NCBI GenBank assembly: GCA_018645065.1
Contig: JABGPF010000007.1
Span: forward strand, 1-44,615
Direction: 5' to 3'
Source: Phycisphaerales bacterium
Lineage (GTDB): Bacteria; Planctomycetota; Phycisphaerae; SM23-33
Length of the DNA stretch: 44,615 nt
A model generated the notes under the pieces. It was not told where the DNA came from, ran no database searches, and saw only the letters and a program-made list of their open reading frames with translations. Of this stretch, positions 1 to 44,615 are shown in pieces. A program made the translations under genes and the position numbers. The number at the start of each line of letters is the position of its first letter. Positions within the stretch are counted from its first letter, which is position 1.

Positions 1-2292
1 CTCCTGGCGGTCGAGGCAGGCGATGTGCCCGTGTGCTACGACTATCGGGAAGCACGGTTCGGCGACCACCGAGTCTTGCCCGGCCTGGATTATTTCTTTA
101 TTCGTCGGCGTGCTGAGCACGGTTGCGAACCCAAGCTGGTGTAACATTGTTCGCCAGAAGGGCAGTTGTCCGTGTGCGAACATCGCCATTGGTATTCCAA
201 CCGTTGGCGCCCCGGGTTTTGGGGCGGTGAGGTTCGATTCGTCCAGCAGCAGTTCGCCGCGAAACGCCATCAGGTCTTCGGTCACCGGTTCTTGCGGGCG
301 CTCGGCTCGCCTGCGGAAGCGTTCGGAGCATTTATCGCCCCAGTAAGTTTTGCTGCCCTCGACGTTGAATTCCTGGATCTGGCAGGAGTTCGAGCAGTGG
401 TTGCACGTGAACTCTCGCAGTGCGTAGTCTACTTTCGACATATCGTATCCGCGGAATTTCGAGACCGCTGTGTCGTCGGCGGCCTGCATCTTTTCACCGG
501 CGAGCAGTGCAGCCCCAATCGCTCCGATCACGCCGTTGTGGGGCGGTACGATTATCTGTTTCCCGGTGACTTGCGCGAAGGCGGCGGCCACTGCATCGTT
601 GTAAGCTGTTCCGCCCTGGAAGAAGATGCACTCACCGATCTTCCGCCCTCTGACCACTCGGTTAATGTAGTTGTAAACCACCGACGAGGCCAGGCCGGCG
701 ACTAGGTCAGCCTTGTCGGCTCCGTGCTGCATGTAGCTGTTTACGTCTCGCTCCATGAACACTGTGCACCGCTCGCCTAGCCTGATCGGAGCTTTACTTG
801 ACAGCGCCATTTGTGCGAACTGGTCCTTGATTGCGATGTCCAGTTCTTCGGCCCGTTCCTCCAGGAAGCTGCCTGTTCCCGCGGCGCAGGCTTCGTTCAT
901 CGTGAAGTCGACCACCACCCCGTCCTGCAGTGAGATGTACTTTGCATCCTGCCCGCCAATTTCGAATATCGTGTCGGGCATTTGTCCGTTCAGCATGGTT
1001 CGCCCCACGAACAGGGCTCCGGTTTTGTGTGCGGTTATTTCGTCGTTAACGGTGTCGGCTCCGACCAGTTCACCGATAAGTTCGCGTCCCGAGCCGGTTG
1101 TCCCCACTCCGCAGACTTTCAGCGAATCACCGAGCTGCGTTGCGATTTGGGTCAGCGCGCCTGCGACCACTTCTATGGGCCGGCCCATTGTTTTGGTGTA
1201 AATTTCGGTTATCACGGCTCCGGATTCGTCTACCACCACGACGTTGGTCGAAACGCTTCCGATATCGATTCCGATGTATGCGTTTACGACTCCCTCGGTG
1301 ATGCTGCCGGCTTCGGCCCGATCGCGGAGCAGCAGCACGTTTTCCATCGACAGCGGCGCGGTTGTGGGGAACTCCATGGCTCCGGTATCGCCCGATCGCT
1401 CGATTTCCGACAGCGTCGAGAGGTCCGGGGTCTTGGCGCCCAGGCGTTTGGCGGCGCATGCTGCGCCGATAGCCGGCATGTGCATGTGACCGGGCGGGAC
1501 AATGAGTTCATCGTCGCCCAGATCGAACGCCAGGCGAAGACTTTTCATCACAGCATCGTTGCACGCCACTCCGCCGATCATCGCCACCGGTGCAATAACC
1601 GGATGCGAGCGAACAACTGCGGCCCGGAAGTTTCGCGCCACCGCGTCGCAGAGCCCGCCCAGCACCTCGGCTGGGCAGTATCCTTTCTGCTGGGCGTGGA
1701 TCATGTCGGACTTGGCGAAAACGCTGCACCGACCAGCCACCTGTGCCGATCGCTCGGCGTTGGCGACGAGATCGGCGACGTCTTCGATAGCGTATTGCAG
1801 GCGTCCGGCCTGCTGGTCGAGGAAGCTGCCGGTACCGGCGGCGCAATCGCCGTTTGTGGCGTAGTCGATTATGCTGAGCGTCCCGTCGTCCTCGCGGGTC
1901 AGGCGGAGGTATTTGGAGGTCTCACCGCCCATTTCGAAAACGGTGCTGACTTGTGCGCCAATGGCGTGCAGCCCGGCTGCGATTGCCTGGAATTCGTTCA
2001 GGCTGTGCGTGTTGAACTTCTCCACCGCCAGCGACGACCCGCTGCCTGTCAGGCATATCGCGGTGATATCGTCTTGTTTGACAACGGTTAGTATTTCCTC
2101 GAGCAGTCGGCAGGCGGCCTGGAGCGGATGCCCGCGCGTTCGCCTGTACGGTGAGAGGTGCATCACGTCTTGCGGGTTGTTCGCCAATTGGCAGGGTTCC
2201 CATCCGTTCGGCGCGGCGCCGTTGGTGTTGCTGGTCATCAGGGCTGCGGTAACGCTCACCGCGCCAATGTCTATACCTATATAACAGCTCAT
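1..2292 (-). CDS. CoA-substrate-specific enzyme activase, BadF/BadG/BcrA/BcrD-type double ATPase fused to the start of a dehydratase-like domain. It is 3'-partial and runs off the left edge.
   Basis: The gene is absent from the ORF track because it has no stop codon in the window. My own minus-strand translation from the ATG at 2292-2290 gives MSCYIGIDIGAVSVTAAL... It shows two actin-like ATPase modules (IGIDIGAVS...FEMGGETSKY...GDCAAGTGSFLDQQ and IGIDIGSVSTNVVV...FEIGGQDAKY...NEACAAGTGSFLEE), then a Cys-rich linker (FTCNHCSNSCQIQEF..GDKCSERF). The frame stays open for 764 codons to position 1. Confidence 0.9.
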   Translation of the reverse strand, partial: MSCYIGIDIGAVSVTAALMTSNTNGAAPNGWEPCQLANNPQDVMHLSPYRRTRGHPLQAACRLLEEILTVVKQDDITAICLTGSGSSLAVEKFNTHSLNEFQAIAAGLHAIGAQVSTVFEMGGETSKYLRLTREDDGTLSIIDYATNGDCAAGTGSFLDQQAGRLQYAIEDVADLVANAERSAQVAGRCSVFAKSDMIHAQQKGYCPAEVLGGLCDAVARNFRAAVVRSHPVIAPVAMIGGVACNDAVMKSLRLAFDLGDDELIVPPGHMHMPAIGAACAAKRLGAKTPDLSTLSEIERSGDTGAMEFPTTAPLSMENVLLLRDRAEAGSITEGVVNAYIGIDIGSVSTNVVVVDESGAVITEIYTKTMGRPIEVVAGALTQIATQLGDSLKVCGVGTTGSGRELIGELVGADTVNDEITAHKTGALFVGRTMLNGQMPDTIFEIGGQDAKYISLQDGVVVDFTMNEACAAGTGSFLEERAEELDIAIKDQFAQMALSSKAPIRLGERCTVFMERDVNSYMQHGADKADLVAGLASSVVYNYINRVVRGRKIGECIFFQGGTAYNDAVAAAFAQVTGKQIIVPPHNGVIGAIGAALLAGEKMQAADDTAVSKFRGYDMSKVDYALREFTCNHCSNSCQIQEFNVEGSKTYWGDKCSERFRRRAERPQEPVTEDLMAFRGELLLDESNLTAPKPGAPTVGIPMAMFAHGQLPFWRTMLHQLGFATVLSTPTNKEIIQAGQDSVVAEPCFPIVVAHGHIACLDRQE

Positions 2293-2411
2293 TAATGCTA
2301 TCCTGAGGGTGTTGGGGCTCACTTACAAGCGGAATTCCCGCTAATTGTGCGGGCGATTTGTCCCAGTATAGACGTGCGAGGCGAGATGGGCAAAAAAAAA
2401 GGTCATGACGG

Positions 2412-2670
2412 ATTACTGGGGAGGGGATATATAAGGCTCAATATCCAACCGAACAATCCCGATGTACATCGGGATCCAATAACCAAGTGAACGTCAACGA
2501 CAACGGCGCGCTAAACCGCAAGCGGTTCTGATTCGCTATTGTGCGCAAGACGCGCACTAAAACCGCTTGCGGTGTCGCGCGCCGTTGTCGTTGTCGTTGA
2601 CGTTAACTTGGAACTTGGAAATTTCTTGCTGGATATTGGATATTCGCCTTATACATCTTTCCCCGGTAAT
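2412..2670. repeat. 259-bp imperfect palindromic element (MITE-like, or two head-to-head repeat copies)
   Basis: The left arm starting at 2412 aligns with the reverse complement of the right arm ending at 2670. Conserved blocks are ATTAC(T/C)GGGGA, TATAAGGC..AATATCCAA, CCAAGT(G/T)AACGTCAACGACAAC(GACAAC)GGCGCGC and ACCGCAAGCGGTT. The middle of the arms has diverged. Confidence 0.6.
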
Positions 2671-3104
2671 GCGTGCAAAAAAAAATGGCCACCGCTAGAT
2701 GCCGATGAAGGCTCGGGGAATAAAGAACCCATTATTTCAAGTGGGTTGCGCGTGAGACGCCTTAGCGTTTCGACCTTACATCCCTGATAATGGTTATCGG
2801 TTCTTTTCACACCGGCCGACTGTCGAACAACAGCAGAGGCCATAATTTCTTCTATTACATCCTACACTAGTATTATCGATTCTCAAAGCCAAAATCTTTA
2901 GGAAAAATCGTTTTCAAACATCGATTTTCCAAACCCGCCCGCACAACAAGCCGCACGAGATAAACTTGCGCACCGAAAACAAAATTACCAACAGTCGAAC
3001 TTTTTTCCCGATCATGGAACCGCGCTGTCCAAACATATAAAAAACTGTAACGCGTAAGTCGTCTGGGGCGTATACTCAGTGAGAATCTTACTCGGGAGAA
3101 CACC

Positions 3105-4118
3105 ATGAAAAAACGTATTGGCGTCAAATTAATTAGTGCATTGGGATGTGTGGCGGTTGTGGTCGTCATGTTGGCTGTAAACGCACAGGGCGAAGTCACC
3201 TCGAAGAATAACAGGCGTTTGAAAGCGGCGCTCAAACAATACCCCGCTGCCGACACCAACAAAGACGGCGTGCTGACGATGTCAGAAGCGCGGGCCTACA
3301 TGGCCAGGCAACTCGGCGGCGGAGGCAAGGATACCGAAAAACAGGCCGAGACTGTTACCAAAACAGATGCAGACGGGACTAAGATTATCACAAACGCCCA
3401 CTACGGTACGCATTCTCGCCAGGTGATGGACCTCTGGCTTCCGAAGTCGAAAAAACCGACCGCGATAGTCATGTACATTCACGGAGGCGGATTTGTGGGC
3501 GGTGATAAGTCGCACGGGCATCGCCAACCGATGAAAGCAAAATGTCTTGCCGCCAACGTCGCGTTTGCAACTATGAACTACCGGTTCAAAAAGCATGCGT
3601 CCTTCCCGGAGATCATGATGGACGGAGCTCGTGCGATTCAGTCGCTGCGGGCCAACGCCAAACAGTTGAATATCGATCCCAAGCGAATAGGCGTCTACGG
3701 ACATTCCGCCGGAGCCATAATGTCGCTCTGGTTGGGTTTCCACGCAGACGTCGGCCGCCGCAGCGCTCGGGGAATCGCGCGATATTCTTCAACCGTGCGA
3801 GTCGTCGGCGGACTTCTAACGCCTACAGGAACTGATTCGCTGGCGTTGCGATACGCCAGCCGAGGCGACGCGCCGGTGTTCCAGTACAACGAGATCCCGT
3901 TCAGCAAAATCAAAGATGTGCATCATCCCAAACACGCAATTGCGGTCAAAGCGAAATGCGACGCGCTGCGGATACCGTCGGTCCTGCTGCTCCGGGACGG
4001 CGCCAACTCGTTCACCGGCGACCCGGTGGCGGAGCAGGTGAAGTTCTTCTTCAAATACCTCGGCGTGGTTGACCCGGACGCCAAGAAAACCACCGACAAA
4101 AAACCCGCTAAAAAATAA
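3105..4118 (+). CDS. Secreted alpha/beta hydrolase (esterase/lipase-type, HGGG family) with an N-terminal EF-hand-like loop
   Basis: Signal-peptide-like N-terminus (MKKRIGVKLISALGCVAVVVVMLAVNAQG). Oxyanion motif IHGGGFVGG and nucleophile elbow GHSAGA. EF-hand-like loop DTNKDGVLTMSE. GGGAGA lies upstream of the ATG. Confidence 0.85.
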   Translation: MKKRIGVKLISALGCVAVVVVMLAVNAQGEVTSKNNRRLKAALKQYPAADTNKDGVLTMSEARAYMARQLGGGGKDTEKQAETVTKTDADGTKIITNAHYGTHSRQVMDLWLPKSKKPTAIVMYIHGGGFVGGDKSHGHRQPMKAKCLAANVAFATMNYRFKKHASFPEIMMDGARAIQSLRANAKQLNIDPKRIGVYGHSAGAIMSLWLGFHADVGRRSARGIARYSSTVRVVGGLLTPTGTDSLALRYASRGDAPVFQYNEIPFSKIKDVHHPKHAIAVKAKCDALRIPSVLLLRDGANSFTGDPVAEQVKFFFKYLGVVDPDAKKTTDKKPAKK

Positions 4119-4175
4119 CCGCACGTGCGATAGAATATCGTTCGGCGAACAGATCGTATTTAACGCTTCGCACTT

Positions 4176-4203
4176 CCGTTTAGCGGCGGGGCAACGCCCC
4201 GCG
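4176..4203. repeat. REP-like hairpin element (CCGTTTAGCGGCGGGGCAACGCCCCGCG), same family as the 36552 and 36656 copies
   Basis: It sits in a convergent intergenic gap. The stem is GCGGGGC/GCCCCGC with an AAC loop. It is near-identical to the element at 36552-36580 apart from a compensated stem change. Confidence 0.6.
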
Positions 4204-4217
4204 TTCACCGATGAGCG

Positions 4218-5156
4218 TCATCCGTTGGGTTTGGGAATTACGATAGTTGCGACCACCGCGCGATGATCTGACGGGTATGGGGTTACTACGACGTCGGCGT
4301 TTTCTTTGCTCTCGCCCACGATTTGCACATTTTTTACGCGAACATTTTTGCCCCGAAAATACACGAAATCTATTCTATCGTGATGATCCTTGGGGCTACT
4401 TGGCTTGGTTACCGGGGTCCAGGTGTAACCGGGCGTTTTCATTTCGTCGGGATGAATTGTTCGATATGCGTCGGCGAAACCCGCCTTGATCACCGATGAT
4501 GATGCGGGGTAGGCCACCTTGACCGGATGCCTGCCTGACTTGGCGGTCGCCGCGGTCCAATCCAAATGCGACGGCTCGTTGAAATCGCCCGTGATGAACA
4601 TTGGCGTATCCTTGTCGCCGACGGCTTGGATATCCTCAAGCAACGCAGCGGCTTGATCACCGCGGGCCTTGTTTGCCGCCGCGATCGCCTGGGCCTCGGT
4701 CTTGATAAACTTACCCTTTCCGTAGGGGATATTCAGCAGTTGATACGGCTGATACGGCGCCGGTCTGAAGTGGATATTGAAAAAGAACAGTTCCTGCCCC
4801 GAAGGCAAGCGCACCTTCACACCGTTCTTCTTTGCGGTGGTTTCCACGATCTTAAAGCGACTCAAAACCGCCACGCTTCGTTTTTGCTGAACGTGATGCC
4901 AACCGAGAATATCGGCGATGGCCTTGGCGTTTTTATGGCTTTCCTGGAGCCCGACGATATCGGCCCGGGCGGATTTAATTACCGCTGCGGTCTGCGATAG
5001 CGGTTGCTTGCCAGCCTTACCGTCGGCCCAGATATTGAACGTCATTATCCGAATCGAATCGGTTTTGGGAGCCTTCTTCTCTGAGCCTGTAAACTGCGCG
5101 CACACGCACGCCAGGATAGCTATTGTCGTCAAGGAGCCAAGTTTTTTCATGTTCAT
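4218..5156 (-). CDS. Secreted endonuclease/exonuclease/phosphatase (EEP) family protein
   Basis: Motifs: IRIMTFNIW, ADIVGLQE, ITGDFNEPSHLDW, SDHRAVVATI. I prefer the start at ATG 5156 (MNMKKLGSLTTIAILACVCAQF, signal-like) over the ORF-track start at 5237. That ATG overlaps the upstream gene's TGA as ATGA. Confidence 0.85.
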   Translation of the reverse strand: MNMKKLGSLTTIAILACVCAQFTGSEKKAPKTDSIRIMTFNIWADGKAGKQPLSQTAAVIKSARADIVGLQESHKNAKAIADILGWHHVQQKRSVAVLSRFKIVETTAKKNGVKVRLPSGQELFFFNIHFRPAPYQPYQLLNIPYGKGKFIKTEAQAIAAANKARGDQAAALLEDIQAVGDKDTPMFITGDFNEPSHLDWTAATAKSGRHPVKVAYPASSSVIKAGFADAYRTIHPDEMKTPGYTWTPVTKPSSPKDHHDRIDFVYFRGKNVRVKNVQIVGESKENADVVVTPYPSDHRAVVATIVIPKPNG

Positions 5157-8100
5157 TTTTTTCCTGTGTAGCACGAGACTGTTCCGTCTGTGGCGGCTAG
5201 GTAAATTCGTCCGTTGTCTGCGGCCAGTCCGTCCCATACGGGCGGGGCCGACACGGTGATTTTGCCCAGCGGTTTACCGTCGCTCGCCGAGATCGCACAA
5301 ATGCTTCCACCGCGTTTTCCTTCGATTGCCGCCCGCTGTTCTTCAAGCGCTTTGGGCGATTTAAGCGTGTAAGCATGCAGCCCTTTGGGCTCGGCTTGGG
5401 TGATAACGTTAGGCGGTCCGGCGATAAAGAGCGTTTTGTCGGCGGCTTGTCCGGTAAGAACCATGGCGCGCACCATTACATCGCTGCTGCAGGACCATTG
5501 GATTGCAACTTTCGGAGCCGCGCGGCGACGTTTCGTCTTGGGCTTGGGCGCCGGTTTGACGGTTTTTTTGAACCGATTGCATGCGAACAGTTTATACTTC
5601 GTTTTGCCCATTCCCACGTGCGCCCCGTCGCGATGGTATTGATTCAACCGTCCGTAGCCGTAGATGTTTTCCTTGTCGAGCACCAGCAGTCGCCCTGACG
5701 GTACGCGGTTACCCATTTGGGACCATCCGCCCCAGGTCGACAGCATTCTCGCGCCGACTTGCCAGTAGGTTCTGTGCCACCACTGGCCGTCGAGAAAACC
5801 AGCCGAGCTGTAAAGGTGCGTTGCTGGTGTTTTGATGGACGTTCCGTTCATATCGAAGCGCTTGTCTCGCATGAACACTGACTCACCGTCGCTCGACAGG
5901 ACGTCGGGCAGGGCTGCGGTTTCGACCGGTCCGGCCGACAACATTTTGCCCGTCTCCGCGTCGAGACGGTAGAGCGTAAGCCCGCCGTCGAGGAACGTCG
6001 ATCGCCCGGCGACGGCGTAGACCGCGCCCTTGGCGATCATCACGCTACCGCTTATCGGGCGAACCGATTCGAGCTGCCCGTACGATACTATGCGCTGATT
6101 GGAGCCGCCGGCGCTGAATCGCCACGCTAACTGCCCGTCGCTAACGCGCAGGCAGTAAATTCGCCCGTCGGCGCAGCCGAAGATCGCCCGATTGTTCCAG
6201 ATCGTCGGCGGTGAATCAATTCGCCCGCCTGCAACGAACTTCCATAACGACCGCCCGGTTTTCGCGTCCAGGCAGTGAACCGCATGTTCGTCAATCGCCG
6301 CGACGAACAGCTTACCGCTTGCTACGGTTACGGTGCTGAGTTTGCTGGCGATTTTCGTTGTCCACAGATTTGTAAGCTTGGGCGATACTGCCGATTTCGC
6401 CGACCCGCTGCGACTCACGTCGCCTCGATACGTAGCCCAGCCTGATTGCGTTTTGCTTGCTGAAACTTTCCCGAACGCCGGGCCTTTTTCCAGTTTCGGT
6501 TTGCTGTCTGTTTTGGGCTCTGAAGACGCTGGCGCCAGCACGTTGAAGTGGCTTAGCTTGTACTCGATATGACACGCACATGAGTGGGGCGGTATGTAGA
6601 CCAAACCGTTGCATGGCATCACGCCGTACTGGCAGGCTCCGCGTGTCCACGAGTTGCCCATGCCCTGGCCCGTGGCGATATTGATGAACTCGATCCCGTC
6701 TCGCCCGAGGACCAGATACTTGTCGGTCGCCTTGTTGCGATAGCAGCGGTGATGCACAGGCCCATATTTGAACTGCTCGGAGTCTTTGGGCCTGGTGCGT
6801 TTGATCTCGCCGGTGTTCGGATCGCGTCCTACGGTTATGCCCGGGTCGTTGCGTTGGACCATGTTACCGGTCCAGATAAGTCCGCCGGCTACGAGTACGT
6901 CCACCGGCGCGTTGTAAACTTCCTTCGCCGGCGCCTCCCAGATTTGCTTGCCTGTTTCGGCGGAGAAGGCGATGAGCTTGCCGACCGGAGCTATCCCGCC
7001 GACGGCCGTCACGGTCCATTGAACTTTTCGCTTGTTGTTGGGGTCGGGCTTGGGGGCGTTTTGGGACTTTTTGACCGCGGCGTTTCGATCGCCCGAGAGC
7101 ACCACGTCACCGTAGGCCACCAGCGTCGGGGCGGTCCAACTCGGTCGCATCGCAGCGCCAGGCCGCTTGGTCCGCCACAGCTCCTTGCCCGTCTTGGCGT
7201 TTACAGCGATTATGTGCGTGGGGCTCTGCATGAACGCCTTTTCGCCCCGAGCCGCCAGTGCGGTGGGGAGCATTTCGGCGGTGTCGGCGTCGTCCTTCTT
7301 CCAGAGCAGCTTTCCGGTTTTGGCGTTGACGGCTACCAGGTGCTTCTTCGGCGGGGTTTCCTTGTAGATCGCCCACCAATGCCACACATTCTTCGGTTCG
7401 ACCGGTATCAGCTTACCGTCAGTATGACCCGGCTCGCGGTCGCCCACCACCGCCAGCAGCACGCCTTCGTGACAGATGAACTCCATCGCGCCGGTGGTGT
7501 CCTTGTAAACCGTTTCGGTTTCGCCAGTGGCTGCGTTCAACGCGGTTATCGCTTTTCCGTAACCCAGCGTCACGTAAACCCGATCGCCGATGGCGACAAG
7601 GCGTCTGGCCAGTTCCGCCGGGCCCGTGCGAAACCCCCGCAGGTGTCCTTCCCACGGTCCGATGTCGCGCTTCCAGAGCAGCACGCCGTTAAACGCGTCG
7701 CGAGCGATAAGTTTCCATCGCGGTTTCATTGCGACGAACGCGGTGGGTCCTTCGTCGAGAATGTAGAACATTCGCCCGCCTGACGAGACCATCGCGCTGG
7801 TGGTTGAGAGGTGGTCGTGGCTTCGCGCCCATTGCGGTCCGCAGATCCACTGCACGCGGGTCGGCGGGCCTACAACGCTGTCTTTGGCGACGGCGTTATT
7901 GCTGGGCCCGTGCAGGTAGTGCGTCCATTCGTCGATAGTGTCCGGGCGGGGTTTTATCGTTTTGCTCCACTTGGCGCCGGATTTTACGTACGCTACGCCG
8001 TTGGGAGCCAGCACGCGCATCACTTCTTTTTGCGTAACTTCGCCCAGATCGGTGGAGACTATAAGGTTAACCATATTGTCGGCGTACGGCAGACCGGGCG

Positions 8101-8392
8101 AGTCGAGCTGTTCGACGCTGATCTTCCCGTAAACGCCCAGCGAGACGATATGCTTGCGGGCGGTGTCGATGTTTTGCGCGCTCGTGTCGAGCCCGTGGAC
8201 CAGGGTGTTGTCTGCGGCGCCAAGGGCGGCGGTGAGTTTCCCGTTGCCGCAACCGACGTGCACGACAAGCCCGCCGGTGAAGCCTGCGGCGTCGAGAATT
8301 TGTTTGGCTTCGGTCTCGGCCGCCTCAGCGCCGGAGCCCAGCGACGCCAGAATTACCAGAAGGCAAAATAACGATCGTTTAATTGTGTTCAT
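5153..8392 (-). CDS. Secreted protein with an N-terminal class-I methyltransferase-like domain fused to PQQ-like/BamB-like beta-propeller repeats
   Basis: Signal peptide MNTIKRSLFCLLVILASLGSGAEA (start ATG at 8392). Rossmann-type motif VVHVGCGNGKL...LDTS...YADNMVNLIV. Many PQQ-like repeat signatures, including VAVNAKTGKLLWKK, IIAVNAKTGKELWRT, IAFSAETGKQIWEA, CLDAKTGRSLWKF, CLRVSDGQLAWRF and LYRLDAETGKML. Confidence 0.85.
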   Translation of the reverse strand: MNTIKRSLFCLLVILASLGSGAEAAETEAKQILDAAGFTGGLVVHVGCGNGKLTAALGAADNTLVHGLDTSAQNIDTARKHIVSLGVYGKISVEQLDSPGLPYADNMVNLIVSTDLGEVTQKEVMRVLAPNGVAYVKSGAKWSKTIKPRPDTIDEWTHYLHGPSNNAVAKDSVVGPPTRVQWICGPQWARSHDHLSTTSAMVSSGGRMFYILDEGPTAFVAMKPRWKLIARDAFNGVLLWKRDIGPWEGHLRGFRTGPAELARRLVAIGDRVYVTLGYGKAITALNAATGETETVYKDTTGAMEFICHEGVLLAVVGDREPGHTDGKLIPVEPKNVWHWWAIYKETPPKKHLVAVNAKTGKLLWKKDDADTAEMLPTALAARGEKAFMQSPTHIIAVNAKTGKELWRTKRPGAAMRPSWTAPTLVAYGDVVLSGDRNAAVKKSQNAPKPDPNNKRKVQWTVTAVGGIAPVGKLIAFSAETGKQIWEAPAKEVYNAPVDVLVAGGLIWTGNMVQRNDPGITVGRDPNTGEIKRTRPKDSEQFKYGPVHHRCYRNKATDKYLVLGRDGIEFINIATGQGMGNSWTRGACQYGVMPCNGLVYIPPHSCACHIEYKLSHFNVLAPASSEPKTDSKPKLEKGPAFGKVSASKTQSGWATYRGDVSRSGSAKSAVSPKLTNLWTTKIASKLSTVTVASGKLFVAAIDEHAVHCLDAKTGRSLWKFVAGGRIDSPPTIWNNRAIFGCADGRIYCLRVSDGQLAWRFSAGGSNQRIVSYGQLESVRPISGSVMIAKGAVYAVAGRSTFLDGGLTLYRLDAETGKMLSAGPVETAALPDVLSSDGESVFMRDKRFDMNGTSIKTPATHLYSSAGFLDGQWWHRTYWQVGARMLSTWGGWSQMGNRVPSGRLLVLDKENIYGYGRLNQYHRDGAHVGMGKTKYKLFACNRFKKTVKPAPKPKTKRRRAAPKVAIQWSCSSDVMVRAMVLTGQAADKTLFIAGPPNVITQAEPKGLHAYTLKSPKALEEQRAAIEGKRGGSICAISASDGKPLGKITVSAPPVWDGLAADNGRIYLAATDGTVSCYTGKK

Positions 8393-8556
8393 GTGCGCTA
8401 TCCTTATTTGACATATGAGGTATGCCATTAAGTGTATTCATTGCCGCATTTTTGGCAACCGAATTGCCGATTCGGATTTGCTTTGATCGTTCGTGTTTGT
8501 CATAATCGAGGCTGTAGCGTTTCGGTGACGGCTGGGACGTTTGGGGATATTTCGGT

Positions 8557-11136
8557 ATGCGCGCAAGATGGATAATAGTTGCGATGCTGACAATCATAGG
8601 CCCGTCCTGTGCGCTGGGCGCCGATGACCGGCCCAACCCGCTCGAAATGATCCGGGCGATTCTTCGTGACGAATCTCGCGAATTGGCTGAAGTGTTTAAG
8701 AAGCCAAGCAAAACTCCGTTGACGCGATTTCCCGTAGGCCAGCTCGCGCGGGCCCAGGCGATTGCAGGCGATTTGGACGGAGCGCTTAAAACCGCTTCGA
8801 TTCCCAAGGGCCCAGGCGTTAAAGCCCAACGCGCCCGCGACGAAGCGATCGGTGATGTCGGTGATTATTTCGCTCGCCAAGACATGCTGAGCAAGGCCCT
8901 GACGATCGTTCAGGGTTCATCGGTCAAGGTGAAGGTTCGCGTTGCTTTGGCGTTCGCCGAGTCCCACGCAAAACTCAAGCCAGGCATCGCGCGAGGCGTC
9001 TTGAACGCTGTGCGAAGTATCGCACGGGGCCTCAAACTTCGCGATAAGATCAGAACGCTGAACAAGATCGCAATCATCCAGAGCAATACCGGAGATATGC
9101 CCGGTTCGGCGAAAATCTGCACCCAAGCCGCCAAGAACGTAAGATTACTTACATCACCGCGCGAACGGGTCTGGGCGCTTACAGGTGTCGTAAAAGCCGC
9201 CTCCGAAGCAGGTCATGGAGCACTGGTTTCAAAACTTGCCGACGAGGTTTTATCCGATATCGAAAAAGTAAACGGCTTGCAGGCCGATGAGATCAAAACC
9301 GACGCCAAAAAAGATCTCGAACTGATTAGGCTCCCCGTGCTGCCGCCGCCGGAGACTCCCGATAAAAGCACCGCGGAAAACGTAAATAAACTCCTGTCAC
9401 AAAAGAAGTATCCCCAGGCGATCAAAGAGGCTGATGAATTTGCTAACGATCTGGCCCGGGCAGAGAGCCTGCTTCGAATTGCACTGGCGATGGTGCGAGA
9501 TGGAAAAAGACAACAGGCCCAGGAAATAGTTAACGGAGTTGAGGGCTATGTCGCAGCGAGCGAAAGTCGCGCGCTCAGGTGGCTCGTGATGGAAAAACCG
9601 GAGAGTTGGACTTATTACAGGATAGAGGAGGGCGCCGAAGGGCCCATGCGGATGCGAATTACAGCCCTCGCAATTCCGTTGTGGTACGAACTGCAGGCCA
9701 ACGGAGATCGTACGAAATCGCCTGTGGAATTGCTCGATAGGGGGATCTGGTGGATGGACGATGGTCTGCTCGAAACAGTGGTTCGCGCCGATGCTAAGTG
9801 CGGTGATCTGAAAGTTGTGATGCGATGGGTTAAGGAGTATCTGAAAGGCCGTTCGCCGGGCAACTCAACACGTATATCAATGTATGCAGTGATAGCCGAT
9901 CAAGCAGTTAAGCGACGCAACGAGCCGCACCCGGTCCTCCACAAGCCGACCAAGAAGCCAAACGACCCGATTATCATGACGACAGATGACACTGACCCGC
10001 CTCCGCCAGCGCCGCCGCCCAGCGACCCGATTGTCCCAACGAAAGTTGACACCGGCCCCGCAGCGGTGCTGCTGAACAAACTCGCCCGGCAGTTCGATAA
10101 AATCACCGCCAAGCAGGCCGGCTACCCGAACAGAGTATCGCGGGAGTGTAAGCGGTTCCCCGAAGGCGACCTGTTCCCATACGTCTTGCCGGCGATCGCA
10201 TATGCGAACATGACGCTGGACGATCCGCTCATGCGTTCTGAGGCCCTGAAGCGGATGGCGGGCCTGCTCGACGCTGCCGTTGTGAGCACGATAAAAGCAG
10301 TCAAACCGCCCGGCGGCGATCTGGCGAAACTCACATCGTACAAGAAGCACGGGACATATCTCGGGCAGCTTAACATGGCGCTGGGTTATTACCGATTGAT
10401 CGGCGGCGACAAGCGCTACGACGCGATTAACAAGGCGATCTCCGATGTGTTGCACAAGGCGCTTGTAGAATCGAAAGGCCGTCCGCTGAAGTCGTTCCCC
10501 ACGTATTCCTGGACATTCGACACGGTGGCGGTGGCGCTGTCGCTGCGGCTTTATGATTACAATACCGACTCTACCCGAAGCGCCGCGGCGATCAAATCGT
10601 ATCTTGAGTGGATGGGTAAAAACGGTATCCACGGCGCCACCAAGCTGCCGTACAGTGTCATCAATTCAGCCGGTAAGGGTATGAAGTTACCCCGCGGTTG
10701 CGACTTGTCGTGGCGGATATCGATGCTCGCTCAGCTTGACGCTCCGCTTGCTAAAAGCATGTATGACGCTTACGTGAAATCGTTCTGGTTGGATCGTCAG
10801 GGGATATCCGGTTTCGCCGAATGGCCCGGTGGTAAGGGCGGTGGTCAGGACGCCGATTCCGGTCCGATAGTTATGGGGATTGGCATGACGGCATCTGGCA
10901 TGGGAATCGCAGCGGCATCATCGACCGGTGACACGAAACGTCGAGATCAATTGCTCGCCCAGACGATGTCTTTTAAAACGCTGGTGCGCCAGTTGGCTTT
11001 GATGTCTCCGCAAATGAAGAAAATGCTCACCATGGGCGGACAGATAGATTCCGCCAGCGATTACGTTACCGGTTTCCTGTACGGTGACGCGACATTATTC
11101 TACGCGGTAAGCTGGCGTCAGCTGCCGTGTAAATAG
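8557..11136 (+). CDS. Secreted hypothetical protein with two domains joined by a proline-rich linker
   Basis: 859-aa ORF with a signal-like N-terminus (MRARWIIVAMLTIIGPSCALGADD). The N-terminal half looks alpha-helical and repeat-like. Linker is DTDPPPPAPPPSDPIVP. The C-terminal ~360 aa form a globular domain I cannot assign. It ends with TAG. Confidence 0.8.
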   Translation: MRARWIIVAMLTIIGPSCALGADDRPNPLEMIRAILRDESRELAEVFKKPSKTPLTRFPVGQLARAQAIAGDLDGALKTASIPKGPGVKAQRARDEAIGDVGDYFARQDMLSKALTIVQGSSVKVKVRVALAFAESHAKLKPGIARGVLNAVRSIARGLKLRDKIRTLNKIAIIQSNTGDMPGSAKICTQAAKNVRLLTSPRERVWALTGVVKAASEAGHGALVSKLADEVLSDIEKVNGLQADEIKTDAKKDLELIRLPVLPPPETPDKSTAENVNKLLSQKKYPQAIKEADEFANDLARAESLLRIALAMVRDGKRQQAQEIVNGVEGYVAASESRALRWLVMEKPESWTYYRIEEGAEGPMRMRITALAIPLWYELQANGDRTKSPVELLDRGIWWMDDGLLETVVRADAKCGDLKVVMRWVKEYLKGRSPGNSTRISMYAVIADQAVKRRNEPHPVLHKPTKKPNDPIIMTTDDTDPPPPAPPPSDPIVPTKVDTGPAAVLLNKLARQFDKITAKQAGYPNRVSRECKRFPEGDLFPYVLPAIAYANMTLDDPLMRSEALKRMAGLLDAAVVSTIKAVKPPGGDLAKLTSYKKHGTYLGQLNMALGYYRLIGGDKRYDAINKAISDVLHKALVESKGRPLKSFPTYSWTFDTVAVALSLRLYDYNTDSTRSAAAIKSYLEWMGKNGIHGATKLPYSVINSAGKGMKLPRGCDLSWRISMLAQLDAPLAKSMYDAYVKSFWLDRQGISGFAEWPGGKGGGQDADSGPIVMGIGMTASGMGIAAASSTGDTKRRDQLLAQTMSFKTLVRQLALMSPQMKKMLTMGGQIDSASDYVTGFLYGDATLFYAVSWRQLPCK

Positions 11137-11179
11137 AGCGTTGTCGTAATTTGGAGTGAGGCGTCGCTGTTGATCAATT

Positions 11180-12118
11180 CTATATTGTATTTGTGGTCTT
11201 GCGGAGTTTGGCCAGGCCCTCTTTGGCTACTTCCAGCCCCGGGCGTTTGTAGTAGTCTCGGTTGAACAGTTCCAGGCTCAACCATCCGTTGAAACCGCCG
11301 GTCTTCAGCGTTGTGAATATCTGTTTGAGCGGTGCTACGCCGTCGCCTGGGAAAACGCGGTGCGCGTCGGTTATGGTCGCCCGCGGCGGGTCGGCGGGGT
11401 AGTCGTTCACGTGGAACACGCTCATCGCGTCAGGTCCGAGGAACTTCAGGCCGGAGAAACTCGAACCGCCCTTGTAAATGTGATAGACGTCCAGGAGCAC
11501 GCTGGCTTTGGGGTGCCCGCTCTCGGCGGCGACGAACAGCGCCTGGCCGATGCGGTTTAGCGTGTTGGACGATCCCCATATCTCGAGTAGCGGCGTCACG
11601 CCGGTTTTGTCGCCGAGGTCAAGTGCGGCGCGGTAGCGTTTGGCGATGGCTTGCAGGTCTTTGATCGGCGTCTTGCCCACACCGGCTGGAGCGGCTGCGA
11701 TGCCCGTACCGCCGATCTGTTTGACCAGTTCCATGTCGCTGGCGAGATCCGCCAGGCCCTTGGCTCGCCGGGCATCGTCATCGGATATCCATGCGGCGAA
11801 CCCGATCGCGCTGGGCACACTCAAACCGAGATCTGCGATTCGCTTGCGCAGATCCTTCAGCGAACCGCCTTTTTTCTGGTAGCTTCGAATAGATCCGATC
11901 CATGGCTCGATGGCTTTGTAACCAGCTTTGGCGGCGATTTCGACTTCCTTGACGATGCCCAACTTTTGGCCTCGAATAGTTCCGGTGTTCAGGCAGTATC
12001 CAAACGCCTGCTTCGCCGGTTTTTGCGCCGCGCCGCTTGCATTGCCTGCAATCGCCCCAACGGCCAACGCGGCGCCCATCTGCTTCAGTGCGGTCCGTCG
12101 TGCTATATTTGTCGCCAT
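11180..12118 (-). CDS. Tat-signal sugar phosphate isomerase/epimerase (xylose isomerase-like TIM barrel)
   Basis: Twin-arginine N-terminus MATNIARRTALKQMGAALAVGAIAG. TIM-barrel family motifs: AGYKAIEPW, LLEIWG, VFHVNDYP, GWLSLELF. It lies 19 nt downstream of the preceding gene. Confidence 0.85.
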   Translation of the reverse strand: MATNIARRTALKQMGAALAVGAIAGNASGAAQKPAKQAFGYCLNTGTIRGQKLGIVKEVEIAAKAGYKAIEPWIGSIRSYQKKGGSLKDLRKRIADLGLSVPSAIGFAAWISDDDARRAKGLADLASDMELVKQIGGTGIAAAPAGVGKTPIKDLQAIAKRYRAALDLGDKTGVTPLLEIWGSSNTLNRIGQALFVAAESGHPKASVLLDVYHIYKGGSSFSGLKFLGPDAMSVFHVNDYPADPPRATITDAHRVFPGDGVAPLKQIFTTLKTGGFNGWLSLELFNRDYYKRPGLEVAKEGLAKLRKTTNTI

Positions 12119-12137
12119 ATCCGTTGCCTTTCAAATT

Positions 12138-14042
12138 CTATCGAACTTCCCATCGCAGGTTTCGCAATTCTCGTGGTTTGGCCCAGTTGGTCGGTTTGGT
12201 CGGTAGCTGGGTTTTCTTTCCATTGATCATTACCGCGATTCGCCCTCGGATACCGAGTTCGGTAATGCGGGTCCAGCTTTTCAGCGGGTGTTTTGTGCGT
12301 TTATCGACCGGTTTGAAATCTGCGACGGTTACGCTGATGCTCTGCCATTTGGCTGAGCCCTTGATGTTCACCCGGGCGTAGTACTCACCGTTTGTCTTGC
12401 CCGGGAAGGCGTTCCATCCGTTGTCGCTCACTACGAAGAACAGGGTTGCGTCTTTGGCGTTTTTCACGTCGAGCGTTAGTTTCGCTCCGTCAGGCGCCGC
12501 GTACATGGAGTCCTTGATTTTGCGTGTTTGCGCGTTCCACCAGCACGGGTTGTTCCAGTTCAGGCGGTACCAGTCCTGGTAGTCGGTGAAATCCTTTTCG
12601 ATTATCCTGGTGCGTGCGGGGGAGGCTTTTACTTTGGCGGTTTGGAGCTGCCGGGGGGTGTAGCTGATCATCTCCGACGAGATGCCGAATGTTTCGGGGA
12701 TTGTCCGCATCCAGGGATATCCGACCAGCGTATGATCAAGCTTGTAATATACGTTTGCCATGATGTACAGCGGGCGGTTAGTGCTGCCGATGGGGCACTT
12801 GGCGCGCCACGAGTCGCCTTTTCGCTCCAGCGATGCGGTGCGCCAGAATCGCGTGAGAATGTGCGGATCGACCGAGTAATAAACGACCACCTTGGCGACG
12901 TTTTTGACCTGATCGGGTTTGACGACGACAGCGGGTATAGCATCTTTTGTGTGCAGGTCGGCGGTTATGATCGGTGTTTTGGGGAAGTTGAATGCGCCTT
13001 TGAGATGAGTTTCGAAGAAGAGCATTCCGGCGAAGTAATGTTCGCTGACCGCTCGATGGTTCATGTGCGGAGTGATGGTGTAGTTTACGGTTTTGCTCTT
13101 TGTGGCCCGCCAGTTGGCGTACATGTTGTCGAGTATTCCGTTGAAGTCATTATGCGGTCCGACGTAGAGGATCGGCGCGGTGACTTCCTTGATGTACAGC
13201 GCATCGTCGATGGTCTTGTGGTACAGCTCCGACTGCCTGCGACGCACGCCGGCGTTGGGGCGGTTGCGAATATGCTCGGGCGCCGAACCGCTGCCCCCGC
13301 ACGACGGAACAGCCGCCTTGATCCGCTTATCGCAACCGGCGAGCATAACGGTGAGCTTACCGCCCATCGAGTGGCCGAACGCTCCGATCCTGGCGGGGTC
13401 CACTTCGGGTTGTTTCTGTAGGAAAGTTATCCCACGTTTGGCTGCGATGATTATCAGGAACCAATTGCTGTTGCGCGGTGATTCGACGGTGTCGACCGTG
13501 AGCTTGTCGGGCATGAGCGACCCGTAGTGGGTGTTGTGCCCGGTTTGTGTTGCGTCCACCGCGCCCCAGTTGGTGGTTGGTTGGCCGGGTTGGGCCTCTT
13601 CCATTTCGCGTCCGCCCCAGTTTATCGACAAGGTTGCGTATCCGTTATCGGCTCCGTATTTGGCGCTGTGGATCGATGCCCTCTGACCCCCTCCGTGCAT
13701 TTGTATAAGCGCGGGTATTTTTTTCCCATTACCGTTGCCTTTGCGTTTGGTGGGGAATGCGTAGAAGGCGGCCATGGTCGCCTTTTTCCCTTTGAACGTT
13801 CCGATAGTGTACGTGAGGTATCGGATCGTCACGCCTTGGTCATTCCACTGTCGCACGATCTTCACATCGAGCGGTTCCGTAGTTGAGTCGTACCCGGACC
13901 AGAGTTCTTTAACGTTCTGGGGTACTCTCCCGTTTTTGAGTGGGGCCAGGGTGTCGGCTGCATTTAGCTTGATCGTTGAGCCAAACAGAATAGTTACCGT
14001 TAGTGAACTTAAGATCAGATTTTTCAAATCACCAGGCTCCAT
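12138..14042 (-). CDS. Secreted alpha/beta hydrolase (acetyl-xylan-esterase/dienelactone-hydrolase-like) with a C-terminal extension
   Basis: Motifs IQMHGGGQRA and GAFGHSMGGKLT (nucleophile elbow). I prefer ATG 14042 (MEPGDLKNLILSSLTVTILFGSTIKLNAAD, signal-like) over the GTG at 14117 used in the ORF track, which has no SD. Confidence 0.8.
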   Translation of the reverse strand: MEPGDLKNLILSSLTVTILFGSTIKLNAADTLAPLKNGRVPQNVKELWSGYDSTTEPLDVKIVRQWNDQGVTIRYLTYTIGTFKGKKATMAAFYAFPTKRKGNGNGKKIPALIQMHGGGQRASIHSAKYGADNGYATLSINWGGREMEEAQPGQPTTNWGAVDATQTGHNTHYGSLMPDKLTVDTVESPRNSNWFLIIIAAKRGITFLQKQPEVDPARIGAFGHSMGGKLTVMLAGCDKRIKAAVPSCGGSGSAPEHIRNRPNAGVRRRQSELYHKTIDDALYIKEVTAPILYVGPHNDFNGILDNMYANWRATKSKTVNYTITPHMNHRAVSEHYFAGMLFFETHLKGAFNFPKTPIITADLHTKDAIPAVVVKPDQVKNVAKVVVYYSVDPHILTRFWRTASLERKGDSWRAKCPIGSTNRPLYIMANVYYKLDHTLVGYPWMRTIPETFGISSEMISYTPRQLQTAKVKASPARTRIIEKDFTDYQDWYRLNWNNPCWWNAQTRKIKDSMYAAPDGAKLTLDVKNAKDATLFFVVSDNGWNAFPGKTNGEYYARVNIKGSAKWQSISVTVADFKPVDKRTKHPLKSWTRITELGIRGRIAVMINGKKTQLPTKPTNWAKPRELRNLRWEVR

Positions 14043-14144
14043 GTCGTCAGGACTTCCCCAGTTGGGGGCGGTTCGGTCGTCTGGTGATATTGTATCGGCG
14101 TGAGGCGCGATAACCACTCTTTTTGATCAGGAAGGGGCTCCGTC

Positions 14145-15068
14145 TCAGATTGCGAGATACTCTCGATTCATCGTTTTTTTGAGTTTCGCCAGGGCCTTTT
14201 TCTGGATCTGCCTGACTCGTTCTGTGGTCAGGCCGACGTGCTGGCCTACTTCGTTGAGCGTCTTTTTCCTGCTGCCTTCGGTCAGCGCGAAACGCTGTGT
14301 GACGATTGTTTGCTCGACTTCGCTCAGGTTGGCCCGGTTGGCGGTCAGGATTTGGCGCAGATCGCCCAGCGCGTTATCGAGCTGTATTTCGTGCTTCTTT
14401 ACGTCGTAGTCGCTGCGTTCGGTCTGCGGATCGAATTCAGTTGGGAATCGTCGGTGGTATCGTCCAGAGCGGGTGGCCATTCGGTTGTATCCCTTCAGGA
14501 TCGCTCGGCAGGCGTACGTTGAGAATTTGAACCCTCTGGCCACGTCGAATTTTTCGATCGCTCTGAGGAGCGCCATGTTCCCTTCGGAGACCAGTTCGGG
14601 GAATGTTACGAACGGGATCCTGGTTCGTCGGGCCATCGCCATCACCAGCGCCATGTTCGCATCTACGATGGAATCCTGTGCGGATCGCATGCGTTGATAC
14701 CATTGGATCATTTTTTCTGATCGTTTCAGCGAGAATCGTTTGGTCTGTTTTTCGACCAGTTCGCCCAAGCGGTATCGAGCGTAGTTGAATCTGAGGAACA
14801 GTTGCGATTCCTGCTGTTTTGTCAGTGCTTTTCGGGTAGTTCTGATTGTGGGGTTGTCTTCCGGTACTTCGGGGAAGTGTGTCCATTGGGGGATATCGAA
14901 CTGGCAGTGTTCGGTTTCGAACAACGTTCGTTCTGTGCTGGGTTTTTGGAATGATTCGTTGTGTACATGCTCAACGGATTCCGGTATCGCCCGGTATATA
15001 TCCTGCTGTTGGGGGCTGAGTGCTTTGCGGCCTTTGGGTTTTGTAATTTTAGCGAACGAATAAGTCAT
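14145..15068 (-). CDS. Sigma-70 family RNA polymerase sigma factor
   Basis: Region 2: ANMALVMAMARR...LVSEGNMALLRAIEKFDVARGFKFSTYACRAI. Region 4 HTH: TLNEVGQHVGLTTERVRQIQKKALAKLK. AAAGGA SD upstream of the ATG. Confidence 0.9.
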   Translation of the reverse strand: MTYSFAKITKPKGRKALSPQQQDIYRAIPESVEHVHNESFQKPSTERTLFETEHCQFDIPQWTHFPEVPEDNPTIRTTRKALTKQQESQLFLRFNYARYRLGELVEKQTKRFSLKRSEKMIQWYQRMRSAQDSIVDANMALVMAMARRTRIPFVTFPELVSEGNMALLRAIEKFDVARGFKFSTYACRAILKGYNRMATRSGRYHRRFPTEFDPQTERSDYDVKKHEIQLDNALGDLRQILTANRANLSEVEQTIVTQRFALTEGSRKKTLNEVGQHVGLTTERVRQIQKKALAKLKKTMNREYLAI

Positions 15069-15390
15069 CGAGGTATCCTTTCTTCCATCATCTCGGCGGT
15101 CCGAACCTGGCTTCGAGCGACATTCAGAGGATTTGAGAACGACTGACCCAAACCGTGCCCATGGTTAGCGATCCATCCGACCTTTGTTCCACAAGGGTAT
15201 AATACGGGTGTGGCGAGGATGCATCAATTGGCGCTGAAACGGCTTATAACGGTGGGTAATAACCTATGGCCTGTAGGTGAATTACCTACGGGAACAGGCT
15301 GATAGAGATCTGTGCAGGGGATTATAGTCTACTATTCAGGTAGGTTTAAAAGGAGATGTGAATTGGTTTTTACGGTTGTGGTGGGTTGGG

Positions 15391-16068
15391 TTATGTTTCT
15401 CTTTCGAACTGTGCCCATTGAACGGCGTACATGAGTACGTCGGTTGCGGTTTCGAGTCCGAGTTTCTTTTTGATGTGTTCTCGATGTGCGTCTACGGTTT
15501 TCTTGCTGAGGTGCAGTTGTTGTGCGATGTCTTTTGATTGCATTCCTTGTCCGATCATTTCGAACACTTCGAATTCGCGATCGCTTAGTGTGTCGATGGG
15601 GAATGCGAGTTGTCCATTTTTTTGTCCGACGAGTTTTGTCAGGACTTTTGAGGCCATTGCATCGCTGATATAAACTTCCCCGTTGAGTACTTTTCTTATT
15701 CCTTCGATTACTTTTGACGAGACTTCAGCTTTGGTCAGATATCCTTTTGCCCCTGCCCTCAGCACACGTTCTGCGTAGAAGGATTCGTCGTGCATTGTCA
15801 GCACCAGCACCGGCAGGTCCGGCCAGCGTATTTGAATATCTTTTATCAGTTCGATTCCGTGGCTTTGTTTTAGTGAGATATCGACCATGGCGATATCGGG
15901 TTTGGATTGTTCGATTGCTTTTAGTGCTCCGGCGACGTCTTCTGCTTCGGCGCATACAACGAGGTCCGGTTCGTTTCCGATCAGTTGGCTTAGCGCTAAT
16001 CGCATGAGTTCGTGATCGTCGACGATCAGGACTTTTTTTGGTGATTTTGCATCTTGCTTGTCGCTCAC
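15391..16068 (-). CDS. NarL/FixJ-family response regulator (REC + LuxR-type HTH)
   Basis: REC domain: KVLIVDDHELMR...IAMVDISL...VLVLTMHD...GAKGYLTK. HTH: LSDREFEVFEMIGQGMQSKDIAQQLHLSKKTVDAHREHIKKKL. The likely start is GTG 16068, which has AAGGAG 6 nt upstream and overlaps the kinase stop as GTGA. The ORF-track ATG at 16095 is an alternative. Confidence 0.9.
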   Translation of the reverse strand: MSDKQDAKSPKKVLIVDDHELMRLALSQLIGNEPDLVVCAEAEDVAGALKAIEQSKPDIAMVDISLKQSHGIELIKDIQIRWPDLPVLVLTMHDESFYAERVLRAGAKGYLTKAEVSSKVIEGIRKVLNGEVYISDAMASKVLTKLVGQKNGQLAFPIDTLSDREFEVFEMIGQGMQSKDIAQQLHLSKKTVDAHREHIKKKLGLETATDVLMYAVQWAQFERET

Positions 16069-18176
16069 TGGATGCTCCTTATCGGTACGACGCATGATAC
16101 TATGGTCCCGCCGGTCGGATTTTTATCGATTGTCAAAGACCCCTGGATTGATTCGGCGCGGTATTTCATTGTCCTGAATCCGATCCCTATGCTGGGTGGT
16201 AGTTTATTGGGCAGGCCCACGCCGTTGTCTTTTATAGTCAGCGTGATATTGTCGTCATTTCTGGTCAGGATTAGTTTAATACTTTCGGCTTTCCCGTGTC
16301 GAATTGCATTGGTTACCGCTTCCTGCACGAGTCGGTAGATATGCGCCGCTGCAACGTCGTTGCCTATCAGCACAGGTTCTTCGCATTCGAAGGTGCATTT
16401 TATTGGGAACATGTGTTCGGTGTTCGCCGCCATCTCCTTCAAGGCGATCATCAGGCTGTCGGGATTCTTGGGGATTGGGTTTAGTCCCTTGGCCAGTGCG
16501 CGAGTCAGTTTGATTGAGTCCATGGCGACGGTTTCTATTTTCGCGGCGTCTGCTGCTTCTGTCATATCATGAGACGAGAGTTTGTGGTGCAGGACCTGGC
16601 TTAGGAAGGAAATACCGCCCAGCATTTGTCCGAGGCTGTCGTGCAGGTCCTGTCCGATTCGCTGCCTCTCCAGTTCGCCTATTTGCAGGACTTCGTTTTC
16701 CAGTCTCTCGCGTTCCCTGACTTCCTCCTGCAACTGGTTAATGGTTACCGCCAGGCTCTCGGTGCGTTGTTGGACGCGCGTTTCGAGTTCGTTGCGTGCC
16801 GCCAGGAGCGCTTCTTCGGCGCGTTTCAGGTCTGTAATGTCCAGCGCGTATATGTTGACGTAATTGGAGTCGAAAACCGCTGCGTACGTAATGGAGAATA
16901 TCTTGTCGTTCCATTTGAGTTCGGTTCGCATCCAGGTTTTAGTGTTCAGGGTTTCGACGGCGAAATCGAGCCACTTTCCTGAAAGCGGTCGATGTTCATC
17001 GCAGTCCCAGGCTTCCAGCAGGGGAGCCGCCGCTTCGTTGCGATATAATATCTTTCCGTCGATCGCGATTCTCAGAACGGGATTCGGATTTTCGGCCGGG
17101 AATTTCGCCAACGCCGCGATTTGTGCTTCGGCCAGTTTTCTATCGGTGATATCTCGAATGATGCCCGTGAAGAAAACTTCCTCCTTGCCCGCCCAACTGG
17201 CCAGCGACAGTTCGATAGGGAATTCCTCACCGTTTTTTCGCAGCCCCACCAGTTCGACGGTTTTTCCAACGACGTGCGCTTCGGCTCCGGACAGGAGCCT
17301 TCCCATAGCCTGATCGTGCGAGAGGCGATGTTTTGCGGGCATGAGAATAGTCAGCGGTTGTCCGATGATTTCTTCTGTTGAATATCCGAATATGCTTTCT
17401 GCGACCTGGTTCCACAGGATGATGTGTCCTTTATCGTCGGCGCAGACGATCGCATCGCTCGCTGTTTCCATCAGGGTGCGAAATCGTCTTTCGCTGGTCT
17501 CTAGTGCATCGAACATGCGGCTGTTTTTCAGTGCAATTGCCGCCAGTTCACCCAACCCGGTGGCCAGTTGCGCGTCTTCGTCGGTGAAGCCTCCCGGTTT
17601 GTTGGCCAGCCCGAGCAGACCAGCCGCTTTCCCGTCAATAACCAGTGGCGCGAACATGACGCAGTGCAGCGGTGAATGTCCTTCCGGTATGAACTTCATC
17701 CATTGGCTCGCGGCGAACTGGTTATCGTACACAGCTTGCCCGGTTCGATACGCTTCGGCCCGCAGGCCTCGGATCGGCATGGGCAGCGACGGGTCCACTG
17801 TGCAGGGTTGCCCGCCTGAGTCCAGGAACAGCACTTCGTTTTCCGTTCCGTTCGGCCCCAGCAACGCCACATATCCCGCGGCGCCTCCGGTTAGTTCCTT
17901 GGCTGCGTCGAATATGTATCTTGCCGCGGTTGGGAAATCGTGATATTCGAGCACTGCGCGAGAGGCCTTGAGTAGACCGGAGAGTTGTCCCTGCCTGCGA
18001 TTCGATTCAGCCAATGCGTCGGCGAGGGTTTTGTTCATGTCCTCGGCGCTGATCTCGCGGGGTTCGGTCTTGCTGGCCAGATGAGGATTCAAGACAGGCG
18101 CAGAGCCTTTTTTGCCCACCAAGCGTTCCGCCTGGTCCGAATGTGTATTTTTAGATAACGAATCTTCTGAAGCCAT
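16065..18176 (-). CDS. Cytoplasmic sensor histidine kinase (GAF - PAS - PAS-like - HisKA_3 - HATPase_c)
   Basis: GAF-like block: AAGYVALLGPNG...KAAGLLGLANKPGGFTDED. PAS: FRTLMETASDAIVCADDKGHIILWNQ. Second PAS-like block: ENPNPVLRIAIDGKILYRN. H-box: ERQRIGQDLHDSLGQ. ATPase: IKDNGVGLP. No TM segments were seen. I prefer the start at ATG 18176 (GAAGGA SD) because the ORF-track start at 18323 lies inside a large hairpin. Confidence 0.9.
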   Translation of the reverse strand: MASEDSLSKNTHSDQAERLVGKKGSAPVLNPHLASKTEPREISAEDMNKTLADALAESNRRQGQLSGLLKASRAVLEYHDFPTAARYIFDAAKELTGGAAGYVALLGPNGTENEVLFLDSGGQPCTVDPSLPMPIRGLRAEAYRTGQAVYDNQFAASQWMKFIPEGHSPLHCVMFAPLVIDGKAAGLLGLANKPGGFTDEDAQLATGLGELAAIALKNSRMFDALETSERRFRTLMETASDAIVCADDKGHIILWNQVAESIFGYSTEEIIGQPLTILMPAKHRLSHDQAMGRLLSGAEAHVVGKTVELVGLRKNGEEFPIELSLASWAGKEEVFFTGIIRDITDRKLAEAQIAALAKFPAENPNPVLRIAIDGKILYRNEAAAPLLEAWDCDEHRPLSGKWLDFAVETLNTKTWMRTELKWNDKIFSITYAAVFDSNYVNIYALDITDLKRAEEALLAARNELETRVQQRTESLAVTINQLQEEVRERERLENEVLQIGELERQRIGQDLHDSLGQMLGGISFLSQVLHHKLSSHDMTEAADAAKIETVAMDSIKLTRALAKGLNPIPKNPDSLMIALKEMAANTEHMFPIKCTFECEEPVLIGNDVAAAHIYRLVQEAVTNAIRHGKAESIKLILTRNDDNITLTIKDNGVGLPNKLPPSIGIGFRTMKYRAESIQGSLTIDKNPTGGTIVSCVVPIRSIQ

Positions 18177-18283
18177 GCACAAGTCCTTCGCTCCGCAACA
18201 CATGCTAATCAAGATTGTCGATTGTATCCGATGTCCGGTTCCTAGCAAGATCAAATTGTTCGGGGTATCCGGCGGTTTTATTT

Positions 18284-18406
18284 CGACACAGAGACTCAGA
18301 GGCTCAGAGAACGGCAAGGGCAACGGCGTTTTTTTTGTTACGGCGAAAAAACGACAACAGAGATATTTGCCGTTGCCGTTCTCTGAGCTTCTGAGTCTCT
18401 GTGTCG
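18284..18406 (-). terminator. Long nested hairpin immediately downstream of the 18423-21512 gene; putative terminator or structured repeat
   Basis: CGACACAGAGACTCAGAGGCTCAGAGAACGGCAAGGGCAACGGC (18284-18327) pairs with GCCGTTGCCGTTCTCTGAGCTTCTGAGTCTCTGTGTCG (18369-18406). An inner CGTTTTTT/AAAAAACG hairpin sits in the loop. Confidence 0.5.
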
Positions 18407-18422
18407 AAAAGCGGTTTATCTG

Positions 18423-21400
18423 TTAATCACTTCCGACGCCCGGTTTGATGTCCCACACCCCGTTCTCCACGACAACGAAGCTCGACACCGGTTCGCTGAA
18501 TCTATAGTCCTCGGAGCTAACGTATTCCTTACGCACATAGTGTGCTTCGTAGGTGACACCGATGTAGGAGTTGCGTTTTATTTCCTGGGCTGGCTGCACT
18601 ATTTTGGTGCTCGAGAACTTTAACACCGCCTCGTGATCGACCCACAAAATTATAACTTCTCTCTTGCTGCTGTTACGCAGCGTTACCGGGCGATATGCCC
18701 CACCTTTGGGCGATGCGACGCGCGTGATCACCCGTGAAACCTTCAGCCGCGGAAAGTGGGTTTTGAACTTGGCGATCGCATCGGACGATATCCCGGACTC
18801 CTGGGTGATGAGCATCGACTTCAGGCCGGGGATCTTCTTGAACGTTTCGGTCGCCTTGATGAACGCCTTGTCGCCGCCGGTCCATTCGCGCCCGATCAGT
18901 ATGCTGCTAAGCTTATCCACGGTAACTGTCGCACTGCGCGTCGGCCTGAAGTTCACGACTCCCCCGAGCCGCGAGATCTCCATCGCCGCCAGCTTCTCAC
19001 CGCTGCTCATCTGTGACGACTGCAACGCCTGGCCGAGTTCGTAAGAGATCCGCATATCGTTTTTACCCGCCCGCTTCATCGCATCGACCAGACGATACTC
19101 CTCCGGAGCCTCCGGCGCCAAACACACCGCCTGCCAGTGCAGCGGTTTTCCATTGGGACTCTGGGTCAACTCAATGGTAACCTTCTTGCCCGCATAATCG
19201 GCCAGTGAAAACGCCAACGCCGCCGGACGATTCCGCCAGACTTGTTTTATCGGAATGTTCCGCGGGAGAATCTTCCGCCCGTCGACCTGCAGGATTACGT
19301 CCTGGGGCTTGGGATCTTCACCGCCCGGTAGGCCCAACTGAACCGTTAACCACTTGTCATCCGGCGCGATGGTCATCTCCCGACGGAGTTTTACAGGCCG
19401 CTTTTCGGCTTGCAGCATTGTCCAGAAACGCGGATTTTCGCTGGCGGACTGTTTGTTGAAATAATTTGTCCATTTGTAAACCCCGCTTCGGTCCAGTACG
19501 AGTGTCCATTGGCCAGAGGCTCCGAACAGCTCGACGGTTTGTCTGCGGACCTGTTTCTGGAGTCCGGCGAGGTCCAGTTCGAGGCGTGGATCGAGCCAAT
19601 TTAGCTTATCTCGAATGTTCAACGGATCGGTTCCGGGCGTGGCGTTGCGATCGGCGGGATCGGCTTGGAGGACCAACAGTTTCGGGGCGCGGTTGGACGT
19701 TTGCAGGGCGACTAGACCAGTGTCGACGCATTTTTTCGAGCCGATCAGCAAGGGGCTTTCATAGGCGGGCTTGTTCTTCGTTGAGCCCAGGTGCAGTCGT
19801 GCTATTGCGCATCCTCCGGGCCCGGCTGCGGGATCTAACCCGACTTGTCCGCGAAATGCTTTTGCGCATGTCGGTATTGGGAAGCGCAGTTCGCTGTAGG
19901 CGTGTACGGCGAAGCCCCAGGCGTAATTTCGATCCCCGCCGATGAGCGGTCCGCCGGTGAAACTGCAATTGGTGCGATTTTGCAGCAGCGGGGGGTTGAT
20001 CGTCGATTCGGGCCTGATGATGCAGAGCGGAACTTGCGTTGGCGCTGACGACCATCGCATGCGAATGTTTCTAAATGGTATCCAAAGCGGGTCCAGGGTC
20101 CATACCGGTTGGATAATGTGTGACCAGGTGGCCCCTCCGTCTCGGGCCTGGGCAAGCTGCTTACGCATGAATTCCACACTCGCCAGAAACGCCTCATACC
20201 GCTGGGTGGCGCGATCCAGATTGCGTTTGGCTGACTCATTACCGGTTTTTCGATGCCTGGATCGAGATTCGCGCTGCGATGCTGTGGTCTGGAGTAACCT
20301 GTCCAGTGCTTTTTGCTTTTGTGTTACGCGCCGATCAAGCCGCTGGCGATCGTTTTTCAGCGCCTGTGCGTTACTTTTGCGCAGTTGCGCCTGCTGATTA
20401 GCAAGCGTTTTGCGTATCTGATCGCGCCTGTTTGGCGGCGCCTTACGCAAACGCTCCTCGACTTTGCGACTGGCTGACTCAAGCTTTCGCGCCAGTTCAT
20501 CACGTTTTTTTGCATGCTCGGCGTCGTTGCTCTTTTGCAGCGCGACGATGCTTGCCTTCATGTCGCTGATGCTCTTTTCGTGGGCTTTTTGTGCGGCTTG
20601 GAAATGCTTTGTCGCCTCGGCGAGTTGCTGGTTATAAGTGGCCTGGGCCTTATCGAACTCCTGCTGTGTTTTCGCTCGCCTGGCCTCAATGGCGCCAAGC
20701 TGACCGGTAAGATGTTTGCCCCGGGCCGCCACCGAGGCCTGCTGGGCGGGCGTTGTGTACTCAGCCACATCAAACCGCAACGCACTACTGGTTGCTATAA
20801 GCCCGTCTGTGGTCTCGATTCGCATTATCCGACTGCCGCAGTCGGGGCTCAGCACCGACAAGACCTGGTAATACGCCAACCACGGATCGATCTGCGGTAA
20901 GTGAATCTCCGATATTTCGGACATACGCACTTCGGACATACCGTCTTTCAGCAGCAGGACAACCGATTCGTTTCGCCATCGCAGGCGCCCGAACCGGACT
21001 TGCTTCCCGCTTAGATAATAAAGCGTGCCCGGTTGGAGCCGGCGCCGCATATCCGAACGGAAAACCACCCGCTCGATACGCTCGGGCAGAATGCGGAGAG
21101 CTGTTTGTACCTTAGCGCCCGCCCTGGTGAGCGGTTGGGTGAGTTTCGACGTCGGGGTAAACAGCAGATGTGTCGGGACATAGATTCCATCACCGGCGCC
21201 TACGCCTTCGATCCGCCCGACGATCCGATCTCCACCGACAAACTCGATATAGCTGTCGCTGTGTTTGGGGCTCCAGGTTTTAAGCGTACGGTTGGCAAGC
21301 CACCGTAACGGGCGTTTTGCGTCCAGAAGGGGCGTGTCGTCAAGGCGCGGTGAGATTGGTTTCCGCCCCCAACCGGTAACTTTTTCCCCGCAAAGTCTCG

Positions 21401-21512
21401 TCCCGTCTACAAACACCGCCTCATACCGCCCCGAACCGCCCGCCCCCAGCGCAGCGGTGCACAACAGCATGACGACAACAGGCAGACATTTGACGACGCT
21501 GAAGCTTTTCAT
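18423..21512 (-). CDS. Large secreted hypothetical protein with a long coiled-coil and an NPCBM-like domain
   Basis: Signal peptide from ATG 21512 (MKSFSVVKCLPVVVMLLCTAALGAGG); the ORF-track start at 21533 is a TTG. About 200 aa are charged and heptad-rich (QQEFDKAQATYNQQLAEATKHFQAAQKAHEKS...). NPCBM-like block: YAWGFAVHAYSELRFPIP..CKAFRGQVGLDPAAGPGGCAIARL. Confidence 0.85.
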   Translation of the reverse strand: MKSFSVVKCLPVVVMLLCTAALGAGGSGRYEAVFVDGTRLCGEKVTGWGRKPISPRLDDTPLLDAKRPLRWLANRTLKTWSPKHSDSYIEFVGGDRIVGRIEGVGAGDGIYVPTHLLFTPTSKLTQPLTRAGAKVQTALRILPERIERVVFRSDMRRRLQPGTLYYLSGKQVRFGRLRWRNESVVLLLKDGMSEVRMSEISEIHLPQIDPWLAYYQVLSVLSPDCGSRIMRIETTDGLIATSSALRFDVAEYTTPAQQASVAARGKHLTGQLGAIEARRAKTQQEFDKAQATYNQQLAEATKHFQAAQKAHEKSISDMKASIVALQKSNDAEHAKKRDELARKLESASRKVEERLRKAPPNRRDQIRKTLANQQAQLRKSNAQALKNDRQRLDRRVTQKQKALDRLLQTTASQRESRSRHRKTGNESAKRNLDRATQRYEAFLASVEFMRKQLAQARDGGATWSHIIQPVWTLDPLWIPFRNIRMRWSSAPTQVPLCIIRPESTINPPLLQNRTNCSFTGGPLIGGDRNYAWGFAVHAYSELRFPIPTCAKAFRGQVGLDPAAGPGGCAIARLHLGSTKNKPAYESPLLIGSKKCVDTGLVALQTSNRAPKLLVLQADPADRNATPGTDPLNIRDKLNWLDPRLELDLAGLQKQVRRQTVELFGASGQWTLVLDRSGVYKWTNYFNKQSASENPRFWTMLQAEKRPVKLRREMTIAPDDKWLTVQLGLPGGEDPKPQDVILQVDGRKILPRNIPIKQVWRNRPAALAFSLADYAGKKVTIELTQSPNGKPLHWQAVCLAPEAPEEYRLVDAMKRAGKNDMRISYELGQALQSSQMSSGEKLAAMEISRLGGVVNFRPTRSATVTVDKLSSILIGREWTGGDKAFIKATETFKKIPGLKSMLITQESGISSDAIAKFKTHFPRLKVSRVITRVASPKGGAYRPVTLRNSSKREVIILWVDHEAVLKFSSTKIVQPAQEIKRNSYIGVTYEAHYVRKEYVSSEDYRFSEPVSSFVVVENGVWDIKPGVGSD

Positions 21513-21695
21513 TAGCGCTGCGGTTCCCTTCAATCAACCGGCATGTAGACAAGCAGGCGGTAGGATAATCAAACCGCCGCGAGCCATTATTCCACACGCC
21601 AAGTAGATGCGTCAATCGTAATTCTCAGTACTCAGCGGTTGGTTCGCGGCTGGGGCGTAATAATCCGTTTCTGCTTCCGGTGGTGACAAAAGGTT

Positions 21696-21742
21696 ATATA
21701 TTATCTATAAAGCGAATAAAAACATTATAAAAGATAATATAT
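21696..21742. promoter_or_regulatory. AT-rich inverted repeat (putative HipB operator) upstream of hipBA, followed by an extended -10 box
   Basis: ATATATTATCT (21696-21706) and AGATAATATAT (21732-21742) form a perfect 11-bp inverted repeat separated by 25 bp. TGgTATAAT lies at 21762-21770. Confidence 0.4.
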
Positions 21743-21752
21743 TACCTTTAGT

Positions 21753-22088
21753 TTGTTCCGATGGTATAATATGGTTATGACTTCAGCGATTCTTACATTA
21801 TTGGGTCCAGGCGAGGTGGGCTTGCGGCTTGGCGGTCACGTAAAGGCATTGCGGTTGGACAGGGGGTGGACTCGTGACACCCTTGCCTCGCGCGCGGGCG
21901 TATCGTCGGCATCGCTTAAACGGTTTGAGACTACCGGAAAGGCCTCGCTCGAGCTGGTCTTAAAAACCGCCTGTGCGCTCGGTCGACTTGACGAGTTCGG
22001 TAAGTTACTTCAACCACCTCCTGCCGGAAGCATAGAAGAGCTCGAACGCCGCGCCGCCAAACCTGCTCCCAAGCGAGGCCGCATATGA
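21753..22088 (+). CDS. hipB: XRE-family HTH antitoxin (HipB-like)
   Basis: HTH: VKALRLDRGWTRDTLASRAGVSSASLKRFETTGKASLELVLKTACALG. Its stop overlaps the hipA ATG as ATGA (22085-22088). The true start is probably ATG 21771 or 21777 rather than the TTG at 21753. Confidence 0.85.
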   Translation: MFRWYNMVMTSAILTLLGPGEVGLRLGGHVKALRLDRGWTRDTLASRAGVSSASLKRFETTGKASLELVLKTACALGRLDEFGKLLQPPPAGSIEELERRAAKPAPKRGRI

Positions 22089-23302
22089 AAAAATTGGATG
22101 TTCAATTCACTCGCCAGCCCGGTGATTCGCTACTTGTTGGTGCTCTTGCCGAAGATCGCGGGCGGATATATTTTGAGTACCGCCCCGAGTTTATCGAGAC
22201 GGGCCTGAACCTTTCACCGTTTTATCTACCGTTTGAACCAGGACTTGTTGAACACACTGCTCGCGAGTTTGGTCCGCTTCCGGGTTTATTTGACGATTCT
22301 CTGCCCGACGGATGGGGCCTTCTGCTGATGGATCGTTATTTCCGTTCGCGGGGTTTGCATCCGGGCGAGGTTTCTGTACTCGATCGTCTGAGTTGGTTAG
22401 GTTCCAGAACTATGGGAGCTCTGACGTACCATCCGCCTGCGCAGCGTGATGATATTGACGCTAACTTGTTCGAACTGCACGAGTTGGCCCGTAACTCGCA
22501 AGAGATTTTCGAGGGCTCAGCGATTGATGTTTTACCTCAACTAATGCGGGCCGGTGGATCGCCTGGAGGCGTTCGCCCCAAGGTGTTGGTTGGTTTCGAT
22601 CCCGCAGGTGGTCGGATCGTGTCGGGTGAAGATGATCTGCCCGAAGGTTTTGAACATTGGATCGTAAAGTTCGCTGCCAGAGCAGACTCAACCGACGCCG
22701 GCGCCATCGAGTACGCGTATTCTCTAATGGCGGTCGAGGCGGGGATCGACATGCCCCCAACACGAATTTTCGAAACCGCACAGGGTGATCGTTTTTTCGG
22801 CGTTAAGCGGTTCGATCGCGATGGTAATCGGCGGATTCACGTTCACACTTTCGGAAACCTGATTCAGGTGAACTTCCGCATCCCGTCTGCAGACTACGCC
22901 GATCTGCTGAAAACAACATTAATACTTACGCGCAACTATCAGGATGTGTTGCGAGCGTATCGTCGAATGGTGTTTAACGTACTGGCCCACAATCGCGACG
23001 ATCACGTTAAGAACTTCGCCTTCGTTTTGGATCCAGTTGTCGGCCAGTGGACGCTGTCGCCAGCTTATGACCTGATGCACACCACAGGACCGGGCGGTGA
23101 GCACACAATGACACTGGCTGGAGAGGGCAAAAATCCCACCCGATCACATATGAATCAACTGGCCGTCCAGGCCGATATATCGCAAAAGGACGCCGATCGC
23201 ATCTTCAACGAAGTTCAACTGGCGACAAACAACTGGCCCGCACACGCCGCAGAGGCAGGCGTATCCAAAACCGGAGCTAATCTAAAATTTATGACGAATT
23301 AG
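22085..23302 (+). CDS. hipA: Type II toxin-antitoxin system HipA-family serine/threonine kinase toxin
   Basis: HipA N-terminal coupling motifs: GRIYFEYRPEF, LSPFYLP, DSLPDGWG. Kinase core: GGSPGGVRPKVLV, catalytic HNRDDHVKNFAF, LSPAYDL. Confidence 0.93.
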   Translation: MKKLDVQFTRQPGDSLLVGALAEDRGRIYFEYRPEFIETGLNLSPFYLPFEPGLVEHTAREFGPLPGLFDDSLPDGWGLLLMDRYFRSRGLHPGEVSVLDRLSWLGSRTMGALTYHPPAQRDDIDANLFELHELARNSQEIFEGSAIDVLPQLMRAGGSPGGVRPKVLVGFDPAGGRIVSGEDDLPEGFEHWIVKFAARADSTDAGAIEYAYSLMAVEAGIDMPPTRIFETAQGDRFFGVKRFDRDGNRRIHVHTFGNLIQVNFRIPSADYADLLKTTLILTRNYQDVLRAYRRMVFNVLAHNRDDHVKNFAFVLDPVVGQWTLSPAYDLMHTTGPGGEHTMTLAGEGKNPTRSHMNQLAVQADISQKDADRIFNEVQLATNNWPAHAAEAGVSKTGANLKFMTN

Positions 23303-23343
23303 CGGGTGTAAGCGAGGAGTCGCGTCAATTCACACCAAATGAC

Positions 23344-23371
23344 TTGATTTAATCAGAAAATGTGGTATCAT
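23344..23371 (+). promoter_or_regulatory. Putative sigma-70-type promoter of the megaprotein gene
   Basis: TTGATT (23344-23349), a 16-nt spacer, then TGgTATCAT ending at 23371. It sits about 145 nt upstream of ATG 23517. Recognised by pattern only. Confidence 0.3.
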
Positions 23372-23516
23372 TTGTGCGTGCAGATTGGGAGATGCAAATA
23401 GGGATCTGCATGGTTTTGGAGGAGTCTTATGCACAGCTCTGCTTCAAGATCGTCCATGTCGTGAATTTGTACGAATTTATGTGCGAGGTCGGGGTGAACC
23501 TCACTGGAGTTGTAAT

Positions 23517-26500
23517 ATGAGCAGACGTCATACTGACGGGGATAATAACCTTGTGCTTCTCGAGCAGCTTGAGCCTCGTTTGCTCCTGGCTGCTGATGTT
23601 ATTATCAGCGAGATCATGTATCAGGACTTTACCGACGTAGACAACAGTCTGCCTGAAGATTTCGGTGAAGAGTTTATCGAACTGTACAACCGTGGTGATG
23701 CGCCGGCAGACCTGCTCGGATGGCGGATTGACAGCGGTGTGGATTTTGACTTCCCCGACGTGACTATCGGAGCCGGTGAGTATCTGGTGATACCCGCTGA
23801 CCCGGATGTTTTCGCAACGAACTATCCTACGGTAACAAACTACATTAACGCCGGATGGACCGGGCATCTCAGCAATTCCGGTGAAACTATCGATCTACAG
23901 GACGAACTGGGCGTTACCGTTGATAAAGTGGATTACGCCGACGAAGGCGATTGGGCGGTTCGCCAGTGGGTCGCAGACGAGGCCTACGGGTTCGGGTACG
24001 ACTGGTCAGGCCTGCACGACGGAGGCGGGCACACTCTTGAGTTGATCAATCCGGCGATCACGAACAACAACGGGCAGAACTGGTCGGCCAGTCTTGTTGT
24101 CGGCGGCTCGCCCGGCGCGGTCAACAGCGTGTATGACGACAATATCGCACCGCTGATCAGCAAGGTCGGGCACACCCCGATTATTCCCACCGCTACTGAC
24201 GATGTGACGGTAGTGGCCAAAGTGCAAGACGAGCTTACTACCGGTTTAGTAGTCGAGCTGCACTATCGCGACGATGGTGATCCGGAGTTTACGACCGTTA
24301 CGATGTATGACGACGGTCTGCATAACGACGGTGATCTGGGCGACGGGATTTACGGTGTTGATCTGCCGGCTCGTCCTGACGGCACGATAGTGGAGTTTTA
24401 CGTTCAGGCGACCGATGCCGATTCGAACTCCCGAAACTGGCCAGGCCCGGTAACGGACAAGGGTCAGACCGCCAACTGTCTCTATCAGGTTGACGATAGC
24501 TTCACCGGCGACTGGACGCCCGGCGACCAACCGGTGTTCCGCGCGATTCTAACGGCGGTGGAGTGGGATGAACTCGACTGGATCGAGGATAATCAGCGCT
24601 GGTCCAATGCTGAGCGAAACGTCACGTTCGTAAGCGTTAACGGCGCCGGCGTCGATGTGATTTACCAAGCCGGGATGCGCAACCGCGGAAACGGCAGTCG
24701 CACCACAGTTCCGCACAACCAGCACATAAGCATACCCAGCGATGATCTGTGGAACGGTGTTCAGGACGTGACAATCAACGCGCGGGTCCCGCAGTCACAG
24801 GCTATCGGAAGCGCGGTTTTCCGCTACGCCGATATCGCCGCGATAGATACGATCCCGATCGAACTGCAGATCAACGGAACCAACTACGCACCGGGCAGCA
24901 GGTACTATCGGTATAACTGGCTCGAAGCGCTCGACGGCGACATGGCGGCCAATCACTGGCCCGACGATTCGTCCGGTGATTTGTACAAATGCAACGACTC
25001 AAACGGCGGTGGGACCGAAGCCGATCTGGATTATGACGGTGAGGATCCGGCGAATTATAATATTGCCTACGCCAAGCAGACCAATGTGGCCGTCGATGAT
25101 TATTCCGGCCTGATCAACATGCTTCAGGTGCTGAACCATGCACCGGCTGAGACATATCTCCAGGACGTCGCTGCGGTGGTTAACATCGATCAGTGGTTGC
25201 GTTTCCTTGCAGTCGATACGCTGTTGGCAAATGGTGAAGGTGGTCTTACAAGCGGGCGCGGCGACGACTACGCGATGTACCAGGGCGTGAACGATCCGCG
25301 GTTCGAACTGGTGCCTTACGATCTGGACACCGTATTGGGAACCGGAAGCCAAAGCCAAATTGGCGATAGTATATGGGACTATCGCGGTGCGGGTCTAAAT
25401 GGCTTAAGCCGTCTGCTCAGCCAGCCGGAAGTCATCCAAAAATACTACGCGGTGCTGCTGGAGCTTTGCGATACGGTGTTCTCGCCTGAGCAAATCGATC
25501 CGCTGATCGACGAAGTCCTGGGCGGATGGGTCACTGCCGGTGAAATCGAAGATATCAAGCAATTCGCAGTTGCGCGAGTGGCAAACGTTCGCGGGCAAGT
25601 GAACGATAACGTGCTTTCGGTAAGCAGCAGTCTTCCAACCAGCGGAGATTACCCGCGCACCACTAACGGGACCGTCGGTCTGACCGGAACCGCCAGCGGA
25701 GCCTATGTCCGATCGATCAAGGTCGACGGGAAACTTGCCGTCTGGGATCAGGAGGCCGGTACGTGGTACTTCGACGACGGCTCGTCCTCCTACCAGGAAC
25801 AGTTGCTGGTGAGTTCCGATTCCGGGGTCACTTATCACGTTCCAACAGCCGGCGACGATCCGCTGGCCTGGACGCAGGTCGCGTTTGACGATAGCGGTTG
25901 GGTTGACTCGATCAGCCTTGATGCAGCCGGATTGCTGATAACCGAACTTGGCACGGGCGACACGAAGTTTGTCGAGTTGCAGAACGTTTCGGACGCCGCG
26001 GTCGACACTACCGGATGGCGGGTGTTGCTGAACGATTCTTCAGGCGGGATTGACGCCGTTAACGCAACGGCATGGTCGCTACCGGCGTCGGTCGGGGCCA
26101 GCGAGGTGCTCTACCAGACCGACAGCGCAGCCGATAATTATTTGGGCGCGTCGATCGACTGGGCCGCCGAAGGACCCGGTTGGGTGATGATTATCGATGC
26201 CTCCGGTCAGGTGCGGGACTTCGCGGCGTGGGGTTACACCGCCGTCGAAATCGCAGCGATGGACATCAGCTTCGATACCTTTGCGAGCATTACTGTGGGC
26301 GATGAGTGGAGCGGCGATGGGGCGGCGGTAGGTACGGTGGGCCCGGGCGCCGAAGCGCCAACGGTCGACATAACCGACATCACGCCCGACCCGAACAATA
26401 CAATAATCGACGCGGTGGAAATCGTGTTCTCCAAAGCCGTCACCGGTTTCGAGATCGCCGATCTAACACTCACGCGCGACGGTGGGGCGAACCTGCTTAC

Positions 26501-29500
26501 CGCATCGCAAACGCTAACCACAACAGACAACATTACCTGGACGCTCGGCGGACTCAGCACAGTTACAAACCTCAGCGGGGAATATTCGCTTTCGCTGACG
26601 GCGTTGGGCTCAGGGATCACCGACACCGAAACCACGCCCCAGGCGCTGATAGTAGGCGCAGCCGAGACGTGGGCAAGCGATCTTGACGCGCCGACGGCCG
26701 ATATTATCGACGTGACGCCCGATCCGCACGCAACTGCCGTAGCTACGATAGATATCGAGTTCACCGAAGCTGTCAGCGGTATGGACATTACCGATCTTGC
26801 CCTCACGCTCGATGGCGGGGCGAACCTGCTTACCGGCGCCGAAACGCTGACAACCGGTGATAACGTAACCTGGACGCTCGGCGGTCTGGGCGGTTTAACT
26901 ACGATTGAGGGCGAATATACGCTAACGCTTACCGCCAGTGCTTCGGGCATTCAAGACGCAGCGGGCAATTTGCTTGCTATAGACGCTTCGGAGGTCTGGA
27001 CGACTTCCGGCGTGGCGCCCACCGCCGATATCACCGACGTAACGCCCGACCCGAGCGTGAACGCTGTTGACGAAATCGAGATCGTTTTCAGCGAACCGGT
27101 CACCGGTCTGGATATTACCGATCTTACTCTTGAGCTTGACAGCGGGGCGGTTGCGTTTGGCGGAACCGAAACGCTGACGACAACTGACAACATTACCTGG
27201 ACTCTCGGCGGTCTGGCGGCGCTAACGGTTGTCGATGGAACATATCTGCTTACACTTACCGCTGCCGGCTCGGACATTCAAGACGCTGCTGCCAACGCAC
27301 TGGCCAGCGACGCGACTGATACGTGGATCAAGTACACGCCCACCGGCGGATGGGTCGCGTTTAACGATCATATCGCAGGACCGGGCACGCACGTTAACAC
27401 AACGTCATACGCAGGAAACGGCACCGCGTCGGGCCAGTTGAAGAACATTGACACCGGCGTGAACGTTGGCGTTGTTCTGACTACGTCGGACTCCGGCGCG
27501 GTTTACGATAACAATGGCGAGAGCCCGGCGGTTGGAACTGACGCACACAATATTTTCAACACGTACGTGGACTTCACCGCAAGCACCGGCACGAGTATAG
27601 AAATCGCCGGGACCAACTCGTACACCCACGCCTTCTCGAGTCTGGACATCGGCGACGCATACACCTACGACTTCGACGGTACGATGATTCGCGGAAACGC
27701 GGCGTACAATGATCGCTGGACCACCGTTACGCTGGTTGGCGCCGATGCATCGGTAGCAAACCACAGTGCCGGGTCAGGCGTTGTGGTTATCAGCCCGACG
27801 CAAGTGGCGATCCTGGTTGGTTCGAACATCGACGAAGGCGTTGTGGCTGGATGGACCGGTATCGATCCGGGCGCCGATGGTGAATTCCAGATCGTATCGA
27901 CACATTACACCGGCGCCACTCCGGGCGTCGGCACGGGAACCGCCGTTGGGAACAAAACCTACGCGATCGGCGGAATTCGTCTGGCAGAGGTGCAGGTGGT
28001 TCAGGCTCCGGTCGCTCCGCCGGTTACGGCTCCGCTACCGGCCGCCGCGCCGGGCGATGAAGGGTTCGTAGCATACAACGATCACATTCCGAGCTATGGC
28101 GGCGCCACGCACGCCAACACGACCGACTACTCAGCCATGAGCGGCGAGGTGGCTTCGGGGTTATTGAAAAACATCGCAGACGGAACCGACACCACCGTTA
28201 CTCTGACGGTTACCGACGCCGGTATTCACTACGCCGGCGGCGCTGGCGATCCGGCTGCGGGCACCGACGCTTACAATATTTTCAACGGATATGTGGACCT
28301 CGGCGCGGCGACCGGCGGCAGTATCGAAGTGTCTGGCGCTGATCATTACACTTATACGTTCTCAGGGTTGGATATCGGCGATCTGGTGACGTACAACTTT
28401 GACGGCACGGCCGTTCGCGCCAATAGTGCGTATGCTAATCGCTGGACGCTGGTCACGCTCCAGGGCGCTGACGGATTCCTGGCCAGCCACAGCACGGGCA
28501 TCGGCGTGGTCACCAGCGATGTCAACCCGGCGCTCGGAGTCAATCAGGTGGCGATCTGGACCGGGCACAACAGTACAGGCGTCCAGGGCTTTGTAGCCGG
28601 TTGGACAGAAATTGACCCAGGCGCCGACGGCGTGTTCACCGTTGTCTCCGAGCAGTACCAGGGCGTTACGCCCGGTGTGGGCACCGGGGATTCGAGCGGT
28701 GGGGACAAGGGATACGGAATTACCGGTATCAGGTTAGAGGAAGTCGCTCCAAGCGGTCCGCAGTCGTGGTTGAAACGCGTAGGCGACACCGACGCCGACA
28801 CAGGCGACAACTTCCGTAGAAGCGCCTCAGACAGCAAAGGCGTCCAGAACCCCGATATGACAGTCCCGTTCGGCTCGGTTCTACCTACTGAGCAGGGCAT
28901 CGGTTTCAGCGATAACCAAGCCGAGTTCGATTCGATTATCGCAACCGATGTGGGCGACACGATGCAGGGGGTTAACGCCTCACTGTTCAGCCGCATCGAG
29001 TTTGCCTCCGGTCCGCTGGACGCATACGACACGCTTACGCTGCGAATGAAATATGACGACGGGTTCATCGCGTATCTTAACGGTACGGAAGTCGCCCGCC
29101 GCAACGCCGACAATCCCCTGGCCTGGAACACCGAGGCCTCGGGCCAGCGAGACAACACCCAGGCGGTTATCTTCGAAGAGATCGACATCTCGGCGCACCT
29201 GGACAAGGTGATCGACGGGGTCAATGTTCTTGCGATTCACAGTATGAACGTAACTGCCGGCGATGCGGATCTGATCATGCAGACCGAACTGCTGGCCAGC
29301 CGCGGAGAGTTGGACCCGGGCCTGAGCCTGGAAGCCGGTTTGAACCGCGTAACTGTTGAAGCGTTTTCCGGCCCGGACGGGACGGGCGAGCTTCTCGATA
29401 GTACGCACATTGACATTTGGAACGACGTGGGCCCGACTCATGTTTATCCTCAAGCAGGCGGTGGTGGAGTTTCGGCTCCGGTCAGCGCGAAGTTGGTGGT

Positions 29501-32500
29501 TCGCGACAGTTACCTGCCCGGCGTGCCGGTGCTGGTTCGTGTTGAGGCACTGGACGCAACAGGTGAAATCTGCCGCGACCTCTGGGACGCGACGGTGACC
29601 TTGTCGGCTGACAGCGGCGTGCAAATGGACGTCAGTGCGATCACGATGTACAACGGTATGGGCAGCGTGCTCGTTACGTTCACCGGTGGAACGGGCGATT
29701 TCCAGTTGACTGCCAGCGTGGACGGTTTGCCCTTGCAGGATGCCGATGATCTGACGGTGTTGGACCCGGCTTCGGCGACATCTATCAGTGGTGACTTGAG
29801 TTTGATTGACGCTGGTGGGGTATCGAACTGGAGCGGGATCTACCACGTGACCGGCGATCTGCTCGTACCGGACGGGCACACGCTTAATGTCGCAGCCGGT
29901 ACGCTGGTGTTGATCGACGGAAACCCAACGCTGCTCAGCACTGACGGCGTGGACATTGACATTCAGGGCGTTATAAATTCGCAGGGCACTGAAGCTCAGC
30001 CCGTAACGTTCACTGCTTTTGACTCGGCTGCTAAGTGGGGCGAAATGCACCACGACGGTTCCGAGGCCTCGACGTACAGTTACACGAATATCACGCTGGC
30101 GGGGCATTCGCCTCGCGGCGGGCACACCAATACGGGTCCGGCGTTGCGGTCGGGCGGCGGTTCGATTATCACTTTCGATCATTCATCCATTACTGATCTG
30201 GGGGGCAAAGTCGGGCAGATAAACGATTCGGAACTGGTGTTCCAAGATACGCTGCTGTCGCGTGCGGCTATGGGTCCGGAGTTCGATCATTCCGGCCTGC
30301 TGTTCCAGGACAGTTTCATTATCGATATGTTGGGTCAATATCGTGAAGACGGTATCACCGACGATGACGACGGAATCTATCTGCACGCAGCCGGAGCTGG
30401 TCAGACTATCGAACTGATCCGAAGCGTTATCGCTCACGGGGAGGATGATGGTGTCGATACGGCTTCGTCGACCGTTCTCGTTAAGGATACGATCATTCGA
30501 GATTATACGGACAAGGGCATCAGCGTTTCCGGCGGTGACACCACCGTGGAACACGCGATTATTGTTGGTAATAATATCGGTATGGAGGTCAAGAGCGGCG
30601 GCGCGACCGGGATTGTCAATAATTCCACGGTAGTCGACAATGTTAATGGGTTGCGGTTGCTGAGTTCGGCGTCGGCTTTGACGGTCAACAGTTCTATTGT
30701 TCATGGAACGAGCGATTCGCTCTACGCCGATATTCCCGCCGCCGCGGTTGTCACGTACAGCAACATCGGCGAGACATGGGCCGGGACGGGCAACATTAAT
30801 GAGGACCCGATGTTCGTTGACCCGGCCGCCGGGGATTACAGTCTCCAGGCCGATTCGCTGTCGATCGACGCCGGCGACCCAGCCGATCCGCTTGATACAA
30901 ACGGCAGCACTATCGATCAGGGTTACTACACCAACCAACCGTACCTTACCGGTCCGGTGACAGGCGAACTTGCCGGCGATACGATCTGGAGCCCGGAAAA
31001 CGGGCAGTATCGCATAACCGGCGATCTTACGGTTCCTGCTGGGATTACGCTTACGATCATGCCGGGCACAACGGTGTTCTTTGGCCAGGGCGCGCAGCTT
31101 ATTGTTGAAGGTCGCCTGGCGGCTGAAGGCCTGCCCGAGGCGAATGTTTACTTCGCGCCGGCTCCCAACGTGACTGACTGGGAAGGCATTCACTTTGTTA
31201 ACACCACCGCTGACAACCGCATCACGCATGCGATTCTTCAGGGTTCGACGCGCACCGACGGAATGGTCGAGCTGGACAACTCCCGTGCGACGATTGAAAA
31301 CTCGGTGTTTGAAAACGCCGACCGACGCCGGATCACCGCGATTAATTCGTCGCTGATTGTGCGTAACTCGACGTTCGCAGATTTTGATGTCTCCGGTACG
31401 CCCGAGAACAACGTTCTTGAGCACATCTGGGGCCGGAACGTAATTGCCGGCGGGGAAATGATCATCGAAAACAACGTGTTCGGTGTAACGCCGGGCCATA
31501 ACGACGCGATCGATTTCGACGCCGGGCACCGCCTCAGCGGCGACCCGGTCCCGCAGATTCTCAACAATACGTTCAACGGCGGCGGCGACGACGCACTGGA
31601 TATCGAAGGCGACTTCTACGTTCAGGGCAACGTGTTTAAGCATTATCGAAAAGACGCATACCACGCTGCGGTCGACAGCGGTGAATCGAACGTGATATCC
31701 GCGGGCGATACTCACAATGTCGGGCACCATTACGTGGTTACGGGCAACGTGTTCTACGATTGCGATCACGTAACGCTCGTCAAAGAATCCTCGTTCATGA
31801 CGTTCACCAACAACACCGTTGTCGGTGTTGACCAGGGCGCGCACGCCAATTCGATAGGCGCGATTAACTTTGACCTCGCAGCCGGCGAGCCAGAAGGGCG
31901 CGGAGCCTACCTCGACGGAAATATTTTTGTAAACACCCCGCTGGTCTTCAACTATCTCGATACCGGCGCGGTGGCGACTGATCTTACGGTTAACCGCTCG
32001 ATTCTGCCGGCTGGGGAGCATTATGGCGGTGCGGGCAATATCGACGCCGATGCGCGTCTTACCGATCCGGCAGGCGGCGACTTTACGCTGAAGTCCGGTT
32101 CGCCGGCGTTTGGCTCCGGACCAGTTGGCGTGGACATGGGCGCAGACGTCGCCCCCGGCGCGTCAGTATCGCCGGTCCCGCTGACAGAAACTTATCTCAC
32201 CGACGCGACGTTCGACGTGTCCGGTGATGGCGATTATCATCACGCACCGTTCCTGGCTTACAAGTATCGCCTGAACGGCGGAGCATGGAGCGCCGAGCAG
32301 GCTCCCGGTACGCAGATCGTGCTTACCGGTTTGGTCGACGGGCCTCAATCGCTGGAAGTTATTTCGCAAAACTTCGCGGGCGTATGGCAGGTGGAAACCG
32401 AAGCGGTTACGCGACTCTGGCTGGTCGACACCGCACTGTCGCGCGTGCTGATAAACGAAGTGCTGGCAACTAATCGCACTGCACACATGCACGACGCCCG

Positions 32501-33173
32501 CAGCCTCGACGTGATCGAACTGTACAACGATTCGCTTGCGACTGTCGCCGATCTGTCCGGCTGGTCGATCAGCGACAACGTTGATCTGCCGCAGAAGTTC
32601 GTGTTCCCCGCCGGCACCACGATCGCGCCGGGCGCTTACCTCACGCTTTATGCGGGCGATCCTGATCCTCTTGTCGCGGTCACGGGCATTTACCTTGGCT
32701 TCCAGCTCGACGGCGACGGCGACGATGTGTCGCTCTACAACGCTTCGCAGACGCTCGTCGATTCGATTACCTTCGGTACGCAGATCGCCGACATGTCGAT
32801 CGGACGAACCGGTGCGACTCGCGACTGGTCGCTAACTCACCCGACTATCGGAGCAGCGAATATCGCCCAGGCGACCGTCGATCCGGACCTAGTCCTGATC
32901 AACGAATGGTTCGCAAACGGCGACGAAGTGCTCATCGACGATTTTATCGAGCTGCACAATCCCGATACGCTGCCGGCCGATATTTCCGGGATTTACGTGA
33001 CGGACAATCCCGCCAATCAGAAGACAAAGCACCAGTTGGCGCCGCTGAGTTTCATTGACGCTGAAGGGTTTGTCGCGCTGACCGCCGATTCGCGAAACGA
33101 CGCCGGTCACGTCGACTTCAGGCTCCGCACGGACATGGAAATTCTCGGCCTGTTTGATTCGAATGTCGTTTAG
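23517..33173 (+). CDS. Giant secreted LTD/CotH/parallel-beta-helix protein: N-terminal 3218 codons of a single interrupted gene
   Basis: GGAG lies 7 nt upstream of ATG 23517. N-terminus MSRRHTDGDNNLVLLEQLEPRLLLAAD (LEPR-x-LL type). Lamin-tail domains: IISEIMYQD..EFIELYNRGDAPADLLGWRI, LLITELG..FVELQNVS, VLINEVLA..VIELYNDS, LVLINEWF..FIELHNPD. CotH-like block: MRNRGNGSR...GDLYKC...YAMYQG...VPYDLDTVLG. Tandem Ig-like and 220-aa modules. Beta-helix repeats: NSTVVDNVNG, NSSIVHGTSD. It ends at the in-frame TAG 33171-33173. Confidence 0.9.
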   Translation: MSRRHTDGDNNLVLLEQLEPRLLLAADVIISEIMYQDFTDVDNSLPEDFGEEFIELYNRGDAPADLLGWRIDSGVDFDFPDVTIGAGEYLVIPADPDVFATNYPTVTNYINAGWTGHLSNSGETIDLQDELGVTVDKVDYADEGDWAVRQWVADEAYGFGYDWSGLHDGGGHTLELINPAITNNNGQNWSASLVVGGSPGAVNSVYDDNIAPLISKVGHTPIIPTATDDVTVVAKVQDELTTGLVVELHYRDDGDPEFTTVTMYDDGLHNDGDLGDGIYGVDLPARPDGTIVEFYVQATDADSNSRNWPGPVTDKGQTANCLYQVDDSFTGDWTPGDQPVFRAILTAVEWDELDWIEDNQRWSNAERNVTFVSVNGAGVDVIYQAGMRNRGNGSRTTVPHNQHISIPSDDLWNGVQDVTINARVPQSQAIGSAVFRYADIAAIDTIPIELQINGTNYAPGSRYYRYNWLEALDGDMAANHWPDDSSGDLYKCNDSNGGGTEADLDYDGEDPANYNIAYAKQTNVAVDDYSGLINMLQVLNHAPAETYLQDVAAVVNIDQWLRFLAVDTLLANGEGGLTSGRGDDYAMYQGVNDPRFELVPYDLDTVLGTGSQSQIGDSIWDYRGAGLNGLSRLLSQPEVIQKYYAVLLELCDTVFSPEQIDPLIDEVLGGWVTAGEIEDIKQFAVARVANVRGQVNDNVLSVSSSLPTSGDYPRTTNGTVGLTGTASGAYVRSIKVDGKLAVWDQEAGTWYFDDGSSSYQEQLLVSSDSGVTYHVPTAGDDPLAWTQVAFDDSGWVDSISLDAAGLLITELGTGDTKFVELQNVSDAAVDTTGWRVLLNDSSGGIDAVNATAWSLPASVGASEVLYQTDSAADNYLGASIDWAAEGPGWVMIIDASGQVRDFAAWGYTAVEIAAMDISFDTFASITVGDEWSGDGAAVGTVGPGAEAPTVDITDITPDPNNTIIDAVEIVFSKAVTGFEIADLTLTRDGGANLLTASQTLTTTDNITWTLGGLSTVTNLSGEYSLSLTALGSGITDTETTPQALIVGAAETWASDLDAPTADIIDVTPDPHATAVATIDIEFTEAVSGMDITDLALTLDGGANLLTGAETLTTGDNVTWTLGGLGGLTTIEGEYTLTLTASASGIQDAAGNLLAIDASEVWTTSGVAPTADITDVTPDPSVNAVDEIEIVFSEPVTGLDITDLTLELDSGAVAFGGTETLTTTDNITWTLGGLAALTVVDGTYLLTLTAAGSDIQDAAANALASDATDTWIKYTPTGGWVAFNDHIAGPGTHVNTTSYAGNGTASGQLKNIDTGVNVGVVLTTSDSGAVYDNNGESPAVGTDAHNIFNTYVDFTASTGTSIEIAGTNSYTHAFSSLDIGDAYTYDFDGTMIRGNAAYNDRWTTVTLVGADASVANHSAGSGVVVISPTQVAILVGSNIDEGVVAGWTGIDPGADGEFQIVSTHYTGATPGVGTGTAVGNKTYAIGGIRLAEVQVVQAPVAPPVTAPLPAAAPGDEGFVAYNDHIPSYGGATHANTTDYSAMSGEVASGLLKNIADGTDTTVTLTVTDAGIHYAGGAGDPAAGTDAYNIFNGYVDLGAATGGSIEVSGADHYTYTFSGLDIGDLVTYNFDGTAVRANSAYANRWTLVTLQGADGFLASHSTGIGVVTSDVNPALGVNQVAIWTGHNSTGVQGFVAGWTEIDPGADGVFTVVSEQYQGVTPGVGTGDSSGGDKGYGITGIRLEEVAPSGPQSWLKRVGDTDADTGDNFRRSASDSKGVQNPDMTVPFGSVLPTEQGIGFSDNQAEFDSIIATDVGDTMQGVNASLFSRIEFASGPLDAYDTLTLRMKYDDGFIAYLNGTEVARRNADNPLAWNTEASGQRDNTQAVIFEEIDISAHLDKVIDGVNVLAIHSMNVTAGDADLIMQTELLASRGELDPGLSLEAGLNRVTVEAFSGPDGTGELLDSTHIDIWNDVGPTHVYPQAGGGGVSAPVSAKLVVRDSYLPGVPVLVRVEALDATGEICRDLWDATVTLSADSGVQMDVSAITMYNGMGSVLVTFTGGTGDFQLTASVDGLPLQDADDLTVLDPASATSISGDLSLIDAGGVSNWSGIYHVTGDLLVPDGHTLNVAAGTLVLIDGNPTLLSTDGVDIDIQGVINSQGTEAQPVTFTAFDSAAKWGEMHHDGSEASTYSYTNITLAGHSPRGGHTNTGPALRSGGGSIITFDHSSITDLGGKVGQINDSELVFQDTLLSRAAMGPEFDHSGLLFQDSFIIDMLGQYREDGITDDDDGIYLHAAGAGQTIELIRSVIAHGEDDGVDTASSTVLVKDTIIRDYTDKGISVSGGDTTVEHAIIVGNNIGMEVKSGGATGIVNNSTVVDNVNGLRLLSSASALTVNSSIVHGTSDSLYADIPAAAVVTYSNIGETWAGTGNINEDPMFVDPAAGDYSLQADSLSIDAGDPADPLDTNGSTIDQGYYTNQPYLTGPVTGELAGDTIWSPENGQYRITGDLTVPAGITLTIMPGTTVFFGQGAQLIVEGRLAAEGLPEANVYFAPAPNVTDWEGIHFVNTTADNRITHAILQGSTRTDGMVELDNSRATIENSVFENADRRRITAINSSLIVRNSTFADFDVSGTPENNVLEHIWGRNVIAGGEMIIENNVFGVTPGHNDAIDFDAGHRLSGDPVPQILNNTFNGGGDDALDIEGDFYVQGNVFKHYRKDAYHAAVDSGESNVISAGDTHNVGHHYVVTGNVFYDCDHVTLVKESSFMTFTNNTVVGVDQGAHANSIGAINFDLAAGEPEGRGAYLDGNIFVNTPLVFNYLDTGAVATDLTVNRSILPAGEHYGGAGNIDADARLTDPAGGDFTLKSGSPAFGSGPVGVDMGADVAPGASVSPVPLTETYLTDATFDVSGDGDYHHAPFLAYKYRLNGGAWSAEQAPGTQIVLTGLVDGPQSLEVISQNFAGVWQVETEAVTRLWLVDTALSRVLINEVLATNRTAHMHDARSLDVIELYNDSLATVADLSGWSISDNVDLPQKFVFPAGTTIAPGAYLTLYAGDPDPLVAVTGIYLGFQLDGDGDDVSLYNASQTLVDSITFGTQIADMSIGRTGATRDWSLTHPTIGAANIAQATVDPDLVLINEWFANGDEVLIDDFIELHNPDTLPADISGIYVTDNPANQKTKHQLAPLSFIDAEGFVALTADSRNDAGHVDFRLRTDMEILGLFDSNVV
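26355..27340 (+). repeat. Three tandem ~330-bp coding repeats (Ig-like ~110-aa modules) inside the megaprotein gene
   Basis: Units start at about 26355, 26688 and 27014. Each encodes APT(V/A)DI(T/I)D(I/V)TPDP....I(E/D)I(V/E)F(S/T)..V(T/S)G..I.DL.LT.DGGANLL....TLTT.DN(I/V)TWTLGGL......G(E/T)Y.L.LTA..SGI.D. Confidence 0.85.
27345..28744 (+). repeat. Two tandem ~220-aa coding repeats of an unassigned module inside the megaprotein gene
   Basis: Copy 1 is 27345-27992 (GGWVAFNDHIAGPGTHVNTTSY...GGIRLAEV). Copy 2 is 28062-28744 (GFVAYNDHIPSYGGATHANTTDY...TGIRLEEV). Shared blocks: LKNI, AVGTDAxNIFNxYVD, FSxLDIGD, RWTxVTLxGAD, VAGWTxIDPGADGxF, TPGVGTG. Confidence 0.85.
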
Positions 33174-36100
33174 CTCGACCGGGTTTACTATCGCCCGCAA
33201 ACTGAAGACGTAAGTCAAGGCCGCACCGCCGACGGCAGCACGAACATCGAATTCTTCACTCTTCCGACACCTGGTCTCGGTAATGTGGCGTTCGGTTCGC
33301 AAGCTACGATCGTCGCTGAGGGCGACCCCAAGTACGTTCTGGTTCCTGACGTGAACACAGTTACAACCTGGCCTGCGGTTGATTTTGTGACCTGGCCGGA
33401 TGTTGGGTTCGACACCACCGGTTGGACATATTGGGACGGTTCACCCGGCGGCGTGGGGTACGATTCCGGTGACGGAGGTTACACTCCTCTTATCGGAGTA
33501 GATCTTATCGAAATGGATAATGTCAGCACGTCTGCTTACATTGCCTACCCGTTTACGTTTGACGGCGACCCGAACGGATTAACGAGCCTGTCGCTCAATA
33601 TCCGATACGATGACGGATTTGTGGCGTATCTCAACGGGCAGGAAATTCACCGTGAGATGTTCGACGCCGGGTCGACCCCTGCGTGGAATTCCACAGCTAC
33701 CGGCTCCCATGCCGATACTGCGGCGCTGAACCTGATAAGTTTCAACGTGTTGGACCACAAAGACGCCATGAATAACGGGGCGAACTTGCTGGCGATACAC
33801 GGGCTCAATGACACCGCGACCAGCAGCGACTTGCTGATCTCAGCCGAGCTGGTGGGCACGCTTCCGGGCTCGTTTGCGAATTTGATCGCAGTTCACAACG
33901 ATCTGCGAATCACCGAGATCATGTACAACCCCGCCGGTTCGGACGATAAGGAGTTCATCGAATTCCAGAACGTGGGGGCGGCGACTCTGGACTTAACGGG
34001 CGTTCGTTTGACTGACGGCGTTGAGTTTGTGTTCCCGGCGGTAACGTTGGCTCCGGGCGAATATATAGTTGTTGCGCGTGAGCTGGCTGAGTTCGAGGAC
34101 TTCTACGGCGCCGGTATCAATGCGATTGGCGATTATGTCGGTTCGCTGAGCAACGCCGGTGAGGACATTCTCCTGCAGATGCCCGGTATGCACGAAGCGG
34201 CGATTCTGCGATTCGATTATAACGACGCCTGGTATCCGGCCACCGACGGCGAGGGGGCTTCGCTGGTGATAGTTAACCCGCTGGGGCGGCGTGGTGACTG
34301 GGATCCGGCTGCAGGCTGGTTGCCCAGCGGAACTGCGGGCGGTTCTCCGGGCACGGGCGATGTTACGTCCGATATTACGCTCGGTTCGGTGGTCGTAAAC
34401 GAAGTGATGGCCCACACCGACGGCGGCGTGGAAGACTGGATCGAACTGCACAATACAACGGAAGGCGATATCGATATCAGCGGGTGGTTCCTCAGCGACG
34501 ATCCGAGCGATCTCGAAAAATTCGTGATACCTGACAATACGATCCTGATCGCCGGCGGTTATGTCGCGTTCAATGAAGTTACTCACTTCGGCACGACGGT
34601 CGATCCGGTTAACGGGTTTGCACTCAGCGAACTTGGCGACACGGTTATTATCTCGTCGAGCGATATCAATGGCGACATCAGCACGTACCGCAGCTTTGTG
34701 AGTTTCGCCGCCACAGCCAACGGCGTATCGCTCGGGCGTCACACCCTGAGCACAGGTGAGGTCGATTTCGTCGCGATGGAAACGCCTACTTACGCTGATG
34801 AGAATTCCGCGCCGTTAATCGGGTCGATGGTGATCGAAGAGATCATGTATAATCCCGACGGACCCGGCGGAGCCGAATACATCCTGATGAAGAACATTTC
34901 CGGTTCGATAGTTGAGCTGTACGACCCAGCCAATCCGACGAACACATGGCAAATCAGCGGCGGGGTGGAGTTCGTATTCCCGCAGGGCGTAACGGTCCAA
35001 CCGGGTCAGTTCGTGCTGATAACCAACGTTGACGCCGCTACGTATCTCGCCACGCGAACCGTTGGCGCCGATGTGCAGGTGTTCGGTCCGTTCACCGGAG
35101 CGCTAAGTAACGCTGGTGATACTATCACTGTTAACCGGCCTGGAGCGCCGGAGACAACACCTGTTCCGCTGGTTCCGCAGATCGCTGTCGAAACGATTAA
35201 ATTCAACGATTCGCTGCCCTGGCCCGAAGCGGCTGACGGCGACGGGCCGGCGCTGGCGAAACTGCCCGGCGCGATCGGCGAGTATGGGAACGATCCGATA
35301 AATTGGGGCGTTTCCGGCGGGCCGGCGATCACGATCAACCCACTGGTCACCACCGACCAGACACCCGAACTCACCGGTACCGTGAGCGATTCGCACCTGC
35401 TTTCAACGGTTACGGTAACCGTTAACGGTGTGGATTATATCGTGCCGATTGTTGGCGGGACCTGGACGCTTGCCGACGATGCGATAACCGCACCGCTGCC
35501 TGGCGGAGTGTACGATGTGGCGGTGTCGGGGTTCGATATCGCAGGTAACCTTGGTGCCGACAGCACCGCAGGCGAACTTAACGTGGACCTCGGACTCGGC
35601 GTTGTCGGTCGCGATGTGTTTTACAATAATTCCGCGTGGGACGGCGCCGGCGACAGTGCCGCAATTGACACCGGCAAGGCAGCGCTCCTGCCCGGCCAGT
35701 TGCCATCGAGCGTGAACTACACCAACTACTCCCGCGGTATTAACGGGATAATGGTCGATATCGACGGACTGACCGCCGCCGCACCCGCCGATTTCGCCAT
35801 ACGCATCAGCGACGCTGCTGGCGCCTGGATATCCGGCCCGGAGCCGACAGTAAACGTGCTGCCCGGACAGGGCGCAGGCGGTTCAGACCGCGTGGCGCTA
35901 ACCTGGGATGACGGAGCTATCGTTAACCGCTGGATCGAAGTGACCGTGCTCGCCACCGCCAACACCGGCCTGGACAGTGACGATCTGTTCTACTTTGCAA
36001 ATGCAACCGGTGATGTTGACGGCGACGGTGATGTTGACTCCGCCGATTTCAGCTCGCTGCTTGGCGATTTCGGGCAGGCCGGAGCATTGGGCGAGCTGAC

Positions 36101-36515
36101 CACCGACTTCAACGCCGACGGCAGAACCAACCTGACCGACTTCGTGACCCTCAGGAGCAGTTACAATAATATCGTGCTGACCCCGTCGATCGCAGAGGCA
36201 GTCCCGGCTGCGGCGCCGATCGCTCCGGCTCCGGTGATGGCGATGGCGCCGGTTATCACCGAACCGATAATCGAACCGGAAAGCAACAGCGATCCGCTGG
36301 TCTTGGCGATATCCGAGCCAATGGCCGATCTGTTCGTCGAATCGCAGGATGTTGGCGAATATATCCCAGTGGCTGCGCCCGAGATCCAATCGGAGTCCAC
36401 ACTGGCGGCAACAACCGAAAGCGAACTGAGGCCTTTAAGCGATCCGGAACCAGATAACAATACCGACCCACTAACCGATCTGTTGACAGAAGCAGCACTA
36501 GTGCTACCGCTATAA
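33174..36515 (+). CDS. C-terminal 1113 codons of the same megaprotein gene (LTD x3, jelly-roll-like module, Ig-like, dockerin-like). The ORF track lists it as 33285-36515.
   Basis: It is in the same frame as 23517-33173. Codons 33174-33284 are open and complete the interrupted LTD (LDRVYYRPQTEDVSQGRTADGSTNIEFFTLPTPGLGN). Further LTDs: LRITEIMYNPAGSDDKEFIEFQN, VVVNEVMAHTDGGVEDWIELHN, MVIEEIMYNPDG. Dockerin/EF-hand-like loops: GDVDGDGDVDSADF and DFNADGRTNLTDF. There is no ATG, SD or signal peptide at 33285. Confidence 0.85.
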   Translation, partial: LDRVYYRPQTEDVSQGRTADGSTNIEFFTLPTPGLGNVAFGSQATIVAEGDPKYVLVPDVNTVTTWPAVDFVTWPDVGFDTTGWTYWDGSPGGVGYDSGDGGYTPLIGVDLIEMDNVSTSAYIAYPFTFDGDPNGLTSLSLNIRYDDGFVAYLNGQEIHREMFDAGSTPAWNSTATGSHADTAALNLISFNVLDHKDAMNNGANLLAIHGLNDTATSSDLLISAELVGTLPGSFANLIAVHNDLRITEIMYNPAGSDDKEFIEFQNVGAATLDLTGVRLTDGVEFVFPAVTLAPGEYIVVARELAEFEDFYGAGINAIGDYVGSLSNAGEDILLQMPGMHEAAILRFDYNDAWYPATDGEGASLVIVNPLGRRGDWDPAAGWLPSGTAGGSPGTGDVTSDITLGSVVVNEVMAHTDGGVEDWIELHNTTEGDIDISGWFLSDDPSDLEKFVIPDNTILIAGGYVAFNEVTHFGTTVDPVNGFALSELGDTVIISSSDINGDISTYRSFVSFAATANGVSLGRHTLSTGEVDFVAMETPTYADENSAPLIGSMVIEEIMYNPDGPGGAEYILMKNISGSIVELYDPANPTNTWQISGGVEFVFPQGVTVQPGQFVLITNVDAATYLATRTVGADVQVFGPFTGALSNAGDTITVNRPGAPETTPVPLVPQIAVETIKFNDSLPWPEAADGDGPALAKLPGAIGEYGNDPINWGVSGGPAITINPLVTTDQTPELTGTVSDSHLLSTVTVTVNGVDYIVPIVGGTWTLADDAITAPLPGGVYDVAVSGFDIAGNLGADSTAGELNVDLGLGVVGRDVFYNNSAWDGAGDSAAIDTGKAALLPGQLPSSVNYTNYSRGINGIMVDIDGLTAAAPADFAIRISDAAGAWISGPEPTVNVLPGQGAGGSDRVALTWDDGAIVNRWIEVTVLATANTGLDSDDLFYFANATGDVDGDGDVDSADFSSLLGDFGQAGALGELTTDFNADGRTNLTDFVTLRSSYNNIVLTPSIAEAVPAAAPIAPAPVMAMAPVITEPIIEPESNSDPLVLAISEPMADLFVESQDVGEYIPVAAPEIQSESTLAATTESELRPLSDPEPDNNTDPLTDLLTEAALVLPL

Positions 36516-36551
36516 CGATTCGTTCACCGTGCATCATTAATCGCAGGGAAG

Positions 36552-36684
36552 CCCGTTTAGCGGCGTGGCAACGCCACGCGTGCGCCGTTTAGCGTTGTTG
36601 CTGCCACGTACATTATGTCATACGCATCGTAGAACGACGATCAACGAACGACGAGCGCGTGGCGTTGCCACGCCGCTAAACGGG
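36552..36684. repeat. Perfect 29-bp inverted repeat of the REP-like element, 75 bp apart, just downstream of the megaprotein gene
   Basis: CCCGTTTAGCGGCGTGGCAACGCCACGCG at 36552-36580, with its exact reverse complement at 36656-36684. A partial extra copy GCCGTTTAGCG lies at 36584-36594. Each arm carries its own GCGTGGC/GCCACGC hairpin. Confidence 0.75.
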
Positions 36685-36799
36685 AACAGGCGCCGCGATT
36701 GAGCACTATACAGCGCACTCCATTGTGCGTTTTCTCTAGTATCCATCTAATCGTTCGTTGACCGTTGACATTGGTCCGCGCTGCGGCGACACTTAACGT

Positions 36800-37627
36800 A
36801 TGAACATTAAAAAACTATCGTCACTGGCGGTTTGTGCGGTAATTGGCGTTGCGGTTCTCGGAGGTTCGTTGTATCGAACCCATGCAGCCAAGGCGCCCGC
36901 CAAAAAAACTATCCGCGTCCTGTTCGTAGGTAACTCATACACGTACGGTAATAAGCTTCCCCAGGTGGTCGCCGCTATGGCCCGGGCCGACAAAACCGTC
37001 GCGCCGATGGAAGTGAAAATGGTCGCCAGCGGGGGCAAGAACCTTATCTGGCACTCGCAGAACAAGACCACGCTCGACGCTATCGCAGAAGGCTGGGATT
37101 ACGTGATCCTGCAGGACCAGAGCCTCACCCCAACGCTCATGCCCCAACGAACCCGCAAGGGCGCCGCCGTGCTCGACGCAGCCATAAAAAAAGCCGGCGC
37201 CAAAACCATGTTCTTCATGACCTGGCAACGCAAACCGACGCCGGAACTGCTGAAAAAATACCCCGACATGCACAAACGCAATTCCGAAACGTACATGTCA
37301 GTAGCACGCGAACTCAAAGCCGCCGTCGCACCAGTGGGATACGCCTGGAAAGCAGCGACCGACGCCAACCCGAACTGCCCGCTATACACCAAAGACAACT
37401 CCCACCCATCGCGAGCCGGTACATACCTGGCGGCGTGTGTTTTCTACTCAACGATCTACAACAAGCCCCCAACGCGCCTGCCCGCCACGGTGATACTGTC
37501 CCAAAAGGGCAATCGCAAAACAGTTCTAAGCATCCCGTCAACCTTGGCAAGCACCCTAAAACCAATCGCCTGGACAGCAGTCCAAAAAGCAAAAAAAGAA
37601 CTAACCTCAAAACCCAAGACCAAGTAG
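36800..37627 (+). CDS. Secreted SGNH/GDSL-like hydrolase family protein
   Basis: Signal-like N-terminus MNIKKLSSLAVCAVIGVAVLGG. Block I-like VLFVGNSYTYG. Block V-like DNSHPS. Overall size and pattern are typical of SGNH-fold proteins. Confidence 0.7.
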   Translation: MNIKKLSSLAVCAVIGVAVLGGSLYRTHAAKAPAKKTIRVLFVGNSYTYGNKLPQVVAAMARADKTVAPMEVKMVASGGKNLIWHSQNKTTLDAIAEGWDYVILQDQSLTPTLMPQRTRKGAAVLDAAIKKAGAKTMFFMTWQRKPTPELLKKYPDMHKRNSETYMSVARELKAAVAPVGYAWKAATDANPNCPLYTKDNSHPSRAGTYLAACVFYSTIYNKPPTRLPATVILSQKGNRKTVLSIPSTLASTLKPIAWTAVQKAKKELTSKPKTK

Positions 37628-37754
37628 CGGTTCTGGAGCGTCCTGGGGGTCGAGAATAGATCTGGGCGTTTCCATGTCGCTGTTTTTTTTGTATAATGCC
37701 TGACCGTACAGGTGTCGAATGTTCGACATTGACGGTTAACTTTAGGAGCAAGCT

Positions 37755-38096
37755 GTGATTTTTAAACCGAAAGATATGCGATCCCAGGTCCGTTCACTCA
37801 TGAAAGACGGACTCGGCGATGTCACCGTTAAACATATGGTCGAATGCGACGATCTGCCCAATATTCGCTTCCTGGGCGAAATGACCCTGCCGGCTGGCGC
37901 GTCGATCGGCGATCATACCCACGCTACGGAAACCGAATACTACATCATCACCGAAGGCGTAGGCGTGGTGAACGATAACGGTGAAGATCAGCGTGTCGGT
38001 CGAGGTGATGTGATCGTCACCGGCGGCGGAGCGACCCACCGCATCAAAAACGCAGGATCAACACCGCTGGTTATCATCGCGTTCATTGTTACGGAC

Positions 38097-38099
<3 letters not shown>
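37755..38099 (+). CDS. Cupin-domain protein
   Basis: Cupin motifs GDHTHATETEYYIITEG and GDVIVTGGGATHRIKN. GTG start with AGGAG 6 nt upstream. The TATAAT at 37692-37697 is a possible -10 box. Confidence 0.85.
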
Positions 38100-38339
<240 letters not shown>

Positions 38340-38362
<23 letters not shown>

Positions 38363-39218
38363 TTATCATCGCTTCCATGCGCTTTCCGTATTCCACGTAG
38401 CTGCTGTAGCGTTTCTCGTCGGATGAGCCTACTGATGCGTCGTGGAATACTACCGCCAGGTGGGGCTCGATCGATATTCCGCCGTCATAACCTCCGTCCA
38501 GGAGGTCCTTGACTATGCGCTTCACGTCGCCTGAACCCTCGCCGGGGTAGGTGTAGTTGGCTTCTTTGGCTTCTGCGTCCCAGGTGCAGTCCTTAATGTG
38601 GATGTAGGCGATGTGTTCCTTGACGTGCGAGTAAAACTCCCATGACGACTGTCTGGGATACGGTTTGGGCTTGGTGCGATCGTTCAGGAACACCGGGTTG
38701 CCCGTATCGAACACCAACTTCAAACCGGGCACGTTTTCGATCAGCTTCAGCGTGTAAGGCCAACCCATCCCGCCGTAGTTCATGCAGTTTTCATGAACCG
38801 GCGTGATACCGGCGTCGGTGAAGCGGGCCTGGATCTCGCGAAGGCGTTTGAAACGTTCGTCGGCCAGTTGGTCGTCGGGGTTGCGGTCTTCGAGCACCGC
38901 GTAACTCATTATGCGGATCAGCTTGGCTCCCAGGCGTTGCATGCGGGGGATTGCTCGGTCGATTTCAGCCAGTGTCGCGTCGTTGGGATCGGTTACCTGC
39001 TTTGCCCAGTTGGCGACGGCAGACCCGAAACAGTTAATCGAAACGCCCGCGTCCTGGAGCTTTCCGTAGACCACGTCGAACTCGGCGTCGCTCAGGTCGT
39101 GGATGTTCTTCTTGTCTATATTGCGGGCCTCGATGTTCGACCAGCCCAGTTCGAGCGTGGCTTTGATCTGATCATCAATCCCGTCGGCGGCTTCGTCTGC
39201 AAATCCTGTGAGATACAT
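38340..39218 (-). CDS. Sugar phosphate isomerase/epimerase (xylose isomerase-like TIM barrel)
   Basis: Motifs: LTGFADEA, LIRIMSY, VHENCMNYGG, VFDTGNPV, IHIKDC, ISIEPH. It lies 19 nt downstream of the Gfo/Idh/MocA gene. Confidence 0.85.
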
Positions 39219-39237
39219 TTTTGTGTCCTTGTGTCCT

Positions 39238-40449
39238 TTAAAAGGTGCCTTCGACGTCCATGACTTTGGCTTTGGAGGTGTCTTTTACATAGGTGGAAGA
39301 GTCGATTCGCTCTTGGAGCAGGGCGTGGTATTTTTCGGCGTCTATGGGCAGGTCCACCCATGCGTCGGTCCATGCCGACAGCAGCATCGCGTTGCTGAGC
39401 GTCAGGCTGTTAATGCCTTCCGATCCGTCGGCGACCATGAGTTTCGGATCGTCAGCCAGGATCGCCTTGATCCACGCCGCGGTGACTTCGGCGTGTTGTC
39501 CGCCGGTGTCGTCAGACGGTATATCGCACTTCCAGACTTCCGGTGATCCGAATCCGCCTTCGTATTCGGCGTTGAATTGGCGTTCGGGCGTTCGATTACG
39601 CCAGAAGGTCAGTTTGTCGTCCTCCATGATAATCTTACCGCGATCACCGGCGACCTCGAAGCGGTTAGTGCCCGGCGCCTCGCCTGTGGAGGTGATGAAC
39701 GTTCCGGTCGCCCCGTTTTCATATTCCACGTACGCGGTGACGTCGTCTTCGACTTCGATGTTGTGGTACTTTCCGAACGAGCAGAACGCCCGGACGCGTT
39801 TGGGCATACCGCAGAACCACTGCCACATGTCCAACTGGTGTGGGCATTGGTTCAGCAGCACTCCGCCGCCTTCGCCAGCCCAGCTTGCCCGCCATCCGCC
39901 GGCATCGTAATAGCTCTGCGGACGGTACCAGCTCGTAACGGTCCAACTGTTGCGTTTAATGTCGCCCAGTTCGCCCGATTCGAGCAGGTCCTTGAGCTTC
40001 TTGTGCAGGCCGATGGTTCGCTGCTGGAACATCATCGAGAACATCTTGCCCGACTTGGCTGCCGCTGCGTTAAGCTCGGCGACCTGTGCGGTGTAAACGC
40101 CCGCGGGCTTCTCGCTGAGCACGTGCAAACCGCTCTCAAACGCCTGGATGCCCAACGCAGGATGATGGTAGTGGGGCGTTGCGATAATAACCGCGTCGAT
40201 TTCGCCCGAGGCGCACATCGCGTCAACGCTGTCGAACGTTTTGATGTCGCCGCCGAGTTTTTTCGCCGCGGCGGCTAGTGACTCGGCGTTCGCGTCGCAC
40301 AGTGCTGTTAGTTCTGCGCCTTTGATTTCGCCGTTTGCGAGATATTTTCCGTGTGCCTGGCCCATTCCGCCTGACCCGATAATGCCTACACGCACCTTAT
40401 CCACTGATCTGCTCCCTTGATTTCCGGGGGTTTTTATTATTTTTGTCAT
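39238..40449 (-). CDS. Gfo/Idh/MocA family oxidoreductase
   Basis: Rossmann N-terminus VRVGIIGSGGMGQAHGKYL, then AVIIATPHYHHPALGIQAFESGLHVLSEKP and a family-typical C-terminal alpha/beta domain. Confidence 0.92.
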   Translation of the reverse strand: MTKIIKTPGNQGSRSVDKVRVGIIGSGGMGQAHGKYLANGEIKGAELTALCDANAESLAAAAKKLGGDIKTFDSVDAMCASGEIDAVIIATPHYHHPALGIQAFESGLHVLSEKPAGVYTAQVAELNAAAAKSGKMFSMMFQQRTIGLHKKLKDLLESGELGDIKRNSWTVTSWYRPQSYYDAGGWRASWAGEGGGVLLNQCPHQLDMWQWFCGMPKRVRAFCSFGKYHNIEVEDDVTAYVEYENGATGTFITSTGEAPGTNRFEVAGDRGKIIMEDDKLTFWRNRTPERQFNAEYEGGFGSPEVWKCDIPSDDTGGQHAEVTAAWIKAILADDPKLMVADGSEGINSLTLSNAMLLSAWTDAWVDLPIDAEKYHALLQERIDSSTYVKDTSKAKVMDVEGTF

Positions 40450-40464
40450 CGATGTTCGTTGCGA

Positions 40465-41721
40465 TTAATAAAGCTTGACGATTTTGGCGCCGGGGTAATA
40501 GAAGCCGATGATCTGTTCTGCTCGCCAACCGGCCAGCGCTTTTCCTTGCAAGCCGTATTGGCACATCCCCACGCCGTGTCCGTATCCGCGTCCGTTCCTG
40601 AACTCGAAACCCGAGCCGGTGTCTACAATTTGGCAGTTCATCGAGTAGAGTTTTTTGTATCGCGGGGTGCTGCTGAAGATCATCGCCAGGCGGATTTTTT
40701 CCGCGCGGAGTCGCACTGTTTTTCCGTTCACGCCGATGAGGTTGACCCAGACCGCCCGGCCGTGGGCGAGCTTTTGGGCGACTTGTATAGTTCTCAGCCC
40801 GCCAAGCGCCCGCACTTGCGAATGGTTACCGCAGAGCAGCCTGAACAGTTCTGATTTCGAGATTCGCACCGGCGCCCATCTGTACTTGCTGCTTGCGGTG
40901 CAGTGTTGATCGGCCTGCCCGCCCTGGAGCGGTTTGATTGGCGGTGCGTCGCGGAGTACGATCGCAGCGTTTACGTGCCCACCGCAGCATGACGAGTATT
41001 GAGGCATGAAGATTCGATCTTTACCGCGGTAGTTCGCCGTAAGCACCCATCCGCGCGTGGAGTTCACCGCTTGTCGCGATTTGGTGGTTTCGCCCATGAT
41101 CCCACCGTAAACTTGTGATTTCACGCCGTCTTCCAGGTCGTAGTATCCCGAGCTGCCGGAATGCATCATGTTATAGTATGCGAAGGTTCGCGCCGCCACC
41201 GCCAGTCCGCGATAGGCCTCAACATGCCACGATCCGAACAGTTCCTTGGCCAGCACTCCAGCGAGATAATCGTCGAGGTTCACGTGATTGACAACGATGA
41301 AGGCGTTTGGCCCTCTGGGTGTCAGGACGAGTTTTCCGTGATATGTCTTGCCGCTGAAACCGACGTGCTTGTTGGGTTGTGAGTCAATGGTTTCGACGAC
41401 AAGCCGATTTGCCCGCAGAGAACTGTTTCCGACGATCCAGGCCCCGCCGCTTCGTCTGATTGATCTGATAGATCGTCCCGGGCGAACGAGTTTTCCGTTG
41501 GCGACTATCCGGACGCCCACGGACCCCGCCAGGCTCGCTGAGCCTGTAGGTGTTTTGCTAAGCAGCACTCGGATCGTGCCTCGGGGCGTCGGGTGGGGGG
41601 TCCCGGTACCGTTTGTCTTGACGGGCGGTTTCTCGCAACCGCCCAGCCCCAGTCCGATCACGGATGCGACGAGTAGAACAGTTAGTTTACCGGTGAGCTT
41701 TGAGGGTGTCATATTGGCCAT
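40465..41721 (-). CDS. SpoIID/LytB domain-containing protein (peptidoglycan remodelling)
   Basis: Motifs: VNLDDYLAGVLAKE, EAYRGLAVAARTFAYYN, SQVYGG, QYSSCCGGHV, QHCTASSKYRW. Lipoprotein-like N-terminus LGLGGCEKP. Confidence 0.85.
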   Translation of the reverse strand: MANMTPSKLTGKLTVLLVASVIGLGLGGCEKPPVKTNGTGTPHPTPRGTIRVLLSKTPTGSASLAGSVGVRIVANGKLVRPGRSIRSIRRSGGAWIVGNSSLRANRLVVETIDSQPNKHVGFSGKTYHGKLVLTPRGPNAFIVVNHVNLDDYLAGVLAKELFGSWHVEAYRGLAVAARTFAYYNMMHSGSSGYYDLEDGVKSQVYGGIMGETTKSRQAVNSTRGWVLTANYRGKDRIFMPQYSSCCGGHVNAAIVLRDAPPIKPLQGGQADQHCTASSKYRWAPVRISKSELFRLLCGNHSQVRALGGLRTIQVAQKLAHGRAVWVNLIGVNGKTVRLRAEKIRLAMIFSSTPRYKKLYSMNCQIVDTGSGFEFRNGRGYGHGVGMCQYGLQGKALAGWRAEQIIGFYYPGAKIVKLY

Positions 41722-41808
41722 AGGGTCCGCGCTGCAGGCTGCGGCGGCGGCCCGTCTAAAGCCGCAGTCTCGTGTTGGAGTCTCGGATATATTGGTCCCG
41801 GTTCTGCG

Positions 41809-43140
41809 TTAGTCGGATTCCGCGAGCCTCAGTCCGTACTGTCCCAGGGCCTGTCGTATTGTGTTCAGGCTGGTCTGTCCGAAGTTTCTGCACGCCAGCA
41901 GTTCCGGTTCGCTTTTGCTGACCAGATCGCCAAGCGTTTCGATATGGAGTAATTCGAGAGCTTTTCTTGCCCGCACCGAAAGTTCGATTTGCGACAGCGG
42001 TGTAGCCAGCACACCCTCTCTGGCTTGTGAGGACGTGTCGCTGGTGAACATGTCGGCCAGTTCCGCGGTGGCGGTGTCTTCGAGCGCCTGTCCGAGTCGC
42101 AGGCCCTTGAGGGCGAGCATGTCTCGGATTTCCTTCAGTGAAGTTTCACCGAAGTTTTTGTATTCCAGAAGCCGTGTCTCGGGCGTGTTCACCAGATCGC
42201 CAAGCGTGCTGATATCCATCTTCTTGAGGCAGTTGCGGGCTCGGACCGAAAGTTCGAAGTCCGTTACGGGTGTTTCGAGGATTGCGTTTCGTTGCGCCAT
42301 CATCTTGGCGCGATCTTCGTCGAAGTACATGGTCTTTGACGCTTCGGCGTCGCGGAGGAACAGTTTGGCTCGCCAGTGGCCCGGGTTAATCGCCAGTATC
42401 CGCCTGATGCACAGGCACGCCTGGTCGTACTCTTCGGCGTCTTCGTAGAGCACCGCCATGTTCATCAGCGCCCCGGCGTGGACCGGTTGGAGAGCCAGGC
42501 ATTGCTGGTAGAGTTCTATCGCGGCTTCTTCGTCACCGTAGAGATCGTTGAAATACGCCAGGCGGAACAGCGCCTTTGCATTGGTTTCGTCTGCGGCGAC
42601 CGCTGCTTCGTAGGCCTCGCCGGCCAGTTGCTTATCTCCGTCGAGTTCCTCCAGCAGGCCCTTCATGCAGAGATAGTTCGACGTCTCGCCGAGCTTGGTC
42701 GTTGCGGACTTCAAATTCTTTGCAGCCTGCTTCATATCGCCTGACATTGCGCGGCATTCGATAATTTCCAGATCGATTTGGGGATCTTCCCAACCGCGAG
42801 CCTTGGCCAGGTCGAGCTCTTCGATCGCGCGATCGTGATGTCCGAGTTGTACTTGGCATTGTGCCTGGAAGTATCGTCGGTCTTTATTATCGGTTCCGGC
42901 TGCGAGCACTTCTAAGGCTTCGGTGAAGCGGCAGGTCATGTACAGTGCGATACCGAGTTTTACAGCGCCGCCGCCTTTGGGTTCGGGATTATCGCTTTCG
43001 ATTTTACCGACCAGTTCTCTGAGTTTGTCTGCGGTGTCACCGGCTTCTGAGAGCGTCTCGTTGAGCACGCGGTAGTCTTCGTATGTCCACGTGTCACGTG
43101 CGCGAATCTCGTTAATAGTTTCTTTTGATGTTTCTTCCAT
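41809..43140 (-). CDS. TPR-repeat protein with two C-terminal RNA polymerase alpha-subunit CTD-like (HhH) modules
   Basis: TPR-like helices occupy the N-terminal ~270 aa. Two copies of the alpha-CTD signature follow: TPVTDFELSVRARNCLKKMDISTLGDLVNTPETRLLEYKNFGETSLKEIRDMLALKGLRLG and TPLSQIELSVRARKALELLHIETLGDLVSKSEPELLACRNFGQTSLNTIRQALGQYGLRL. I prefer the start at ATG 43140 (GGGAGA 7 nt upstream); the ORF-track start is 43158. Confidence 0.85.
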   Translation of the reverse strand: MEETSKETINEIRARDTWTYEDYRVLNETLSEAGDTADKLRELVGKIESDNPEPKGGGAVKLGIALYMTCRFTEALEVLAAGTDNKDRRYFQAQCQVQLGHHDRAIEELDLAKARGWEDPQIDLEIIECRAMSGDMKQAAKNLKSATTKLGETSNYLCMKGLLEELDGDKQLAGEAYEAAVAADETNAKALFRLAYFNDLYGDEEAAIELYQQCLALQPVHAGALMNMAVLYEDAEEYDQACLCIRRILAINPGHWRAKLFLRDAEASKTMYFDEDRAKMMAQRNAILETPVTDFELSVRARNCLKKMDISTLGDLVNTPETRLLEYKNFGETSLKEIRDMLALKGLRLGQALEDTATAELADMFTSDTSSQAREGVLATPLSQIELSVRARKALELLHIETLGDLVSKSEPELLACRNFGQTSLNTIRQALGQYGLRLAESD

Positions 43141-43264
43141 CGCAATTTCTCCCGGCATATATATAATTCGTCTTAAAATACTGATCTATTGGTTCTAGGC
43201 GGCAAGTCGAGTATTATAACCAAAACTAGCTCGACTGCAACCGAATCTGGCCGATGGATAACCT

Positions 43265-44212
43265 ATGGACCATCAAGATATGAGTAAACCTGTTCATCTG
43301 ATCGTCAATCCGCACAGCGGACACGGTGGTCGTCGTCACGCACTGGTCGATCTGCGCGCCGCCATGCGCGCCGCTCAGGTCGAGATGGTGGAGTACACAA
43401 CCAAGAGCGCCGGTGACGCCACTCGCTACGCTCGCGAGATCGCAGAAGACGCTCGCGCCGTAATGGTGTGGGGCGGTGACGGTACGGTAAACGACGTAGT
43501 TAACGGGATGATTTCCAGCGAAACCCCGATCCTGCCATGCCGCGCCGGTACGGAAAATCTGTTGGCCAAAGAGCTGCGAATACCCTCTGACCCGAGGCGG
43601 ATCGTGGAAACGCTGCTGACCAGCCCGACGCGCTATTGCGACGTGGGCGTGGTTAACGGGCACAACTTCATGCTTATAATCGGGATCGGTTTCGACGGTG
43701 AGGTTGTCAGGCGGTTGTCGGCGGTGCGCACGGGGCACATATCGTACCTGAGTTATTTCTGGCCTATCTGGCGAACGTTCTGGGAGCATGATTTCCCCAA
43801 AATGCGGATAATCGCCGACGGGAAGGAAATTTTCAACGATTACGGAATGGCGTTTGTGGGCAATATATCTCGCTACGCCGTTGGCCTGCGAATCTGTCGC
43901 GACGCGGTGTTCGACGACGGCCTGCTGGACCTGGTGGTGTTCTCGTGCAAAAAGCAGACCGCCCTGGTGCTGCACGCCGCATGGACGCTGCTGAGGCGAC
44001 ACCCGCTAAAGGGCGACGTGATATACAAGCAGTTCCGAAACCTGCAGATCGAATGCGACAGGCCCGTCTCCTGCCAGGTCGATGGCGATGTCGGACCCGA
44101 CACGCCGCTGGACGTTTCAATGGCCAAAGGGAAAATCAAACTCATCATGCCCGAGCCAAGACCAAGCCCCTGGGCGATCTGGCCGTGGAAAGGAAACGGA
44201 CGCCATGACTGA
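43265..44212 (+). CDS. Diacylglycerol-kinase-family lipid kinase (YegS/BmrU-like)
   Basis: Motifs: LIVNPHSGHGG and VMVWGGDGTVNDVVNG (the GGDGT motif), plus a family-typical C-terminal accessory domain. Confidence 0.9.
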   Translation: MDHQDMSKPVHLIVNPHSGHGGRRHALVDLRAAMRAAQVEMVEYTTKSAGDATRYAREIAEDARAVMVWGGDGTVNDVVNGMISSETPILPCRAGTENLLAKELRIPSDPRRIVETLLTSPTRYCDVGVVNGHNFMLIIGIGFDGEVVRRLSAVRTGHISYLSYFWPIWRTFWEHDFPKMRIIADGKEIFNDYGMAFVGNISRYAVGLRICRDAVFDDGLLDLVVFSCKKQTALVLHAAWTLLRRHPLKGDVIYKQFRNLQIECDRPVSCQVDGDVGPDTPLDVSMAKGKIKLIMPEPRPSPWAIWPWKGNGRHD

Positions 44213-44615
44213 CACGCAAACGCCCACGGGAAATATCGGACCGGTAACCTTCGGCGACGGGCAACTTGCGGTAATCGCCGGACCCTGCATGGCTGAAGAC
44301 CGCGAACTGTGCCTCGAAGTGGCTTCGACGATGGCGAAAATCTGCAACGAGCTGGATATCGGTTACGTGTTCAAAGCCAGCTTCGACAAAGCAAACCGCA
44401 CCAGCGCAAAAGCCTACCGCGGACCGGGCCTGGAAACAGCAGCGCCATGGTTCGAGGAAATCGCACGAGAAATCGGCGTACCGATTATCACCGACATACA
44501 CGACCCGTCACAGGCCCCCCAAGCCGCCGAACTGTTCGACTGCCTGCAAATACCAGCGTTCCTCTGCCGACAAACCGACCTGCTGCTGGCTGCCGCTGCC
44601 ACCGGTAAACCGGTC
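44205..44615 (+). CDS. kdsA: 3-deoxy-8-phosphooctulonate (KDO-8-P) synthase, 3'-partial at the right edge
   Basis: Absent from the ORF track because there is no stop codon in the window. My translation from ATG 44205 reads MTDTQTPTGNIGPVTFGDGQLAVIAGPCMAEDRELCLEVA...YVFKASFDKANRTSAKAYRGPGLE...PIITDIHDPSQA...LQIPAFLCRQTDLLLAAAATGKPV, which carries the hallmark KdsA motifs. It overlaps the lipid-kinase stop by 8 nt. Confidence 0.93.
   Translation, partial: MTDTQTPTGNIGPVTFGDGQLAVIAGPCMAEDRELCLEVASTMAKICNELDIGYVFKASFDKANRTSAKAYRGPGLETAAPWFEEIAREIGVPIITDIHDPSQAPQAAELFDCLQIPAFLCRQTDLLLAAAATGKPV

Follow-up and report, generated by a model that had tools for sequence, protein, structure and literature searches.

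A probable young nonsense mutation splits a giant lamin-tail-domain protein gene in a planctomycete

The inlA gene of Listeria monocytogenes encodes an LPXTG-anchored internalin of 800 residues whose receptor is known. Natural nonsense mutations in this gene take away the C-terminal anchor region and the truncated product is released; several independent nonsense alleles of the gene coexist in natural populations. The giant adhesin pseudogenes of Salmonella Typhi (siiE, shdA, ratB and bigA) carry an internal stop that leads to two annotated ORFs, are intact in related lineages, and are read as the loss of a dispensable surface function. In the rpoS(Am) allele of E. coli K-12, which varies naturally between strains, Gln33 has become an amber codon, and suppression or re-initiation leaves some residual function. 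Finally, giants listed by NCBI as 'Lamin tail domain-containing protein' in Planctomycetota/Phycisphaerae have the same set of lamin-tail domain (LTD), CotH, beta-helix and dockerin modules as the gene described here, but all of them are uninterrupted at the position of its stop.

The locus resembles inlA in that a nonsense allele in a large surface-protein gene costs the C-terminal part, although the present protein is ~4,330 residues long, the anchoring (a dockerin-like module) is putative and the population data consist of two assemblies. It resembles the siiE group as a giant repetitive surface-protein gene that is split by an internal stop and intact in relatives; the Salmonella genes, however, encode BIg-repeat T1SS adhesins rather than an LTD/CotH/beta-helix protein, and their host-restriction context is known for Typhi. 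With rpoS(Am) it shares the same CAG-to-TAG transition, but rpoS re-initiates internally to give an active cytoplasmic protein, whereas re-initiation here would give a product that begins within a beta-sandwich and has no N-terminal export motif. The relevant features of the window (the whole 44.6-kb stretch of DNA that was analysed) are as follows.

23517 to 33173, plus strand: 5' part, with 3,218 codons and then TAG; P0169 is its exact translation
23556 to 23603, plus strand: LEPR-XLL / 'Planctomycete extracellular' motif (LLEQLEPRLLLAAD); NF012209, 23.8 bits, cut-off 17; PF07595, weak
26871 to 26873, plus strand: TGG (Trp1119) in the window, stop in the JGI assembly; context CCTGG; second nonsense allele
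32691 to 32693, plus strand: TAC (Tyr) in the window, His in the JGI assembly; Tyr is ancestral (orthologue P0122 has Tyr)
32892 to 33284, plus strand: interrupted LTD, Ig-like beta-sandwich; Pfam match 32892-33191, end motif TPGLGN ends at 33284
33171 to 33173, plus strand: in-frame amber codon TAG; Gln in the six closest orthologous loci
33174 to 33284, plus strand: 37 unannotated, stop-free codons between the called ORFs, coding for the final three LTD beta-strands (predicted)
33285 to 36515, plus strand: 3' part, called separately as 1,076 aa from GTG 33285 (P0001 / P0121)
36009 to 36152, plus strand: dockerin type I-like Ca-binding module, 22.1-23.5 bits, cut-off 22.9

The gene starts at ATG 23517 (MSRRHTDG..LEQLEPRLLLAAD), not at the 23385 that opens the ORF in the earlier note, and its frame runs for 4,332 codons to the TAA ending at 36515, with the TAG at 33171-33173 as the sole in-frame stop; translating 23385-36515 as one frame likewise gives 4,377 codons with this single internal stop and the terminal TAA. 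The earlier note had described a ~4,330-codon gene with one in-frame TAG and 37 stop-free codons between that TAG and 33285, and the translation bears out both statements. These 37 codons are identical to those of the L001 orthologue at 34 of 37 positions, and the 1,113-codon open frame 3' of the TAG, at 57% GC, cannot be chance. The 5' part encodes four LTDs, a CotH domain, Big_12 repeats and a beta-helix region, and the 3' part three LTDs, a Big_13 domain, the dockerin-like module, which is absent from the truncated product, and a Pro/Ala-rich tail. Same-frame neighbours on the minus strand of the window (16065/18423 and 39238/40465/41809) were rejected as further split genes, as they encode unrelated proteins.

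The Pfam LTD profile (PF00932) aligns across the TAG from position 8 to 107 of 109, and the stop falls at profile position ~101, about two thirds through the structural domain, with the last three predicted beta-strands coming after it. The TAG thus lies inside an LTD, as had been proposed, but not at its midpoint. That the codons after the TAG complete the domain is upheld by the profile spanning the stop and by the conserved LTD end motif (...D.V.YgPQT.DvSqGR..DG......PTPG..N), which is found in the segment 3' of it. Taken in isolation the split copy scores 30.4 bits, below the cut-off of 34.3, and the PF00932 scores of the two whole proteins are 154 and 127 bits. The split LTD matched no sequence in the PDB; a fold search with an AlphaFold model of the orthologous copy (pLDDT 75.6) gave the Ig folds of lamin A/C, B1 and B2 as best matches.

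In the six closest orthologous loci the codon corresponding to 33171 specifies Gln without exception, being CAG in five (L001, L012, L013, L014 and L003) and CAA in one (L002), and each of these loci is one continuous giant frame. Two of them, L001, whose full-length orthologue P0122 has 4,379 aa, 77% identity and CAG at the site, and L014, with a frame of 4,366 codons, are collinear with the window gene over its whole length; the closest match in the GTDB-representative collection stands at 76%. More widely, all of ~115 homologues run on unbroken across the TAG position and none has a stop there. The window differs from the CAG orthologues at this codon by a single C-to-T transition, which turns Gln codon 3219 into amber, and judged by the aligned codons the ancestral residue is Gln (CAG) and not Leu. 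The Leu that the earlier note had placed opposite the stop is correct for the neighbouring paralogous LTD only and wrong for the six closest orthologues. Alignment to orthologous megaprotein genes, a check that the same note had suggested, returned one gene each and no two-gene orthologue; its central claim, that a single TAG inside an LTD divides what is one gene, accordingly stands, the orthologues being single uninterrupted ORFs.

Downstream of the TAG dN/dS is 0.135, compared with upstream values of 0.12-0.18. A relative-rate test of the downstream part counts 29 lineage-specific changes in the window and 25 in L001 (p = 0.68), and the 1,113 downstream codons show no relaxation of constraint. 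As neither measure detects relaxed constraint or decay, the stop should be young, and jointly the dN/dS and the relative-rate test point to a TAG that is evolutionarily very recent.

An intact downstream frame with a strong signal of purifying selection is also expected under continued translation. If the amber codon were subject to functional leaky or regulated read-through, a short released isoform would be made together with a minor long isoform bearing the LTDs and dockerin, and the C that follows the TAG (in E. coli, stops in this context terminate weakly), the low dN/dS of the intact 1,113 codons and the ability of a near-cognate tRNA-Gln to restore the ancestral residue would all agree with this. 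We nevertheless regard such a function as very unlikely: the site is a sense codon in all orthologues and homologues examined, RNA folding downstream of the TAG does not exceed that of shuffled sequences (z = +0.32), an Rfam search at the locus gave no match, a search for tRNA genes in the 44.6-kb window found none, and a stop 6.3 kb upstream in a sibling assembly would abolish both isoforms. That the mutation is young, moreover, accounts in full for the low dN/dS, as the relative-rate test indicates. That the amber is tolerated through partial read-through, with a near-cognate tRNA-Gln acting at the weak UAG-C context to yield a released form of 3,218 residues alongside a minor full-length form that carries the dockerin, is hardly probable either; were it true, the locus would represent a nascent population-level switch in the display of a giant planctomycete surface protein. 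TAG is also a normal terminator in this contig, since six other long ORFs end in it, with Pfam matches that reach near their C-termini, and the TAG of a 275-aa gene is conserved in L001, an indel and intergenic sequence coming after it. Genome-wide TAG reassignment, which the earlier note had likewise thought unlikely, is rejected on this basis, as is pyrrolysine or other recoding, given the ancestral Gln and the genes that TAG terminates here; A-to-I editing and a DGR were rejected too, since neither the sequence context nor the base change would fit. Gene fission, in which the TAG separates two independently expressed functional genes, is the most improbable of the readings considered. Gene callers do yield a 1,076-aa ORF from GTG 33285, but the TAG cuts a folded domain, a two-gene arrangement occurs in no orthologue, and no Shine-Dalgarno-like motif precedes the first candidate starts (GTG 33285, 33351, 33387 and 33453; ATG 33513). 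Furthermore, the LEPR-XLL match (NF012209), at residues 14-29 of the 5' part only, is the sole export-associated motif in the whole gene, and a profile search of the downstream part found no LEPR-XLL or signal motif, which agrees with the earlier observation that the downstream ORF lacks a Shine-Dalgarno sequence and export signal of its own.

If, on the other hand, the TAG were a consensus, sequencing or assembly error, the organism would have CAG (Gln) at the site and an intact 4,332-codon gene. The contig is metagenome-assembled, the change is one base and the downstream frame appears fully selected, all of which would suit an error. A separately built JGI contig of 59,935 bp from the same population, which reaches beyond the end of the window contig and whose flanking proteins are identical to those of the window, has a stop at the same position, as deduced from gene coordinates and exact protein identity. 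The 44.6 kb and 59.9 kb contigs thus share the stop codon position even though they differ at two other positions in the gene, 26871 and 32691. At the former the JGI contig has its second stop, 6.3 kb upstream of the TAG at 33171-33173, and were this stop an artefact as well, systematic base-calling problems might be suspected, with modified bases as a possible cause (the second site lies in CCTGG). No frameshift, however, was found across the 13-kb frame or in the neighbouring genes, so consensus accuracy must be high and substitution errors should be rare. Together, the shared stop, the extra JGI stop and the Tyr-to-His change favour a real mutation with continuing decay over a consensus error, which we consider unlikely; as nested nonsense alleles, the stops each rest on one assembly. 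A homology search with the region around 26871 returned unrelated Ig-repeat proteins only, the JGI fragments not being among them. Deamination of 5mC at a Dcm-type site would be speculation, as the main site reads TCAGC and not CCWGG, although the second site is CCTGG.

Taken together, we put a probability of roughly 0.7 on a single C-to-T nonsense change, Gln3219 CAG to TAG, in one gene for a secreted or cell-surface protein of ~4,330 residues in an uncultured planctomycete, which makes the locus a young pseudogene or truncation allele. Among the three alternatives that the earlier note had left side by side, a recent nonsense mutation is the one favoured, read-through is disfavoured since relatives lack the stop and nothing structured follows it, and an error is less likely because a second assembly shares the stop. 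On this reading there is nothing unusual about the pseudogene or truncation allele, and no new coding or regulatory mechanism is indicated. The ancestral protein would have run from an N-terminal LEPR-XLL motif through LTDs, CotH, Ig-like repeats, a beta-helix and further LTDs to a dockerin-like module. A C-to-T transition in the sampled population would then have converted Gln codon 3219 from CAG to amber TAG, and translation ending there would give a 3,218-residue product whose last LTD is missing three beta-strands. The 1,113 C-terminal residues predicted to be lost comprise three LTDs, an Ig-like domain, the dockerin-like module and the tail. Any full-length protein would presumably come only from background near-cognate amber read-through, in which misreading of the TAG by tRNA-Gln would restore the ancestral residue. 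The sibling genome, from the same population, appears to have gained another stop nearer the 5' end, at Trp1119, as well as one missense change. Such a pattern is that of a young pseudogene, or of a surface protein that can be dispensed with and is disappearing. The probable nonsense mutation would offer a small but clean view of a giant surface-protein gene whose decay has only just begun, the first stop being present in both assemblies and the later stop and missense change in just one of them, and this is consistent with costly giant surface proteins being dispensable under some conditions.

The main value of the locus is practical, as one nonsense substitution in a giant gene has produced two or three database 'proteins'. 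The earlier note had predicted that gene callers would mis-annotate the locus, and this is indeed the case: NCBI lists the pieces as separate proteins of 3,218 and 1,076 aa, and JGI as proteins of 1,118, 2,067 and 1,076 aa. These separate entries are an annotation artefact, and the 1,076-aa protein, with its GTG start inside a beta-sandwich, is a gene-calling artefact that was never a gene. A single entry for 23517-36515, marked as a disrupted gene, would put the databases right.

Translation of the window reads 23385-36515 as a single frame of 4,377 codons with one internal stop, the TAG at 33171-33173, and the 37 codons from this TAG to GTG 33285, where the next ORF was called to begin, contain no further stop. 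With X substituted at the stop codon, the lamin-tail domain (LTD) profile spans it uninterrupted (positions 8-107 of 109), in agreement with the reading of the frame and with the claim of the earlier note that one in-frame TAG splits a giant gene within an LTD. The split ORF stands as described but its start does not, as the true start is ATG 23517 (protein beginning MSRRHTDGDNNLVLLEQLEPRLLLAAD), which gives the gene 4,332 codons; likewise, the stop does lie inside the LTD, but about two thirds through the structural domain and not at its midpoint.

Features of the giant gene
Upstream of the stop, + strand: four LTDs, CotH, Big_12 and a beta-helix-like region (Pfam)
Downstream of the stop, + strand: three LTDs, Big_13 and a borderline dockerin (Pfam)
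36513-36515, + strand: terminal stop TAA (translation)

Directly upstream of the gene lies an HTH (HipB-like) and HipA toxin-antitoxin pair (21771-23302, + strand), and a JGI-called 42-codon ORF (23392-23520) overlaps its start.

A query of 450 residues to each side of the stop found 432 homologues, mostly annotated as 'lamin tail domain-containing proteins' from Planctomycetota and Phycisphaerae, and among the 120 matches listed none of the ~115 that align over the site is broken there. Clustered at 90% identity, the downstream ORF groups with P0122, a protein of 4,379 aa from an ENA contig that reads ...FDANVVQLDRVYY... around the site and whose DNA (locus L001) has CAG in place of the TAG of the window. 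In five further orthologous loci, retrieved by scanning GTDB genomes and JGI metagenomes, the site falls within one continuous giant frame each, of 4,366 codons at most and collinear with the protein of the window, and the codon is CAG in L012, L013, L014 and L003 and CAA in L002. Together with L001 these codons make CAG (Gln) the ancestral state, from which the window is one C-to-T transition away; the Leu that had been placed opposite the stop comes from the paralogous LTD next to it and not from the orthologues. L012/L013 (3551-13657) and L002 (51-11900) each remain a single open frame although they are missing about residues 750-1936 of the protein encoded at window 23517-36512, a region made up of the three Big_12 repeats plus two internal repeats of ~330 residues. 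The middle of the giant protein is therefore modular, and lineages gain or lose it.

An AlphaFold model of an orthologous LTD copy (protein P0002, residues 46-207, 24-sequence alignment) has a mean pLDDT of 75.6, with the core above 85, and in the PDB it is closest to the Ig-like globular domains of lamins A/C, B1 and B2 (target TM-scores 0.60-0.66). In this model the stop-equivalent residue Q104 opens strand 104-110 and strands 117-121 and 129-133 come after it, so that ending at the TAG would take away three sandwich strands and all that is downstream.

Six further long ORFs in the window terminate in TAG, and in the two that were scanned the Pfam matches reach near the C-termini (AP_endonuc_2, 1-248 of 249, its final position 5 residues ahead of the TAG; HipA_C, 2-213 of 213), which bears out the earlier view of TAG as a normal terminator here. 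Genome-wide amber reassignment is excluded, as TAG ends these ORFs and the 275-aa gene (36800-37627) has the same TAG in L001, with a 39-nt indel and intergenic sequence beyond it. The giant gene itself terminates in TAA in the window, TGA in L001 and TAG in L012/L013/L014. For an 859-aa ORF that ends in TAG (8557-11136, + strand), Pfam gave nothing at E ≤ 0.001.

Functional read-through of the TAG is highly improbable, as the stop is not conserved, a sibling genome carries an additional upstream stop, and the 126 nt starting at the stop form no RNA structure beyond that of shuffles (z = +0.32). The window holds no tRNA, and Rfam gave no above-chance match as a read-through signal. Gene fission is barely credible: no Shine-Dalgarno-like sequence precedes the post-stop candidate starts (GTG 33285, 33351, 33387 and 33453, ATG 33513) and the LEPR-XLL / 'Planctomycete extracellular' motif is confined to the 5′ terminus of the complete gene (NF012209 scores 23.8 bits, cut-off 17; the PF07595 match is weak), so the downstream ORF is without signals of its own, as had been claimed. 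If the 1,076-aa product were initiated on its own, it would begin within the beta-sandwich and without the export-associated motif. The two-gene reading of the locus is an artefact, and the predicted mis-annotation is borne out, as both NCBI and JGI list the pieces as separate proteins.

The downstream ORF is present, identical, on a 59,935-bp JGI contig (IMG 3300072015) from the same population, which we compared through its gene table and protein sequences; this contig passes the end of the window contig, and the two are therefore different assemblies. Its HipA and 275-aa genes match the window exactly and its gene end at 9889 corresponds to window 33173, so the TAG appears to have been recovered twice. 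A consensus error at the TAG is unlikely given this recurrence and the lack of any frameshift in the 13-kb frame or the genes beside it, a sign of a highly accurate consensus that speaks against random substitution error. The JGI upstream part is further split, in the same frame, into P0170 (1,118 aa), identical to window 23517-26870, and P0171 (2,067 aa, from TTG 26970), which differs from the translated window only by a Tyr-to-His change at 32691-32693. The JGI contig therefore has a stop in place of the TGG (Trp) codon of the window (26871-26873, CCTGG context). Since P0122 has Trp and Tyr at these positions, both JGI-specific changes are derived relative to it, and, if this further stop is real, its appearance together with the missense change on the TAG background would be the nested pattern expected once the gene is unneeded.

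Downstream of the TAG the window has no additional stops or frameshifts, and neither dN/dS against L001 (0.18 across the full upstream portion, 0.12 across its final 700 codons, 0.135 across the 1,113 codons downstream) nor lineage-specific amino-acid changes with L014 as outgroup (downstream, 29 in the window and 25 in L001, p = 0.68; upstream, 281 and 307) give any sign of relaxed constraint there. This makes the stop very young relative to the L001 divergence (dS 0.4-1.0); taken alone, the result would also be compatible with continued translation.

We favor, with a probability of about 0.7, a genuine and recent CAG-to-TAG nonsense mutation that leaves only 3,218 residues of a giant LEPR-XLL/LTD/CotH/dockerin surface protein, in support of the overall framing of the earlier note. 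Translation presumably stops at the TAG; the product would have a defective terminal LTD and lack the LTD, Ig-like and dockerin modules of the C-terminus, and we infer that it is impaired or released. The locus would then be a young pseudogene, or a dispensable gene being lost. The phenomenon is ordinary, a nonsense mutation with an annotation artefact, and its value lies in the correction of the annotation and as a small example of a giant gene's early decay. It can be viewed as a fresh instance of a well-known kind of event: Listeria populations hold multiple inlA premature-stop alleles that, like the stop here, cost the C-terminal (in inlA, anchoring) part, in Salmonella Typhi siiE is split as this gene is and other giant adhesins are pseudogenes, and rpoS(Am) of E. 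coli K-12 is the same CAG-to-TAG change as a polymorphism.

Elsewhere in the window, adjacent ORFs at 16065-21533 (- strand; NPCBM protein / GAF-PAS histidine kinase) and at 39238-43185 (- strand; GFO_IDH / SpoIID / TPR) also share a frame across a stop-free spacer and so look like split genes, but they encode unrelated proteins and were rejected as coincidence. A 6S RNA (RF00013) at 2685-2842 (- strand) matches the full-length model, scoring 49.1 bits where the gathering threshold is 46.4. The intergenic stretch 37628-37757, which separates the 275-aa gene from a cupin gene (GTG 37755), has a 39-nt indel followed by ~95 nt near-identical to L001, conserved above the flanking coding DNA; it holds TGTATAAT, the perfect palindrome TGTCGAA-TG-TTCGACA and AGGAG, and is probably a promoter with an operator.
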